From IMG/VR virus record IMGVR_UViG_3300021376_005091: 64,000 nucleotides of DNA; one strand, written 5' to 3'. The position numbers and the translations under genes were made by a program. Positions 1 to 64,000 of this stretch are shown piece after piece (the first letter of the stretch is position 1; each line of letters opens with the position of its first letter). The DNA is from an uncultured virus (IMG/VR IMGVR_UViG_3300021376_005091). Lineage: Duplodnaviria > Heunggongvirae > Uroviricota > Caudoviricetes. Below the pieces are notes generated by a model, which did no database searches, was not told the origin of the DNA, and was given only the letters and a program-made list of their open reading frames with translations.

Positions 1-720
1 CACTTTGACCATAACTGGTCCCGACCTGTCATCATATGCCACTCAATCATATGTTACGTCACAAGGATACATCACTAATTCCAACATCACTGTAGTGGGA
101 GATGATTCTACTGGTGTTATTCTTAATTCTGGAGAAACTATCAAGATCGCTGGCACATCTAATATTACTACGGCAGTGTCAGGTGACACTTTGACCATAA
201 CTGGTCCTGACCTATCATTATATCTAACCAATTCCACAATTACTTTTGTTGGCGATGACTCCACAGGAGTTACACTAAATTCCAACGAGACAATTAAAAT
301 CGCTGGCACACAGAACATAACCACTGCAGTTAGTGGTGACACAGTCACAATCACAGGACCTGATTTAAGTTCTTATGCCACTCAATCATATGTGACATCA
401 CAGGGCTACATCACCAATTCACCCATCACTGTGGTAGGAGATGATTCTACTGGAACCACGCTGAACACGGGAGAAACTATAAAATTTGTTGGCACGCAAA
501 ACATAACCACAGCAGTGAGTGGTGACACATTGACCATAACAGGTCCAGACCTAACCAATTACGCACAAAAAACAGACAAGGCAATCACAATCGTTGGAGA
601 TGACTCCACAGGCACAGATATAACCATTGGAGAGACATTTAAAATTGCCGGAACACAGAACATAACCACGGCAGTGAGTGGAGACACATTAACGATCACT
701 GGACCCAACCTTTCATCATA
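1..720 (+). repeat. Intragenic tandem repeats of about 39-58 aa (four full copies plus a partial one)
   Basis: Recurrent DNA such as ggtgacactttgaccataactggtcc and peptide GDDSTG..GETIKIAGT.NITTAVSGDT.TITGP. Confidence 0.9.
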
Positions 721-1174
721 TCTTACATCGGTGCCAAGCACGATCGCTGTAAATGAAATATCTTCTTCAGATTCATCGGCCATACAGATCAACGACGCTA
801 TCAACGTGTCGGGTGCGGGCACGTTCCATGGTTCCGTGAGATTCAATGCCGGTTATATTGAAAAAATTAATGCCCTGACATCCAGCTCTACCATCACAGT
901 GAACTGTGCCACGGCATCAATCCACACAGTGTACTTGGAGACCAACAGCGGCTTCGTGATCAGCAACCTGCCCACGGGCGGCACTGTGACCCTGATCATA
1001 ACACAGGACTCAACGGGATCAAGGACGGCCACGTTCGGCACTGACACTTCAACCACGGTCAAGTTTGTGGGCGGCACTCCGGCTCTGAGCACTGCCAGCA
1101 ACAGCATAGACGTAGTGACCATATTCAACGATGGCACCAACTACCTGGGCAACATAGCCAAGGCCTACGCATAG
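5..1174 (+). CDS. Tail fibre-like structural protein, 5'-truncated by the window edge
   Basis: Frame is open from the window start; tandem VGDDSTG...ETIKIAGTQNITTAVSGDTLTITGPDL modules; C-terminal domain shared with the 6245 ORF. Confidence 0.75.
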   Translation: MTITGPDLSSYATQSYVTSQGYITNSNITVVGDDSTGVILNSGETIKIAGTSNITTAVSGDTLTITGPDLSLYLTNSTITFVGDDSTGVTLNSNETIKIAGTQNITTAVSGDTVTITGPDLSSYATQSYVTSQGYITNSPITVVGDDSTGTTLNTGETIKFVGTQNITTAVSGDTLTITGPDLTNYAQKTDKAITIVGDDSTGTDITIGETFKIAGTQNITTAVSGDTLTITGPNLSSYLTSVPSTIAVNEISSSDSSAIQINDAINVSGAGTFHGSVRFNAGYIEKINALTSSSTITVNCATASIHTVYLETNSGFVISNLPTGGTVTLIITQDSTGSRTATFGTDTSTTVKFVGGTPALSTASNSIDVVTIFNDGTNYLGNIAKAYA

Positions 1175-1184
1175 GAGGCAGCTG

Positions 1185-1928
1185 ATGCCACTGAGATTTT
1201 CATCTTTTATACTGACTATAGCACAACCGGTGACCGCGGGCTTGATGTATTACATTGATGCTGGCAACTCCGCGAGTTACCCCGGATCCGGTACTGCTAT
1301 CAACAACATCGCTGGCACAGCACCGGGTGCGGCCACGGTGGCCAACGGTGCCACTTTCACCTCAGCAGGCACAGGCAGTTATTTCACGTTCAACGGTACC
1401 AATCAAGTGGTGTACACTGCCAATATGTTGAGCCTATTCACCGGCCCCACCAACAAAAATCTCACCATAGAGACCTGGGTGCGTACCAGCACAGACAACG
1501 GTGTGGTGATCAGTGAACAGGGCCACAGCCCCATCAACTCAGGTTGGCATACCAGTGAGCAAGAGATCGTGTCGGGCAATCTGCGTGTGAGGGTGTGGGC
1601 TCAGCCGACCCCTCCTAACTTGCTAGTGGGTGCCGTCGCACGCAATCAGTGGCAGCAGTATGTGTTGACCTACGACCATGCCACCACGACCCTGCGTGGG
1701 TATATCAATGGATCTACCACTACCAGCACCAGCGTGACCAGACTCGTGCCATGGGAGAACGGTGCTCCTCAATTATACTATGCATTGATGGTGGCAGACT
1801 TCACCAACATGGGCGATGGTTCTGCCCTTGCTGGGGATTGGGCACTGTGCAAGATTTACAATCGTGCGTTATCGCAGGCCGAGATCCAACAGAATTTCAA
1901 CAGCGTGGCCTGGAGGTACGGAGTATGA
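1185..1928 (+). CDS. LamG/concanavalin A-like lectin domain virion protein
   Basis: GLMYYIDAGNSASYPGSG start, FTFNGTN, TIETWV, WQQYVLTYD and KIYNRALSQAEIQQNF, typical of phage LamG proteins; GGAGG RBS. Confidence 0.8.
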   Translation: MPLRFSSFILTIAQPVTAGLMYYIDAGNSASYPGSGTAINNIAGTAPGAATVANGATFTSAGTGSYFTFNGTNQVVYTANMLSLFTGPTNKNLTIETWVRTSTDNGVVISEQGHSPINSGWHTSEQEIVSGNLRVRVWAQPTPPNLLVGAVARNQWQQYVLTYDHATTTLRGYINGSTTTSTSVTRLVPWENGAPQLYYALMVADFTNMGDGSALAGDWALCKIYNRALSQAEIQQNFNSVAWRYGV

Positions 1929-2133
1929 AGTTCTCCGGTGTAAACCCGCATCTAATGCTTTATATGGTATGTCTAATGTGGCTGCCAAGCCGCTGTCCAC
2001 TTGGACCAGCTGGACCCAGGCCTATCTGATTTTCCAGATGCTGGGCACTCCCACTTCGCAATGGAACTAGTCAGCAGGTAAAACACTATAAAATAAGTGG
2101 TTTTGTCTTGATAAAAAACGGTAAATACAGCAA

Positions 2134-5100
2134 ATGGTACGACTCAACATAAATGTAGGAGCAAATGCAAACGACGGGACGGGTGATGATCTTCGCACGG
2201 CGATGCAGAAGATCAACACCAATTTCACCGAGCTTTACGGAACCACCGCTGAGGCCAATGACCTGGTGGAGGACATCACTCCGCAGCTGGGCGGCGATCT
2301 AGACCTACGAAATTTCATATTGACCACTAGCCTAACCAACGGCAACGTCAGCCTGCAGCCCAATGGCACCGGATCGGTGTTGCTGAAAAATATTCGAATC
2401 ACAGACAACGTGATCAGCTCAGATGACAGCACCAGCATAACCATCGATGAATCATTGGCAGTGACAGGGGCCGCCAATTTCGCCGGCACGCTATCTGCGC
2501 CCACAGTGGTTACCAATGTTATACAGAGCGATGATTCATCCATCATAGTGATCAACGACGGCTTGGAAGTCGCGGGCTCGGTCAAATCCACTGGCGTGAT
2601 AACCAACACATTGAGTTCGGAGGATTCCTCTGCCATCCAGGTGGGCGACAGCCTTAATGTAAGTGGCACTGTGACCGCTAGCACTCTGGAATCGGAAACT
2701 GTCAACACCTCAGAGCTGAACATAAACGACAATCAGATATTGGCATACAACTCCAATTCGGACATAATATTGTCCACTTCAGGCACAGGTGCCATCGACG
2801 TTGATGGTGCCAGGATAAAAAACGTGGCAGCGCCATCGGACGACAATGATGCAGTCAGCAAGAGCTATCTCGAAGGTTACGTGGCGTCAGGAGCTTTCGC
2901 CAACAACATCAGCTTCGTGGGAGATGACAGCACAGGCACTGCAGTCACCCTGGGAGAGACATTCAAGATAGCGGGATCGGGCACAGTGACCACGGCGGTA
3001 TCAGGTGACACCCTGACCATAACCGGAGCCGCAGCAGACTTGGGAGATTTCACTTTCTCTGGCAACAAGTTAAGTACCACCAGTTCCAACGCAGACATGG
3101 AGTTGAGCCCAGCGGGCACGGGTGATTTAGTTTTGAAGTCAGGCGATCTGTTGCCCAATACCAATAATACCCAATACCTGGGCAGCACCACTAAAAGATG
3201 GCACACCCTATATCTTGGTCCGGGATCTCTGGATTTTGATGGAGCAGCTATCACTCAGAGCGGAGGAGTGCTCAACTTGCCAGGTGGATTCCGAGGCACG
3301 CAGGGACTGAGCAGCATTGTTTTATTTGATGAATCAGATCTACCAGTCAATGGTCTTGACAACACCGGCACAGCGTTTTTATTCGATGCTAACACAGTGT
3401 TTTATGATCATCACACTTACCTTTATATACAAACTGCAGTAGCAGGTGGTGGAGCATGGGCTGGATGGCAGGTAGGAGATCCGTATCCTTCTGGCGAGCT
3501 TTCGTTTACCCCGGCCACATTCAGTCATGTGTATAACTCTGCAGGAGAACTTCTGCAACTCACATTGACCAATGGTGGATCTGGATTATCAGTTGCTGCT
3601 ACAGACAATGTTGTAGCATTTAGAACTGGTGACCCCATAACCACTCTTTGTACATTACCTTATGCAGGAATTTTAGGCACAGTGATGACCGATGGATCTA
3701 TCAGTGACAACTTGACATCCTTGGGAACTATCACTGCCAATGGAACATTCACAGCCAATAACGAAAGTATATTTTTTGATAATGTCTATCTGCAAGAGGC
3801 TGCGGAGATAGTATTTCCTGATAACACAGTAATGACAACCGCCGCTCCAATCGGAGTGGTAGGGGATGATTCCACGGGTACCACAATCTCTCCGGGAGAG
3901 ACATTGGTAATCCAAGGCAGCAGCAACGTCACTGTTTCGGTGGCGGACGATTCCTCGGCCACCGGAGATTCTGTGGTAACGATAACAGGACCAGATTTAA
4001 CACCATATGCAACCACATCCAGCTTGAATGCTGTCACCAGCAACATAATGACAGTGGTGGGAGATGACTCGACCGGCACCACCTTCAACGCAGGCGAGAC
4101 TTTGAAAATTGCGGGAGGTGTGGGCATATCCACGGCAGTGAGCGGAGACGTCATCACCATCAGCGCCTCGGGGGGAGGGGGAGGCAGCATAGGAGATCTA
4201 GTGATAGAGGGACAGACCATCACCACAGGTCCCACCAACGCAGACCTGACCATTTCGCCCAACGGAGTGGGCAATATCAATCTGGATGCTGATATCATCA
4301 GGGTTGGAGATGTCAACACGGCAGTGACCATAACTTCCAATGGTACTGGTAATTTAACGTTGCAAACTAATTCAGAAAATCCTACCATACAGAATGGATA
4401 CATTACCATGGAGGAAGGATCATCCGGCAAGATAGAGATATCTCCTTCCCAGGACGGGTATCTAAAAATTGGAAACACAAGCTTCACCTCTGTAAGGAGT
4501 GCTGGTTACCAACCTCCATTTGAATATGGTCTTTCATCATTGTCACAGTATGCATACACCATGGGAGCCGGTGCAGAGAGACTGTATGGTAATTCCACCA
4601 GCACAAGTATTCAATTGCTTGGTGCGGACCCCGACGATGGCACTGATTTAAATTGGCGTGGACATCAAACAGAATTATGGACGGAAGTTTTTGGTCGTGC
4701 GTTGGTATCAGAAACCGACATCCCTTTAGATAGCAGTTCGAGAAATTCAGGTATTGCAAGAAGCTATTCAGGTGGTCCGATTGCCATGGGAATAAAAAAT
4801 TGTTTTAAAAATACCAATAGTTTAAACCAGGGCTACATATCAGAAACAGCGATATTGAGCTTGCATGTTTCTTGCCATACGGTTGCAGCTAACACTACTT
4901 TAAATTTTGACGCTATGAATGGTGCACAAGTATCATTCAATCTTGGATTTCAAGGTGGTAGCACTACCGTTGACGATATAGTGGCTTTCCTTGCTAACGG
5001 AAATTACGTTTCTAATGGTACCACACAAGTGGATAACTATTATGCCTTCAGGGCAAATAATGTATCAGAGGCCGACAATAATTACGGTATCTATATAGAT

Positions 5101-6186
5101 TCTCCGGATTGGACAAACTATCTAGGAGGATTAACCATCAAAGACTCATCCATCAGCGCAGAGAGAAGCGATGAGAATTTAACATTAAGCACGTCCGGCA
5201 CAGGTAAAGTGGTCATAGACGATACGCTGTACGTGGACACTGTGGAACTCAACAACATCAGTTCCGCGGATTCATCTGCGATACAGATCAATGATGCCGT
5301 GAACGTGAGCGGCACACTGACAGCCAACACTTCTTTGGTTACACCATCTGTGGTGACCAACGCGATCAGTTCCGGCGATTCATCATCGGTCACGATCAAT
5401 GATGACCTAGAAGTCAAATCTCAACTTTTTGTCAACACCATCAGTTCCAATGATTCTTCCGCTATACAGATATTGGATAATGTTGAGTGTAATGCCAATT
5501 TATTTGCAAATGACATCACCGGAACAGTAGTGCAATTTGGCAGTTCGGGATCGCCGGTCAGCACCAATCAAACCATCAACATGAGTTCTGGCAGGCATTT
5601 TGAGTTATGGTTCAATGCAGACATCACTTGTACATTGACCAATTACACATTCTCCACTGTCAAAACTATGAAAGTAGAAAACACATCTGGTTCTGCAAAG
5701 GTCCTAACTTTCAATGGCACATATTCCACTGGAGCAGCGATTAGTTATTCTACCACAGTGGCAGAAGGTAGAGAAATTTTAATTACGTTGATCGGTGGCA
5801 AAGACAATGTTCTAGTGGGAGAGTCTAGCATAAATGTTGCATCCGATTTATTTGTCAACAATATATCAAGTCCAGATTCTTCCGCCATCACAATAAATGA
5901 TGCGGTTAACATATCCGGCTCATTGAGCGTGGACACCATCGACACCAACACCATCAGTTCCGGCGACGGTTCCACCATACAGATCAATGACTCTGTGCAG
6001 ATTTCGGACAATTTGACCATGGGTGGTTTGTTCACATTATACAATCGAACCGTGGCACAGTTATCAGTGTTAACTCCAGCAGCTGGTACGTTGGCATATT
6101 GCACAGATGAAACAGGTGGTGCACAACCCGTATTCTATGATGGCACCAATTGGAGAAGGATGACCGACAGGATCGTGATATCCTAA
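2134..6186 (+). CDS. Long tail fibre / baseplate-attached fibre protein
   Basis: N-terminal INVGANANDGTGDDLRTAMQKIN motif of T4 gp9/gp10-type N-termini; repeated GDDSTG and ISSxDSSAIQIND modules; TAAATA at 2122. Confidence 0.75.
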   Translation: MVRLNINVGANANDGTGDDLRTAMQKINTNFTELYGTTAEANDLVEDITPQLGGDLDLRNFILTTSLTNGNVSLQPNGTGSVLLKNIRITDNVISSDDSTSITIDESLAVTGAANFAGTLSAPTVVTNVIQSDDSSIIVINDGLEVAGSVKSTGVITNTLSSEDSSAIQVGDSLNVSGTVTASTLESETVNTSELNINDNQILAYNSNSDIILSTSGTGAIDVDGARIKNVAAPSDDNDAVSKSYLEGYVASGAFANNISFVGDDSTGTAVTLGETFKIAGSGTVTTAVSGDTLTITGAAADLGDFTFSGNKLSTTSSNADMELSPAGTGDLVLKSGDLLPNTNNTQYLGSTTKRWHTLYLGPGSLDFDGAAITQSGGVLNLPGGFRGTQGLSSIVLFDESDLPVNGLDNTGTAFLFDANTVFYDHHTYLYIQTAVAGGGAWAGWQVGDPYPSGELSFTPATFSHVYNSAGELLQLTLTNGGSGLSVAATDNVVAFRTGDPITTLCTLPYAGILGTVMTDGSISDNLTSLGTITANGTFTANNESIFFDNVYLQEAAEIVFPDNTVMTTAAPIGVVGDDSTGTTISPGETLVIQGSSNVTVSVADDSSATGDSVVTITGPDLTPYATTSSLNAVTSNIMTVVGDDSTGTTFNAGETLKIAGGVGISTAVSGDVITISASGGGGGSIGDLVIEGQTITTGPTNADLTISPNGVGNINLDADIIRVGDVNTAVTITSNGTGNLTLQTNSENPTIQNGYITMEEGSSGKIEISPSQDGYLKIGNTSFTSVRSAGYQPPFEYGLSSLSQYAYTMGAGAERLYGNSTSTSIQLLGADPDDGTDLNWRGHQTELWTEVFGRALVSETDIPLDSSSRNSGIARSYSGGPIAMGIKNCFKNTNSLNQGYISETAILSLHVSCHTVAANTTLNFDAMNGAQVSFNLGFQGGSTTVDDIVAFLANGNYVSNGTTQVDNYYAFRANNVSEADNNYGIYIDSPDWTNYLGGLTIKDSSISAERSDENLTLSTSGTGKVVIDDTLYVDTVELNNISSADSSAIQINDAVNVSGTLTANTSLVTPSVVTNAISSGDSSSVTINDDLEVKSQLFVNTISSNDSSAIQILDNVECNANLFANDITGTVVQFGSSGSPVSTNQTINMSSGRHFELWFNADITCTLTNYTFSTVKTMKVENTSGSAKVLTFNGTYSTGAAISYSTTVAEGREILITLIGGKDNVLVGESSINVASDLFVNNISSPDSSAITINDAVNISGSLSVDTIDTNTISSGDGSTIQINDSVQISDNLTMGGLFTLYNRTVAQLSVLTPAAGTLAYCTDETGGAQPVFYDGTNWRRMTDRIVIS

Positions 6187-6244
6187 CGTTTATAGCAGCA
6201 CATAAATCACATTTGGTTTATAAAAATATCCATAAATAATCAGT

Positions 6245-7936
6245 ATGGCAAAGCAGATAATCAACATAGGATCCACGGCAAACGACGGCACGGGTGATCC
6301 ATTACGCACAGCATTCCAAAAAATTAACGACAATTTCGCAGAATTATACGGGGATGACAGCTCAGCGGATACATTCACTTCGCCGCAGATAACCACCCCA
6401 ACCATCAATGGCCTGACCACCATCAATAATATCATTATTGAAAATAGTGAAATCACGACATCATCAAATGCTAATATAATTTTGAATCCTATGGGTGCAG
6501 CCACCATAGAATTGCAGGCGGCTACCAACATCACCGGAGCAACCACAATCACCGGCGCGGTGGGCATAACAGGTGCCGTGACTGCCACATCATTCGCAGG
6601 ACCTTTGACAGGCAATGTGACAGGCAACGTGACGGGCAATGCTGACACTGCCACATATTCATCCGCGGTGACATTGACAGCAGACAACACAACCAATGCC
6701 ACGAGATTCCCTCTGTTCGTGAGCGCCGCCACAGGAAATCTTTCGCCGAGAACCGACACAGAATTCACATACAATCCATTCACGGGTGTGTTGACCACGA
6801 CATCAGTGACAGGAGATTTAACAGGAGCAGTGACGGGCAATGTGACAGGCAATGTCACAGGTAATGTCACAGGTAATGTAACAGGTAACGTCACAGGTGA
6901 TCTCAGCACTGCCACGATCAGTGCCAGCGGCAATGACATCAATATCGCATTGACCGACAACAGAGCCACTGCATTGACCATCAAAGAAGGCAGCAACACC
7001 TATCTTACCTTCAACACAGGCAATGGTGGAGAAACCATCACGCTGGGCAAAAAATTTGAAGCAGGTTCTGTGGAAGTGGAAGGATCTAATTTTGACATCA
7101 ATGGCGGCAACATCGACGGCACAGACATTGGTCTATCTGTGAAAGCAGCAGGAAATTTCACCAGCCTCAGCGCCACAGGAGACGCCACTGTGCAGGGCAC
7201 GGTGTATTCGGACAGAATCCAATCACCGGCCACCAACGCCAACCTAGCGATACTGGCGCAGGGCACGGGAGTGGTAGATGTGCAGTCAGCGATGACCACT
7301 GGACAGATCACCATGGGTGGCGATCTATCCATACCTAATCCATATTCTGCAATCATAGGGTCAATGACCATGGCAGGCAGCACCATCAGTACCCCAACCA
7401 ATCAAGGTATCACACTGGACTGCAACGGCACGGGCAGCATCACGCTGAATGGATATCAAACATTGACCAACTGGATATTAACGGACAATGCTACTGTGGC
7501 TACTAATTTTTACACTAATACAATCACAGGCAGAACTTCCAATGCTGACTTAACAATTGAGACACAGGGCACGGGACAGATTGCCATGAACAGCGCAGTG
7601 AAGTTCAACGCGGGCTTCATAGAGGACATTAACTCACTGACTTCCAGCAGCACCATCACTGTGGACTGCTCGCTGGCTTCGGTGCATACAGTAACGTTAG
7701 GCACCAACACCGAATTTGTAATAACAAACTTGCCCACAGGCGGTGGGGTCACCCTGATCATACGTCAGGACGCCACGGGCCTGCGCACGGCCACCTTTGG
7801 CACAGACACTTCAACAGCAGTGAAATTTCCAAGTGCTGCATCCACGCTGAGCACAGCGGCCAACGCCATAGACGTTGTGTCCATATTCAACGACGGTACA
7901 GCGTTCCTGGGGAACATTGCCAACGACTACTCATAG
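6245..7936 (+). CDS. Tail fibre protein with gp9/gp10-type N-terminus
   Basis: INIGSTANDGTGDPLRTAFQKIN; GNVT repeats; C-terminal domain paralogous to ORF 5..1174; TAAATA at 6233. Confidence 0.75.
   Translation: MAKQIINIGSTANDGTGDPLRTAFQKINDNFAELYGDDSSADTFTSPQITTPTINGLTTINNIIIENSEITTSSNANIILNPMGAATIELQAATNITGATTITGAVGITGAVTATSFAGPLTGNVTGNVTGNADTATYSSAVTLTADNTTNATRFPLFVSAATGNLSPRTDTEFTYNPFTGVLTTTSVTGDLTGAVTGNVTGNVTGNVTGNVTGNVTGDLSTATISASGNDINIALTDNRATALTIKEGSNTYLTFNTGNGGETITLGKKFEAGSVEVEGSNFDINGGNIDGTDIGLSVKAAGNFTSLSATGDATVQGTVYSDRIQSPATNANLAILAQGTGVVDVQSAMTTGQITMGGDLSIPNPYSAIIGSMTMAGSTISTPTNQGITLDCNGTGSITLNGYQTLTNWILTDNATVATNFYTNTITGRTSNADLTIETQGTGQIAMNSAVKFNAGFIEDINSLTSSSTITVDCSLASVHTVTLGTNTEFVITNLPTGGGVTLIIRQDATGLRTATFGTDTSTAVKFPSAASTLSTAANAIDVVSIFNDGTAFLGNIANDYS
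6608..6900 (+). repeat. 12-nt (TGNV)n coding repeats in two blocks
   Basis: acaggcaatgtg-type units at about 6608-6640 and 6830-6900. Confidence 0.85.
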
Positions 7937-7944
7937 GGAGCAGG

Positions 7945-9771
7945 ATGCCAGGTTTCAGCAGGAGCGTATTGGCAATGAGGACGCAGGGATCGTTTTTCGA
8001 TGTGGTGGACGATGCGGGCAACGGACTCAGCGGAGTCACGATTACCACAAGCGCCAATGCCAACATCAGTTTAACTTACAACACAGGTACAAACCTAACC
8101 TATCTGCTGCCTAAGGGACAGCAGGTGATCACTGCCACCAAGGCGGGCTACGTCACCGCGAAGACAGCGGTCAACGTCTCGGGAGTGATCCAGATGTCAA
8201 TAACCATGGCCAGCGCAGCAAATATTCGGAGCACACAGACGATCTCCGACGCAGACAGCACAGTCAATACAGTGACCAACACTGCCAGGGCAGAAAACAA
8301 CGCCACCGTGGAATTCCCAGCGGGCGCCATAGTGGACGACGCCGGCAACCCGGTCAGCAGCGCCTCTGTGCAGTTGACGAATGTCAGCATCAGTGATACA
8401 GGCAGCTTAGACATCTTTCCCGGATCCTTTGTGGGTGATGACAGCGGCACCTTGGAACCCATTGAGAGTTTTGGATTTTTGAATGTTAACCTTACCGATC
8501 CCGTCACAGGCGATGAATTGTCTCTCGACCCAACCGTTGGAGCCACTGTGAGATTGCCAGTGGATCCAGATCCGATTGGCACAGATACCATAGGCACATA
8601 CAGATTGGATGAATCCACAGGCGTGTGGGATTTGGAGGGCACGGCATATCGTGTGCCTGGCACAAATATTTTTGAATTTCCAGTGACCAGTTTCAGTTGG
8701 TGGAATCTGGATAGGGTTTACGGAAGCCTTCCATTTGAATGCCAAGTTTATGAAGGTGATGATGATTCCTCAAACAATGACGATTCAACTGTCTTTATAC
8801 AGCCTAACCCACCAGGTGAGTCACCTAAGTCACGTGTAAAGGTTACGGTGGAGCGACGAGGTGACACTCCAATCACCAAGGCAACGGGCTATTCGGATGA
8901 ACAGGGTTTCTGTCAAATACCTTTCGTGCCAGGTGGTTTTATATTCATACGCGGCAGAAAAGGCAACAAGTACTACACTCCAACGTTTGTGACTGTGGAT
9001 AGTGGTACCATAAAAGCTGTATTGAGGCCCAATGGCACAGTTCCTACTTGGCCAGTCGCTGCCTCCCTTTCGGCCAATACTTTTATCGCCTATCAGGGTG
9101 AATCCATTCAGTTCTCTCTCTATGTGCAGGGCGTGGACTTCACTCCCAAGGCCTATACCATCACGGGAGTTACCAGTGCTGACATCGGCGGCGCTGCATT
9201 GACAGGCACTATCGCTCTCACGGAAAATGTTGGACCGGGGCAAGACAACACAGCTTCTGGAACCCTGACATTGACCGCTGGCGATGTCGGTCAGACAAGC
9301 AAAACGTTCACATTAACATTGGATGACACGATCGGCGGGTCGGTGATATCACGCAGCGTGACCATAATGGGTCCGCAGAATGACGCGCAGAGGTCCACGT
9401 TGGGATTGTCACTGGATACCACCGGAACCGGCACGCAATATATTCCTTACAGCAGCCCACTGTATGTTGGTGCAGGAAATAAGGTGAAAGTGACTTTGGC
9501 CACAAGAGGCATAGCAAATATGTCACTGGCTTACAACATCACAGGTATCATCAGCAGTGACATCAGCGGCGGTTCATTGAGCGGAAATTTAGAAGTTGTA
9601 AACGGAAACCCTACAGAAATTACATCATTAAGCACTTTAATACTGACTATAAATCCTTTTTTTGCTGGCAGCAAAACAGCTATATTCACAGTGACCTTTG
9701 CAGATTCTAGCTTCCTGTCTGCAGTCCTCTACCTCGCTGCTGGAGGTGGTGATTCAGGTAGTCCTTCATAA
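7945..9771 (+). CDS. Putative virion surface/receptor-binding protein with beta-sandwich domains
   Basis: Thr/Gly/Ser-rich; carboxypeptidase-regulatory-like N-terminal part (VVDDAGNGLSGVTI...ITATKAGY); TSFSWWNLD motif; follows a fibre gene. Confidence 0.5.
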   Translation: MPGFSRSVLAMRTQGSFFDVVDDAGNGLSGVTITTSANANISLTYNTGTNLTYLLPKGQQVITATKAGYVTAKTAVNVSGVIQMSITMASAANIRSTQTISDADSTVNTVTNTARAENNATVEFPAGAIVDDAGNPVSSASVQLTNVSISDTGSLDIFPGSFVGDDSGTLEPIESFGFLNVNLTDPVTGDELSLDPTVGATVRLPVDPDPIGTDTIGTYRLDESTGVWDLEGTAYRVPGTNIFEFPVTSFSWWNLDRVYGSLPFECQVYEGDDDSSNNDDSTVFIQPNPPGESPKSRVKVTVERRGDTPITKATGYSDEQGFCQIPFVPGGFIFIRGRKGNKYYTPTFVTVDSGTIKAVLRPNGTVPTWPVAASLSANTFIAYQGESIQFSLYVQGVDFTPKAYTITGVTSADIGGAALTGTIALTENVGPGQDNTASGTLTLTAGDVGQTSKTFTLTLDDTIGGSVISRSVTIMGPQNDAQRSTLGLSLDTTGTGTQYIPYSSPLYVGAGNKVKVTLATRGIANMSLAYNITGIISSDISGGSLSGNLEVVNGNPTEITSLSTLILTINPFFAGSKTAIFTVTFADSSFLSAVLYLAAGGGDSGSPS

Positions 9772-9821
9772 TTATATAAATGTAATTCACCATAAATACA
9801 CCTGTAAAGGAGTAAGTTCAA

Positions 9822-12407
9822 ATGGCGTCACCGGTCTGGAAGACCCCGTCGGGTAAAATAGACATATTACAGGAACGACGACTATATTCGTTCCAGCTGG
9901 AAGCAGAAGATGCCGACAGCACCACTTTGACCTACTCCAAGATCGCAGGCAACCTGCCTCCCGGTATTGAACTTACTACCTCGGGTGTCCTGCGAGGCGT
10001 GCCGTTCGAAGTGGCCACGAGGTCCCTTTACACCTTCGTGGTCCGAGCATCGGACGGCACCAACATAGCGGACAGGACGTTCAGTATGCAAGTGACTGGA
10101 GCGGATGCCCCCAGGTTCGTCACCCCCGAGGGTGAGCTGGACATGGGAGACAGCACCAGGGCGGCCACCAGATACGTGCTGGACGGCAGCTACATCAGCT
10201 ATCAGATGCGCGCACTTGACGACGACATACCGGCCGGACAAACTTTGGTTTATGACATAGTAACGGGACAGTTGCCCCCAGGCATAAAGATGAGCTCCGC
10301 GGGATTGATATCAGGAACGGTTTTATTGACGGATGATGATAGATTTGGACCCTATGGAGGCTACGACAACGTGTATGACTACGATGACGTGCCCTATGAC
10401 CCCACGGTGTTTTCCATATCTAGATCGAAAAATTTTGAGTTCATAGTGCGAGTGACCGATGGGGCCAGCGTGGCCACACAGGTCAACAGCATATTTGTGT
10501 TCACCGCGGATTTCTGGCGCGTGGACAACAACAGGATCACGGTGGACATGACCCAATATCAGGGATTCCCCATCATAATGAGCAACAGCGCCAACAGGCG
10601 TCCCGTGTTCCTGACGGATGGTGCATTGGGCACATTCAGGCACAACAATGAAATGGTGATCAAAGTGGACGTGGTGGATTTTGATCCGCTGCAGGGAGAT
10701 CTAGAATACACTCTGGCCTCGGGAACACTGCCGCCAGGCATACAGATCGACATCAATTCCGGAGAGATATATGGAAGACTGGGATCACAGGCCGCTGTAG
10801 AATTGGAATACGTGTTCACCATAAGGGCAGCAAGGACGGCAGCATCTGGCGTGATTGTGTTCACTGACAAGCAGTTCACCTTGACGGTGATTGGAGAGAT
10901 CGACATAGGAATAGAATTCATAACCAGCAGCAATCTGGGATCCATACAGCCAGGCATCCCCTGCCTGTTCAGCGTGGAGGCACAGACACCTGCGCAGGTA
11001 CTAAACCCAGACGAGGTGTCAAACAGGGTGTTTATATACAATCTTGCCCAAGGATCCTTGCCTCCGGGATTGACGTTGTCGCCATTGGGCAACATCATGG
11101 GGCAGATAGATCTATCAGAATACACAGTGCTGGACAACAACGTGCTGACCTTGGACAACAACACCACCAGCTTTGACAGAGAATATGCGTTTACGGTGGG
11201 AGTCAGTGACCAATATCAAAATCTGGCCACCAGCAAGGAATTTCACATCACGGTCAAATTACCCTACGCCAAGGAATACAGCAACATGAGCGCCTCTGGA
11301 TTGATCAGCAATAGAAGAAACAGCACCTCCGACACCGACTTATTCTACAGCATCGCCCAAGACCCCAACATCAACAACAGTGCCAACATATTCAGATCTG
11401 AAGATAGCCTTTTTGGGCTGCCACAGAGACCCGAGATGTTGTTGGTGGCAGGTCTTGAGCATCAGACTGTCAACGCACTACAAGAGGCCATGAGATTCAA
11501 TCATGAACCAAAAGTGCTGTATTTTGGAGACATCAAGACAGCACTGGCTAAACACAACGGCACGTGTATATACGAGGTGGTCTACGTTGAGATGGTGGAC
11601 AATCTCGTGAACAAACAGGGCAAGGTGATATCTGACAGCATCACGCTGAGGACCGATATCAATAGGCCCATGTTGGGAGCCCGCGCAGATGACTTTAGAT
11701 TGACCACAGATTATGACGTGTATGACGTGACTACCCATGGCGGATTGAGTTTCAGCATCGCGGGCAGCAAGATAAGATATGCCAACAACATCACGGCAGA
11801 CATAGGCTCATTCGAGAAACTATTTCCCAATGCCGTGGCCCACATGAGGAAAAACATGAAGAATCTGGGGCAGAAAGAATACATGCATCTGCCTCTATGG
11901 ATGAGAACCAGTCAGGACAACACAGGATCTCCACTGGGCTTCAAATTGGCCATAGTGTTGGCGTACTGCAATCCCGGCAAGAGCGGGCTGGTAAGAAATA
12001 GAATATTGAACAAAGGTTTTGATTATAAAAATATTTTCTTCAGAATAGATAGATATCTTTGCGGAGCCTCCAAGGTGGACACAGGCACGATCACCGCAGA
12101 TGGCAGCACCAGAACGTTCACCATCAATGAAATCATACATGAAGAAGAGATCAAAATTAGAGAAAATGCCAAAGTATTGAGATATGGTGAGCAGGTCACT
12201 GCGGACAACTATTCAATTCCCAATTACATGAGCGCGGACAGCCTCCTGCGTTCCACAGACTATGAACCGGAATTTTTCCTAACTCATGATGCGAATACGC
12301 AAAAAACCACCATTAATTTTACCAATGCTCCTTCAGCCACCACTAAAATCAAAGTGGAGCGAAAAGGAGATAAATACCTTGCATTCAAAAGAAAGCTAAA
12401 AGAATAG
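9822..12407 (+). CDS. Baseplate wedge-like protein with putative Ig (He_PIG-like) repeats
   Basis: Repeated G.LPPG(I/L).L..SG.I.G units; TAAATA at 9793 and AAGGAG RBS. Confidence 0.65.
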   Translation: MASPVWKTPSGKIDILQERRLYSFQLEAEDADSTTLTYSKIAGNLPPGIELTTSGVLRGVPFEVATRSLYTFVVRASDGTNIADRTFSMQVTGADAPRFVTPEGELDMGDSTRAATRYVLDGSYISYQMRALDDDIPAGQTLVYDIVTGQLPPGIKMSSAGLISGTVLLTDDDRFGPYGGYDNVYDYDDVPYDPTVFSISRSKNFEFIVRVTDGASVATQVNSIFVFTADFWRVDNNRITVDMTQYQGFPIIMSNSANRRPVFLTDGALGTFRHNNEMVIKVDVVDFDPLQGDLEYTLASGTLPPGIQIDINSGEIYGRLGSQAAVELEYVFTIRAARTAASGVIVFTDKQFTLTVIGEIDIGIEFITSSNLGSIQPGIPCLFSVEAQTPAQVLNPDEVSNRVFIYNLAQGSLPPGLTLSPLGNIMGQIDLSEYTVLDNNVLTLDNNTTSFDREYAFTVGVSDQYQNLATSKEFHITVKLPYAKEYSNMSASGLISNRRNSTSDTDLFYSIAQDPNINNSANIFRSEDSLFGLPQRPEMLLVAGLEHQTVNALQEAMRFNHEPKVLYFGDIKTALAKHNGTCIYEVVYVEMVDNLVNKQGKVISDSITLRTDINRPMLGARADDFRLTTDYDVYDVTTHGGLSFSIAGSKIRYANNITADIGSFEKLFPNAVAHMRKNMKNLGQKEYMHLPLWMRTSQDNTGSPLGFKLAIVLAYCNPGKSGLVRNRILNKGFDYKNIFFRIDRYLCGASKVDTGTITADGSTRTFTINEIIHEEEIKIRENAKVLRYGEQVTADNYSIPNYMSADSLLRSTDYEPEFFLTHDANTQKTTINFTNAPSATTKIKVERKGDKYLAFKRKLKE

Positions 12408-12408
12408 T

Positions 12409-12972
12409 ATGGCCAGCAACATAGTACCAGGTAACATAGACGGCACGTATCCAATAGCGGGACAGGACAACAGTTCGCAGGGATTTCGTGATAATTTCAC
12501 AGCAATTAAAAATAATTTTGAAGATGCCAAAACTGAAATAGAAGATTTACAAACCAACAAAGCATCCACATCTGGTAATACATCATTCAACAATTACACA
12601 GTCAGTAAAGCAGTGTTCAAAGACACGGCATTGACAATATATGATAATGGTCCACCTACCAGCGGAACCATAACATTGGATCATGCCAATGGACACTATC
12701 ACAAGTTGACCACCAGTGGTAACGTCACTCTAGGATTTGCCAACTGGCCAGGTTCTGGTTTGGGGAGAATAGTGTTAGACATCACATACGGCAACGTTGC
12801 ACATCTGCTGACCGTGACTGCGGCCACCATAGTGGCAGACAACGTGACAGGATTCGACAGCGGCACTGATAAAATCACAGCACCCACCGCTGGCAGATAT
12901 CTATACGAGTTTGTCACACCAGATGCGGGAACAACGGTACTGATGCATCAGATTGGTAAATTATATACCTAG
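12409..12972 (+). CDS. Structural (baseplate/tail) protein
   Basis: YPIAGQDNSSQGFRDNF N-terminus, coiled segment, beta-rich C-terminus; in the structural operon. Confidence 0.55.
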   Translation: MASNIVPGNIDGTYPIAGQDNSSQGFRDNFTAIKNNFEDAKTEIEDLQTNKASTSGNTSFNNYTVSKAVFKDTALTIYDNGPPTSGTITLDHANGHYHKLTTSGNVTLGFANWPGSGLGRIVLDITYGNVAHLLTVTAATIVADNVTGFDSGTDKITAPTAGRYLYEFVTPDAGTTVLMHQIGKLYT

Positions 12973-12979
12973 GGTATAA

Positions 12980-13234
12980 ATGTATTTCCATCCCTTACAA
13001 GAAGAGCTCGGCAACATGTCCGAGGCAGATATAGGCAAGCGCATCAGAGAGCTCACCAAAAAATTGGCCACCGCCAAGAGATGGTTGCGTAATCCCGAGA
13101 TGATCTCACAGTTGCAGCATGCTTTGGTGTCTTACCAGGAAGAGCAGAGGCGCAGGAGATTGAAGCAGTGGCAGGACGAATATAAGAAAGCCCGCAACGA
13201 ACCAGATATGGGCGAGCTGATCAACATAGAATAA
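12980..13234 (+). CDS. Hypothetical helical protein
   Basis: ORF tightly packed in the operon. Confidence 0.6.
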   Translation: MYFHPLQEELGNMSEADIGKRIRELTKKLATAKRWLRNPEMISQLQHALVSYQEEQRRRRLKQWQDEYKKARNEPDMGELINIE

Positions 13235-13244
13235 TAAGTACAGG

Positions 13245-13880
13245 ATGAAAGTTAAATCTTTCTCCTGGAAAACTGATTTCCGCACAATCATAATCGTGGG
13301 CGATGAGCTGTTCCACAATCAATATGACGTGACCTGTCATATCTCTCCCATCACGGCAGATCTCGCTGAGCAAAGCGAATATTTTGAAAGATTGAAAAGT
13401 CTCTATCAGTTGGTATTCGCCAACACCATTATCACCTGGAGACAGGAAGATCTTTACCAATTATTGAAGTTGAACAGCGACAACAGATTCATAGAATTGC
13501 CAAGACCTCCCTATGATCAGGTCATGGCAGCAGCCTGTTTCGCCAAAAGCAATGCCATATTGGAAGGTAAAATAGTGGTAACCAAATTAGATCTAGGCAG
13601 CTTTCAGGGCGATGGCATAGTGTACAGCATAGAGAAGGAAGGCCCGGAATTGGAGCTGTTAGATGTTGACAATTGGTTCAGTGCCAAGTACACTAAGATG
13701 GATCCGTGGTGGTTGAGGTCAGACACGGCCACATATGATGAAGAATTGGAAAAAGGTATTTACACAGGACACTTCAGCTGGAACAAGGAGATCTCCGAGG
13801 TTGACGAACACAGAGAAAATGCTAAAATATTTGAATTCAACCCAAAGGTTTTAGATGGTGGCAAGGGCAAGAAGAAATGA
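13245..13880 (+). CDS. Hypothetical protein
   Basis: 211-aa ORF with TAAGTA 4 nt before the ATG. Confidence 0.6.
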   Translation: MKVKSFSWKTDFRTIIIVGDELFHNQYDVTCHISPITADLAEQSEYFERLKSLYQLVFANTIITWRQEDLYQLLKLNSDNRFIELPRPPYDQVMAAACFAKSNAILEGKIVVTKLDLGSFQGDGIVYSIEKEGPELELLDVDNWFSAKYTKMDPWWLRSDTATYDEELEKGIYTGHFSWNKEISEVDEHRENAKIFEFNPKVLDGGKGKKK

Positions 13881-14379
13881 TCACGGAGACTGCGTCTACG
13901 ACGAGCAGAGCCTGATCGAACATGTCTATCAAAACCCCTCAGCAGACATCAGTCAATTCTATATAGAAAATACTGCACAGTATCTCGCAGCACTGCGGGA
14001 GCTGGGCATAGATCTGCCAGCGATACAGGGCGAACCTCAGCATCATGAGAAACCAGCCGACTTGGACCAGAGATTGCAATCACAGTGGCACATGCCTGAC
14101 AATTACCATAAAATAAACGTGCTGGAGTATCTATTGGCACGCTGCCAATCGGATACAGAAAGAGAAAGAGTCAAAACCGAATATGAACTTTTCCAAAAAA
14201 AAAATTTTACCAAGGTGCTGCAATTTTTGATCTATTTCGTGGACACCCTCAGGGCCAACAACGTGGTTTGGGGCGTGGGTAGGGGCAGCTCCGTGGCCAG
14301 CTTCTGTTTGTTTTTGATAGGCGTACACAAGATTAATCCACTGCTGTACAATTTGGATCACCGTGAATTCCTGCGATGA
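13855..14379 (+). CDS. DNA polymerase III alpha (DnaE)-like fragment, 174 aa
   Basis: ERVKTEYELF...LIYFVDTLRANNVVWGVGRGSSVASFCLFLIGVHKINPLLYNL matches the DnaE GxGRGS segment. Confidence 0.75.
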   Translation: MVARARRNDHGDCVYDEQSLIEHVYQNPSADISQFYIENTAQYLAALRELGIDLPAIQGEPQHHEKPADLDQRLQSQWHMPDNYHKINVLEYLLARCQSDTERERVKTEYELFQKKNFTKVLQFLIYFVDTLRANNVVWGVGRGSSVASFCLFLIGVHKINPLLYNLDHREFLR

Positions 14380-14407
14380 TAAGTAAATGCACAAGGAGTA
14401 ACAATCT

Positions 14408-14797
14408 ATGGTAACAAGACAGACAAGCAGAAAACTTTACAGAACCATGCAGGGTCGCATGGTGGACATTGAGAAGCTGAGAGCAACCAACGAAGATGTC
14501 AGAGCTGTGGGCAACATGAACGTCAATGCCCGAGGCGACGTGTTGGGCACTGGTGGAAAAATTGTCAAGACCAAAGAGCAGGTGATGAAAGAGTATTATG
14601 AAGCACCCAAAGGCAAGGCCGACGACACTCCTGTCAAAAAACCCAGAGCTGAATCAATTCCACAACAGGAAGTGGTAAAAACACAGGTTATAAATCCTGT
14701 GGCCCAAACCCAGCAGTCAAAAAATAGTGCGGGTAAGACCACCACCCTGTTTAAACCCAAGCAGGGCATTGATGCTGCTCTTGACGGCATAGAGTAA
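14408..14797 (+). CDS. Hypothetical protein
   Basis: AAGGAG RBS, TAAGTA at 14380; AVGNMNVNARGD motif. Confidence 0.65.
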   Translation: MVTRQTSRKLYRTMQGRMVDIEKLRATNEDVRAVGNMNVNARGDVLGTGGKIVKTKEQVMKEYYEAPKGKADDTPVKKPRAESIPQQEVVKTQVINPVAQTQQSKNSAGKTTTLFKPKQGIDAALDGIE

Positions 14798-14809
14798 ACA
14801 TCATATACT
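14781..14809 (+). promoter_or_regulatory. Sigma70-type promoter
   Basis: TTGACG-N17-TATACT, 9 nt before the groES ATG. Confidence 0.6.
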
Positions 14810-14818
14810 ATAACCACA

Positions 14819-15229
14819 ATGGTGGAGATGCAGCAACTACAGAAAAAAGGATTTGGTTCTCACGGGGGACTGCAGCACACGGTCAGCGACTCTGAAATCC
14901 GACCCCTAGGCAAGAGAGTGCTGGTGTGCCGGATGAGATTTGGTGACATCAAGACCAAGGGTGGATTGATACTGCTGGACGATGACGGCACCGAGCAGGG
15001 CATACACCCCAGGTGGTGCCAGGCCTATGCTGTGGGGCCTAAACAGCAAGATGTGCGAGTGGGGCAATGGTTGCTGGTGGCTCACGGCCGCTGGACCAGA
15101 GGAATGATAGTGGAGAGAGATGGAGTCAAGGAAGAAGTGAGAATGGTGGACGAGAATGACATCCTATTGGTTTCGGACGAAGAGCCTCAACAAGAAATCT
15201 TAAAACAGGCCGGCTACAGCAACAGTTAA
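14819..15229 (+). CDS. groES: Co-chaperonin GroES-like protein
   Basis: IRPLGKRVLV, KTKGGLIL, AVGP, VRVGQ, ENDIL motifs. Confidence 0.85.
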   Translation: MVEMQQLQKKGFGSHGGLQHTVSDSEIRPLGKRVLVCRMRFGDIKTKGGLILLDDDGTEQGIHPRWCQAYAVGPKQQDVRVGQWLLVAHGRWTRGMIVERDGVKEEVRMVDENDILLVSDEEPQQEILKQAGYSNS

Positions 15230-15235
15230 ACCACA

Positions 15236-15460
15236 ATGACCAGTGATAAGATCTGTGGTCAGTGCAGTGAACGAATAGAAAATTGCCTATACTGGTTTGA
15301 TTCTCTCTATTTCGCCAATTGGACAGAAAGAAAAATAATACCTTTCTGTGGACCCCAATGCGTGGAAAAATGGCATACAAAAAATAATGTAAAAGATTGG
15401 CCAGCAAGAAAACCTCCCTACCCCAAAGGTGAACAATGGCGATTAATCAAGGATATATAA
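15236..15460 (+). CDS. Small Cys-containing, possibly zinc-binding, protein
   Basis: CGQC ... FCGPQC. Confidence 0.55.
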   Translation: MTSDKICGQCSERIENCLYWFDSLYFANWTERKIIPFCGPQCVEKWHTKNNVKDWPARKPPYPKGEQWRLIKDI

Positions 15461-15464
15461 AAAT

Positions 15465-16163
15465 ATGAACATATCCAAGTCTAAATATTTCTTTGAAATC
15501 GATAAAACCAAACCAGTATACGGATTGATATTGCCGTTTCATAATAAATTTTATATCTTAGATAATGATTACGAAACTTTAAAATTTATTCAATTTTTGA
15601 TTATTAAACACGAGTGGTTCGCTATGCACCATTTTGATTCTTCTCCTATGTTCAATAATACAAATTGTTGTAAGTATGGCTGCGATCAAATTACTGCAAA
15701 ACTTGCCTCTGACTATGATATCTATCCTTTATCCATTGAGATTCAGACCGATGAAACTTTTTTTGATTTTAATTTACAGGAAACGTTATTTTATGTAAGA
15801 AAAGTACTTGTCACTACAAAGAAAATTATAGAAAAAAATATTAATGATATTGAATTCAAAAATCTCCAAAACAATACAATTATGATTAAAAAATTTTTAA
15901 AAATGATATCGTTCGAGGATGAAAATATAAAAAAAATAATTGCAGAGGAAGAACAAATATTGAATAATAATAAAAATTTTAATGAAAAATTATTAAGTTA
16001 TGTAATCAATATTTTATATTCTTTAGATTTAAAAAATATACAGATAGAAGATATTAAGAAGGAATTGTCAAGTCATTTAGAAGAAATTTTCAAGAAAATA
16101 TATTTTAAGGATAAGGCCAATACAATAGAAAAGATAGTTCACCTAGATGAAAATTTTAAGTAA
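15465..16163 (+). CDS. Hypothetical protein in AT-rich island
   Basis: 232-aa ORF, very AT-rich, overlaps the next ORF. Confidence 0.55.
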   Translation: MNISKSKYFFEIDKTKPVYGLILPFHNKFYILDNDYETLKFIQFLIIKHEWFAMHHFDSSPMFNNTNCCKYGCDQITAKLASDYDIYPLSIEIQTDETFFDFNLQETLFYVRKVLVTTKKIIEKNINDIEFKNLQNNTIMIKKFLKMISFEDENIKKIIAEEEQILNNNKNFNEKLLSYVINILYSLDLKNIQIEDIKKELSSHLEEIFKKIYFKDKANTIEKIVHLDENFK

Positions 16164-17322
16164 AATAAAAAATAGTAAACTTATAAATCAACCTGCATTT
16201 GATCATATGCACATTGAAAATCCTCACGGTGCAAATTTTCTTGCTCTTACCCGACTTTTATTTGGTACTACCGAATTCAGAGCTCGATCGGGCACCTTTA
16301 CCACACCTTATCTTGCCCCTGTGCAAAAAGGCTATGAACTTTTTAAATTAAGATATATTGATGATGACTTATCAGATTTATATGATGCAAGAGCTATAGA
16401 AATTTTTAACTATGCCAAATCCAATCAAAAAAATATTTGTATTTGTTGGAGTGGAGGTATTGACTCCACTTCTATGCTGACAGCTTTTTTTAAAAATTTA
16501 TCTAAGAATGACCTAGAAATTATTAACGTATTGTGTACCAGCTCGTCTTTGTTGGAAAATTATAGTTTTTATGAAAATTTTTTATCAAGAAAAGTAAAAT
16601 GCAATCATTATAATTCTATAATATTAGATAATGAATTTTTAAACAAAAATGTTTTATTACACGGTGAACCAGCAGATAGTTTATTTGGTACTGTTCTTTT
16701 AAACTATAAAGATTTTGTTGCAAGACAGGAACATCTCGAACCGTGGAAAAAACATTATAAAAAGATGACAGAAGGTTTGAATGAAAAAGGAGGAATATAT
16801 AGTAAAAAAACGTCTACATTTGGCACATGGTTTGTAAAAAAAATATCAGACAACATCGAAGAAGTGGGGCAATCTGATTACATTAATACTGTGGCCGATT
16901 GGTGGTGGTGGCCATATTTCAATTTTCGTTGGCAAATAGAGGCTGAAAAAATACTTTTTTACATGAGAATTCCGTCTGTACGTTTTGATCCTATCTCGGA
17001 GCCTAATTTAAAAATTTTTAAAGATTATAATTTTTGGAACACAGAAAAATTCCAGTTGTGGTCATATTCTAATTTAAAAAAAATGAATGCTAATGTAACC
17101 AAGATGCAAAAAATTGAACCAAAAAAATACATTTTTGAATTTACTAAAGATAAAATGTATTTCGAAAATAAAAAAAAAGTAGGACTTTGTAATTCTAATA
17201 GAAGAAATTACAAAAAAAATTTAGAAATACCTTACTTTTTTGATGAGTATTGGCAAGGATATAGAAGAACCCCCGAAATATCCCAAATTTTTAAAATGCT
17301 TTTGGAAAAATACAGAGGATAA
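16147..17322 (+). CDS. PP-loop (adenine nucleotide alpha hydrolase, asparagine synthetase-like) protein
   Basis: ICWSGGIDSTS PP-loop and HGEPADSLFG, resembling the AsnB GEGADELFG motif. Confidence 0.7.
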   Translation: MKILSKIKNSKLINQPAFDHMHIENPHGANFLALTRLLFGTTEFRARSGTFTTPYLAPVQKGYELFKLRYIDDDLSDLYDARAIEIFNYAKSNQKNICICWSGGIDSTSMLTAFFKNLSKNDLEIINVLCTSSSLLENYSFYENFLSRKVKCNHYNSIILDNEFLNKNVLLHGEPADSLFGTVLLNYKDFVARQEHLEPWKKHYKKMTEGLNEKGGIYSKKTSTFGTWFVKKISDNIEEVGQSDYINTVADWWWWPYFNFRWQIEAEKILFYMRIPSVRFDPISEPNLKIFKDYNFWNTEKFQLWSYSNLKKMNANVTKMQKIEPKKYIFEFTKDKMYFENKKKVGLCNSNRRNYKKNLEIPYFFDEYWQGYRRTPEISQIFKMLLEKYRG

Positions 17323-17324
17323 TT

Positions 17325-18053
17325 ATGAGCGAATTGAAACGTTTGATGAAACTGAGAGAGAACATTACACACTTTACCGATCAGGCTCCCGATAAAAAAA
17401 TAATAGATCAGATTCTCAGAGACGCACACGAGCTGATACCAGTGAAAAACAATATGTGGAATTACAGTATAGATGTGTGGGGCCCTGAACATGAGAAAGA
17501 AAAAAAGATAGTGGCCATGCAGACAGTGACAGGACTGGACAAGAGAATATTCGCCAAAGGTGGCTCGGAGGAAGGCAACACACAATTGCTGGAGGAAATC
17601 TATAATGCATGGAAGGACAGCAGAGAATCACAAAGAAACAGTCTGTTCAAAGGCAAAGGCAAATATCAAGGGTTTGGATTCAACGACCAGGTCACCGCTC
17701 CTTATCTTTTGGTCTATTATCAGCGCCCAGGAAAACCCACACACAGTCAAATGCAACAAGGATATGATGCCAAACAAATCAATTACTCAGATGTTTCACA
17801 ACATCAGTGGCTTATATCTGCCTCCATGCATGGATATGGCACCAGCTTATTATGTGCCGAGCAAGGACTTTACGCATCTTTCTGTAAATGTTATTACTTG
17901 GTCCATAAAAATTTTGATAACATTTTGCATCCGTTGAAACATGGATTTCACAATGTGGCCTTTCTTTTGGGAATCGGGTATCGTGATCAAACTATGCCCT
18001 ACTTCAAAAATAAAAGGAAACCAACAGTTGATGAAATAGTAACCTGGAAATAA
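17325..18053 (+). CDS. Nitroreductase-fold protein
   Basis: RENITHFTDQAPDKKIIDQIL, PVKNN.WNY, APYLLV, AEQGLYASFC, LLGIGY. Confidence 0.65.
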   Translation: MSELKRLMKLRENITHFTDQAPDKKIIDQILRDAHELIPVKNNMWNYSIDVWGPEHEKEKKIVAMQTVTGLDKRIFAKGGSEEGNTQLLEEIYNAWKDSRESQRNSLFKGKGKYQGFGFNDQVTAPYLLVYYQRPGKPTHSQMQQGYDAKQINYSDVSQHQWLISASMHGYGTSLLCAEQGLYASFCKCYYLVHKNFDNILHPLKHGFHNVAFLLGIGYRDQTMPYFKNKRKPTVDEIVTWK

Positions 18054-18070
18054 TAACCAATGATTACATC

Positions 18071-18099
18071 TTTACTTTAGTGCCGCTGATCTGTATAAT
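18071..18099 (+). promoter_or_regulatory. Sigma70-type promoter
   Basis: TTTACT-N17-TATAAT, 9 nt before the clamp-loader ATG. Confidence 0.55.
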
Positions 18100-18108
18100 A
18101 ATAATCAC

Positions 18109-19038
18109 ATGAAAGAGCTTTGGACAGAAAAGTACAGGCCCGCGACACTGAAAGATTACGTGGTCAGGGACCAGCGCCAGCGAGAGCAGATAGAAGGCTG
18201 GATCCGTAGCGGAGCTATTCCTCATTTGTTATTTTCGGGAGCGCCGGGAGTGGGCAAGACCACGCTGGCCAAGGTATTGTTCAACGAGCTTGAAGTTGAT
18301 CCCTATGACATTCTGGAGATCAACGCATCCAGGGAGAACTCCGTGGACACGGTGCGAGACAAGATCATCAACTTCGTACAGATAATGCCGTTCGGCGCAT
18401 TCAAGTATGTGCTGCTGGACGAGGCGGACTACATAACCCCCAACGGGCAGGCAGCACTGCGTGGCGTAATGGAAACATATCACACGTCGGCAAGATTCAT
18501 ACTGACCTGCAACTATCCCAACAGGGTGATACCAGCGCTGCACAGCAGATGCCAGGGATTCCACATCGAGACCATAGACAAGAACGAATTCACAGCCAGG
18601 GTGGCACAGATAATGATCGATGAGAAAGTGGAACCAGACATCGACATACTGGACACCTACGTCAAGGCCACATATCCAGATCTAAGGAAATGCATCAACA
18701 TGGTGCAACAAAACTGTCGAAATGGCAAGCTGCATGCCCCAGACAAGGCCGATCGAGGCCAGCAGGACTACAGGCTGGAGATGGTGGATCTATTCAAGAG
18801 AGGCAAGATATTGGAAGCTAGGAAACTTGTGTGCTCGCAGGCGAGACCAGAAGAAGTGGAAGACATATTCCGATGGCTGTACGACAATTTAGAACTCATC
18901 AGCAAGGATGATGAGCAGCAGGACAAAGCCATATTGGCCATCAAGCAAGGCCTGGTTGACCACTCGTTCGTGGCCGATCCGGAGATCAACCTTGCGGCCA
19001 CAATGATCAAACTGGCGAGGATAGCAGATGGGAAGTAA
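18109..19038 (+). CDS. Clamp loader subunit (RFC small subunit / T4 gp44-like)
   Basis: WTEKYRP, GAPGVGKT, EINAS, LDEAD, SRC motifs. Confidence 0.93.
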   Translation: MKELWTEKYRPATLKDYVVRDQRQREQIEGWIRSGAIPHLLFSGAPGVGKTTLAKVLFNELEVDPYDILEINASRENSVDTVRDKIINFVQIMPFGAFKYVLLDEADYITPNGQAALRGVMETYHTSARFILTCNYPNRVIPALHSRCQGFHIETIDKNEFTARVAQIMIDEKVEPDIDILDTYVKATYPDLRKCINMVQQNCRNGKLHAPDKADRGQQDYRLEMVDLFKRGKILEARKLVCSQARPEEVEDIFRWLYDNLELISKDDEQQDKAILAIKQGLVDHSFVADPEINLAATMIKLARIADGK

Positions 19039-19294
19039 GCACGAAAAGAAGAGATATTTCATAGTGAACTACAATATTAGACCCAATGGCAAGTATGATG
19101 AATTGGTGGAGTTAAGCAAAAAGAAGCTGGGATCAGGAAAGGTCGCTGCAGCGAAAGTGATATTAGATTTGGTAGACCAGCAAGTGATAAAGGTGGATCT
19201 ACCTGGTATACCCAAAGATTTTCCTTTTGAAAATTTATACAGGCACTATCGTCAATGGTACGCAGATGCTATTGACAATTTTATTAGAGATTAA
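19028..19294 (+). CDS. Hypothetical protein
   Basis: Overlaps the end of the clamp loader; converges with phoH. Confidence 0.6.
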   Translation: MGSKHEKKRYFIVNYNIRPNGKYDELVELSKKKLGSGKVAAAKVILDLVDQQVIKVDLPGIPKDFPFENLYRHYRQWYADAIDNFIRD

Positions 19295-20004
19295 TCTCCG
19301 TAGATATTTAAAATTTCAGACACGGCAGGATGCCTCTGTATGTCCGCTTTGCCCAGTTCTATAAATTTTACATACTCAGCATTGAAATAGTTCTCATATT
19401 GTCTTTTGAAATCTACCAATCCATTGCCCACCAACCTATCCGACTGGCGGGTGTCTCCCGTGATCACCATCTGCGATCCTCTGCCCAGGCGAGTCATCAG
19501 CATCTTCATCTGTGATGGAGTGCTGTTCTGCATTTCATCACCTATGATGAATGCATCTTTGAAAGTCCTGCCGCGCATAAAAGCCAGTGGTGCTATTTCT
19601 ATTGTTCCGCGCTTCATCATCTCGTCCACAGTGGGTGGCATGTAGTGGCTTTCAAAAACATCCAGTATGGGCTTCATCCATGGTTCCATCTTGCGGTTAA
19701 TGTCACCGGGCAAGAAACCGATCTCCTCGTCCACAGAGCTGGCGGGACGGGTGACAACCACTTTGTCAATTTCGCCCTTTTGCAATCGTTCTATAGCGCG
19801 CTCTGTGGCCAGCATGGTCTTGCCCGTACCCGCTGGTCCTAGAGCCACCACGATCTTGTATTGATAGTTGTTTAACACGTTCAAATACTCCTGCTGGCCC
19901 GGAGTCTTGGCGGTGGGCCTGGCCGCTTGTTTCTTCTCGGCTAGATAGTTCATAAAGTTGATGATGTTATTCTGTTGTTTTTGACGTCTGTGCTTACGAG
20001 ACAT
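19291..20004 (-). CDS. phoH: PhoH-like ATPase
   Basis: GPAGTGKT, GFLPGD, AFMRGRTF, DEMQN, GDTRQSD, RHPAV. Confidence 0.95.
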   Translation of the reverse strand: MSRKHRRQKQQNNIINFMNYLAEKKQAARPTAKTPGQQEYLNVLNNYQYKIVVALGPAGTGKTMLATERAIERLQKGEIDKVVVTRPASSVDEEIGFLPGDINRKMEPWMKPILDVFESHYMPPTVDEMMKRGTIEIAPLAFMRGRTFKDAFIIGDEMQNSTPSQMKMLMTRLGRGSQMVITGDTRQSDRLVGNGLVDFKRQYENYFNAEYVKFIELGKADIQRHPAVSEILNIYGD

Positions 20005-20086
20005 TATACAAAATTACTTACCACTTTACCACAAAAGATATCTGAGCATAAATCATGACGTCGCGTTTATGCATAAATACAAAACC

Positions 20087-20557
20087 ATGCATGACGTATT
20101 AGATGTAATCCGCAACGTACAAGGACTCTATTCCTTAACACCCACCCTGGGCATACTAAAAGATTTTGAAAGAGTGGTAGACGAATTAGACGTCTATGTG
20201 TTCAAAAATTGGTCGGAAGGTGAATTATTGACAGGTCCTATTGATCATAGACATTTTGTGGAGTGTTCTTTCATGTGGCCCATGGAGCAAATGCCAGATC
20301 CGGCGGGCGGAAAACGATTGTTGGATCACGGTTGCAAAGTGACCTATCAGAAAGATACGCTGTTCAAACCAAGACCAATAAAGGGACCAGAAGACTACAG
20401 GCCCGGCACCACCAAGGGTCGGATAGATGGTCATGCCATATGGGTGGTCAACATCCGTATGCCCAAGGAACTGATCGGCAATTTCAAACACGGCCAGGAT
20501 ATAGAAACCACCATGGATTATCAAGCAGCACAGGACGCGGCAAATGCGACAGGTTAA
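20087..20557 (+). CDS. Hypothetical phage protein (start moved to 20087)
   Basis: TAAATA at 20074-20079, 7 nt before the in-frame ATG; FERVVDELDVYVFKNW, MPDPAGG. Confidence 0.65.
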   Translation: MHDVLDVIRNVQGLYSLTPTLGILKDFERVVDELDVYVFKNWSEGELLTGPIDHRHFVECSFMWPMEQMPDPAGGKRLLDHGCKVTYQKDTLFKPRPIKGPEDYRPGTTKGRIDGHAIWVVNIRMPKELIGNFKHGQDIETTMDYQAAQDAANATG

Positions 20558-21287
20558 CGAAGGGCTCAAGGCAGGTGATCTCGACGGCATAGTGGAGAAA
20601 CGTTTCTCCGTGGATCAATACAAGAGCAAGATGGGCGATGACAAGGACATCTGTGTGCTCGCCTTTATTTGCTCGGGAGCCGCGGGCGCCAAGGATCTGG
20701 AAAATTTTGCGGAAAAAGGCTACAAAAAAGTGCTGGACGCGGATGCCACTCCAGGCACAATGGATGACGGCAAGCACAGGGTATTCATAGAATTTCCACG
20801 AGAAGAAAAATTAGATCAATATATTGCAGAATTTCTAGATGATCTTAAAAAATTAACCAATATCAAAACATTTGAATTCACATATCACAAGAGATCTGTG
20901 CCATTTGAAGCCAGCAGAGCTAATTTATCTTCTGTAATCCCGCTGACCCCGGAAGCCTATAAGATAAAAACACACAGCATGAGATTGGGCGAAGTAAACA
21001 CATTCTTTGACAAATTCCAATTGTTGGAGTTCAAGTTGGATAAAAATATCATTGCCGTTAAAAAAAGAGGTTCACAAGAAGAATTAAAATTTGAACTGCA
21101 TGCGTATGGCAATACCAATGACATATTGAAAGAAACCAGAGCATTTAAAATAGACACCCACAGCATGTCAGAATGCCTGTTTCTCACCAAATATTTTGGA
21201 CCTTACAACATCACCAAGACCTACGAGGATAAGTTCATATTCTCCAAAGGCGGAGAATCTGCTCTGGTTAGCAAATACAAGTGGTAA
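20544..21287 (+). CDS. Hypothetical protein, possibly head-associated
   Basis: MRQVNEGL N-terminus; overlaps the previous ORF. Confidence 0.6.
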   Translation: MRQVNEGLKAGDLDGIVEKRFSVDQYKSKMGDDKDICVLAFICSGAAGAKDLENFAEKGYKKVLDADATPGTMDDGKHRVFIEFPREEKLDQYIAEFLDDLKKLTNIKTFEFTYHKRSVPFEASRANLSSVIPLTPEAYKIKTHSMRLGEVNTFFDKFQLLEFKLDKNIIAVKKRGSQEELKFELHAYGNTNDILKETRAFKIDTHSMSECLFLTKYFGPYNITKTYEDKFIFSKGGESALVSKYKW

Positions 21288-21962
21288 TTAAAAATTCAAA
21301 CTGATTTCTCTGAGATCTGGATAATCACCGCTGTCCATGGCATCGGCGTTCACAGGACCGTGTTTGGCATGTTCGTCCATGAGTAATATTCCCCTGGCAC
21401 AGTCATCCAAAGAAAGATTGTAGTGGTATCCTAACACATCATAACTTCTTTGTGTCTCCCAAGGAATCAAATCAAAATTTCTCCCGTCCGCTCTCGCCAA
21501 TTGGAAATACTCATGAGCAATGGGATCATCTGTAAGTATGGCCCCACCCCTGTTGATTTTCAATACTTTCCTATTGCCAAAACTGATGCAACAATGACTG
21601 CCGGTAATAAAACAATCTTTGTTAAATCTCACTGCCATGTCAACCACATTGGTGGGTTCAAGGTAATGATATCCTCGCCATTGCTGATCTTTGAATTTAT
21701 AACCTATGCCCAATTTTTTCAACATCATGGGCACACTCACATAGGTGCGGGCGGGCAACACGATCTCTGGTATGCTTTCCCCCTGCAATTGTTTGTATCT
21801 GAGGCACAATTCCAAGGCATGAGTGCAACAATCAGTGACTGTGACGTAAGGAGCACCTGTGTAATTTGACATCTTCTCTTCAAATATCTTCATGATGTCA
21901 AAAGGATTGCTCCATGCATAGCCGGAGTTTTTCAGCATTTCAAGTTCGGGACGTTGCATCAT
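21288..21962 (-). CDS. DegT/DnrJ-family PLP-dependent aminotransferase-like protein, short form
   Basis: FEEKMSNYTG, VTDCCTHALELCL, PARTYVSVP, SFGNRK (PLP lysine), RGGAILTD; TAAATA on the minus strand 6 nt upstream. Confidence 0.8.
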   Translation of the reverse strand: MMQRPELEMLKNSGYAWSNPFDIMKIFEEKMSNYTGAPYVTVTDCCTHALELCLRYKQLQGESIPEIVLPARTYVSVPMMLKKLGIGYKFKDQQWRGYHYLEPTNVVDMAVRFNKDCFITGSHCCISFGNRKVLKINRGGAILTDDPIAHEYFQLARADGRNFDLIPWETQRSYDVLGYHYNLSLDDCARGILLMDEHAKHGPVNADAMDSGDYPDLREISLNF

Positions 21963-22005
21963 CAGTGTTATTTAATATGGGTATATAATTGCGATAAATA
22001 ACAAT

Positions 22006-22491
22006 ATGTTTGGATTATTTGGATCAGTAAAAATGATCTTTACCATTGTCATGGTTATAGGACTGTCGGGCGGGGTCAGCTACGTGTACAAACTTAAAGC
22101 GGACAACGCCACGCTCAAGGGCAATCAGGTCAAGATGGAACAGGCCCTGGAGGCACAGGCCAAGTACATAGAGCAGCAGAAGAAGGATTTTGAGGCCATC
22201 ATGAAGGCCAACCAAGAGGTCAACAAGCTGGTGGGCAATCTCAAGAAGGACATAGACGACCTGGACAAGAGATTCAACAAGGGCACACGTGATCTTGGCA
22301 AGACAGCACTTGAGAGACCCGATGCCATGGAGAGGATCGTGAACAAGGCCTCAGACAGGGCTTTGAGATGCGTGGAGATCGCGGGCGGAGCCAAGCTCAC
22401 AGAAGCAGAGATCAAGGCCACCAAGAAATCGGAGATCAATTCCGAATGCCCTGCCATAGCCAACCCCAACTACAGGCCATACAATGAGTAA
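22006..22491 (+). CDS. Putative inner-membrane spanin (Rz-like)
   Basis: N-terminal TM helix followed by a long coiled coil; adjacent to a lipoprotein gene. Confidence 0.6.
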   Translation: MFGLFGSVKMIFTIVMVIGLSGGVSYVYKLKADNATLKGNQVKMEQALEAQAKYIEQQKKDFEAIMKANQEVNKLVGNLKKDIDDLDKRFNKGTRDLGKTALERPDAMERIVNKASDRALRCVEIAGGAKLTEAEIKATKKSEINSECPAIANPNYRPYNE

Positions 22492-22867
22492 ACTATTGGT
22501 TGCAATCACCCTGTGCCTGTTCCTCAACGGCTGCGGCCTGCTGGGAGAGAAGGCCATCAAGATATTCACACAGGAACAGCCCAGGGAGAAACTGAACCTC
22601 AAGACACCAACGCTGGAGGAAATGGAGAAACTGAGATGGATCGTGATCACCAGCAACAACGCCCAGGAAGTGTTCGCCAAGATGAAGGCAGAAGGATTGG
22701 ATCCCGTGCTGTTCGGCCTCAGCGACGAGGACTATGAGCTGCTGGCCAAGAACTTCGCACAGATACGCAGCACCCTGAAACAGACGCAGGACATACTGGA
22801 GCGCTACAAGGAGTACTATGAAGGAACTGTCAAAAAAGATAATCAGCCAGCTGACGGAAAGAAGTAA
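22484..22867 (+). CDS. Lipoprotein, putative outer-membrane spanin
   Basis: Signal peptide with lipobox LNGC; overlaps the i-spanin end. Confidence 0.6.
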   Translation: MSKLLVAITLCLFLNGCGLLGEKAIKIFTQEQPREKLNLKTPTLEEMEKLRWIVITSNNAQEVFAKMKAEGLDPVLFGLSDEDYELLAKNFAQIRSTLKQTQDILERYKEYYEGTVKKDNQPADGKK

Positions 22868-23219
22868 GTCCGCACTTGCGGGACTGCGCTGGTTCAGCGA
22901 GCTGGCAATTGATCTCCTGGTCTCCATGTTCACCTGGATCATTTTGTTCACCTGGAACGTGCTGATAAAGACCATCATTTGGGGCAGCGCCAAGTGGATC
23001 TATAGCGGCGCCAGATGGCTGTGCTGTGCGGTGTATGACCTGTTCAAGAAGGTGCCATCCGAGCTGACCTACTGGCAGGACGGCGTGCTGACCACTGTTC
23101 ACGTGGATGACTTCGTGGAGATTGCGCCCAACCTGATACAGTATCAAGACAGCCAAACCAAGAAGCGTGTCAAGGTCAAGGCGGAATATCCCATCAAATA
23201 CATACTGAAAGAAAAATAG
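22818..23219 (+). CDS. Hypothetical membrane protein
   Basis: Hydrophobic Trp-rich segment; fills the gap in the operon. Confidence 0.5.
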   Translation: MKELSKKIISQLTERSKSALAGLRWFSELAIDLLVSMFTWIILFTWNVLIKTIIWGSAKWIYSGARWLCCAVYDLFKKVPSELTYWQDGVLTTVHVDDFVEIAPNLIQYQDSQTKKRVKVKAEYPIKYILKEK

Positions 23220-23243
23220 GCTGCTATTTTGGTAAATAGTTGC

Positions 23244-23633
23244 ATGATCAGAACAGCGTTGTTCGTAGGCACTTTCATAGTTCTGCAGGGCTGCGCCTTG
23301 CACAGCTACATACCCAGCTTCTGGGATGACAATCAGGCCAAGAAGATCATAGACGTGCGGCAGCTGGTGGAGAACATCGACTGCGGCAGGCCACACGCCC
23401 CACAGGCCAGAGCCATCAAGGAAGACCTGCAATGGTTCGACCTTTACTCAGAGAGCAAGGGCATGATGCAGAACGACGTCAGGGCGCTGATCAGGCCGCT
23501 GCAGGAGACCAATGAGGATTTCCTCAAGAGGAGCCTGGAGAAGGAAGGCAGCAGGGCCTACTGCGATGGCAAGAAGAAAGTGATGCAGGCGCAGGCATAT
23601 AAAGCAGCACAGGGAGTGTTAGACAGATGGTAG
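23244..23633 (+). CDS. Lipoprotein (start moved to 23244)
   Basis: MIRTALFVGTFIVLQGC lipobox; TAAATA at 23233. Confidence 0.65.
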   Translation: MIRTALFVGTFIVLQGCALHSYIPSFWDDNQAKKIIDVRQLVENIDCGRPHAPQARAIKEDLQWFDLYSESKGMMQNDVRALIRPLQETNEDFLKRSLEKEGSRAYCDGKKKVMQAQAYKAAQGVLDRW

Positions 23634-23866
23634 GATATGATGAGCTAAAAAGTCTGGTTGGTTGCGGCAAGAGCTGGGCAGAGGAGCGGGCACAGATGGC
23701 ATTGCAGTTCGCGGACCAATACAAGGCGGGAGAGCTGAGCCAGGACGAGTACCAAGAGCTCATGCAGGACCTGATCAGGACAGACAAATTGGACGCCGAG
23801 GCCGATGACATGGTAGTTAAGAACGCACTGGTGGGCGCGGTGAAAAGTTTAATGAAATTTATATAG
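23627..23866 (+). CDS. Hypothetical protein
   Basis: Overlap-coupled to the previous ORF. Confidence 0.55.
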   Translation: MVGYDELKSLVGCGKSWAEERAQMALQFADQYKAGELSQDEYQELMQDLIRTDKLDAEADDMVVKNALVGAVKSLMKFI

Positions 23867-23874
23867 GAGTTGAC

Positions 23875-24204
23875 ATGAGCGAGATAAAAAAAGAAGATTG
23901 GATGCAGAAGCGCTGGAGGCCGGCCATGGGCTGGTTGTACATGGGCATCTGTGCCTTTGACTTCGTGATATTCCCCATATTGTGGAACCTGGCGCAGGCC
24001 ACTTACTTGAAAACCATCGTTTTCACCCAATGGAGTCCCCTGACACTACAGGGTGCTGGCTTCTTCCATATCGCTATGGGAGCAGTGTTGGGCTTATCAG
24101 CATATGGCAGATCTCAAGAAAAGATTGCTACGACCACATCCAATGGTAACGCTCCCGTGTTTGGTGCCAGAAAACCTGCCAAGACGGAAGACCCAGTTCT
24201 GTAA
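23875..24204 (+). CDS. Putative holin (GTA 3TM-holin-like)
   Basis: WMQKRWRPAMGW, two hydrophobic helices, LGLSAYGRSQEK; AGGAG RBS. Confidence 0.65.
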   Translation: MSEIKKEDWMQKRWRPAMGWLYMGICAFDFVIFPILWNLAQATYLKTIVFTQWSPLTLQGAGFFHIAMGAVLGLSAYGRSQEKIATTTSNGNAPVFGARKPAKTEDPVL

Positions 24205-24215
24205 TTACCAAAGCA

Positions 24216-24243
24216 TTGACAGATACTAAATCCGTAGTAAACT
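24216..24243 (+). promoter_or_regulatory. Sigma70-type promoter
   Basis: TTGACA-N16-TAAACT, 7 nt before the dnaJ ATG. Confidence 0.55.
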
Positions 24244-24250
24244 TATACAG

Positions 24251-25102
24251 ATGAAGAATTTTTATGACACCCTGGGTGTGGCCGAGTCAGCATCTGACAA
24301 GGAGATCAAAGAAGCCTTCAAAGTCCTGGCCAAGAAGCATCACCCCGACAGGGGCGGCGACGAAAAGAAATTCAAGGACATTAACGAGGCCTATGACACT
24401 CTGAAGTCACGGGACAAGCGTCAGGAATACGACGCCATCCGGCGCTACGGCCAGAGGTCAGGTGGATCGGGTTCGGGCTTCAACTACAACAGCAGCGATT
24501 TCTTCAGCGAGGATATTTTCCAGGACTTCTTCTCTGGATTTGGATTCGCTCCCGGACGGGGTCAGACACGGGTTTATAGGAATCGGCCACGCACAAATCA
24601 GTCAGTGAACATCAGGATATCATTGTCTATAAAGGAAGTGTATCATGCCTGCGAGAAGACTGTCAGTGTACGATTGCCGTCGGGCCGAGATGAGATTGTA
24701 CATTTGAAGATACCCGCCGGTGTGCAAAACGGCGCCGTGTTCAAGTACAGGGGACTGGGCGATGACACCGATAAAAATTTACAACGTGGAGATCTGCTGT
24801 GCAACGTGCAGGTGTTGGACAGCGATGGATACACCAGGAAAGGAAATGATCTCTATACAGATAAAACCATAAGTTGTTTCGAAGCCATGAGAGGCATGGA
24901 ATTTCAAATAAGAACATTGGATGATAGGATTTTAAACGTGAAGGTCCCGGCAGCGACTCAGCCGGGCAACACTATCATGTTGAAGGGACAGGGTATGCCG
25001 GTCCATGAGACCTTAAATATCAAAGGAAACATGTACATTAACATAAACATATCTATACCACGACTAAATGAAAGGGATCTAGACAAGATTAAAAATTTAT
25101 AA
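24251..25102 (+). CDS. dnaJ: DnaJ-class chaperone (CbpA-like, no Zn finger)
   Basis: J domain with HPD, G/F-rich linker, C-terminal DnaJ_C domain. Confidence 0.92.
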   Translation: MKNFYDTLGVAESASDKEIKEAFKVLAKKHHPDRGGDEKKFKDINEAYDTLKSRDKRQEYDAIRRYGQRSGGSGSGFNYNSSDFFSEDIFQDFFSGFGFAPGRGQTRVYRNRPRTNQSVNIRISLSIKEVYHACEKTVSVRLPSGRDEIVHLKIPAGVQNGAVFKYRGLGDDTDKNLQRGDLLCNVQVLDSDGYTRKGNDLYTDKTISCFEAMRGMEFQIRTLDDRILNVKVPAATQPGNTIMLKGQGMPVHETLNIKGNMYININISIPRLNERDLDKIKNL

Positions 25103-25129
25103 GAAAATTTTTATCTACGCACACGTAAA

Positions 25130-25606
25130 ATGAATCTAAGTATCTACACTAATTCGTATCACACACTGCACACGGCCAGCACAGAATTTAATTTTGATGA
25201 AATACCATTGGGATATTCCTCACTGGAGTTATTCGAGAGAGACGTGATACATCTCATGACACACAGCCAAGGCATGGGTCTAGCCGCAAATCAGATTGGA
25301 ATTACCAAAAGATTCTTTGCCATGGGGCACGAGTCATTTGACGTTTTCAAAAAACCTGCTATAATTTATAATCCAGTGCTGGTTCATGCGGACGACAAAC
25401 GCGAAATCGCACAGGAGGGATGTCTCAGTTTCCCGGGCATGTTGCTTGAGATCAGCAGATCACGCACCGTGAAGGTGAGATATCAAAACGGCAAAGGAGA
25501 ATTATTGTTGTCAATTTTAGAAGGATTAGAAGCCAGATGTTTTCAGCACGAGCTCGACCACATCAATGGAATCACTTTCGACCAAAGAGCACGCAGAAAA
25601 AGATAG
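25130..25606 (+). CDS. def: Peptide deformylase
   Basis: GMGLAANQ, EGCLS and QHELDH motifs. Confidence 0.93.
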   Translation: MNLSIYTNSYHTLHTASTEFNFDEIPLGYSSLELFERDVIHLMTHSQGMGLAANQIGITKRFFAMGHESFDVFKKPAIIYNPVLVHADDKREIAQEGCLSFPGMLLEISRSRTVKVRYQNGKGELLLSILEGLEARCFQHELDHINGITFDQRARRKR

Positions 25607-25609
25607 ACT

Positions 25610-27919
25610 ATGTTAGAAGCCAACGAATCACTTGAAAATATTTTTGAAAACTCGGTCAAAGAGGCCGAGAAGCGACGACACGAATACGTGACCATAGAAC
25701 ATCTGCTGTTGTCATTGATCAAGGACAAGGAAGTGGGCACTATGTTGGCGGATCTAAAAACCAATGTGGGTGCGCTAATTCTTGATATAGAAAATTATCT
25801 GGATACAAAGTGTGCGGACATAGTGAGCAAGGGAACCAATCCAGTGGCTCCCAGAAAGACTGCAAGTTTAGAACGGCTGATGAACAGAGCATTCACACAG
25901 GCCCTGTTCCAGGGCAGGCAGAGCGTCACCGCGATAGACGTGCTGCTGAGCATATTCGCTGAGAAGAAGAGCTATGGTGCTTTCTTTTTAAAAACACATA
26001 AAATTAATAAAGATGATTTGCAAGATCTAATATCGGCGGAAACTATCCTGGAAGACTCAGGTATGGGAGCCACTGTGAATCCAGAACAAAAATTAAGGCC
26101 TAATCAGGCGGACAAGGTATTGAAAAATTATTGCGAGAATCTTAACCAGAAATATTTTGATAAAAAGATAGATCCAGTTATTGGCCGAGATGATGATCTA
26201 GAAGTGCTGAAACAGATTCTTGCTCGCAGAAACAAGAACAATGTGCTGCTGGTGGGTGATCCAGGCGTGGGTAAGACCGCCATAGTGGAAGGCCTAGCAA
26301 GAAGGATCGCCAAGAACAAGGATGACGTGCCAGAGTATCTCAAAGGCAACATTGTGTTTAGTTTGGACGTGGCCAGCATGATCGCGGGCAGCAAGTTTCG
26401 AGGAGACTTTGAAGAGAGATTGAAACTTGTGCTTAACGCGCTGGACCAAAAAGGCAATGCTATCTTGTTCATCGATGAGGCACACATGATGGTGGGCGCC
26501 GGGACCACAGGACAGGGTGGCATGGACCTGGCCAACATGATGAAACCGGTCTTGATGAAAGGCAACATCAAGGTCATAGCTTCCACCACGTGGGAAGAGT
26601 ACAGGAAATTCTTTGAGAAGGATCGAGCACTGATGAGGAGGTTCCAGAGGCTGCAGATCGGAGAGCCCACACAGGAGGTCTGTGTCAAGATATTGAAAGG
26701 CATCAAGCAATACTATGAGAAGTTCCATGGTTGCACCATCACCGACGAGGCGTGTGAAGACGCAGTGGAATATTCATCCAAATTCATAGCGGATAAAAAA
26801 TTACCAGATAAGGCTATAGATGTAGTAGATTCTGCCTGCGCGCGTTTGAGATTAAAAGGAGTCAAAGATGGCCGCATTGACCATGACGAGATCATACACG
26901 AGATCAGCAAACTCACCGGCATCAGCATAGAGCAGTTGAGCCAGAAACAGGCCGCGAACTTAGAAACGCTGGAGAGCAAGATGAAGCTGCAGGTGTTCGG
27001 ACAAGATGAAGCATTAAACAAAGTGATTGATAAAATATTGATAAGCAGGGCCGGGCTGAAGAGCCTAAACAAGCCCGTGGGATCATTCCTGTTCATAGGA
27101 CCAACTGGTTGTGGTAAGACCGAAACAGCAAGAACATTGGCCACCACGCTGGGCACACAGTTGATAAGATTTGACATGAGCGAGTACCAAGAGAAGCATT
27201 CCATAGCCAAATTGATAGGATCGCCTCCAGGATATGTGGGCTACGAAGATGCGCAGATGGGCGGCGGCATGTTCATCAATGAGATCGAGAAACAGCCTCA
27301 CGCGGTGGTGCTGTTCGATGAAGTGGAAAAAGCGCACACGGACGTCAGCAACATGCTGCTACAGGTCATGGACTATGGCACTGTGACAGGCAGCAATGGA
27401 AAAAAAGCTGACTGTAGAAACATAATTTTAATTCTTACCTCCAACCTTGGAGCGGAAGAGATGGAGAGAGCCAATCTGGGATTTGGCGAGCAGCAAAGGA
27501 CCGACGACGATGACGCTGTGAAAAGATTCTTCGCGCCGGAGTTCAGGAACAGGTTGGACGCAGTGATCAAGTTCAGGAAGCTGGAGAAAGAGACCATGAA
27601 GAAGATAGTTAACAAGTTCTTATTGGAGCTCAACACGATGACCTTGGAGAAACGAGTCGAGGTCAATGCCTCTGAGGACGCCATCGAGTACTTGGTAAAC
27701 AAGGGCTTCGATGACAAGCTGGGCGCCCGTCCACTGGCGAGGATTATCGATGATGAGATCAAGAAACCGCTGTCCAAGATGATACTGTTTGGAGAATTAT
27801 TAGATGGTGGCAGAGTTGAAGTCACCATAAAAGAGGAAAAGATCGCATTGGAATATAAAAAACCACAGCTGGAAACCAATGCGCAAACACAACAGGCTGA
27901 TGCGGAAACATCACAATAG
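25610..27919 (+). CDS. clpA: ATP-dependent Clp protease ATPase subunit ClpA
   Basis: Clp N domain (HEYVTIEHLLL), two AAA modules (GDPGVGKT, GPTGCGKT), GSPPGYVG, LGF ClpP-binding loop, no ClpB M domain. Confidence 0.9.
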   Translation: MLEANESLENIFENSVKEAEKRRHEYVTIEHLLLSLIKDKEVGTMLADLKTNVGALILDIENYLDTKCADIVSKGTNPVAPRKTASLERLMNRAFTQALFQGRQSVTAIDVLLSIFAEKKSYGAFFLKTHKINKDDLQDLISAETILEDSGMGATVNPEQKLRPNQADKVLKNYCENLNQKYFDKKIDPVIGRDDDLEVLKQILARRNKNNVLLVGDPGVGKTAIVEGLARRIAKNKDDVPEYLKGNIVFSLDVASMIAGSKFRGDFEERLKLVLNALDQKGNAILFIDEAHMMVGAGTTGQGGMDLANMMKPVLMKGNIKVIASTTWEEYRKFFEKDRALMRRFQRLQIGEPTQEVCVKILKGIKQYYEKFHGCTITDEACEDAVEYSSKFIADKKLPDKAIDVVDSACARLRLKGVKDGRIDHDEIIHEISKLTGISIEQLSQKQAANLETLESKMKLQVFGQDEALNKVIDKILISRAGLKSLNKPVGSFLFIGPTGCGKTETARTLATTLGTQLIRFDMSEYQEKHSIAKLIGSPPGYVGYEDAQMGGGMFINEIEKQPHAVVLFDEVEKAHTDVSNMLLQVMDYGTVTGSNGKKADCRNIILILTSNLGAEEMERANLGFGEQQRTDDDDAVKRFFAPEFRNRLDAVIKFRKLEKETMKKIVNKFLLELNTMTLEKRVEVNASEDAIEYLVNKGFDDKLGARPLARIIDDEIKKPLSKMILFGELLDGGRVEVTIKEEKIALEYKKPQLETNAQTQQADAETSQ

Positions 27920-28577
27920 ATTATATTTTGGGAGATACTCTCACAAAGTGGCGTTCCGTATGCCCTGGGCCTGTTACCTATATCCCACCACGGATCAACA
28001 TCTCAAAACAATATTGGATCACAATGATGATGATTTCAAATCAGCGGGCGCTCTAAGACAAAATAAATGGATTCAATTTGGGAAACATAGTCAAAAAATA
28101 AAAAAATTGGCCTCATGTATACTGCACAACCGAGATAAAATGAAGTTTAGAATACAGAACGTTGACACAATATTCTACTGCTGCGAGGAGATGGCCAAAG
28201 ATCTCGTATCTGTATTTTGGGACGAGTGGTGCAGCGCGGACGCCGTGCCTGAGGACAAATCTTATCTTCTTGATAAAAATTCAGTCCTGTGCAAGAGATT
28301 GCCTCTGGGCAAGTATGAATATCAAGTTCATCTTAAAAAGAATGTGCATAAAATATTAAAACCTCACCAGCGCGAAAATCTATTTAGATATCTCACACAA
28401 AATCCTGAAAATTGTGTGATCACTACCAGGTATGTAAAAGAATACCTGCAGGGCCATAGCGAATATGGCTGGCAAGGATATTTCTATGTGAGAAATGAAA
28501 AATTGCTTACCCCCATATACATGATGGCGCAACATGCGGTGGAAAAGGTTATAAAGTTTGTCAAGGTCTCTAAATGA
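27879..28577 (+). CDS. Hypothetical protein
   Basis: 232-aa ORF overlapping the clpA end; start could be the second Met. Confidence 0.6.
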   Translation: MRKHNRLMRKHHNRLYFGRYSHKVAFRMPWACYLYPTTDQHLKTILDHNDDDFKSAGALRQNKWIQFGKHSQKIKKLASCILHNRDKMKFRIQNVDTIFYCCEEMAKDLVSVFWDEWCSADAVPEDKSYLLDKNSVLCKRLPLGKYEYQVHLKKNVHKILKPHQRENLFRYLTQNPENCVITTRYVKEYLQGHSEYGWQGYFYVRNEKLLTPIYMMAQHAVEKVIKFVKVSK

Positions 28578-28882
28578 TAGAAGTGATACTAAAATTAAGG
28601 GACCGTAACATTTTTAAAGTGGGCACCATCATAGAAACTATGATTGATAAGCATCACATGGGCACTCCCATACAGGTCAAGGCCTCCATGAGAATTAGAG
28701 AACTTCACAGCGACCATTGCATAGCAGACGAAGAATATGACTACGCCGCGGTAGTTCCATTCAGGAAGATCATGTACTACGACATTATAACCATAGACGG
28801 CATGCGACCGCAGGACCTGGCCGCTGTGTACAACCTTGGTCCAAAAACAAGCAGATTCCAAAAAGAAAAACGCCATAAATAA
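28574..28882 (+). CDS. Hypothetical protein
   Basis: ATGA overlap; IITIDGM.P..LA..YNL motif. Confidence 0.6.
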   Translation: MIEVILKLRDRNIFKVGTIIETMIDKHHMGTPIQVKASMRIRELHSDHCIADEEYDYAAVVPFRKIMYYDIITIDGMRPQDLAAVYNLGPKTSRFQKEKRHK

Positions 28883-28887
28883 CTGCC

Positions 28888-29469
28888 ATGGCACAGACAA
28901 GCACAACCATACGCAGCGCAACCGCACACAAGGCCACAATCACTGGCACTGTGATCAGTTTCTCACAGACAGGCACAGAATACAAAATTAATTCCAGCAA
29001 CACCACTACAACCTCGCTTGGTGGCTTTGAAAAATTTGACCTAATCACTGTGACTGGCACGACCAACAACAACAAGACATTCACCGTCAAGAGCAAAGCA
29101 TCAAATGGATCTCACCTTGTGGTTGAGGAATCTACAACGACAGAAGCAGCGGGTGCGTCAGTATCTTTGGATTACATTGGTTTCGTAACCGACAAACATC
29201 AGGGAGATGGCTACTACTCACAGGTGGACGGGGTGCACACAGTGGCATACCACGTCAACAGCACCATGACCGGATCCATAAAAATGCAGGGATCGCTGGC
29301 CACCACGCCCACAGAGGATGATTATTTTGACATATCCGGCACCACTTTCACAGCGGACCAGAGCACATTGGTTGACAGCAAGAACTTCACGGGTAACTTC
29401 GTCTGGGTCAGAGCCAAGTGCACCAGCATGACCGCGGGCTCCGTTACCAAGATATTATATAATCATTAG
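28888..29469 (+). CDS. Putative virion structural protein
   Basis: TAAATA 6 nt upstream; Thr-rich beta protein; GDGYY..DGVHT and NFTGNFVWVRA. Confidence 0.6.
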   Translation: MAQTSTTIRSATAHKATITGTVISFSQTGTEYKINSSNTTTTSLGGFEKFDLITVTGTTNNNKTFTVKSKASNGSHLVVEESTTTEAAGASVSLDYIGFVTDKHQGDGYYSQVDGVHTVAYHVNSTMTGSIKMQGSLATTPTEDDYFDISGTTFTADQSTLVDSKNFTGNFVWVRAKCTSMTAGSVTKILYNH

Positions 29470-29521
29470 ACCATTCAAAATAAGTCTTTGAATTTCAATG
29501 CTTTTTATATAGATCAACTCA

Positions 29522-29549
29522 TTGACATCAATTAGATCTACTGTATAAT
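29522..29549 (+). promoter_or_regulatory. Sigma70-type promoter
   Basis: TTGACA-N16-TATAAT, 6 nt before ATG 29556. Confidence 0.7.
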
Positions 29550-29555
29550 TGTGTT

Positions 29556-29738
29556 ATGGACTATGACGAAAACGATCAAATAGAATATGTGGACGTGCGG
29601 GTGACGCCCGAAAGCATGGACGTACACATTCATGTATTAAAGAATAATGGTTATTCCGTACAAAAGAAGGCTTACTTTTTTGGCACTTGCCTTATTTGTT
29701 TTCTAGCAGGCATGTACCTCATGGGCATGATCAGATGA
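29556..29738 (+). CDS. Small protein with C-terminal TM helix
   Basis: Follows a consensus promoter; hydrophobic C-terminus. Confidence 0.55.
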   Translation: MDYDENDQIEYVDVRVTPESMDVHIHVLKNNGYSVQKKAYFFGTCLICFLAGMYLMGMIR

Positions 29739-30013
29739 TCAACAGCCATGTCAATCATGCTTGGCAGTTCGAGTGCGTGATGCCCAGTGGCAACAAGTTA
29801 CAATCATGGTTCTATGCTGACACTAAGGAAGACGCTGTGCAAAGGGTAAAAGAATACATGGAGGCAAAGTTGATTTCTATTAAGGAGATAGACGACCCCT
29901 TAGACACTGCCAAGAAACAGATGGAGAGCGAAAAGGCCAGAGAGGCTTTGAAAAAGAAACAGGAAGAGCAAGAAGAGAGACAGATTTCAAAAAAAAAAGA
30001 AGTCGATGAATAA
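29735..30013 (+). CDS. Hypothetical protein (start moved to 29735)
   Basis: ATGA overlap with the previous stop. Confidence 0.55.
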   Translation: MINSHVNHAWQFECVMPSGNKLQSWFYADTKEDAVQRVKEYMEAKLISIKEIDDPLDTAKKQMESEKAREALKKKQEEQEERQISKKKEVDE

Positions 30014-30167
30014 ATTACTGCTAATTATTTCTATCTTATTTCTTTTAAACTCCTGCTCTACCACAGTAGCAGTATTAGACGTCACAGGATCAGCGGTGGT
30101 GTATGCGGGCAAGACCATAGTGAACACAGTGGACATGCTTACTCCGGATATAATTAACAAAAAATAA
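30006..30167 (+). CDS. Small lipoprotein, 53 aa (not in the ORF track)
   Basis: MNKLLLIISILFLLNSCSTT..., lipobox LNSC; fills the gap exactly. Confidence 0.65.
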   Translation: MNKLLLIISILFLLNSCSTTVAVLDVTGSAVVYAGKTIVNTVDMLTPDIINKK

Positions 30168-30171
30168 TAAC

Positions 30172-30360
30172 ATGGAACAAATAGATATAACCTGCATTGA
30201 CAATGGTAAAACTAAACGTGCCGATGTGTTAAGCCGCACGGACAAGTACATGAAAGTGGCGGTGGAAGGAACCACGATGACCATAGAGATGTACCGTACA
30301 GATTTAAATAAACCGTACGTAGGAACCAAAGCAGGACTAGAGTTTAAATATGTGGACTGA
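30172..30360 (+). CDS. Hypothetical protein
   Basis: Packed between neighbouring ORFs. Confidence 0.6.
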   Translation: MEQIDITCIDNGKTKRADVLSRTDKYMKVAVEGTTMTIEMYRTDLNKPYVGTKAGLEFKYVD

Positions 30361-30829
30361 AAGTTTAAAATTTAAGATACAACTATATGCCCAATATTGG
30401 GACAAACCACCAATTGCAGATATTTGTGTTGGAGAGCAAAGCAAATTTAAACAAGAAATTACGGGCACACAGGAAAATCCTACCTTAATAGAATTTTTTC
30501 ATGATTTAAATGAAGGTCAAGAATACAAGTTTATTATTCATAGGTCTAATAAAGATGATTCACAAACTGTGCTAGAAGATAATAAAATTGTTAAAGATCA
30601 ATTACTGTTTATAAAGAGCATAGAGATCGATGAAATAGATTTAGGAGGATTGATTTACGAAGGTCTACATTATCCAGAATATCCAGAACCATGGGCTTCA
30701 CAACAGAAAAAAGAAGGCAAATTGTTGCCTGTAACCGTTAAAAATGTAACTTCGATGGGGCATAATGGCCGCTGGGAATTAACGTTTACTTCACCTTTCT
30801 ACATGTGGCTGTTGGAGAACCTGTATTAA
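30350..30829 (+). CDS. Hypothetical protein, AT-rich
   Basis: 159-aa ORF ending FTSPFYMWLLENL. Confidence 0.6.
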   Translation: MWTESLKFKIQLYAQYWDKPPIADICVGEQSKFKQEITGTQENPTLIEFFHDLNEGQEYKFIIHRSNKDDSQTVLEDNKIVKDQLLFIKSIEIDEIDLGGLIYEGLHYPEYPEPWASQQKKEGKLLPVTVKNVTSMGHNGRWELTFTSPFYMWLLENLY

Positions 30830-30843
30830 GCTAAATACAGGGC

Positions 30844-31251
30844 ATGAGCAACTACCAAGATATCCGAGTATTATTAACTAGATTGGACAGCATAGCGGCA
30901 GAACCCGCTTACGAACCACTGCCGGAGGCAGATGAGATCACCGTGGAGGACACACAGGATTTTCACGAGATGTTTGGTTATTTGGGATTTCCGGAAACAG
31001 AATTGTGGGAAGCCGAATATCGAGGCAGGAAAGTGGCATTGGGCAGACCAATGAAGGGTGACGTCAAAAAATTCAAAGTTTATGTAAAAGATCCCAAGAC
31101 TGGAAATGTTAAGAAAGTGAACTTTGGTGATCCCAATATGAGGATCAAGAAACACATTCCGGGAAGAAGAAAGAGCTTCAGAGCGAGACACAACTGCGCC
31201 AACCCAGGACCTAGGACCAAAGCAAGGTATTGGAGTTGCAGGAAATGGTAA
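30844..31251 (+). CDS. Late protein with basic C-terminal domain
   Basis: TAAATA 6 nt upstream; KKFKVYVKDPKTGNVKKVNFGD...RRKSFRARHNC...ARYWSC. Confidence 0.65.
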   Translation: MSNYQDIRVLLTRLDSIAAEPAYEPLPEADEITVEDTQDFHEMFGYLGFPETELWEAEYRGRKVALGRPMKGDVKKFKVYVKDPKTGNVKKVNFGDPNMRIKKHIPGRRKSFRARHNCANPGPRTKARYWSCRKW

Positions 31252-31598
31252 GGGCTCATCAGTTCATATCAGAATCCAGCATTGACGCAGTGAATGAACT
31301 GGATCTTTATATCAACAACAACGAAGATCTCTATAGAAAAAATTTTATGCCTCTGATATTTTGGCTGAACAGATCACTTAAGAATAATACTTACGATCAC
31401 GACAATGCAGTTAAAAGATGGAACCTGTTAGTCAATGATGCTGCCAAGGCCTACACAAAAGAGTTTGGTAAGCCAGGCGAAGACGTCAAGGATTTCTTTC
31501 CGCAAGCGACCAGAGAGAAAGTGGCACAGGTGCTCGCCGACAGAGAACTTGAAAATATGAAAAAGGGTGAGTACGATGTTGCTAAAGGAACTATTTGA
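31245..31598 (+). CDS. Hypothetical late protein (start moved to 31245)
   Basis: MVRAHQFISE leader; ELDLYINNNEDLY. Confidence 0.6.
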   Translation: MVRAHQFISESSIDAVNELDLYINNNEDLYRKNFMPLIFWLNRSLKNNTYDHDNAVKRWNLLVNDAAKAYTKEFGKPGEDVKDFFPQATREKVAQVLADRELENMKKGEYDVAKGTI

Positions 31599-32748
31599 GG
31601 CCAAGAACGATTCCATAGTTTTTGCATTCGGCAGATATAACCCGCCCACACTGGGACATGAGGCCGTGTTTCAGAAAGTATTGAACACCGCCAAGTCCAA
31701 GGCTGCTGACCACTCCATATTCATCAGCTCAACGCAAAAGCCCAAGACAGATCCCTTGCCGTTCTCCTACAAGTTAAATTATCTTAGAAAGGCCTACACA
31801 GGCGTGAACTTTCACGGTGACGACACTATCAGGACCATCGTGCAATTGTTGCAGGAATTGATGAACCGAGGATACAAGAATATCACCATGGTGGCTGGCT
31901 CGGATCGAGTGACGGAATTCAAAACATTCCTAAATCAGTATAACAATAAGCCTGACAAGAAAGGCAGCATACCCTTCCAGTTCGACACGATAGATGTTGT
32001 GAGCTCGGGTGAGAGAGATCCGGACCAGGAAGGCATAGGTGGCATCAGTGCCAGCGGTGCTCGAGCAGCCGCGGCGTCGGGAGATCAGAACAGCTTCATG
32101 AAGATGGTAAATCCCAAGTTCGGCACCGAACTGTATCAAGAATTGAGACGATACATGGGAGTTAAAGAGCAGGTTGCAACAAACACGGAAAAGTTGTATA
32201 CTCAGTCAATGCCTGAACAGAAAAATGGTAAACCCACTGTTTACCTGGACATGGACGGAGTGCTGGCTGATTTCTTTGGTGGGGTCGAGAAGCTCTATGG
32301 AGTGAATCATTGGAAGCAACTGGCGTCCGACAAGACCAAAGATCTCAGACAGGACGTGATCGACAGGATCACAGGCACCAACTTCTTTGAGACCTTGCCC
32401 AAGTTTTCCACAACTGATGCTCTCATAGGCTTGATCAAAAAATTCACCGGTGGCAGATTCTCAATACTGACATCTCCACTGAGGGGAGATCATGACAACT
32501 CTGCCAGGTACAAGAAGGTCTGGATCAACCAGAACATAGAACAGCCAGACGAGACCATAGTGACCGGCAGGAAGGAAAAATATGCCACCGCCAATGGCGC
32601 TGCCAACATCTTGATTGATGATCGTCCCGTAAATATAGAAAAATGGCAAAGCAAGGGAGGCTATGGAATCTTGTATCAGGCCAACAAAGACTCATTAAAT
32701 ACGATAGAACAGGGTTTAAAAAATTACGGAGAAAAAAATGGTAATTGA
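31576..32748 (+). CDS. Fusion of a cytidyltransferase-like (HIGH) nucleotidyltransferase and a HAD 5'(3')-deoxyribonucleotidase
   Basis: FGRYNPPTLGH, VAGSDR and ISAS in the N-half; YLDMDGVLADF, ILTSP and LIDD in the C-half; MLLKELFE leader. Confidence 0.85.
   Translation: MLLKELFEAKNDSIVFAFGRYNPPTLGHEAVFQKVLNTAKSKAADHSIFISSTQKPKTDPLPFSYKLNYLRKAYTGVNFHGDDTIRTIVQLLQELMNRGYKNITMVAGSDRVTEFKTFLNQYNNKPDKKGSIPFQFDTIDVVSSGERDPDQEGIGGISASGARAAAASGDQNSFMKMVNPKFGTELYQELRRYMGVKEQVATNTEKLYTQSMPEQKNGKPTVYLDMDGVLADFFGGVEKLYGVNHWKQLASDKTKDLRQDVIDRITGTNFFETLPKFSTTDALIGLIKKFTGGRFSILTSPLRGDHDNSARYKKVWINQNIEQPDETIVTGRKEKYATANGAANILIDDRPVNIEKWQSKGGYGILYQANKDSLNTIEQGLKNYGEKNGN
32174..32202 (+). promoter_or_regulatory. 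Internal sigma70-type promoter inside the fusion gene
   Basis: TTGCAA-N17-TATACT, 6 nt before the in-frame ATG 32209 that begins the HAD domain. Confidence 0.5.
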
Positions 32749-32980
32749 CATAAGGAGAGATTATAGGTCAGACAAAGAGATCAAAACAGCGCAGGACGAG
32801 AAAGATCGCATGATGCAGGAGTTCCTGGCCCGTGGCGGCAAGGTTGAAAAATTAGCACCAGGTATCGCCAAAGGAGCATCAAGTCTAAACCGCAGCGGCA
32901 AACTGCAATACAACGAATCAGATATCAAAGCACAGGCGCAGCAGAAAGCTGACCATCGTTTTTTCAACAAGGAAGAGTAA
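32738..32980 (+). CDS. Hypothetical protein
   Basis: GGAG RBS; EFLARGGKVEKL motif. Confidence 0.6.
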   Translation: MVIDIRRDYRSDKEIKTAQDEKDRMMQEFLARGGKVEKLAPGIAKGASSLNRSGKLQYNESDIKAQAQQKADHRFFNKEE

Positions 32981-32986
32981 TCAAAC

Positions 32987-33607
32987 ATGTCATTCATTTT
33001 AACAAAAGAACAGTTGCAATCAATAATTGGTAATAACCCCGACCTGGAGGGATGGCATCAAGCCCTGTCAAATGTGTTGCCCGAATATGAGATCGATACA
33101 GCAGAGCGAGTGGCAGCATTCATAGCACAATGCGCGCACGAGAGCGGAGGATTCAAAAGATTGAAAGAAAATTTAAATTATAGATGGGAGAGCTTGAGAA
33201 AGGTGTTCCCAAAATATTTCTCCACAGATGAGTTGGCAAAAGAATACGCACACAAACAGGAACAGATTGCCAATCGAGTCTATGCGAGCAGGATGGGCAA
33301 CGGTGACGAATCATCAGGAGATGGGTTCAGATACTGTGGCAGGGGATTGATACAATTGACTGGCAAGAACAATTACAGCAAATTTGCAGAGAGTGTCGGC
33401 ATGGCCGTGGAAGAAATTCCGGCTTTACTGGAGACATTTGAAGGGGCAGTAAAGAGTGCCTGCTGGTTCTGGAAAACCAATAATCTAAATCAGTATGCCG
33501 ATGACGGAGACATCCTCACAATGACCAAACGCATCAACGGTGGCACCATTGGTCTGGAGGACAGAATAAAACACTACAAACACGCATTGGAGGTATTTTC
33601 ATCTTAA
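32987..33607 (+). CDS. Glycoside hydrolase family 19 endolysin
   Basis: AAFIAQCAHESGGF, ENLNY, YCGRGLIQLTG, TKRINGG. Confidence 0.92.
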   Translation: MSFILTKEQLQSIIGNNPDLEGWHQALSNVLPEYEIDTAERVAAFIAQCAHESGGFKRLKENLNYRWESLRKVFPKYFSTDELAKEYAHKQEQIANRVYASRMGNGDESSGDGFRYCGRGLIQLTGKNNYSKFAESVGMAVEEIPALLETFEGAVKSACWFWKTNNLNQYADDGDILTMTKRINGGTIGLEDRIKHYKHALEVFSS

Positions 33608-33611
33608 TAAT

Positions 33612-33821
33612 ATGGACCTCGAACATTTGAAAAAATTAGCAGGCATAGCAAACACCCAGGCACATCAGCCCAGTGTTGGTGAAAATATCAGCCACTCCGC
33701 CACGGAGAAATCTGAATACCAAAGAAAGCACGGAATACAGCCCGGCACGCCAGAATGGTTTCGACTATGGTTCTCTCGCCCTTACCTCACTGGCGAAGAT
33801 CCGATGCCTCGCAAAAAATAA
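33612..33821 (+). CDS. Hypothetical late protein
   Basis: LKKLAGI motif; IQPGTPEWFRLWF. Confidence 0.6.
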   Translation: MDLEHLKKLAGIANTQAHQPSVGENISHSATEKSEYQRKHGIQPGTPEWFRLWFSRPYLTGEDPMPRKK

Positions 33822-33827
33822 TCAACC

Positions 33828-34907
33828 ATGTTTGATACACGTGCTAACAAAGCTATCTGTGTATTGCCTTGGATACACGAACACCTAGATCTAAGCGGAA
33901 GACAAAGACCTTGTTGTTATGGATCGGCTCTATCAGCGAATAACAGTTTGGATGATGTGAGACGATTAATGCTGGAAGGACAACAACCCAGTGTCTGCAA
34001 TAGCTGTTATGAGCAGGAAAGACAGGGAGAAAGTAGTCCCAGAATAAGAGAAACAATAAAATGGGTTAGGAAATTTTCAGCACCAAAAATAGATGAAACA
34101 AACATACAATACATAGACATAAGAAACGATCCTACTTGTAATTTGAAATGCAAAACATGTGGTCCAGGGGCCAGCACATTGTGGGCGAAAGAGAAGGGGA
34201 TAAAATTAACAAAACCTATGCACAATTTAAACAAATATAATAAAAAAGATTTAAAAAAAGTTTACATGGCCGGTGGAGAACCCACGTACAATGCATCTTA
34301 TTTGGAATTCTTAAAAGATTTGGCCATCGAGAATCCAGATTGTGAAATAGTCATCAATACCAATTTGAAAAATTTGCCATCTAGATGGAAAAAAATCATA
34401 ACATTATTCAAAAATTTTACTGTAACAATTTCCTGCGATGCTATAGGACAATTGGGATCTTACGTTAGATATCCCCTCGAATGGAACAAATTTGAAGAGA
34501 ACATAAATTTTTGTAGAAACAATGGTATCTCTATCATGTTTAATTTGGTTGCTTCCAATATCACTGTGCATGACATAAAAAATACTGTGGAATGGATGAG
34601 TCAATACACCCGCAGCATCAGTCTTAGTCCTGTCGTGGGAAACATATGGACTCATGCCGCAGTGCCAATGGAACAAAGACAGAGATACATTGATAACCTA
34701 ATAAAAATAAAGAAATTTAACATAGACAATTATAAAGCGCACCAATTCAGATTAAATGTAGAATCGCTGATTAAAAAATATAGTGAAGACAACTATGACA
34801 AAAATCTACATGAAATGTTGAAAAATGAGATAAAATCGCAGGATATGCACAGAACTTTAAGGCTTGAAGATGTGGACGTATTTTTAAATACTTGGATTTT
34901 TGCTTAA
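33828..34907 (+). CDS. Radical SAM protein with N-terminal twitch/SPASM-like Cys cluster
   Basis: CNLKCKTC, AGGEP, NTN; CVLPW..PCC...C..C. Confidence 0.88.
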   Translation: MFDTRANKAICVLPWIHEHLDLSGRQRPCCYGSALSANNSLDDVRRLMLEGQQPSVCNSCYEQERQGESSPRIRETIKWVRKFSAPKIDETNIQYIDIRNDPTCNLKCKTCGPGASTLWAKEKGIKLTKPMHNLNKYNKKDLKKVYMAGGEPTYNASYLEFLKDLAIENPDCEIVINTNLKNLPSRWKKIITLFKNFTVTISCDAIGQLGSYVRYPLEWNKFEENINFCRNNGISIMFNLVASNITVHDIKNTVEWMSQYTRSISLSPVVGNIWTHAAVPMEQRQRYIDNLIKIKKFNIDNYKAHQFRLNVESLIKKYSEDNYDKNLHEMLKNEIKSQDMHRTLRLEDVDVFLNTWIFA

Positions 34908-34915
34908 ATACTCAT

Positions 34916-35512
34916 ATGAAATTCATGATATTCAATGGCAGCCTAAAGAAAACCGAAGTCAGCAACACCTATGCCGTGTGCGAATTGGTAGCTGCTGAAT
35001 TCAAGAAGCAAGGTTCCGAGTGCAAAATAATCACCATGAATGAGATAGACTATGAATGCGGCACGGAGAGCTACGATGATCAGCTCAAACCCATACTGGC
35101 GGACTTTATAAAAAACTATGATGGATTGATATTCGCCACTCCCATCTGGTGGGGTCTGCACAGCGGCTACATATCATCTGTTATCGAGCGTTTTGACTAC
35201 ATCGACGGCTGGAGCAGAGACAACAAATACTATCCCAACTACAACAAGGTTTTCGGCTCCGTGGTTTCAGGAGGCGGCGATGGATTCCAGCACATCCATG
35301 GAATGTTTTTGAACTTCGCCACGCAATTGGGTTTTACCATACCTCCCAGATGCACAGTTGAGGCCAAACCACAGGGCAGGGACAACATCATGAAAGACAA
35401 GGAGCTGGCAGAGGAGATAGAGAGGTTCTGCCGGCAGCTCACCGTGTGGGCAGCTTTGATAAAGGGTGGAAATCCAAGCCAGTTCGGCCAGCACCAACAG
35501 GTGGATAAGTAA
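34916..35512 (+). CDS. Flavodoxin-like NAD(P)H-dependent FMN reductase family protein (start moved to 34916)
   Basis: FNGSLK..SNT, FATPIWWG; TAAATA 5 nt before the ATG. Confidence 0.8.
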   Translation: MKFMIFNGSLKKTEVSNTYAVCELVAAEFKKQGSECKIITMNEIDYECGTESYDDQLKPILADFIKNYDGLIFATPIWWGLHSGYISSVIERFDYIDGWSRDNKYYPNYNKVFGSVVSGGGDGFQHIHGMFLNFATQLGFTIPPRCTVEAKPQGRDNIMKDKELAEEIERFCRQLTVWAALIKGGNPSQFGQHQQVDK

Positions 35513-35518
35513 CATATC

Positions 35519-35959
35519 ATGACTCCAGAAATAGGCAAGATCGCAAAACAGGCCTTTGCGGACAGCTTCCTTTTTTACCTACAGGCACACTACTATCACT
35601 GGAACGTGGAAGGCAGGAACTTCCCACAGGATCATGAGCTGCTGGGCAAGATATATGAAGAAGTTTTCGAGGCCATTGACAAGTTCGCGGAAGAGCTTAG
35701 GGCCATGGGCACATATGCCCCAGGAGTGTTTGATCGATTACGAGAATTGGCCACCATACAGCAGTCGGACGAGATACCTGCAGCGGAAAAGATGTATGAG
35801 AATTTGATCGACAGCAACGACAAGGTGCTGAAGAGCTTGAACGCGGCCTTTGACGTGTTGGAGGCCAACCACCTGCATGGATTCAGTGACTTCATAGCTG
35901 AAAGGATCGACAGGCACAGCAAGCACGGCTGGATGCTGAGGAGCACAGTGAAAAAATGA
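35519..35959 (+). CDS. dps: Dps ferritin-like protein
   Basis: HYYHWNVEG, HELL..IYE, DKFAEELR, KHGWML. Confidence 0.92.
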   Translation: MTPEIGKIAKQAFADSFLFYLQAHYYHWNVEGRNFPQDHELLGKIYEEVFEAIDKFAEELRAMGTYAPGVFDRLRELATIQQSDEIPAAEKMYENLIDSNDKVLKSLNAAFDVLEANHLHGFSDFIAERIDRHSKHGWMLRSTVKK

Positions 35960-36525
35960 AGATCAGGGAAATCACAGAAGATTTATTTAAACAAAATTTC
36001 TCCAAGATCAATGCCATTGTGACACAACAGCATTCCGATGTAATTAGAAAATTATTGGGGGAAATGTTCCCCAAGCAACGTGAGATCATTGATTTCGCTT
36101 ACCGAGACGAAGTGCCTTTTGCAGAATGGAGAAGATTTATATATGAAATAGATCAATGGGTGTTGACCGGTCCGGTGGTCTTACAGGCCAGCCAAATACC
36201 ACCACACGAGCGAGAGTATGAGTTGGAGTTGGAAAAAAGATATAATCAATATGTACAAGATAAGGAAGCAGGTAGGCCGGCAAGATATTTTAGGCAGAAT
36301 GACGCAGATCCCAGAACAATAGACTTTTCCAAGCTGCCACCCATGACAATGTCTCGATCACCACGAGGATCAGAAATCGTTGACGGTAACCACCGTGCAT
36401 TCCTGGCAAAAAAAGCCCGCCAACCACTGAAGTCCTACGTGTGGAACAACACCACAAACAATCATCCCAATGTGGCCAAAATAAAATCACTGTTTGCAGA
36501 AATAGACAACCGGGTTGCCGCATGA
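35956..36525 (+). CDS. ParB/Srx-like domain protein with MKIREI leader
   Basis: LPP...IVDGNHRAF. Confidence 0.65.
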   Translation: MKIREITEDLFKQNFSKINAIVTQQHSDVIRKLLGEMFPKQREIIDFAYRDEVPFAEWRRFIYEIDQWVLTGPVVLQASQIPPHEREYELELEKRYNQYVQDKEAGRPARYFRQNDADPRTIDFSKLPPMTMSRSPRGSEIVDGNHRAFLAKKARQPLKSYVWNNTTNNHPNVAKIKSLFAEIDNRVAA

Positions 36526-36689
36526 AGATAAGAGAAATACTATACACCAAAGACCCCAACATGATACATCCTGACGTGAATCGCATCATCAACCGATACG
36601 AGAAGCGTGCCACCACCAGGGTCAAACAGGGCAACAAGATGGGATACCATGCGGGCTTCCCCATGGGCTACCCGTTCCGAGTGCGATGA
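36522..36689 (+). CDS. Small protein with MKIREI leader (start moved to 36522)
   Basis: ATGA overlaps on both sides. Confidence 0.55.
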   Translation: MKIREILYTKDPNMIHPDVNRIINRYEKRATTRVKQGNKMGYHAGFPMGYPFRVR

Positions 36690-37000
36690 AGATCAGAGAG
36701 ATAGTTCATAGAGAAGATGCTGCTGGGGTTGGCATAATCACCAAGCAAAACACCACCCAGGATGTGCGACCTGGCGAAACAGAGAGAAATTTAAGAAAAT
36801 TGCATCTGATCAATTCCATACAAGAGAATTTCGCGGATGGCAAGGGTCCGGGACGCAAAGGTGACAGCAAGCGAGCAGGCATACCCAAGGGTGCCACCAT
36901 CGCGCAACTTAAGAAGATACGCAGTTCTAAAACTGCTTCGCCACGCAAGAAACAGCTGGCACACTGGCAGATCAACATGCGGCAAGGCAAGAAAAAATAA
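36686..37000 (+). CDS. Basic late protein with MKIREI leader
   Basis: EDAAGVGIITKQNTT and ENFADGKGPGRKG modules. Confidence 0.65.
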   Translation: MKIREIVHREDAAGVGIITKQNTTQDVRPGETERNLRKLHLINSIQENFADGKGPGRKGDSKRAGIPKGATIAQLKKIRSSKTASPRKKQLAHWQINMRQGKKK

Positions 37001-37029
37001 ACAGACAAAAAATTAAAATAAGTACGAGC

Positions 37030-37401
37030 ATGAAGAATAATTCTGCTTGGGGATATCATTTGATGTTGGATTGCAGCGGTTGCAATGATAACATTAAAAA
37101 TAAGAAGGCGATCGAAAATTTCATAAAAGATCTTCTACACACGATCAAAATGATTCCACATGGAAAACCTCAAATAGAATATCTATTATCAGGACATAAA
37201 AATCAAGGTTACAGCATGATTCAATTGATCAAGACGTCAAACATATCTGCACATTTTATGGATCTCGATGGCACAGCATATTTTGATATTTTTAGTTGCA
37301 AAAGATTCGATCCAAAATTGGCAGAGAAAATTATAAAGAAACATTTTGGTCCTAAAAAATATACAACCAAATTCTTAACTAGACAAGCACCAAAGATATA
37401 A
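37030..37401 (+). CDS. speD: Pyruvoyl-dependent S-adenosylmethionine decarboxylase-like proenzyme
   Basis: WGYHLMLDC, GYS..QLIKTSNISAH, YFDIFSC. Confidence 0.8.
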   Translation: MKNNSAWGYHLMLDCSGCNDNIKNKKAIENFIKDLLHTIKMIPHGKPQIEYLLSGHKNQGYSMIQLIKTSNISAHFMDLDGTAYFDIFSCKRFDPKLAEKIIKKHFGPKKYTTKFLTRQAPKI

Positions 37402-37403
37402 GA

Positions 37404-37937
37404 ATGTTAAACGTGTTAGCATTGGGGTTTTATTGTGAAATTTATAAAAAAAGACCTAACACTAGAATCTTTTTTGATAATATTTTCATCGATGAATTTG
37501 ATATTGAACCACACAATTTTGAAGATTATAATTCTATACCTAATTTAAGATTTTATCAATTGGACTTGACAGGTGCATGGAAACATTCTATTAGACTAGA
37601 AATAAAAAATAGCGATAGTAATTATAACAATGGTTTTATGACTAAATCTACGTTGATTAAATTTCATACATGTCTTCTTGTGCCTTGTAATGATTATCAA
37701 TATGTTCTTGATACAATTAAATCTACGCATAATTTTAAATTCCAAGAACCGCGTTCAACAGCCTTTGATTTGATACCTTATCTTTTCTGGAAAGATAAAA
37801 AAAATAATTGTGTAGAGAACGTATCACATTTAACTATAGGTGGTTCTGGAGTGTTTGCTTGTGATTTGGTTAAACATCTTGACATTGTAACACCAAAATT
37901 TAGGTCTCCATGGTATTATAATTGGCAAGGAGAATAA
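37404..37937 (+). CDS. Hypothetical protein, AT-rich
   Basis: 177-aa ORF packed after speD. Confidence 0.55.
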   Translation: MLNVLALGFYCEIYKKRPNTRIFFDNIFIDEFDIEPHNFEDYNSIPNLRFYQLDLTGAWKHSIRLEIKNSDSNYNNGFMTKSTLIKFHTCLLVPCNDYQYVLDTIKSTHNFKFQEPRSTAFDLIPYLFWKDKKNNCVENVSHLTIGGSGVFACDLVKHLDIVTPKFRSPWYYNWQGE

Positions 37938-37965
37938 AAAAATCTAAAAAAAAATAAATAGGAAT

Positions 37966-38232
37966 ATGAAAATCAAAGAAGTAATGATCAGAGAGACAGC
38001 ATCAGCAGGAGCGACTAGCGCAGGCAACATCGCCAGCATTGCCAACCCACACGTGGCCATAGGGCCAGACAGATTCAAGAAGAGCTTTACAGGAACTCCA
38101 GGACAATCAGGTACACGAGCACCCAGAGTGCCACGGGCCTACACTCCAAAGAAAGCGGACGGCACTGCCAAGGGCGCCCATGAATTGAAAGGCACCAACC
38201 TGTTTGGTGGCCCGGGATTTGCAAGGAGATGA
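37966..38232 (+). CDS. Late protein with MKIKEV leader
   Basis: TAAATA 5 nt upstream; ETASAGATSAGNIA. Confidence 0.65.
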   Translation: MKIKEVMIRETASAGATSAGNIASIANPHVAIGPDRFKKSFTGTPGQSGTRAPRVPRAYTPKKADGTAKGAHELKGTNLFGGPGFARR

Positions 38233-38408
38233 TGGAAATCAAAAGCAAAGACTACTGCGTCAACTGCGGACACGGTAGCCACTGTGGCAAGCGACTGGAG
38301 CGCTGGGAACATGAAAAAGTGGGCAGCGTGGTTAGGCATCGGTGGAAGATAGAGGTGTGCAGGACCTGCTCCTGTGATCTATGCGAAGAGGGTTTCACAG
38401 AGGAATAG
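38229..38408 (+). CDS. Small Cys/His-rich protein, 59 aa (not in the ORF track)
   Basis: CVNCGHGSHCG...EVCRTCSCDLC; AAGGAG RBS and ATGA overlap. Confidence 0.65.
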   Translation: MMEIKSKDYCVNCGHGSHCGKRLERWEHEKVGSVVRHRWKIEVCRTCSCDLCEEGFTEE

Positions 38409-38438
38409 TTCTAGGCAGTTCGCAGCATAAATACGCAC

Positions 38439-40016
38439 ATGCGCATCAACGAGATAAACGCACCAGTGCAACCAGACACCTATGAAGCCAGCATGTTCCT
38501 CACACAGGCCATCAGGGCGGGCAAATACGCGATAAAATTACACAATTTACTCAGCAACGACCAGGAGATGGAATCCTGGGTGGCAAAAAAGATTGACATA
38601 GCGTCGGGCTACATCAAGGGCATTGCGGATTATCTTGAGACCGAGCACATTTACAAAGAAGATTCCGGCGAGGGACACATGAGCCGAGAGCAGTTGTACC
38701 ACACTGCACAGGCTGCGCTGAAGATCACCACAATGGTACAGCCGGGAGATGACATAGAGGGCTGGATACAAACCAAGATGAACCGGGCGGTGGACATGCT
38801 GGACGCGGCCTATCACTACGAGGACTATCAGAAATTGAACCCCTACAGGGAAGAGATAGGCGACCTGCACCAGAGGCACGCTGAGATAGTGAAGAAGAAC
38901 ATAGACGAGATACTGGCCACGGAGACCGCTGTGGATGACATCGAGACCAAGCCCGGCATGCTGAACATATTGAAGAAGCGCGTGCAGCAGTTTGAGAAGG
39001 AGCGCGCCAAGGAGAACAGAGAAAATCAGCAGCATGAGGGGTCGCAGATGTCCGGCAGCATGGCGGCCAGGAAGAAGAAACTGGACATGATGAATCCAGA
39101 TGAGATCAAGGCATATTTTCAAAATAGAGCAGATGTTGCTAAAGCAGCCAGGGGTGGAGTGGTAGCACCAGGATTTTCAGCCAAAGAATTGGCTCAAAGA
39201 CAGGAATTTAGTTTTGGCAGGGAGTTCGCCAAGTCTAGACCTTACAGCAGGCATTTCGAAAGCACACAAAAACCTTACATTAGCCAGTCATCAAAAGGCA
39301 AGTACGACGTGTTGGACAAAAATGGCAAGATCGTGTTCTCATCAGGCAATTACACGGTGGCACAGGATTACTTCAAAAAGAACTACGATAATTTGAAAGA
39401 AGTTGAACTGGACGAGGACCTAAAAGGATTTTTACAAAGATTAGCAGCGGCCGGCATCATTGCAGGCAGCATCGCGGGAGTGGGCACCATCAGCAACGCT
39501 ATAGACAACAGCGTGCCAGTGGTCAAGGCCATGAACTCAGCACTTGACAGTGCCAAGTCACAGGGCAACACACAACTGGCCAAGGAGATAGCCAGCGAGA
39601 TCGAGCAGGTCAAAGTCAGATTGGACGGAGCACATGGGCTGGGCTACGTCAAGAACATGCAGGACAAGTATGCCAATTACATGCCCAAGAAGGAAGAGAT
39701 GCAGAGGACACCATTCAAGTCACGGATCATGAAGAAGCTGGGAGAGCCAGTGCGACAGTACATGGCCAGCAAGGAGAAGCAAAATCAAGAACCACCAAAG
39801 ACCGACGCTGACAAAAAAGAGGAAGTCAGCTATGAATCACATCTGGCGGACAACCTCAGAATGGCACTGGAGGTCACAGACATCACGGAGAAGCAGGACG
39901 CCTGCTACCACAAGGTCAAGAGCCGTTACAAGGTATGGCCATCAGCCTACGCATCGGGGGCGCTGGTGAGATGTAGGAAGGTTGGAGCGGCCAACTGGGG
40001 CAACAAGAGCAAGTAA
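38439..40016 (+). CDS. Modular late protein, putative internal head protein
   Basis: TAAATA 5 nt upstream; MRINEI leader; duplicated N-terminal helical domain; C-terminal DACYHKVKSRYKVWPSAYASGALVRCRK module. Confidence 0.65.
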   Translation: MRINEINAPVQPDTYEASMFLTQAIRAGKYAIKLHNLLSNDQEMESWVAKKIDIASGYIKGIADYLETEHIYKEDSGEGHMSREQLYHTAQAALKITTMVQPGDDIEGWIQTKMNRAVDMLDAAYHYEDYQKLNPYREEIGDLHQRHAEIVKKNIDEILATETAVDDIETKPGMLNILKKRVQQFEKERAKENRENQQHEGSQMSGSMAARKKKLDMMNPDEIKAYFQNRADVAKAARGGVVAPGFSAKELAQRQEFSFGREFAKSRPYSRHFESTQKPYISQSSKGKYDVLDKNGKIVFSSGNYTVAQDYFKKNYDNLKEVELDEDLKGFLQRLAAAGIIAGSIAGVGTISNAIDNSVPVVKAMNSALDSAKSQGNTQLAKEIASEIEQVKVRLDGAHGLGYVKNMQDKYANYMPKKEEMQRTPFKSRIMKKLGEPVRQYMASKEKQNQEPPKTDADKKEEVSYESHLADNLRMALEVTDITEKQDACYHKVKSRYKVWPSAYASGALVRCRKVGAANWGNKSK

Positions 40017-40017
40017 A

Positions 40018-40137
40018 ATGCGCTATTACGAATTCATATCAGAGAAATGGAGCGGCAAGTACAAGCGCTCAATCAACTGCGCCAGGCCAAAGGGTTTCAG
40101 CCAGAAGGCCCACTGCGCAGGCAGGAAGAAGAAATGA
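40018..40137 (+). CDS. Small basic protein, 39 aa (not in the ORF track)
   Basis: MRYYEFISEKWSGKYKRSINCARPKGFSQKAHCAGRKKK; abuts both neighbours. Confidence 0.65.
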   Translation: MRYYEFISEKWSGKYKRSINCARPKGFSQKAHCAGRKKK

Positions 40138-40523
40138 GGATAGCTGAGATAATCACTGAGAAGTGCTGGAAGGGCTATGAGAAGAAGGGCATGAAGACCA
40201 TGTTCGGCAAGCGAGTGCCCAACTGCGTCAAGAAGGAAGACATCGACATCTGCGTCAACTGCGGCGATCTTTTGTTCAACGAATCACTGGACGAGAACCT
40301 CAAGAAATGGTTCAAGCAGAAATGGGTCAGGTTCGGACCCGATGGCAAAATCAGGGGTGATTGCGCCAGAGGTTCAAGCAAGGAGGGCAAGCCCAAGTGC
40401 CTGCCCAGAAGCAAGGCCTACGCACTGGGGAAAAAGGGACGGGCCAAGGCAGGCGCAAGGAAGCGCAGACAGGACCCCAACGCAAACCGAAAAGGCGCGG
40501 CCAAGAACGTCAAAACCAAATAA
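40134..40523 (+). CDS. Basic late protein with MRIAEI leader (start moved to 40134)
   Basis: CWKGY...VPNCV and LKKWFKQKWV...KPKCLP modules; ATGA overlap. Confidence 0.65.
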   Translation: MRIAEIITEKCWKGYEKKGMKTMFGKRVPNCVKKEDIDICVNCGDLLFNESLDENLKKWFKQKWVRFGPDGKIRGDCARGSSKEGKPKCLPRSKAYALGKKGRAKAGARKRRQDPNANRKGAAKNVKTK

Positions 40524-40596
40524 AGCATCAAAAACAGCTAGATTTTCGTAAAATAATAATATATTATTATAATACAGCATTTAATAAATACATCGT

Positions 40597-41733
40597 ATGG
40601 CACGCAAATCCAACAGCACACACGACTTCGCAGACCTAGTGAGAAGGCTCAACGAGATGAGCAACATGACTCCAGAACAGGAGCGCCAGGAGCTGCTGGA
40701 GGCTGCCAAGAAAGAGCCCAGAGTGCTGGACGACAGGCAGATCACATTAGCGGACATCGCGAGACTGGCCGGCATCAAGGAATTCCGAGAACCCACCAAG
40801 ATCTCCGCCAAGGCAGAAAAGTTGATAGAATCAATCACCAGCGAAAAGAGCGACATAACCAAAGCCATCGAGGAATCAGACAAGAAACTGCCCAAGAAAC
40901 CAATCAAAGAGGCAAAGAAAAAAACAAATAGATTAGAAAAGATTGCTGAACTAGAGGCCAAGTTGGCAGAATTGAAAGCAGAACAAAAAGAAGAGCAGAC
41001 CTATGACGCAAAGACATTCAGAGAAGTGGTGCAAAAAGATGTACAGGAGTATATCAAATCATGCGATGAGTCCGCGTTGGTCGAACTTTACAACTCTATT
41101 TCGGAGAATGAAGCAATATACAACGAGGAATCATCAAACATTCTTGTCAAGACTGAGGAAACTAAAGAGATCATCGCCGACGCTGAGAAACAAGAAGAGA
41201 AAGTGATTGCTGAAAAAGAAAAAGCCGCAGAAGAAAAAGCAGAAGCGGTACAAGAAAAGCAACCGGACGCAGCGACCGCAGAGAAGATCAAGAACAACAA
41301 GATGATACTGGGCCCAGATGAAAAGGAAATGATCATGGTCATCAAGCCCGGAAGCGAAGAGGGCGTGATAAAGATACCAAAAAAGGCATGGCCGGAACAC
41401 GAGAAACAGGGCTACATCCAGGCCGAAGACACAGAGGCCACGGGAGAAGCATCAGGATTCCAAGGACAGGCAGAGGCCAGGCAATTTGATGTCAGGCTCG
41501 ATGGTGACTTTGACAGGGAGCGTCCGACGTCAGACGCTGATGCCGACGCAGTGAAGAATGCTTTACAGAATGCTGGCATACAGGCAGAAGTGACGCCAAG
41601 CGAAGCAGATTTTTCATCAGTGTCCATACACACCATGGCGCAGCCAGATGCAGTGATCAAGGCATTGGGAGACATGGTGGATGAGACCAAAGAATACACA
41701 GACGAGCTGTCCGAAGGAAAAAAAAAGAAATAG
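40597..41733 (+). CDS. Acidic/coiled-coil late protein, scaffold- or internal-protein-like
   Basis: TAAATA 6 nt upstream; very E/K-rich; IARLAGI motif. Confidence 0.6.
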   Translation: MARKSNSTHDFADLVRRLNEMSNMTPEQERQELLEAAKKEPRVLDDRQITLADIARLAGIKEFREPTKISAKAEKLIESITSEKSDITKAIEESDKKLPKKPIKEAKKKTNRLEKIAELEAKLAELKAEQKEEQTYDAKTFREVVQKDVQEYIKSCDESALVELYNSISENEAIYNEESSNILVKTEETKEIIADAEKQEEKVIAEKEKAAEEKAEAVQEKQPDAATAEKIKNNKMILGPDEKEMIMVIKPGSEEGVIKIPKKAWPEHEKQGYIQAEDTEATGEASGFQGQAEARQFDVRLDGDFDRERPTSDADADAVKNALQNAGIQAEVTPSEADFSSVSIHTMAQPDAVIKALGDMVDETKEYTDELSEGKKKK

Positions 41734-41751
41734 TCAAATAAATAACGGTGC

Positions 41752-42390
41752 ATGAAACTGGCACCAACACATCACAAATTCAATCCTGACCCTTATTTCA
41801 GAAAACCCATAAGTCAGATCTCTGTGCCCGGCGTTGAGCAGACCGAATTGTTTGACCAAAATGGCTACGACCTCACTAAGCTGGAGAGATGTTACGCTGA
41901 GGCCAATGGACAGGCAGGTCGCTGGCATCGCCCCAACCACTTTGCTTTGAAATATGATTGGTTCGTGGACGAGGAAAATTCTGTCTCAGGCGCGCACATC
42001 AATCATGCCCTTTTATTTGAGAGGAAAGGCTACGTCGGCGAAGCGCTGGCGCAACTGCAGAACTGGGCGCTGAACAATCACCTGATCTACAAGATAATCA
42101 AGATGCGTCCCAAATGGGGCATGGACATCAGCGTTGACTACGTGGACACATCGGGCAATGTTTTCGAGCTGCTGCACTGGGAATATGATGGCTTCAGCTA
42201 CGAGGAGATATCCGAAAAACGACGAAATGTGGAGAAATTTTTACTGTCAGTGGATTGGGACACATCCGCCGCTGAGATGATCGCTAGGAAAAATGAATGG
42301 CATCACCTGGGCTTCTTTGAGCAGAGCGCATGGAAAACCGAGTTCTTTGGCATAGAGAAAGAACGTTTCAAGATGGTGCTGTGGCAATAA
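41752..42390 (+). CDS. Hypothetical late protein
   Basis: TAAATA 7 nt upstream; FDQNGYDL, PKWGMDISVDY. Confidence 0.65.
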   Translation: MKLAPTHHKFNPDPYFRKPISQISVPGVEQTELFDQNGYDLTKLERCYAEANGQAGRWHRPNHFALKYDWFVDEENSVSGAHINHALLFERKGYVGEALAQLQNWALNNHLIYKIIKMRPKWGMDISVDYVDTSGNVFELLHWEYDGFSYEEISEKRRNVEKFLLSVDWDTSAAEMIARKNEWHHLGFFEQSAWKTEFFGIEKERFKMVLWQ

Positions 42391-42400
42391 ATATAAAAGC

Positions 42401-42787
42401 ATGATAGGAATACCGATCTTTTCATACAAGCAATATCTTGATGACATGTCACGTCTTAAGGATCATGGTCACGTGGATGTTGATATCCAACTCAGCAAGC
42501 CTGTAAGCGCAGGTTCGAGGGGATTGAGAAAATTAAAAAGTTTCGTGAAAGACCCCGTGCACCTCATGGGCGAAGACATGGACGGCCAAAGACCTTCACC
42601 AGCAAATCCCAATCCTAAATTGGAATCAAAGAATAAAAAAGGTAGAAAAAATGAAGCAATAAAGGCTGTGCTAGAAAACATAAGGTATTGCAATACATCA
42701 GGGAAGTTAATTCTACCAGAAGCGATACAGGGTAATTTAAAAATCTGGTTTGAATCCTGTTGGACCAAAGTAAAAAACAAGAAATAA
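42401..42787 (+). CDS. Hypothetical protein
   Basis: TAAATA 7 nt upstream. Confidence 0.5.
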   Translation: MIGIPIFSYKQYLDDMSRLKDHGHVDVDIQLSKPVSAGSRGLRKLKSFVKDPVHLMGEDMDGQRPSPANPNPKLESKNKKGRKNEAIKAVLENIRYCNTSGKLILPEAIQGNLKIWFESCWTKVKNKK

Positions 42788-42816
42788 TTGCGTATCACCT
42801 GTACAGAATATATACT
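42788..42816 (+). promoter_or_regulatory. Sigma70-type promoter
   Basis: TTGCGT-N17-TATACT, 6 nt before ATG 42823. Confidence 0.55.
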
Positions 42817-42822
42817 ATTTGT

Positions 42823-43860
42823 ATGACTTCTAGATTGCTTGATTTAGATATAGTAAACCCTAGAGGTTGGGGAGAATATGGTTTGCCCGGAGATCCTGTT
42901 GAGCATGGACATCAAGTAACAGAAAACGATATTGAAAATTTAAAAAAACATTATGGCTTGAAAATATCATATCATAATATCAACGGCAACAAATACAAAC
43001 TTATTTCATTATTACACAAAGATGCTACAGATACAATAGTATCTATTCTTGGAGGAGATGGCAAATATTATGTTATAGACTCTAACGACATACCAAATGG
43101 TTTAATTATGCCTTTCTTTGAATATTGTATTGCAAAAAAATTAAATCTTATTATCATCGACCCAGATCATCCATTAGAGCACGCCTGGCAGGTAAGAATG
43201 AGCTTGCATCCAGATGATCCTTTAGATTATTACAACAGCAGTATAAATGCAACAAAAAATTTAAAAAGTAAAATATGGTTCAAAAAATTTTATATTCAAA
43301 AACAGTGGTTCACAAAAGCTAGAGAATTTTATATTCAACATCATGCAAAAATAAAAAAAGATTTACTTTCAAATAATAAAATTTTATTTGAAACACATAC
43401 TTTCATAACAGATGTTGAAAAGATATTAGAGCACATAAAAAGTTTAAGTAACACGCAGTTATGGCTAATGGGGCATTGTACAGGTGCAAATATTATATCA
43501 ATGATACACGACGTCAACCAATATAATCATCTCTATAGAGGAATAATATTTCTAAATCCGTATTGGAAAAGTAGATGGCGTGAATTAGGACTAGATGAAA
43601 TGAAATATTTTCTCATAAAAATGGCTAAACCATTGCTGATTATTCAACACGCAGAAGATCCTAATAACGGAACACACCCCGAAATAGCTAAAAAAATTAT
43701 TAATGATACAAATAGTACATCGACAAGATATGCAGAACTTAATGGAGGAATAGATCAAGGATGTCCGCATTTTTCTGTGGGTTATCATGGATTTAGAGGT
43801 ATTGAACACAAGGTTATTGATGAAATTAATAATTTTGTTCTAGATCATGGTAAAATATAA
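42823..43860 (+). CDS. Alpha/beta-hydrolase fold protein, AT-rich (start moved to 42823)
   Basis: WLMGHCTGA nucleophile elbow, PLLIIQHAED, HGF. Confidence 0.65.
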   Translation: MTSRLLDLDIVNPRGWGEYGLPGDPVEHGHQVTENDIENLKKHYGLKISYHNINGNKYKLISLLHKDATDTIVSILGGDGKYYVIDSNDIPNGLIMPFFEYCIAKKLNLIIIDPDHPLEHAWQVRMSLHPDDPLDYYNSSINATKNLKSKIWFKKFYIQKQWFTKAREFYIQHHAKIKKDLLSNNKILFETHTFITDVEKILEHIKSLSNTQLWLMGHCTGANIISMIHDVNQYNHLYRGIIFLNPYWKSRWRELGLDEMKYFLIKMAKPLLIIQHAEDPNNGTHPEIAKKIINDTNSTSTRYAELNGGIDQGCPHFSVGYHGFRGIEHKVIDEINNFVLDHGKI

Positions 43861-43865
43861 ATCCA

Positions 43866-43894
43866 TTGATCTAAAATATAAAGAATAATATAAT
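43866..43894 (+). promoter_or_regulatory. Sigma70-type promoter of the replication operon
   Basis: TTGATC-N17-TATAAT followed by AAGGAG RBS. Confidence 0.6.
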
Positions 43895-43913
43895 ACATAA
43901 AAAAGGAGATAAT

Positions 43914-44171
43914 ATGTCAGGAAGAAATTTCAATGAAGCAGAAAAAACCAAGCTGATACAACTGATCAAAGAAGGATCACAGGTGTTGGGAGAGGTAGAT
44001 GATCTCAAAGCAGGACTGCGAGACACAGTGAAAGCACTGGCTGAAGAATTGGAACTCAAGCCAGCCATGCTGAACAAGGCCATCGCGATCGCCCACAAAG
44101 ACAATTATAAATCTGTGGCCGATGACATGGACCTGTTGGATTCGATATTGGCAGCAGCAGGCAAGATCTAG
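43914..44171 (+). CDS. Small helical dsDNA-binding protein (T4 DsbA/GapR-like)
   Basis: Size and helical pattern (EVDDLKAGLRDTVKALAEELELKPAMLNKAI); upstream of the polymerase. Confidence 0.55.
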   Translation: MSGRNFNEAEKTKLIQLIKEGSQVLGEVDDLKAGLRDTVKALAEELELKPAMLNKAIAIAHKDNYKSVADDMDLLDSILAAAGKI

Positions 44172-44452
44172 TGCATGCCTTCATAGCCGAATTTTGGACA
44201 CAGAGCTACCGCACTGATCGCGTGGCTTTTTATTTTGAGCTGATTAGTGTGATATTCACCATATTTGGATCTCTCGCTCTCACTTTCACCAGCCCACATC
44301 CAAAGATGTGGATTGTGTTTCCCCTTTACCTGATCGGTTCTTCCACCATGACCTATTCGGCCTATCGCAGGAGGAACCTATGGATAACTACTTTGGCCGG
44401 CTGGTTCACTGTGATGAACTGTATCGGCAATTACCTGGTATTTTTTAAATGA
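44171..44452 (+). CDS. Small membrane protein
   Basis: Three hydrophobic segments; GTG start coupled to the previous stop. Confidence 0.6.
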   Translation: MHAFIAEFWTQSYRTDRVAFYFELISVIFTIFGSLALTFTSPHPKMWIVFPLYLIGSSTMTYSAYRRRNLWITTLAGWFTVMNCIGNYLVFFK

Positions 44453-47115
44453 GCTACATAGACGCATTCTACAGGAGAGACGACGACAAAGTTTTTGTCG
44501 TTGAGCGAGATCCCAATGGACAGAGACGGTTCGTTGACTATGATGCAAGATATGTTTTTTACTATCCCGATGCCCGAGGCAAGCACAGGAGCATACACGG
44601 AGAGACACTGCAGAAGGTCACCTGCAGCACGTTCAAGGAGTTCATAAAAGAACAGAAGATCAGGAGCAACAAGAAATTGTTTGAACAGGACATCAATCCT
44701 GTGTTCCGCTGCCTGGAGGAGAATTATCTGGGCAAGGATGCTCCCAAGCTCAACGTGGTGTTCTTTGATATCGAAGTGGACTTTGACCCGCAACGCGGCT
44801 ATTCCACCACCGATGATCCATTCATGCCCATCACCGCCATAACCTGTTATCTCAACTGGACCGATCAGCTGGTCACGTTTGCTGTGCCGCCCAAGGAATT
44901 GAGCATGGCAGATGCCAGGCTGCAGGTGGAGAGATTCAGCAACGTGATGCTGTTCGAGAAAGAAAAAGACATGCTGGACGCATTTCTCACGCTGGTGGAC
45001 GAGGGAGATGTCATCAGTGGCTGGAACTCAGAAGGATATGACCTACCCTATGTCGTAGGCAGGATACAGAAGGTATTGAGCTCCGATGACACAAGAAGAC
45101 TGTGTTTTTGGGGAGAAAAACCTAAGAAGAGGACATTTGAAAAATTTGGCAGGGAACAGATCAGTTATGATTTGACTGGAAGAGTGCATCTGGACCTATT
45201 GGAACTATATAGAAAATACACCTACGAGGAGCGGCACAGCTACCGCCTGGACGCCATAGGTGAATGGGAATTGGACGAGAAGAAGACAGTGTATGAAGGA
45301 TCGCTGGACCAGCTGTACAACAATGACTTTGGCATGTTCATAGAGTACAACAGGCAGGACTGCGACCTGTTGGCAAAATTGGAAAAGAAATTAAAATTTA
45401 TTGAGTTGGCCAATGAGATAGCACACCAAAACACTGTGTTGCTGGACACTACCATGGGAGCAGTGGCGGTTACTGAGCAGGCCATTATCAACGAGGCACA
45501 TCGCAGGGGCATGATAGTGCCTGGCAGGGCAAAGAGAGATGAGTCAGCACCTGTTGAATCAGCGGCGGGGGCCTATGTGGCTTATCCCAAGAAAGGCATA
45601 CACGACTGGATTGGCTCCGTGGACATCAACTCGCTGTATCCATCCGTGATCCGAGCGCTGAACATGGGTCCGGAAACAATAGTGGGACAGATACGTCCTG
45701 TGATCACATCAGCGGAGATAAACAGGGCCAAGCACCAAGGCAAGTCCTTCGCCACTGCATGGGAAGGACAATTTGGTTGTTGGGAATATCAAGCAGTGAT
45801 GGACAAGGACAAAGGCACCGAATTGATTGTTGATTGGGAGGATGGAACCAGCGTGAGGATGAGCGCAGCTCAGCTGCATGATCTTGTGTTCGACGGCAAC
45901 AGGCAGTGGATGATATCTGCCAACGGAACAATATTCACCTATGAGTTCGAAGGAGTCATACCTGGACTTTTAAAGAAATGGTATGCTGAGAGGAAAGACA
46001 TGCAGCACAAGATGTCCGAGTGCGGAGAAAATGAAATAGAGAGAGAATTCTGGGACAAGAGGCAGCTGGTCAAAAAAATCAATCTAAACTCGCTGTATGG
46101 CGCGATATTGAATCCGGGCTGCCGCTTCTTTGACATGCGCATAGGCCAATCAGTGACGTTGACCGGCAGATGCATCACGCAACACATGGCTGCCAAGGCC
46201 AACGAGATCATTGCAGGAAAATATGATCACGTGGGCGAGAGCGTGATCTACGGTGACACTGACTCCGTGTATTTCTCGGCCTACGCCACGCTGCAGGATG
46301 ATATAAAATCTGCAAAAATACAGTGGAACAAGGAAAGTGTGATCGCCCTGTATGACAAGATAGCAGAAGAGGTCAATGGCACATTCACAGCATTCATGAC
46401 TCGAGCGTTCCATTGTCCCAAGACCCGCGGTGACGTGATACGTGCAGGCCGAGAACTGGTGGCCAGCAAGGGACTGTTCATAACCAAAAAAAGATACGCT
46501 CTCTTGTATTTTGACAAGGAGGGCGAGCGTGTGGACACGGCAGGCAAGGAAGGTAAGGTCAAAGCGATGGGTCTGGACCTCAAGCGTTCTGACACTCCGG
46601 TATTCGTACAGGACTTCTTGAGCGACATACTGTATCTGGTGCTGATAGGCAAAACTGAGGCAGAAGTGCTAGATCGAATCAAGCAGTTCCGGGGTGAATT
46701 CAAATCCAGGCCGGGCTGGGAAAAAGGATCTCCCAAGCGTGCCAACAATGTGACAGAATATCACGAAGAGGAGAAGAAGAAAGGCAAGGCCAACATGCCT
46801 GGCCATGTGAGAGCTTCGATCAACTGGAACATCTGCAGAGACATGTATGGCGACAGATACAGCCTGCCAATCACGGATGGAGCCAAGGTGATAGTGTGCA
46901 AATTAAGAAATAATCCCCTTGGATACACGTCTATAGCATATCCAGTGGATGAGCAGAGGTTGCCGGAATGGTTCAAACAACTGCCGTTTGATTCCGATGG
47001 CATGGAACAGAGTGTGCTGGATGGCAAGATTGATAATCTGATTGGTGTGCTGGAATGGGACGTGAGATCCACAGAAAGCAGCAACACGTTCAACAGATTG
47101 TTCGAGGTGGCATGA
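44449..47115 (+). CDS. Family B DNA polymerase
   Basis: Exonuclease FDIE, GWNSEGYD, YNRQD; polymerase DINSLYPS, KKINLNSLYG, YGDTDS, KKRY. Confidence 0.97.
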   Translation: MSYIDAFYRRDDDKVFVVERDPNGQRRFVDYDARYVFYYPDARGKHRSIHGETLQKVTCSTFKEFIKEQKIRSNKKLFEQDINPVFRCLEENYLGKDAPKLNVVFFDIEVDFDPQRGYSTTDDPFMPITAITCYLNWTDQLVTFAVPPKELSMADARLQVERFSNVMLFEKEKDMLDAFLTLVDEGDVISGWNSEGYDLPYVVGRIQKVLSSDDTRRLCFWGEKPKKRTFEKFGREQISYDLTGRVHLDLLELYRKYTYEERHSYRLDAIGEWELDEKKTVYEGSLDQLYNNDFGMFIEYNRQDCDLLAKLEKKLKFIELANEIAHQNTVLLDTTMGAVAVTEQAIINEAHRRGMIVPGRAKRDESAPVESAAGAYVAYPKKGIHDWIGSVDINSLYPSVIRALNMGPETIVGQIRPVITSAEINRAKHQGKSFATAWEGQFGCWEYQAVMDKDKGTELIVDWEDGTSVRMSAAQLHDLVFDGNRQWMISANGTIFTYEFEGVIPGLLKKWYAERKDMQHKMSECGENEIEREFWDKRQLVKKINLNSLYGAILNPGCRFFDMRIGQSVTLTGRCITQHMAAKANEIIAGKYDHVGESVIYGDTDSVYFSAYATLQDDIKSAKIQWNKESVIALYDKIAEEVNGTFTAFMTRAFHCPKTRGDVIRAGRELVASKGLFITKKRYALLYFDKEGERVDTAGKEGKVKAMGLDLKRSDTPVFVQDFLSDILYLVLIGKTEAEVLDRIKQFRGEFKSRPGWEKGSPKRANNVTEYHEEEKKKGKANMPGHVRASINWNICRDMYGDRYSLPITDGAKVIVCKLRNNPLGYTSIAYPVDEQRLPEWFKQLPFDSDGMEQSVLDGKIDNLIGVLEWDVRSTESSNTFNRLFEVA

Positions 47116-47116
47116 C

Positions 47117-47935
47117 ATGTTAAGCATAGAAGAAATCAAGTTGCTGATAGAGAAATTGGAAAAAATTAAATCACACGATTTTCAAAAATTAATCGATGAT
47201 AATCTCAAAATATTGAAAGAGTTGGCCACCACAGTTGATATCAATAATCAAGATCAGATAGATAGACTGGACAAGACCAAGGACTGGTATGCCAAGGACA
47301 TGGAGTGGCGCCACGAGAGACGAGAGGGATTCAATGATAAACTGTTGTTTGATAAAATTGAAAGCAAGATTGGACAGTTTTCTAAAATGGGGGCCAGTTC
47401 TGCCCTATACAACAGTTTAGAAATTGGGCCAGGATACGGAAAATTTAGTAGATTATTTTTGGCATGGAGATTAAACTTCTATGTGGACATATTGCCGCAA
47501 TGCCACAGCAAAATTAAAAAATTGTTCAATCCACAGCAGCACAAATACATCAAGTTTTACACCACAGATAGAACCGCATGCCATGAGATACCGGACAATG
47601 CAGTGAATTTTGTTTTCAGTTGGGACACATTTACATTTTTCACGCAGGAACACATAAGAGAATATCTCAAAGATATATCCAGAGTTATCTTACCAGGTGG
47701 CTATGTGTTTATACATTATGCCAATTGCGAATATGATCGTGATCTTCACGAGGCCAAAAGGGGCTATTGGAATTACAATACTAAATCTGCCATGACAAAA
47801 ATCATCCAAGAAACTGGATATGACGTGTTAGAGATGGATCAATTCTCTCCAGGGAATAACTATGCCATATTTAAGAAACCTGGTAAAGATAATCCTGTGT
47901 TATATCAAGTCATAGAAGTGCCTGTGGAAAAATAA
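47117..47935 (+). CDS. Class I SAM-dependent methyltransferase
   Basis: LEIGPGYG, VNFVFSW, RVILPGG. Confidence 0.8.
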   Translation: MLSIEEIKLLIEKLEKIKSHDFQKLIDDNLKILKELATTVDINNQDQIDRLDKTKDWYAKDMEWRHERREGFNDKLLFDKIESKIGQFSKMGASSALYNSLEIGPGYGKFSRLFLAWRLNFYVDILPQCHSKIKKLFNPQQHKYIKFYTTDRTACHEIPDNAVNFVFSWDTFTFFTQEHIREYLKDISRVILPGGYVFIHYANCEYDRDLHEAKRGYWNYNTKSAMTKIIQETGYDVLEMDQFSPGNNYAIFKKPGKDNPVLYQVIEVPVEK

Positions 47936-47943
47936 TTCAACAC

Positions 47944-47972
47944 TTGATTTTTTTCTAAATACCTTGTACAAT
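47944..47972 (+). promoter_or_regulatory. Sigma70-type promoter with an embedded TAAATA
   Basis: TTGATT-N17-TACAAT; TAAATA at 47956-47961. Confidence 0.5.
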
Positions 47973-48002
47973 ACAAAATAAACTTTTAAGAACAGGCAAA
48001 AA

Positions 48003-48740
48003 ATGATAGACATATTAAGAGACATAGTCAAGCACACGTACGGCTTAGGATTCCTAGACCTGGTCAAGATCACAGGCACAGCAGATGAAACGGCGATAGA
48101 TTCCATGGCCGAAGATCGGTCAGTGATACTGCAAGGCACATTCAAACAGCCACAGGCAGGATTGGCGGGCACGTTTGGGATGCCACAATTGAACAAGTTG
48201 GACATACATCTGAAATGTCCCGAATACAAGGACAAGGCACACATCACGGTGATCAAAGGCACAAGAAACAATGCCGAAGTGCCTGTGGGCATACACTTTG
48301 AGAACGAGAAGGGTGATTTCAAGAACGATTATCGTTTCATGAACGCCGAGATCATCAACGAGAAACTGAAAACTATCAAATTCAAAGGCGTCAAGTGGGA
48401 CGTGGAGATCGAGCCCACAGTGGCGGGCGTGCAGAGATTCAACTTCCAATCTGTCGCCAACACAGAACACAACACCTTCGTGGTGAGGACCGACAACGGC
48501 AACCTCATATTCACGTTTGGTGATCAGGCATCTCATGGCGGTGAATTCACTTTCGCCACAGGTGTCAAGGGCACTCTCAATAAAGGTTGGAGCTGGCCAG
48601 TGGCGCAGGTTCTCCAGATATTGAAACTGAGCGACTCCGCCAAGGTAACCTTGCATTTCTCCAACGAGGGCGCAATGCAGGTCACAGTGGATTCGGGAGT
48701 TGGCGTATATCGTTACATCATACCAGCACAGGCGCAGTGA
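48003..48740 (+). CDS. Putative DNA sliding clamp (gp45/PCNA-like)
   Basis: About 245 aa two-domain beta/alpha pattern ending YRYIIPAQ; replication context with PolB and clamp loader. Confidence 0.65.
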   Translation: MIDILRDIVKHTYGLGFLDLVKITGTADETAIDSMAEDRSVILQGTFKQPQAGLAGTFGMPQLNKLDIHLKCPEYKDKAHITVIKGTRNNAEVPVGIHFENEKGDFKNDYRFMNAEIINEKLKTIKFKGVKWDVEIEPTVAGVQRFNFQSVANTEHNTFVVRTDNGNLIFTFGDQASHGGEFTFATGVKGTLNKGWSWPVAQVLQILKLSDSAKVTLHFSNEGAMQVTVDSGVGVYRYIIPAQAQ

Positions 48741-50185
48741 TGCCAGATAACAGGCAGGAACATCTAGGGCCTTTGAACAGGGACTTTGCCCGATTCTTGC
48801 CGGCCATATCCAATTTCTACAACACCTTCATCAGCAAGCAGAGAGCGAAAGGCGATCACATATCTAAAGAAAGAATACCTAAAGGTTTTGAGAATGATGT
48901 GGAGGGATTAAACTTTCTTAATCCAGAGAAAGGTTATTTTACCTATGATGTGGGTTTATATTCAGCAGGACATGCTTGTCTAGACGTGGAAAAAGCACCT
49001 GTGGCTGACAGTATGTGTATACAGAGAGACAGAAAATTTTCTACCATAGTGGGTGATTCGGGTGGGTATCAGATAGGCCGAGGAGTTATTAATTTTGATT
49101 GGCAGGATTTCGAAGGTAACAAAGCCAATAAAGTTAGAAGCAATATTCTAAATTGGTTAGAATTAACCGCTGACTGGTCTATGACGCTGGACGTGCCAAC
49201 CTGGGCAGCGGATGAATTAAACTCTCCAAAAACAGGATTGAAGAGTTTTCAAGACACTCTAAATGGCACAATCTATAACAACAAATTCTTCCAAAAGAAC
49301 AGATTGGGACAAACTAAATTTTTGAACGTATTACAAGGAGATGATTGGGAAACGGCACAAACATGGTATGATGCCATCAAAGATTTTGAGTTTGAAGGAT
49401 GGGCAATGGGTGGCATCAACATGTGCGACATGGAAGTCTTGTTAAAAAGATTGGTCATAATGAGAGATGAGAAGAAATTGGACAAGAAAAATTGGATACA
49501 CGTGCTGGGCACATCACAACTGGATTGGGCTTGTTTCTTAACACAGATACAGAGACAGTTAAGAAAACATGTAAATCCAGATGTCACGATTAGTTTTGAT
49601 TCAGCATCCGCTTTCCTAAGCACAGCCAATGGCTTAGTGTACACACACAATCTATTCACTCCCAAGAGATGGAGTTATATCATGGAGAAAGCACCAGATG
49701 ACAAAAGATTGAAAGGCAGCACCATACCATTCCCATTCAAGAGTGCTATCGGTAATCGATTACACATGGGAGATGTTTGCTGGTATGGAGAAGGTGACCT
49801 AAATAAAAACAACAAAGAAGGCAAAACTTCTTGGGATAGTTTCAGTTATATATTAATGATGGCACACAACGTATACAATCACATCAGAGCTGTACAGATT
49901 GCCAATGACATGAATGACATAGAAATGATCAAGCACCAACCGGAAGCCAAACACTGGAGAAAGATCAAGGAATCGGACAACACAGATCAGATGAGCGATT
50001 TCGTTCCGAGAAACATACTGTATTTCAACACGTTCGTGAAGGAGGTGTTTGAGTCGGAAAAACCAATGGAGTTGATCAGTTCCGCCACATCATTCCTGGC
50101 AGACATAAGGGGCACCAGATGGCAGAGAGCCACTGGTGGCGGCAAGGGCAAGAACAACTTCAGTTCACTATTCGAAGGAGGATAA
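48740..50185 (+). CDS. dpdA: TGT-fold guanine transglycosylase, DpdA-like (start moved to 48740)
   Basis: GDSGGYQ, MTLDVP, NVLQG, WAMGG, IHVLG and SFDSAS motifs of the TGT family; clustered with folE, queE and yhhQ. Confidence 0.85.
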   Translation: MPDNRQEHLGPLNRDFARFLPAISNFYNTFISKQRAKGDHISKERIPKGFENDVEGLNFLNPEKGYFTYDVGLYSAGHACLDVEKAPVADSMCIQRDRKFSTIVGDSGGYQIGRGVINFDWQDFEGNKANKVRSNILNWLELTADWSMTLDVPTWAADELNSPKTGLKSFQDTLNGTIYNNKFFQKNRLGQTKFLNVLQGDDWETAQTWYDAIKDFEFEGWAMGGINMCDMEVLLKRLVIMRDEKKLDKKNWIHVLGTSQLDWACFLTQIQRQLRKHVNPDVTISFDSASAFLSTANGLVYTHNLFTPKRWSYIMEKAPDDKRLKGSTIPFPFKSAIGNRLHMGDVCWYGEGDLNKNNKEGKTSWDSFSYILMMAHNVYNHIRAVQIANDMNDIEMIKHQPEAKHWRKIKESDNTDQMSDFVPRNILYFNTFVKEVFESEKPMELISSATSFLADIRGTRWQRATGGGKGKNNFSSLFEGG

Positions 50186-50186
50186 A

Positions 50187-50387
50187 ATGGCCAACAAGAA
50201 CAAGCAACTGAGAAAACTTAAGATGCATCATGATTACCTCAACAGGAAGGTGGAAGAGGTTACCGAGCTTCGACGTCATGACAGGAGCATTGAAAGCAAA
50301 AGCATATTGATGCGATTGAAAAAGGAGAAATTATCGCTCAAAGATCAGATCACGGAACTGGAAAAACAACTGGTAAACAGCGAATAG
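50187..50387 (+). CDS. Small coiled-coil protein, DUF465/YdcH-like (start moved to 50187)
   Basis: GGAGG RBS; H..L..KV...RLKKEKL.LKDQI. Confidence 0.65.
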   Translation: MANKNKQLRKLKMHHDYLNRKVEEVTELRRHDRSIESKSILMRLKKEKLSLKDQITELEKQLVNSE

Positions 50388-50389
50388 CT

Positions 50390-50417
50390 TTGACAAATTA
50401 AATTATCATGCTACAAT
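50390..50417 (+). promoter_or_regulatory. Sigma70-type promoter with extended -10
   Basis: TTGACA-N16-TACAAT with TGn, 8 nt before ATG 50426. Confidence 0.65.
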
Positions 50418-50425
50418 TAGGCAAC

Positions 50426-50944
50426 ATGAACAGAGATTATGCAACAGGACATTATAGCAACAGCGAGGTCAATGTGTTCACTGGCGTTGAAATTGAGCAC
50501 ACCATTGCATATGGTAAAAGAACTTTATTTTTGGCCACAAATAGTCTAAGCACTGATGATGTGTTGGAACTGGCCACCATGAATGGCTGCGAGGCAGTGT
50601 ATTATGGAGCCAACAGGACGTTCCAGTACAACCTAGGCACGCAGGTTTTCCAGATGAAAAAGTTGTTGGACAATGGTTATTATGTCACCATCGATTATCC
50701 CTACGCTGATCACGAAGAAGTCAAGAAAAGATTCGCACTGATATGGAACGAACCTAGGTTCATACCATTTTGCTCCATCATATTCCAGCACAGCGACGAT
50801 GACCAACAACTGCACTTCAAGATAGACGATGTCACTTTCAGACACAGCAATCCAGGAGTGTGGACCATGAGCATGAAAGAATTTAAAGAAAAGTCGGGAT
50901 TCACAGATTGGGACCAATATGGCAAGGATGAAATCATAAAATGA
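50426..50944 (+). CDS. Hypothetical protein in the deazaguanine cluster (start moved to 50426)
   Basis: FTGVEIEHT.AYG..TLF, KIDD..F..SNPGVW, FTDW..Y..D. Confidence 0.65.
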   Translation: MNRDYATGHYSNSEVNVFTGVEIEHTIAYGKRTLFLATNSLSTDDVLELATMNGCEAVYYGANRTFQYNLGTQVFQMKKLLDNGYYVTIDYPYADHEEVKKRFALIWNEPRFIPFCSIIFQHSDDDQQLHFKIDDVTFRHSNPGVWTMSMKEFKEKSGFTDWDQYGKDEIIK

Positions 50945-51363
50945 TAGAAGCACAGAGAGAGCAGGCACTGAAAGAAAAATTAGGTCAAAGCTCAAAGATG
51001 ATCTGGGTCACTTTCCGCAAGGAAGGCATACACAAATATCCCGCGGCACTGACAGATTCAAAATTGGCCACAGGTGATGAATATGACGTGAGCTTCTTGG
51101 GCTATCCCCACAGGCACATGTTCCATTTTCATGTAGCGATAGAGGTGTTCCACGATGACCGAGACATTGAATTCATACAGTTCAAGAGATGGTTGGAAAA
51201 ATTATACACAGAGAAGACGCTGGCACTTGATTACAAAAGTTGTGAAATGATATCGGATGATCTGTATCTCGCGATCATACAACGTTATCCAGGCAGAAAA
51301 ATAACAATAGAAGTATCAGAGGATGGAGAGAATGGCTCGAAAGCAGAATACCCAAGAGGTTAA
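50941..51363 (+). CDS. QueD-paralogous T-fold protein, DpdL-like
   Basis: EGIH, LGYPHRHMF (LxxxHRHxF in place of QueD CxxxHGH), SCEMI, VSEDGENG. Confidence 0.7.
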   Translation: MIEAQREQALKEKLGQSSKMIWVTFRKEGIHKYPAALTDSKLATGDEYDVSFLGYPHRHMFHFHVAIEVFHDDRDIEFIQFKRWLEKLYTEKTLALDYKSCEMISDDLYLAIIQRYPGRKITIEVSEDGENGSKAEYPRG

Positions 51364-51682
51364 CATAGAAGTAAACATTCCGGTCAGAACGCTGACCCGG
51401 AGGAAAGGATATCTCCCCATAGGTGGCGGGGCTCTAAATGCCGACTACACCTTCGTGGATGCCGTGGCCAATGTTTGCACCATGATGGGCAGCGCTGGTT
51501 ATACCTATGGCAAGGATTTCATCTGGGCGTATCACGGCTACAATGATGACATGGAAGACACGGTGACCCTATATGTTCGGGATGAAAAGATCAGGACATG
51601 GCTGCATCTGCGAGCGAAGTGTGATTACCATATCAAACACACTAGTGATGGTGGTGTCAAATTAACAAGGATTGCTCGATGA
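51323..51682 (+). CDS. Hypothetical protein
   Basis: Overlap-coupled within the cluster. Confidence 0.55.
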   Translation: MERMARKQNTQEVNIEVNIPVRTLTRRKGYLPIGGGALNADYTFVDAVANVCTMMGSAGYTYGKDFIWAYHGYNDDMEDTVTLYVRDEKIRTWLHLRAKCDYHIKHTSDGGVKLTRIAR

Positions 51683-51984
51683 GAATAAGATTAGTATTTG
51701 AACCACATGCTGGCGTTAACATCAATAACAATCAAACCTTCCGTCATTACGGAGAAAATTATCTCAGTGATTTTGCCGTGGAATGGGGAGGATTCATAGT
51801 TTTAGATTCTAACGAGACATTGTATGGACGAGCAGAACCGTTGTATCAATTTTTAATACATGAAGGCAATGACAATATTTTGGCGGACCTAATGAGATAT
51901 TTGAAAACCAATCCCATGCATGGGTATCACACCCACGTGCTGGTAGGTAAGAAGAGCCAGAAGGAGGTGATTGTAAGCACGTGA
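51679..51984 (+). CDS. Hypothetical protein
   Basis: ATGA/GTGA overlaps with neighbours. Confidence 0.55.
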   Translation: MRIRLVFEPHAGVNINNNQTFRHYGENYLSDFAVEWGGFIVLDSNETLYGRAEPLYQFLIHEGNDNILADLMRYLKTNPMHGYHTHVLVGKKSQKEVIVST

Positions 51985-53159
51985 TGAAAATATTTTACAT
52001 GGGCCTGGAGCCCTATGAAGGTCGCTACACGCTACAGTTAACCGATTGGACCGAGAGAATCTACAAGAAACGCGGCATAGACTACGTGGTCGTGCCCGGC
52101 ACCACCATAGACAATTCCAAAGCCATAGTGACTGGACAGGTGCTGGACGCACACGGCAGGAGCTATTTCGGCATGAGCCAGATGATGAATTTGGTTCGCA
52201 TGATGAAATCTGGAGAAGTTACTTCTGATGACGTGATATTTTTTGAGGACATGTTCCAACCGGGCATGGAATCGCTGCCCTACATCATACAACAGTCGCC
52301 AGAGAAGTACAGGCCGAGGATATATCTAAGGTGCCTGGCACAGTCCATAGATCCAGATGACTTCGTGCATGTCTGGCGCATGAGCCGATGGATGAGCCTG
52401 TATGAACAGATGTGCAACGAGATACCCAACGTGCATATACTTGCCACGAACGAGGAGATGGTGGCACATATGAGAATAGCCAACTGGCGCGCTCCCATCT
52501 ACAACATTTCCGGTCTGAGTTATGGCAAACAGGAAGTGCTGGAGAGAATCAAGACCATCAGACCATTTGATCAAAGAACAATGAGAGTTGGCTACGCCGC
52601 CAGATGGGATCAGGAAAAGCAGCCAGGGTTTTTCATGGATCTAATCGAGCAATGGCTTGCCGACGAGTCATTGCCTGCCACGGAGTTCGCCGTTTACTGT
52701 GGCGGACCATTGCGATCCAACAACATAAACTATGTTCATCGCGCAAGGCACTTGGAGAAGTCTGGCAAAATTAAAATTTACGAACACTTGAAAAAAAATG
52801 ACTACTATGAACTGTTGAATGACACCAGAGTGCTGTTCAACTGCGCACTGCAGGACTGGGTGTCAAACACAGTGTCCGAAGCTGACACACTGGGCTGCAA
52901 TGTTCTTTTTCCGGCATATAGGTCATTCCCAGAAACATTCGCCAATGACGACAGCAGGATGTACGTGCCATGGAGCAGCAGAGACGCCATGCAAAAATTG
53001 AAAGTGTTGTTGCAGGCACCATCGCCAAACATGGGCAAGATATCGGATTGGACCGACGGCACGGTGGACAGAATGATCGACATCATTACAGGCAAGGGAG
53101 AGCAATGGAGGAGAGATGGAAGCGACTACAGGACGTATGCGCCCGAAGCCAAGTACTAA
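51981..53159 (+). CDS. GT-B fold glycosyltransferase (GT4-like)
   Basis: YAARWDQEKQP, YYELL, NCALQDWVSNTVSEADTLGC..L.P, SFPE. Confidence 0.78.
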   Translation: MMKIFYMGLEPYEGRYTLQLTDWTERIYKKRGIDYVVVPGTTIDNSKAIVTGQVLDAHGRSYFGMSQMMNLVRMMKSGEVTSDDVIFFEDMFQPGMESLPYIIQQSPEKYRPRIYLRCLAQSIDPDDFVHVWRMSRWMSLYEQMCNEIPNVHILATNEEMVAHMRIANWRAPIYNISGLSYGKQEVLERIKTIRPFDQRTMRVGYAARWDQEKQPGFFMDLIEQWLADESLPATEFAVYCGGPLRSNNINYVHRARHLEKSGKIKIYEHLKKNDYYELLNDTRVLFNCALQDWVSNTVSEADTLGCNVLFPAYRSFPETFANDDSRMYVPWSSRDAMQKLKVLLQAPSPNMGKISDWTDGTVDRMIDIITGKGEQWRRDGSDYRTYAPEAKY

Positions 53160-54156
53160 AGGCATCAGCAAGTCGGTGCTGGTAGTGGGAGGGGCCGGCT
53201 ACATCGGTTCTCACACCGCCAAGGAGCTGACCAAGAATGGGTTCACTCCGGTCGTGGTTGACAGAGACATCAAGACCAAACCCTGGGCCACGCAGTTTGG
53301 ACCGGCATTTGAATGCCATCTGCCCAGAGACACTGACTTCCTGCAGGAAATCATCAACAGATACAACATAGACTCCTGTATACATTTCGCCGCGCACACC
53401 CAGGTGGGAGAGTCTGTGAGAGATCCATCTAAATATTACAAGAACAACGTGATAATGACTGTGCAGTTGTTGGACAAGTTGAGAGATCTAGGCATCAACA
53501 AGGTGGTCTTCTCTTCAAGCGCTGCAGTGTATGGCATTCCCGCCAACGGAGTGGCCAGGGATGATGACATCAACCTGCATCCAATCAACCCGTATGGCAG
53601 GAGCAAGTTGATGATTGAAAATGTATTGAAGGACTATCATGTGGCCTATGGACTGAGCAGCGTCAGCCTGCGCTATTTCAACGCCGCGGGAGCGGACGCT
53701 GACAGCGAGATCGGTGAACTGCGCGAGGACGAGACGCATATCATACCATTGGCCATAGATGCAGCACATAGAGATCGAGAATTCAAGCTGTTTGGCACTG
53801 ATTTTGACACAGCGGATGGGACCTGTGTGAGAGACTATGTCCACGTGACCGATCTCGCGGTGGCGCACGTGCTGGCACTGCAGCGAGCGTCTGGTGATGT
53901 GATCTGTGAGACTTATAACCTGGGCTCCGGCATCAGCACAAGCAACAGGCAACTGTTGGAGACCATAAAAAAATACGTGGGGCACATCAAGATAATGGAA
54001 ATGCCGCGCAGGGCGGGCGATCCACCTGTGCTGGTGGCCGACAACACACGCGCGAACACAGAACTTGGCTGGCGGCCATCACACAGTTCTATTGACAACA
54101 TCGTGGCCACTGCTGTAAAATGGTATAACAAGATTAACCAAAAAGAATTTAACTGA
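53116..54156 (+). CDS. galE: UDP-glucose 4-epimerase
   Basis: GGAGYIGSH, HFAA, SSSAAVYG, YGRSK, LRYFNAAGA, DGTCVRDYVHV, RRAGDP. Confidence 0.93.
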   Translation: MEATTGRMRPKPSTKGISKSVLVVGGAGYIGSHTAKELTKNGFTPVVVDRDIKTKPWATQFGPAFECHLPRDTDFLQEIINRYNIDSCIHFAAHTQVGESVRDPSKYYKNNVIMTVQLLDKLRDLGINKVVFSSSAAVYGIPANGVARDDDINLHPINPYGRSKLMIENVLKDYHVAYGLSSVSLRYFNAAGADADSEIGELREDETHIIPLAIDAAHRDREFKLFGTDFDTADGTCVRDYVHVTDLAVAHVLALQRASGDVICETYNLGSGISTSNRQLLETIKKYVGHIKIMEMPRRAGDPPVLVADNTRANTELGWRPSHSSIDNIVATAVKWYNKINQKEFN

Positions 54157-54908
54157 TGTCAGACACACGTAAAGATATCATGTCAGGGGGTTTGATGGAC
54201 ACTTGGACTGACAAAAACAAGCCGATCAGCCAGCAGATACGCGAAAGGATAGTGAAGTCAGGTGAGAGGTTCTTCGCGGCGGACAACATCAGCAGATATA
54301 TTGAAAATGGGGAGAGAGAAAAACTGATTGACGAGCTGACCACGAAATTCGACGCTGTGCTGGACAGCTTGGTCATAGACAGGACCAATGATCCCAACAG
54401 CGTTGGCACAGGCCGCAGGCTGGCCAAGATGTACATAACGGAGATCATGGGAGGGAGATACAACCCTCCACCAGAAGTCACGACATTTCCCAACGAAGAT
54501 GGCAGATACGATCAGCTGATAGTGATCAGGTCCGACATCAAGAGCATGTGCTCGCATCACCATCAGCCCATGACGGGCGTGTGCTACATCGGATGTCTCC
54601 CGGGCAAGCGTCTGATCGGACTCAGCAAGTACACCAGGATAGCGCAGCACCAGGCCGCGAGAGGACATCTGCAGGAAGAGCTCACAGAGAAGATAGCATA
54701 CAAGATAGCACAGCTCACGGAAAGCCCGGCAGTGGGTGTCTACATCAGGGCCAGACACGGCTGCTGCGAGAACCGAGGGATAAGAAGCGGTGATTCCAGC
54801 ACGCAGACCACGGTGCTGAAGGGGTTATTGAAGACGGACCCGGCATTGAAGAGTGAATTTATGCACAACATACAACTGCAGGAAGCACAGTGTGGGCCAA
54901 ATGGATAA
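54156..54908 (+). CDS. folE: GTP cyclohydrolase I
   Basis: SMCSHHH, GLSKYTR, LQEELT, HGCCENRG. Confidence 0.93.
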   Translation: MSDTRKDIMSGGLMDTWTDKNKPISQQIRERIVKSGERFFAADNISRYIENGEREKLIDELTTKFDAVLDSLVIDRTNDPNSVGTGRRLAKMYITEIMGGRYNPPPEVTTFPNEDGRYDQLIVIRSDIKSMCSHHHQPMTGVCYIGCLPGKRLIGLSKYTRIAQHQAARGHLQEELTEKIAYKIAQLTESPAVGVYIRARHGCCENRGIRSGDSSTQTTVLKGLLKTDPALKSEFMHNIQLQEAQCGPNG

Positions 54909-55179
54909 AAAACTTACAGCAATGACTTCTGCATCACTTTTCCCTGAGCTGGACGCCAGCGAAACCTTTGCGCTGGATGAAACGTTGTACAACACAGACA
55001 TCAACGTGGGCACAGTGGCCACGGCGGCCAACGTGCAGATGGATTGGGGAGACATGTTCTACACCTCAAAAGATGAAGAGCTTAGACAGAAGTATCCGGC
55101 TTTGAAGCAGGCATGGGATCACTACCACAACATATTGAACATGTGCAAGACCAGAGAAGGAGAAATGGATGCGAATTGA
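54901..55179 (+). CDS. Hypothetical protein (start moved to 54901)
   Basis: LRQKYPALKQAWDHY motif; coupled to folE and guaC. Confidence 0.6.
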   Translation: MDKKLTAMTSASLFPELDASETFALDETLYNTDINVGTVATAANVQMDWGDMFYTSKDEELRQKYPALKQAWDHYHNILNMCKTREGEMDAN

Positions 55180-56212
55180 TCACACCCTGCATCTGGATTA
55201 TTCCGACGTGTTGCTCAAACCCAAGAGATCCACGCTTAACTCTCGCAGAGACGTGGACATGACGAGAGACTTCACATTCAGGAACAGCCGCAAACAACTT
55301 TCATACACACCAATAATGGCCAGCAACATGGATGGAGTTGGCACTTTTTCCATGGCACGCGTGCTACAGGATTACAAGATGCTGACGGTGATACGCAAGC
55401 ACTACACTATAGACCAATGGAAGCAGACCGCGGGCACAGGCATAAAATTCAAATATGTGTCTGCGTGCGTGGGAACGGGAGCCATATGGGACGAGAACAC
55501 GCAGGACTACCAGACACTGAAACAGGTCATGCGGGCATTCCCGGACATACCAACCATAACGATAGACGTGGCCAACGCATACCACGAACAGTTCGTGGAC
55601 TTTGTGAAGAGGATAAGATCCGAATACCCAGACAAGGTGCTGATAGCGGGCAACGTCGTGTCGCCTGAGATGACAGAGGAACTGATAATAAACGGCGCAG
55701 ACGTGGTCAAGATCGGCATAGGGCCTGGATCCGTGTGCACCACCAGGACTCAGACCGGGGTGGGAGTGCCGCAGTTCTCCGCTATCGTGGAGTGTGCTGA
55801 CGCTGCCAATGGAGTTGGCGGGCACATCATAGCCGATGGAGGTTGCACCCAGTCCGGAGACGTGTCAAAGGCGCTGGCTGCCGGCGCACACTTCGTGATG
55901 CTGGGAGGCATGCTGGCGGCACATGAAGAATCAGAATTGGAGCTGCGTGATGGCAAGAGAGTTTTTTATGGCATGAGTTCCGAGTCGGCCTTTGAGAGGT
56001 ATGGCATGCGCAAGGACGGCTACAGAGGCACAGAGGGAAAGACAGTGCTGCTGGATGACCGAGGTCCTGTGAAGGACACAGTGGAACAGATATTGGGTGG
56101 TGTGAGAAGCACCTGCACCTACATCGGAGCTAGACGTATCAAGGACATGCCGAAGTGCGCTCACTTCGTGAGGGTCAACAACGTGATCAACAGGGTCTAC
56201 GATGGCAAGTAA
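55169..56212 (+). CDS. guaC: GMP reductase
   Basis: ASNMDGVGT, IDVANAY, GIGPGSVCTTR, ADGG, FYGMSS, GGVRSTCTYIG; 347 aa. Confidence 0.92.
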   Translation: MRIDHTLHLDYSDVLLKPKRSTLNSRRDVDMTRDFTFRNSRKQLSYTPIMASNMDGVGTFSMARVLQDYKMLTVIRKHYTIDQWKQTAGTGIKFKYVSACVGTGAIWDENTQDYQTLKQVMRAFPDIPTITIDVANAYHEQFVDFVKRIRSEYPDKVLIAGNVVSPEMTEELIINGADVVKIGIGPGSVCTTRTQTGVGVPQFSAIVECADAANGVGGHIIADGGCTQSGDVSKALAAGAHFVMLGGMLAAHEESELELRDGKRVFYGMSSESAFERYGMRKDGYRGTEGKTVLLDDRGPVKDTVEQILGGVRSTCTYIGARRIKDMPKCAHFVRVNNVINRVYDGK

Positions 56213-56435
56213 ATTACCAACCAAACCTTACCAATCGCTGGCCTGGATCGGAACAGTGGTTCTGTTGTGCGCCGCCACGCTGGCAGCCTTCAACGTGTTT
56301 CCGGTATATGTGTATCTATTTTGCGTGGCCAATGGCATATGGGTGCTAGTGGGCATACTGTGGCAAGAACGCAGTCTAATAGCACTTAATGCAGGATTAA
56401 CAGCCATCTACGTGGCAGGATTACTATTAAAATGA
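56202..56435 (+). CDS. Small membrane protein
   Basis: Three hydrophobic helices. Confidence 0.6.
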   Translation: MASKLPTKPYQSLAWIGTVVLLCAATLAAFNVFPVYVYLFCVANGIWVLVGILWQERSLIALNAGLTAIYVAGLLLK

Positions 56436-56899
56436 CAGCGGTTGATACTGTGCAAAAAACTTATTTTACCACACTGCAGATGCGCCAGGCACTGACTCAA
56501 ATTGAGGATCAGCTGGTGCATTCCATGTGGATGCCTAGCATTATACTGGGCATCAACAGAGGTGGCTGCGTGCCAGGAGTGTACCTATCACATAGATTGA
56601 AAAAGGAGCACGCAGTGCTGGACGTGCGACTGAGGGATCATGCAGTCAAGCCCAACCTCTCTGTGCTGGAAAAAGAATACGCATTTCAGAAAAAGATTTT
56701 GATCATTGACGACATCAACGACACCGGAGCCACGTTCCAATACATCGTGGACAACTTTGGAAAACCTGAGCGTGTGCGTTTTGCTGCTGTGGTCAATAAC
56801 AAACCATCGCCTGTCAAAATGGACTACCAGGGCTACGAGATTGACAAAAGTCTACAGCCGCAGTGGGTGGTCTTTCCATGGGAGGAATGGCAAACCTAA
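56432..56899 (+). CDS. Type I phosphoribosyltransferase (Gpt-like)
   Basis: GINRGG, ILIIDDINDTGAT PRPP motif, WVVFPWE. Confidence 0.88.
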   Translation: MTAVDTVQKTYFTTLQMRQALTQIEDQLVHSMWMPSIILGINRGGCVPGVYLSHRLKKEHAVLDVRLRDHAVKPNLSVLEKEYAFQKKILIIDDINDTGATFQYIVDNFGKPERVRFAAVVNNKPSPVKMDYQGYEIDKSLQPQWVVFPWEEWQT

Positions 56900-56910
56900 A
56901 AAGGAGAAAC

Positions 56911-57552
56911 ATGACAAACTATCTAAACAATCTGTTGAAAGATGTTGACCGTGGCCTGTTGCGGAATTTGGTGATATTCCACACAGTGATCATTGCTATT
57001 AGCAATTATCTTGTGACCATACGCTTCAATCTCTTTGCAGAAAAGATCAACATACTGGGCTGGCAGACCAGCTTCCCATTGGCAGCTGCGGCCTTCACGT
57101 TCCCGCTGGTGGTGGTCGCAAGCGATCTCACCGTGCGGTTGGTGGGCAAGCACACCGCCAGGGCGGTGGTGGCCATGGCCATGCTGCCCGCCATAGTGGC
57201 GTCGGTGGCTGTGCTTCTTATATTGAAGGACCCACACGCAATCAGAGTGGGCGTGGCATCCGGCACCGCATATGCAGTGGGCACCATGCTGGACGTTTAC
57301 GTGATGCAGTACATACGTGAGAAGTGGACCAGCAACTGGTGGCTGGCTCCGGCCCTCAGCACTGTGGCGGCCAACATCATTGACACCTACACATTCTTCT
57401 ACACTGCGTTCTATCCGCAGCCGTGGGTGCATGCGGTGGCCTTCAACAACACCTTGGTCAAAATCATTGTGGGATTCATAATCTTTTTGCCCGCGTATGG
57501 AGTGTTGCTGATGTATCTGCAGAACAAGCTGCAGAGGAAACTGGTTGGATAG
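56911..57552 (+). CDS. yhhQ: Queuosine-precursor (7-deazaguanine) transporter, YhhQ/VUT family (start moved to 56911)
   Basis: AAGGAG RBS; IAISNYLV, FTFP....SDLTVR, ASGTAY..G..LDV, ST...NIIDT..F. Confidence 0.88.
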   Translation: MTNYLNNLLKDVDRGLLRNLVIFHTVIIAISNYLVTIRFNLFAEKINILGWQTSFPLAAAAFTFPLVVVASDLTVRLVGKHTARAVVAMAMLPAIVASVAVLLILKDPHAIRVGVASGTAYAVGTMLDVYVMQYIREKWTSNWWLAPALSTVAANIIDTYTFFYTAFYPQPWVHAVAFNNTLVKIIVGFIIFLPAYGVLLMYLQNKLQRKLVG

Positions 57553-57558
57553 ATCATG

Positions 57559-57586
57559 AGGCAGGTGCCATTACCAGCACCTGCCT
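57559..57586 (+). terminator. GC-rich hairpin after yhhQ, possible terminator or RNA-stability element
   Basis: Perfect 10-bp inverted repeat AGGCAGGTGC / GCACCTGCCT with an 8-nt loop; no U tract. Confidence 0.45.
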
Positions 57587-57614
57587 TGACAAATCATCTA
57601 AATACAATTAAAAT
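57586..57614 (+). promoter_or_regulatory. Sigma70-type promoter
   Basis: TTGACA-N17-TAAAAT, 8 nt before ATG 57623. Confidence 0.6.
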
Positions 57615-57622
57615 GTGTGGAT

Positions 57623-58015
57623 ATGTCAAATAAGGCCGGCAAGATCTGGGGACAGACCGAACTGATACACGCCAATGGCGTGCTGGAATTCCACCGCATC
57701 GACTTCAGGGCGGGAGGAGTGTGCAGCAAACACCAGCACAAACACAAGTGGAACGGATTCTACGTGGTGTCAGGCCGGATGAAGATCAAGGTCTGGCAGA
57801 GAGACCAGCAGGACCTCATCGACGAGACGATATTGGGACCCGGCGATTTCACCAAGGTCAAGCCAGGCTACTTCCATCTCTTCGAGGGAATAGAGGACGG
57901 CGTGGCCTTTGAACTGTACTGGGCAGAGTTCAATCATGATGACATTCAAAGAGAGACAGTGGGCCATTTCCGCAGCGGCAATGTGGTGAGGCTTGATAAA
58001 AAAGATAAAAGATGA
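57623..58015 (+). CDS. Cupin domain protein
   Basis: KIWG, CSKHQHKHKWNGFYV.SG, PGYFHLF. Confidence 0.8.
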   Translation: MSNKAGKIWGQTELIHANGVLEFHRIDFRAGGVCSKHQHKHKWNGFYVVSGRMKIKVWQRDQQDLIDETILGPGDFTKVKPGYFHLFEGIEDGVAFELYWAEFNHDDIQRETVGHFRSGNVVRLDKKDKR

Positions 58016-58176
58016 TGGCTGAACAGGCTGTCGAGGTCGTCAACACCAGAGACATCAAATGTTTTGGAGATGACGACTGGGGTGGACACCCCACTGTATT
58101 TTACACAATAGGCAATAGTAACGAAGTCATTTGCGGATATTGCAATAAAAAATTCATATATGAACAGCAAGATTGA
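58012..58176 (+). CDS. zf-CHCC zinc-finger protein, 54 aa (not in the ORF track)
   Basis: IKCFG...GHPTVFY...VICGYCNKKF. Confidence 0.75.
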   Translation: MMAEQAVEVVNTRDIKCFGDDDWGGHPTVFYTIGNSNEVICGYCNKKFIYEQQD

Positions 58177-58306
58177 CGAAAACGAATACGAAGTGTACAC
58201 TTTAGATGAGGACCCAGAAATTAAAAAAAAGAGAATGGGAAAATACACTGTGGAAGAGATATTAGAAGCGGTCGAGGCATTGCATGAGCAAGATAAAAGT
58301 AGCTGA
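58160..58306 (+). CDS. Small hypothetical protein, 48 aa (not in the ORF track)
   Basis: Fills the gap between zf-CHCC and queE with overlaps at both ends. Confidence 0.45.
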   Translation: MNSKIDENEYEVYTLDEDPEIKKKRMGKYTVEEILEAVEALHEQDKSS

Positions 58307-59144
58307 ACTATTTTACAGCATACAGGGAGAGGGGCGCTACATGGGCGTGCCTTCGGTATTCCTGCGAACATTTGGCTGCAACTTCACCTGTGCCGGGTTC
58401 GGCCTACCCAAAGGGGTCAGGAGCGATGAAAATGACAAGGTGTACGAGCAACATAAAAAATTCCCATTCAAAGATTATCGAGAATTGCCTTTGGTCAGCA
58501 CAGGCTGTGACAGCTATGCCTCCTGGGATCCTAGATTCAAGGACCTGTCTCCCATGCTGACGTCAGACGCCATAGTGGAGAGGACCATGGAGATATTGCC
58601 ACACAAGCGATGGGTCGATGAGCATTTCATATTCACGGGCGGCGAGCCATTGCTGGGCTGGCAGAGAGCATATCCTGATTTACTGGAGCACGGCAAGATG
58701 CAGGACCTCAGAGAGATCACTTTCGAGACCAATGGCACACAGAGACTTCATCAAGATTTCAAACGATATCTTTCACAGTGGAGTCACAGGCATGGTAGGA
58801 ACAAAGATAGCATCACTTTCTCTGTGAGCGCAAAATTGAGCGTGAGCGGCGAGAAGCGAGAAGATGCCATTGTGCCCGATGTGGTAGCGGAGTATGGTGA
58901 AGTGGGACATGTGTACTTGAAATTTGTGATCGTTGACATCAATGATGCCTATGAAGCCATAGAGGTCGTAAAGGAATATAATAAAGCGGGATTCCGAGGT
59001 TCCGTTTATCTCATGCCCGTGGGTGGTGTGGAGAGCGTGTATCACATGAACAACAGGACAGTTGCAGAGCTGGCAATGAAAATGGGCTACAGATACAGCG
59101 ATAGATTACAGGTGCCATTGTTCAAGAATGCTTGGGGAACGTAA
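58284..59144 (+). CDS. queE: 7-carboxy-7-deazaguanine synthase (radical SAM)
   Basis: ELFYSIQGEG, FLRTFGCNFTC...GCDS, TGGEP, FETNGT, YLMP. Confidence 0.9.
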   Translation: MSKIKVAELFYSIQGEGRYMGVPSVFLRTFGCNFTCAGFGLPKGVRSDENDKVYEQHKKFPFKDYRELPLVSTGCDSYASWDPRFKDLSPMLTSDAIVERTMEILPHKRWVDEHFIFTGGEPLLGWQRAYPDLLEHGKMQDLREITFETNGTQRLHQDFKRYLSQWSHRHGRNKDSITFSVSAKLSVSGEKREDAIVPDVVAEYGEVGHVYLKFVIVDINDAYEAIEVVKEYNKAGFRGSVYLMPVGGVESVYHMNNRTVAELAMKMGYRYSDRLQVPLFKNAWGT

Positions 59145-59170
59145 TTTGGTAAATTTGGATTGGAAAACAA

Positions 59171-59199
59171 TTGATTTTTTCCAAAAACAGTTGTAAAAT
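59171..59199 (+). promoter_or_regulatory. Sigma70-type promoter
   Basis: TTGATT-N17-TAAAAT, 6 nt before ATG 59206. Confidence 0.55.
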
Positions 59200-59205
59200 A
59201 AGGAT

Positions 59206-59508
59206 ATGAAAGTTAAAAAAACAAAAAATACAAAAGTTGAAAAGAGCGAAGAGCCCATGGTCAAGGTTCTGCAAGTGAATGTGAATCCAGAAAATCCAAG
59301 AAATGGATTCTTTGAATTGGATTGGAATAATGAGTTTGTGAATATGTTGAAACAGAATGGCTACAAAGGTGCATCTGAAGAGGAAATAGTGGATCGTTGG
59401 TTTCAGAGCCTTTGCCGGACCATCGGCAACGAGCAAGGTGTGGATGTAACAGGTGCAGGTTATGTTCAAATCAATAGAAGAGATGACGGCAAGACTGAGG
59501 TATCATAG
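59206..59508 (+). CDS. Hypothetical phage protein
   Basis: GFFELDWN..FV..L...GY.G..EEEIVDRWF. Confidence 0.7.
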   Translation: MKVKKTKNTKVEKSEEPMVKVLQVNVNPENPRNGFFELDWNNEFVNMLKQNGYKGASEEEIVDRWFQSLCRTIGNEQGVDVTGAGYVQINRRDDGKTEVS

Positions 59509-59510
59509 GT

Positions 59511-60494
59511 ATGACCCACATACTGGTAGATACCGCTAACACTTTTTTCCGAGCAAGGCACGTGATACGTGGCGATGCTTCTGAAAAGATCGGCATGGCC
59601 ATACACATCACCCTAAATTCCATCAAGAAAGCCTGGAATGATTTTGACGGCACCCACGTAATATTCTGTTTGGAGGGACGCAGCTGGAGGAAAGACCACT
59701 ATGCTCCCTATAAGAGGAATCGAGCAGAAACAGTGCAGGCAATGACGGCGGCAGAGCAGGAAGAGAACAAACTGTTCTGGGAGTGCTATGATGATTTCGT
59801 GGATTTCGTAAGAACCAAGACCAACGTCACGGTGCTACAAAATGGCAGATGTGAGGCAGACGATCTCATAGCTCGTTGGATTGATCTGCATCCTGATCAA
59901 CAGCATGTTATCATAAGCACAGACAAAGATCTCAATCAGCTGATAGCTCCAAATGTTCGACAGTACAATGGTGTCACTGAAGAGACCATCACAGTGGCGG
60001 GCTATTTTGATAAAAAAGGCAATCCTGTGATCGACAATAAAACCAAACAGCACAAGAAAACAGAGAGTGCAGAATGGACGATATTCGAAAAGGCCATGCG
60101 AGGCGATCCATCTGACAACATATTTTCAGCTTTCCCGGGAGTGCGCAAAAAAGGCACTAAAAACAAAGTGGGATTGTTGGAAGCATTTGAGGATAGGCTC
60201 AACAAAGGTTATGCCTGGAACAATCTCATGCTGAGCAAATGGATGGATCCTGAGGGGGTTGAACACAGAGTGATAGATGATTACGAGCGCAACAGATTGC
60301 TGGTTGACTTGCATGCACAACCCGAAGCCATAATACAAGAACTGGATCAAACAATTGTCCAGGCCAAAGCAGAAAACAAACAGATATCACAAGTGGGTAT
60401 AAGATTCATGAGATTCTGTGCCAAATATGACCTGCAGAAGATCACGGAACAGGCACAGTTGTATGTGGAACCGTTCAATGCGAGGTTGGCATGA
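59511..60494 (+). CDS. T4 RNase H-like 5'-3' exonuclease / flap endonuclease
   Basis: LVD, SWRK..Y.PYK.NR, EADD, STDKD..QL, GDPSDNI. Confidence 0.9.
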   Translation: MTHILVDTANTFFRARHVIRGDASEKIGMAIHITLNSIKKAWNDFDGTHVIFCLEGRSWRKDHYAPYKRNRAETVQAMTAAEQEENKLFWECYDDFVDFVRTKTNVTVLQNGRCEADDLIARWIDLHPDQQHVIISTDKDLNQLIAPNVRQYNGVTEETITVAGYFDKKGNPVIDNKTKQHKKTESAEWTIFEKAMRGDPSDNIFSAFPGVRKKGTKNKVGLLEAFEDRLNKGYAWNNLMLSKWMDPEGVEHRVIDDYERNRLLVDLHAQPEAIIQELDQTIVQAKAENKQISQVGIRFMRFCAKYDLQKITEQAQLYVEPFNARLA

Positions 60495-61003
60495 CCATGC
60501 GAGCAAAGATATTAGTAAAAGATAAATTTTGGATCATAGAAGAGAATGGCCAGAAATTGGGCACACTGCAAAGAAAAGACGACAATGGTTGGATCTTCCT
60601 GGGCAAGAAAGATCAAAGACAGGAATATCCCACACAGGAAAGCCTGTACGCACGATTTGGCTCAGGCATATTTGCCACAGATATCACAGTGCCAGAAAAT
60701 AAAGCGCCACACATCGAAACGGAATTTCAGGTGCATGGCTATACTTGCTCACAACAGCCTTACAATTCCATGTTTGACGTGCAAAAGCAACTGCCCGTTT
60801 ACACCAAAACACCCAAAAGCCGCAGCTTGTTTTGTGCAGGCTATTATATCATCAGCTTCCCCAAAGGTTGGAGGAAAGCCTACTGTCCCAAGGTAATTAC
60901 ACTACAGAGATATGCATACAAAGGGCCTATCAAAACCAAAATAGAAATGCAACAGGTATTAAATGACGCAATCAAAGAGCAAGCTGCAAACTCAGCCCAT
61001 TGA
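60491..61003 (+). CDS. Hypothetical phage protein
   Basis: KFWIIE...K.GTL; YTK..KSRS..CAGYY...CPK..TL.RY.Y.GP. Confidence 0.7.
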   Translation: MTMRAKILVKDKFWIIEENGQKLGTLQRKDDNGWIFLGKKDQRQEYPTQESLYARFGSGIFATDITVPENKAPHIETEFQVHGYTCSQQPYNSMFDVQKQLPVYTKTPKSRSLFCAGYYIISFPKGWRKAYCPKVITLQRYAYKGPIKTKIEMQQVLNDAIKEQAANSAH

Positions 61004-61214
61004 AGACTTCATAGCCAGAGTACGCACTGCCAAAAACAAGCAGGAAAAAAGTATTGTTTTGACCATGCAAGACGCCGACCGTTTGGCATCTAGTTTGAGC
61101 CAAACCATGATGAGAATAGTGTCTGTGCAGGAAGATATGATCGAGGCATTGAAAACAGCACAGCAGGCTCAAACGATCAACATAGAAATGGACGGCGGCA
61201 AGTTCAGCAAATAA
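60963..61214 (+). CDS. Hypothetical protein
   Basis: Ends in a MDGGKF motif; coupled in the operon. Confidence 0.6.
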   Translation: MTQSKSKLQTQPIEDFIARVRTAKNKQEKSIVLTMQDADRLASSLSQTMMRIVSVQEDMIEALKTAQQAQTINIEMDGGKFSK

Positions 61215-61251
61215 TCTATCTGGTAAAAATTGGTAAATACCTTGATAGATT

Positions 61252-61539
61252 ATGTCAAGACCAAAACCCACAGTGCTGTTGACTATCAGCAATAAAGAGA
61301 CCTACAAGCAAGAAGAAGTTCTCGCTGCGGAAGGAATCTGGGCGGTATTTTACGATGGTAAACCCATCAATCTTAAAAGTGCCAGCTTGGTTTCCAATTA
61401 CCCAGGTCCCAAGTACAAGAAAGTTTCTTTTTCCAACCCGGGACATGCGGAGAACCTGGCCAAGAAACTCAACACCATGCACAAGACTGACAAGTTTGGC
61501 GTGTACCTATTAAAGTCCGGCGAAAAATTCAAGCGATAA
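61252..61539 (+). CDS. Hypothetical phage protein
   Basis: MSRPKPTVLL, PKYKKVSFSNPGHA; TAAATA at 61234. Confidence 0.7.
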   Translation: MSRPKPTVLLTISNKETYKQEEVLAAEGIWAVFYDGKPINLKSASLVSNYPGPKYKKVSFSNPGHAENLAKKLNTMHKTDKFGVYLLKSGEKFKR

Positions 61540-61547
61540 TTAACAGT

Positions 61548-61943
61548 ATGGACGTCAAGACCGCCTATACTCGCACCTTCATGCAACTGCTGAATCAGCC
61601 CGACCATGAGGAAACTGTCAAGAGCTGTTATTACACTTGGTGGCAGAACGTGAGAGAAAGCTATCAGGCTAGGTCGTTGCGACTGACCAAGCAGGGGCTT
61701 GACATTGTAAAAAAATTAGAGATCAAAATCTACACAATCAAGTTCCCAGACAAGATCATCTTCACGCCACAGACCTTCCTATGGTTGGACGAATTTGTGG
61801 ACTGCCCATATCATGTGGACAAGAAACAGATCACTGTCACAATGGAAAGAATGGCACTTCAGTTGATGATGTTTGCCGGTGACGTGACCAAATATGGGCT
61901 TGCCCGCGCCATGAGCAAGGCGGATGAGCAAAAAAGCCAATAA
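61548..61943 (+). CDS. Hypothetical phage protein
   Basis: WWQN.R...SLRLT..G. Confidence 0.65.
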   Translation: MDVKTAYTRTFMQLLNQPDHEETVKSCYYTWWQNVRESYQARSLRLTKQGLDIVKKLEIKIYTIKFPDKIIFTPQTFLWLDEFVDCPYHVDKKQITVTMERMALQLMMFAGDVTKYGLARAMSKADEQKSQ

Positions 61944-61963
61944 TATCAATTGGTTAAATCAAC

Positions 61964-61991
61964 TTGACCTTATACGGTTTTATGCTATAAT
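61964..61991 (+). promoter_or_regulatory. Sigma70-type promoter with extended -10
   Basis: TTGACC-N16-TATAAT with TGn; GAGG RBS before 62025. Confidence 0.7.
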
Positions 61992-62024
61992 GGTAGTATA
62001 AACAAATTGTAGAGAGGTCTAAAA

Positions 62025-63128
62025 ATGGTGAGCAAAAAGGAAAAGAGCACAGCGGTTGGCTCTCAAAACAGAACCGTTACTCCAAATGAGGCGAAGGCAG
62101 CATTATCGCACTGCATACAATTAAAGAGACCACTAATGATGTGGGGTGCTCCCGGTATTGGTAAATCTGATATCGTGAAACAGGTGGCACAAGACCAAGA
62201 TAGACAGGTGATAGACATAAGATTGCCTCTGTGGGAACCCACTGACATCAAAGGTATCCCCTATTACAATGCCAAGGAAAACAACATGGTATGGGCTCCT
62301 CCAGCTGAGCTGCCAACCAATCCCGAATCCACCGATATTATATTCCTAGATGAACTCAATTCCGCTGCGCCTGCTGTGCAGGCGGCAGCATATCAGCTGA
62401 TTCTCAACCGCAGAGTGGGGCAGTATCACCTGCCAGCGGGCGTGGCCATTGTGGCCGCGGGCAACAGAGACGCAGACAAGGGAGTGACCTACAGGATGCC
62501 AGCGCCGCTCGCCAACAGGTTCGTACACATCGAACTGCGAGTGGACTATGATGACTGGATGCAGTGGGCTACCATGCACCACATACACCCTGACGTGGTG
62601 GGCTATGTCACATTCGCCAAACAAGATTTATATGATTTTGATCCCAAGGGATCATCACGCTCTTTCGCGACTCCTAGATCATGGAGTTTCGTAAGCCAAC
62701 TTCTATCGGACAGCCTGCCTGAAAGTACGCTCACTGACCTCGTGGCGGGCGCAGTAGGAGAGGGACTGGCCGTTAAGTTTATGAACCATCGTAAAATTAG
62801 CGGCCAACTACCTAACCCATCCGACATACTGAGCGGCAAGGTCAAGGACCTTAAGGCCAAGGAGATATCAGCGATGTATTCGCTCACCGTTAGCCTGTGC
62901 TACGAATTGCAACAGTCACACATCAACAAGGAGAGGAACTGGAATGACAAGGCAGATCGTTTCTTCGACTACATGATGGACAATTTTGAGACCGAACTAG
63001 TGGTCATGGGAGCCAAGATAGCGCTGACCAACTACAAGCTGCCATTCGATCCCAGCAAACTTAAATCATTCGACAGATTCCACAAAAAATTTGGCAAGTA
63101 CGTAATAACTGCCATGGAGTCAAAGTGA
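62025..63128 (+). CDS. MoxR-like AAA+ ATPase
   Basis: WGAPGIGKS, FLDELN, AAGNR, LANRF, TPRSW. Confidence 0.88.
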   Translation: MVSKKEKSTAVGSQNRTVTPNEAKAALSHCIQLKRPLMMWGAPGIGKSDIVKQVAQDQDRQVIDIRLPLWEPTDIKGIPYYNAKENNMVWAPPAELPTNPESTDIIFLDELNSAAPAVQAAAYQLILNRRVGQYHLPAGVAIVAAGNRDADKGVTYRMPAPLANRFVHIELRVDYDDWMQWATMHHIHPDVVGYVTFAKQDLYDFDPKGSSRSFATPRSWSFVSQLLSDSLPESTLTDLVAGAVGEGLAVKFMNHRKISGQLPNPSDILSGKVKDLKAKEISAMYSLTVSLCYELQQSHINKERNWNDKADRFFDYMMDNFETELVVMGAKIALTNYKLPFDPSKLKSFDRFHKKFGKYVITAMESK

Positions 63129-64000
63129 TGTTCGCCACAGATCAAAAGATCATAGACAAGCTGGTCACCGCCAGGATAGCATTGTTATTGAAGCATCCAT
63201 TCTTCGGCAACCTGGCCACCAGGCTCAAGATCGTGAACGCTGACAAGTGGTGTGACACCGCTGCCACAGACGGCAGGCACTTCTTCTATAACATCAAATT
63301 CATAGACAGCCTTTCCGCTAGAGAAACTGAATTCCTGTTTGGGCATGAGGTACTGCACAATGTGTTCGAGCACATGTTGCTGCGTGTTGGCGACAGAGAT
63401 CCACAGATTTGGAACATCGCCTGCGACTATGCGGTGAATCAGATACTAGTGGATTACAAGATCGGCGACATGCCCAAGGGCAAGAAGGGCGAAAACAAAG
63501 GTTTCCAGGATGACAAATACAAGGATTGGGCGGCAGAAAAGATCTATGACGAGCTGTACAAGAATGTGAAAAAGCATAAGATAAATTTGAACAAACTGGG
63601 TGAATTGATTGATCAACACCTGCAAATGAACAAGGACGGAAATGGCCAAGGTGATGGCAAGGATAAGCAAGGTGAAGGCAGTGGTGCCAACAAGCAAGGC
63701 CAGCCGGTCTATACCAAGGAGGAACTGAAAAAGATCAAGGACGAGATCAAGGAGGCCATGCTGAGCGCGGCACAGAGCTCGGGAGCAGGTAACCTGCCCG
63801 GCAGCATACAGAGATTGGTGGCTCAGCTTACTGAGCCGAAAATGAACTGGAGAGAGATCATACAACAGCAGATATTGAGCACAATGAAGAGCGACTACAC
63901 ATTCATGAAACCCAGCAGGAGGAGCTGGCACATGGACGCAATACTGCCCGGCATGATCAACACAGACAAAATTGACATCTGCCTGGCGATCGACGCATCG
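63128..64000 (+). CDS. DUF2201-type metallopeptidase/VWA partner protein, 3'-truncated (not in the ORF track)
   Basis: HPFFG, TAATDG, HEVLH, WNIACDYAVN, and AIDAS starting a VWA MIDAS motif at the window end. Confidence 0.85.
   Translation, partial: MFATDQKIIDKLVTARIALLLKHPFFGNLATRLKIVNADKWCDTAATDGRHFFYNIKFIDSLSARETEFLFGHEVLHNVFEHMLLRVGDRDPQIWNIACDYAVNQILVDYKIGDMPKGKKGENKGFQDDKYKDWAAEKIYDELYKNVKKHKINLNKLGELIDQHLQMNKDGNGQGDGKDKQGEGSGANKQGQPVYTKEELKKIKDEIKEAMLSAAQSSGAGNLPGSIQRLVAQLTEPKMNWREIIQQQILSTMKSDYTFMKPSRRSWHMDAILPGMINTDKIDICLAIDAS

Follow-up and report, generated by a model that had tools for sequence, protein, structure and literature searches.

What does a glycosyltransferase gene do in the middle of a phage gene cluster for 7-deazaguanine DNA modification? 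The question is raised by a locus from an uncultured T4-like jumbo phage, of which a stretch of 64,000 nucleotides (the window) was analyzed. The glycosyltransferase (GT) gene stands in a series of plus-strand genes in the order PolB, clamp-like, DpdA-like, p178, DpdL-like, GT, GalE, FolE, GMP reductase, PRTase, YhhQ, cupin, and QueE, and this arrangement suggests that the DNA of the phage may hold a sugar-bearing purine substitute. An earlier note had proposed that a GT-B enzyme, with GalE as its sugar source, transfers galactose or GalNAc to modified DNA. The three open reading frames (ORFs) that it named are all present where it placed them, on the plus strand. The features of the module, in which CDG stands for 7-carboxy-7-deazaguanine, are as follows:

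44449..47115, plus strand: T4-type family B DNA polymerase, PolB (PF00136/PF03104; phrog_262, E 3e-196; tail NTFNRLFEVA)
47117..47935, plus strand: class I SAM methyltransferase (PF13489/PF08241/PF13649)
48003..48740, plus strand: putative sliding-clamp-like protein (phrog_12062)
48740..50185 (longest ORF from TTG 48587), plus strand: putative DpdA-like (TGT-fold) transglycosylase (model, Foldseek; tail NNFSSLFEGG)
50408..50944, plus strand: p178, a conserved module protein without assigned function
50941..51363, plus strand: DpdL-like QueD paralogue, proposed CDG decarboxylase (LxxxHRHxF; homology)
51323..51984, plus strand: two small ORFs (119 and 101 aa), with homologues in near loci only
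51981 (GTG) or 51984 (ATG)..53159, plus strand: GT4-like retaining GT-B glycosyltransferase, 392 aa (model, fold searches, family profile)
53116..54156 (start at 53137 or 53176 possible), plus strand: UDP-glucose 4-epimerase GalE (TIGR01179; longest ORF 346 aa)
54156..54908, plus strand: GTP cyclohydrolase I FolE (PF01227, E 5.7e-37; NF006824)
55169..56212, plus strand: GMP reductase (NF003470, 466 bits against a cut-off of 397)
56432..56899, plus strand: purine phosphoribosyltransferase, PRTase (PF00156; weak matches to xanthine PRTase models)
56863..57552, plus strand: YhhQ-type queuosine-precursor transporter (TIGR00697, 86.4 bits against a cut-off of 50.95)
57617..58015, plus strand: small cupin protein (PF07883; closest relatives only)
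58284..59144, plus strand: QueE-like radical SAM enzyme, CDG synthase (phrog_2076, E 3.9e-49; weak matches to QueE models)

The GT gene was thought to be embedded between the DpdL-like gene and folE, and its position is right, but two small ORFs (51323-51682 and 51679-51984), neither with a family match, intervene. The start of the GT gene overlaps the stop of the second, the 101-aa ORF, and GAAGGAGG lies 12-15 nt 5' of it. Promoter and terminator scans found sites no more numerous than in shuffled sequence, and no cultured phage matched the region in a DNA search at near identity.

The description of this protein as a GT-B enzyme is borne out by an AlphaFold model (pLDDT 95.8, pTM 0.92), which has two Rossmann-like domains in the GT-B cleft architecture, and by structure searches, in which many GT4 enzymes were matched with Z scores of 23-27 and rmsd values of 3.1-4.3 Å over 297-350 residues. 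Sequence identity to these GT4 matches is just 8-13%. The sole Pfam match, to PF13524 (E 5.7e-4, 20.3 bits), is under the cut-off of 25, and GT4 membership therefore rests on the fold and on the profile of relatives; PF00534 is matched by 35 of 59 family members at E ≤ 1e-3. Against the sequences of solved structures, a single-sequence search gave no significant match, and the family profile gave weak matches to GT4 enzymes only (best E 4e-4). R208 and K213 (R-x4-K) and E300 vary little or not at all in an alignment of the 59 sequences and are kept even in the 23%-identical homologues from phages ACP17 and Phosso; we take them to be the donor-binding Arg/Lys pair and the C-terminal-domain Glu (EX7E-like) of GT4 enzymes. 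As modeled, ORF 51984-53159 is a confidently folded, GT4-like retaining GT-B glycosyltransferase. Its N-terminal acceptor domain has invariant motifs of its own (ExRYT, D90, G95, D127, and W137) and is covered by no Pfam model. Longer fused forms (687-2000 aa), which could offer a Rosetta-stone clue to the acceptor, were not found, and the extension of a 655-aa relative (P0168) contains no Pfam domain.

The DpdL-like ORF at 50941-51363 carries LGYPHRHMF, which fits LxxxHRHxF, the DpdL signature that replaces CxxxHGH of QueD (Cui, Hutinet et al., Nucleic Acids Res 2023, PMC10516641). Columns L53, H57, R58, and H59 are invariant across 32 sequences, which also have invariant His/Glu columns. In tblastn, the protein is 57% identical to the ACP17 locus (E 4e-37) and 30% identical to that of phiST (E 6e-8), and the homologues in both phages are named DpdL in PMC10516641. 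The 481-aa DpdA-like neighbor is, as modeled (pLDDT 83.7), TGT-like by fold and by its DSGGxQ motif only, not by sequence family. All 50 listed Foldseek PDB matches are tRNA-guanine transglycosylases (E 1e-8 to 7e-8, target TM 0.48-0.55), DSGGxQ is invariant, and the Atlas points to a TGT-like cluster. Searches by sequence gave no Pfam match (PF01702 included), no profile match among solved-structure sequences, and no HMM match in the phiST, ACP17, or X1 loci; ACP17 gp123 was matched only weakly in a pairwise comparison (E 0.009). The predicted fold suggests that the protein is probably a DNA base-exchange enzyme. It shares a C-terminal F..LF with PolB, where the motif falls within the last 12 residues, as it does in 49 of 51 homologues, and the DpdA-like protein may therefore dock on the clamp; among the 236 ORFs of the window, these two are the only ones that end in F..LF. 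The clamp-like protein itself is 37% identical (E 8e-60) to a protein of Pseudomonas phage PAC2 that was called PCNA by its depositors, and it had no match among solved-structure sequences.

FolE and QueE are encoded in the window, and QueD (PF01242) was absent both from it and from the nearest 114-kb record. As QueD was present in five of five large relatives, the gene in this phage probably lies outside the window. A candidate for QueC, a C-terminal match of 19.2 bits, was sub-threshold and was not accepted as QueC.

How closely the GT follows these genes was assessed in two sets of IMG/VR loci, each consisting of the best 80 of about 555-589 confirmed matches; the distant set was found with a distant seed, with 25-37% identity among the seed members. 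A DpdL-like gene was in the locus in 77 of the best 80 close loci, within 1.5 kb of the GT in 68, and in 72 of the best 80 distant loci, directly adjacent in 38. Those distant 80 also contained QueE (60 loci), FolE (54), and PRTase (9), in at least six gene orders. Among cultured phages, the GT adjoins DpdL in six lineages (BUCT-ZZ01, the PA5oct-like phages, Xanthomonas phages X1/BUDD, ACP17, Phosso, and BCSR5), and whole-genome profile searches of ACP17, Phosso, BCSR5, and X1 found one family member each, the one beside DpdL. The tight linkage to dpd genes, our main result and the point on which the earlier note had staked its reading, is thus seen in both IMG/VR loci and cultured phages. Half of the cultured DpdL-bearing lineages (6 of 12, phiST among them) have no representative of the GT, so it is not needed for the core pathway. 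The note had also considered that the GT might group with LPS enzymes; the family falls outside cellular LPS clusters, with just five matches in the genomes of 185,579 species. All five, from a pattern scan, are MAG contigs of discordant taxa, and a first pattern scan of cellular genomes had found no relatives. Judged from sequence searches, the family is found almost only in phages. Among the papers accessible to a full-text literature search, none was found that links it to DpdL.

These distributions bear on the possibility that the GT and GalE decorate a target other than DNA, such as virion proteins, DDST-bearing fibers for example, or host envelope glycans, and that the location of the pair reflects inherited gene order. 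Pairs of a GT4 enzyme and GalE typically belong to the synthesis of polysaccharides and glycoproteins. Some of the linkage is also synteny by descent, as many loci are T4-like replication modules related to one another. The DDST motifs are indeed present, four times each in the tail-fiber-like ORFs 2134-6186 and 2-1174, although nothing ties them to the GT. However, the linkage persists over the different gene orders and the six distant cultured lineages, the sole family member found in each of four whole genomes adjoins DpdL, and the family is almost missing from cellular genomes, the home of LPS and capsule enzymes. The gene also lies among early replication genes, not structural genes. We consider a target of this kind unlikely.

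The assignment of GalE holds: the protein scored 351.6 bits against the TIGR01179 cut-off of 262.3, and the relatives of solved structure that match it best (E down to 5e-82) are without exception UDP-glucose/galactose 4-epimerases. Its translation shows GGAGYIGSH, SSSAAVYG, and YGRSK, which correspond to the GxxGxxG NAD site and the catalytic Ser and YxxxK. The overlap reported between the GT gene and galE is less certain. The longest galE ORF (from 53116) overlaps the GT stop (TAA, 53157-53159) by 44 nt, but later starts are possible: an ATG at 53137 would leave a 23-nt overlap, and the conserved core (TIGR01179 match from residue 21) begins at GTG 53176, past the GT stop. At the other end, the galE stop does overlap the folE start, as TGA (54154-54156) and the ATG at 54156 share one base in TGATG. 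Of the best 80 close loci, 58 have a GalE-family gene within 100 nt 3' of the GT, and another 14 have one within 6 kb; of 23 SDR genes sampled within about 0.9 kb 3' of the GT, mostly directly adjacent, 22 passed the GalE cut-off.

The reading that we favor, with moderate confidence, is that the GT is an active UDP-sugar-dependent enzyme that provides a dedicated, though optional, extra glycosylation step for a DpdL/DpdA-type 7-deazaguanine DNA module, with GalE supplying UDP-galactose. From the observed folds, family assignments, and gene linkage, we infer which acceptor and sugar are used, how the two are linked, and in what order the steps follow; it is the gene neighborhood only that would point to transfer to DNA and to galactose. 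In this pathway, FolE, QueD, and QueE would convert GTP to CDG, and the DpdL-like protein would process it. The DpdA-like protein, maybe docked on the clamp, would swap the processed deazapurine for guanine in DNA. The adjacent GalE would make UDP-galactose (or UDP-GalNAc), and the GT would move the sugar onto the deazapurine, either as the free base before insertion or in DNA afterwards. The outcome would be hexosyl-deazaguanine in virion DNA. Since dDG has no hydroxyl at C7, the sugar link would be unusual: a C-glycoside, with the sugar on the electron-rich pyrrole carbon, an acyl-glycoside (ester) of CDG, or an N-glycoside. A more specific prediction, which we make tentatively and regard as doubtful in its entirety, is that 7-deazaguanine with a galactosyl or other hexosyl group occurs in virion DNA, both in this phage and in ACP17, PA5oct, X1, BCSR5, Phosso, and BUCT-ZZ01, and that a DpdA-like protein tethered to the clamp installs the base at the replication fork.

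Some features of the GT and its proposed acceptor speak against a role on DNA bases. At C7, 7-deazaguanine offers neither a hydroxyl nor an amine for attachment of a sugar. Members of the GT family are acidic, with a median pI of 5.86 and just 4 of 59 above 7.5; the F..LF tail was found in none of 80 members; and the closest solved folds are of enzymes that act on small molecules or sugars, none on nucleic acids.

T4 alpha- and beta-glucosyltransferases are GT-B enzymes that glucosylate 5-hydroxymethylcytosine in DNA. They share with the GT the GT-B fold, phage origin, and a place in the early or replication region, and an optional sugar on an already non-canonical base would be a functional analogy. 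Here, the donor is probably UDP-Gal and the acceptor would be a purine analogue, while the T4 donor is UDP-Glc. A specific likeness to T4 AGT/BGT, which the earlier note had proposed to look for, did not emerge: none of their entries is among the PDB matches listed for the GT, and in BFVD, proteins named as DNA alpha-glucosyltransferases rank 30 and 36 (TM 0.47-0.50), outranked by generic GT4 enzymes. The ThyA family (PF00303) was absent from the nearest 114-kb record and from three of three relatives at least 99% complete, while control genomes were matched. With a ThyA-family hydroxymethylase absent from these sequences, DNA acceptors of the hydroxymethyl-pyrimidine type look unlikely. A search of complete relatives for Tet/JBP found no match, but the control genomes were likewise without one.

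The best structural matches are GT4 enzymes with small acceptors (MshA, BshA, SenB, sucrose-phosphate synthase, and BGluT; Z 24-27 over about 300-340 residues), from which the GT differs in the invariant motifs of its acceptor domain, its almost exclusive occurrence in phages, and its linkage to DpdL. One of them suggests another acceptor. The cyanobacterial UDP-glucose:tetrahydrobiopterin glucosyltransferase, BGluT, acts downstream of FolE and a PTPS/QueD-like enzyme, and the GT could by analogy glycosylate a soluble pterin or other pathway intermediate that never enters DNA, with the DpdL-like T-fold protein supplying the pterin acceptor. FolE, the DpdL-like PTPS/QueD paralogue, and the GT are contiguous in many of the best 80 distant loci, the acidity of the family is as expected for a small-molecule enzyme, and BGluT structures do match the GT (9v0l, Z 24.1; 5zes, Z 23.8; 5ze7, rank 34). 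Moreover, the decarboxylase activity of DpdL is itself a proposal in the accessible text of PMC10516641. However, BGluT (Z 23.2-24.1) is tied with dozens of GT4 enzymes at Z 23-27, so the match is unspecific, and the GT travels with the DpdA-like gene and with QueE (60 of the best 80 distant loci), which have no role in making a pterin glycoside. We can name no benefit of such a glycoside for a phage, and we find this acceptor improbable.

The presence of PRTase and GMP reductase in the cluster raises a further alternative, in which these enzymes build deazapurine nucleotides from CDG, as in the biosynthesis of tubercidin and toyocamycin, and the GT acts on the nucleotide or nucleoside, modifying or masking it before polymerization or detoxifying it. 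PRTase adjoins QueE in BUCT-ZZ01 and PAC2. Both enzymes would, however, equally fit the salvage of guanine freed by base exchange, PRTase is in just 9 of the best 80 distant loci, and the presence of a TGT-fold DpdA-like protein whose tail resembles that of the polymerase speaks for base exchange on DNA. A nucleotide or nucleoside acceptor is, in our view, very unlikely.

Returning to glycosylation as an extra step of the deazaguanine module, the nearest known system is the DpdL/DpdA3 system for 7-deazaguanine (dDG) of Cellulophaga phage phiST, which has in common with the window FolE, QueE, no QueC found, a DpdL-like protein with LxxxHRHxF, and a distant TGT-fold transglycosylase beside replication genes, as far as the accessible text of PMC10516641 goes. 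DpdA3 of phiST has 259 aa, compared with about 480 aa in the DpdA-like protein here. The whole phiST genome contains no member of the GT family, and a 14-kb stretch of its cluster contains no GalE; beyond phiST, the module in the window has the GT, GalE, p178, GMP reductase, PRTase, and YhhQ. GT-less phiST is the only lineage with measured dDG in Table 1 of PMC10516641, and even there the decarboxylation of CDG by DpdL is described as a proposal. In Acidovorax phage ACP17, gp124 (NC_041997.1; 342 aa, annotated as hypothetical) belongs to the same GT family (pairwise E 8e-14; BFVD TM 0.69/0.78) and sits between gp123, in the DpdA position, and the DpdL gp125, without an adjacent GalE. When dpdL and dpdA of ACP17 were placed in E. 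coli, no dDG was obtained, and the GT was not included (PMC10516641). The missing GT could explain this failed reconstitution, for which an "unknown enzyme" was invoked, and may explain more generally why DpdL/DpdA3 systems have so far failed in E. coli.

If virion DNA does carry it, hexosylated 7-deazaguanine would have no precedent in any DNA as a purine analogue that bears a sugar. To our knowledge, all sugar-bearing DNA bases are pyrimidines. Hypermodifications of phage DNA decide which restriction, CRISPR, and glycosylase defenses work, and they are a source of enzymes and bases for biotechnology. The eight 7-deazaguanine DNA derivatives listed in PMC10516641 are all without sugar, and a GT family whose association with DpdL spans so many lineages of phages leads us to predict a new class of base. 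Among the lineages concerned are jumbo phages that abound in aquatic habitats and the PA5oct group, which is a candidate for therapy, and the existence of cultured phages makes the prediction directly testable. PA5oct DNA resists enzymes that cut G-containing sites, by a modification that is not chemically identified in the accessible text of PMC12191111.

Two further genes recur in the module. In many of the best 80 close loci, PolB and the clamp-like gene flank the SAM methyltransferase gene. For p178, no family match was found and Atlas scores (up to 0.78) are at noise level; its homologues are present in 63 of the best 80 close and 23 of the best 80 distant loci, and they lie beside DpdA, GT, and DpdL in ACP17 and elsewhere in the genome of PA5oct.

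The earlier note proposed a glycosyltransferase (GT), GalE, and folE as consecutive genes, and all three open reading frames proved to be real. They lie within a module of 7-deazaguanine genes, arranged 5′ to 3′ as follows.

44449–47115: PolB
47117–47935: class I SAM methyltransferase
Next gene: PCNA-like (clamp-like) protein
48740–50185: 481-aa protein
50408–50944: p178
50941–51363: 140-aa protein
Next: two small ORFs
51981 (GTG) or 51984 (ATG) to 53159: GT, with GAAGGAGG upstream of the start
53116–54156: GalE, longest ORF, overlapping GT by 44 nt
Then, in order: FolE, GMP reductase, PRTase, YhhQ transporter, cupin, and QueE

The overlap between GT and galE is possible with the longest GalE ORF but uncertain, because the conserved GalE core begins only at 53176, downstream of the GT stop. 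The overlap of the galE stop with the folE start stands, with one base in common (TGATG). GalE scored 351.6 bits against TIGR01179 (cut-off 262.3), and its top solved relatives are, without exception, UDP-glucose/galactose 4-epimerases. Pfam barely registers GT (PF13524, 20.3 bits, under the cut-off of 25), and PHROGs and NCBIfam had no match to it. A whole-library search with GT returned 799 representative clusters at E ≤ 1e-3, and 35 of 59 diverse full-length family members matched PF00534. The AlphaFold model, built with the family alignment (pLDDT 95.8), bears out the GT-B fold, with Z 23–27 against dozens of retaining enzymes of the GT4 type, among them sucrose-phosphate synthase, MshA, BshA, SenB, glycogen synthase, and BGluT. 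Because no single GT4 match stands out, the fold leaves the acceptor unnamed. Among predicted viral structures, the second-best match came from Acidovorax phage ACP17 (342 aa, named “glycosyl transferase family 1”; TM 0.69/0.78), and proteins named DNA alpha-GT appeared only at ranks 30 and 36. R208-x4-K213 and E300 are conserved in the GT family, at what we take to be the donor-binding positions of GT4 enzymes; judging from this sequence conservation, GT is probably an active enzyme.

Among the neighboring genes, the clamp-like protein is 37% identical to a phage PAC2 protein termed PCNA by its depositors. The 140-aa protein carries LGYPHRHMF, which fits the LxxxHRHxF signature of DpdL, a QueD paralogue for which decarboxylation of 7-carboxy-7-deazaguanine (CDG) is proposed, not demonstrated, in the passages on DpdL in Cui et al. 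(PMC10516641). Its identity to genes named DpdL in those passages is 57% for ACP17 and 30% for Cellulophaga phage phiST. The 481-aa protein matched no family, Pfam included. All 50 Foldseek matches listed for its model (pLDDT 83.7) are tRNA-guanine transglycosylases and DSGGxQ is invariant in its family, and for these two reasons we name it a predicted DpdA-like protein. Neither QueC nor QueD was found within the window, and one QueD is present in five of five large relatives.

Other genes of the cluster may have roles of their own. GMP reductase and the purine PRTase lie inside the deazaguanine cluster (55169–56899) and could salvage guanine freed by base exchange. PRTase and GMP-reductase-like steps also occur in tubercidin and toyocamycin biosynthesis, and by analogy the pair could also represent a tubercidin-like route at the nucleotide level. 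The SAM methyltransferase, encoded after PolB and before the clamp-like protein and kept in many relatives, could methylate the base or the sugar. Homologs of a twitch-domain radical SAM protein encoded elsewhere in the window (33828–34907; NF033640, 198 bits) are inserted within the DpdA–DpdL–GT block of several relatives (e.g., loci L014, L015, L028, L040, L043, and L072).

The link of GT to dpd genes held in both sets of IMG/VR loci that were compared. The close set (the best 80 of 589 confirmed matches, 55–85% identity) has the recurring order DpdA-like, p178, DpdL, GT, GalE, FolE, with DpdL in 77 of the 80 loci. A GalE-family gene lay within 100 nt of GT in 58 of them, and a further 14 had one no more than 6 kb away; of the rest, four had no room downstream of GT, and four were without a GalE-family gene. 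When SDR genes close to GT were sampled (within about 0.9 kb downstream, most directly adjacent), 22 of 23 passed the GalE cut-off. This linkage could be attributable to inherited synteny. The distant set, from seed alignment A4 (25–37% identity among members), comprised the best 80 of 555 confirmed matches and included at least six distinct gene orders. DpdL was found in 72 of these 80 loci, directly adjacent to GT in 38, together with QueE (60 loci), FolE (54), GalE (39), QueD (32), and DpdA-like genes (24). Most of the eight loci without DpdL have GT close to the end of a contig or next to a DpdA-like gene.

DpdL-like genes were also found in 28 cultured-phage records, grouped here as 12 lineages, six of which have a GT-family gene beside DpdL (BUCT-ZZ01, the PA5oct group, X1/BUDD, ACP17, Phosso, and BCSR5). 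In whole-genome profile searches, ACP17, Phosso, BCSR5, and X1 each held a single GT-family gene, always the DpdL neighbor, and phiST, RHph_I1_18, Bakedbeans, Ahp1, D479, and MA9V-3 held none. The DpdL of RHph_I1_18 is 60% identical to that of the window, yet this phage is without GT; GT occurs in about half of the cultured DpdL lineages, in a pattern that is patchy relative to DpdL similarity. In this Rhizobium phage, the gene after DpdL, at the position GT takes elsewhere, encodes a macro-domain (Appr-1-p processing) protein (L088, 7408–8232). In GT-lacking Bakedbeans (Vibrio; L089, 6263–7414) and MA9V-3 (Chryseobacterium; L093, 6494–7375), the DpdL domain is C-terminal in a larger protein, of 383 and 293 aa, respectively, whose N-terminal part matched no Pfam family. 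Synechococcus phage BUCT-ZZ01 encodes a second, weakly GT1-like 447-aa protein (L001, 9010–10353; PF13692, E 3e-5) between FolE and a 416-aa ORF, giving the cluster two glycosyltransferase-like genes, a hint that two or more sugars may be involved. Cellular genomes, one for each of 185,579 species, yielded only five GT relatives in pattern scans of limited sensitivity (one pattern each). These lie at 67–80% identity on MAG contigs of discordant taxa (L174–L178, labeled Rickettsiales, Chitinophagales, Phycisphaerae, Haliscomenobacter, and Chloroflexi) and are probably phage contigs mis-binned with bacteria.

Where GT occurs in these cultured lineages, DpdL is its neighbor, and GT forms an optional part of the DpdL-type module. 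This pattern fits a decoration step on a core pathway, comparable to the glucosylation of hmC in T-even phages. Three relatives at least 99% complete gave no hit for a ThyA-family hydroxymethylase, so the usual acceptors of DNA glycosylation look absent. In the mechanism we propose, FolE, QueD, QueE, and DpdL would provide a deazapurine, GalE would supply UDP-Gal, and GT would place a sugar onto that deazapurine, either as the free base or in DNA. Two points count against this proposal: the GT family is acidic (median pI 5.86), which leans toward a soluble acceptor, and the 7-deazaguanine nucleoside (dDG) offers no hydroxyl at C7, so that the sugar would have to be attached through an ester on CDG or as an N- or C-glycoside. 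Virion proteins had been suggested as alternative acceptors; the DDST motif is indeed present in four copies in each of two tail-fiber-like ORFs (2–1174 and 2134–6186), and nothing connects these motifs to GT. Overall, the observation behind the earlier note is confirmed, and its interpretation, galactosyl or GalNAc transfer to modified DNA, is supported in part only. The module would bring together two known kinds of system, 7-deazaguanine modification of phage DNA and the decoration of DNA bases by GT-B enzymes, with the deazapurine as putative acceptor.

Full-text searching found no literature link between GT and the 7-deazaguanine/DpdL module, and no word beginning with “glycosyl” occurs in the main text of PMC10516641. 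The only DpdL lineage with measured chemistry is phiST, where dDG takes the place of all dG (PMC10516641, Table 1), and phiST is without GT. ACP17 has a GT gene between dpdA and dpdL that was left out of the E. coli experiment as described in that paper's account of it; dpdL and dpdA gave no dDG there, and the authors suggest that further enzymes may be needed. PA5oct DNA resists enzymes cutting G-containing sites, and the responsible base is not named chemically where PMC12191111 deals with this resistance.

A possible connection to replication comes from the motif F..LF, found in the last 12 residues of only two of the 236 window ORFs of at least 80 aa.

47086–47115: PolB tail, NTFNRLFEVA
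50156–50185: DpdA-like tail, NNFSSLFEGG

The tail is retained in 63 of 73 DpdA-like and 49 of 51 PolB homologs and in 0 of 80 GT-family members. It may anchor PolB and the DpdA-like protein to the clamp, and the shared tails, with the clamp-like gene located between those of the two proteins, suggest that bases are exchanged at the replication fork.

The window encodes baseplate and fiber proteins, a clamp loader, PhoH, and a family B polymerase and is a piece of a T4-like myovirus genome. Its nearest record is a 114-kb fragment (CheckV completeness 32%), and relatives with direct terminal repeats measure 347–353 kb, which makes the source a jumbo phage known from metagenomes only. The window also carries an auxiliary gene pair (25130–27919) that is unusual for a phage, a peptide deformylase adjoining a 769-aa ATP-dependent protease (phrog_4871, E 6e-248).
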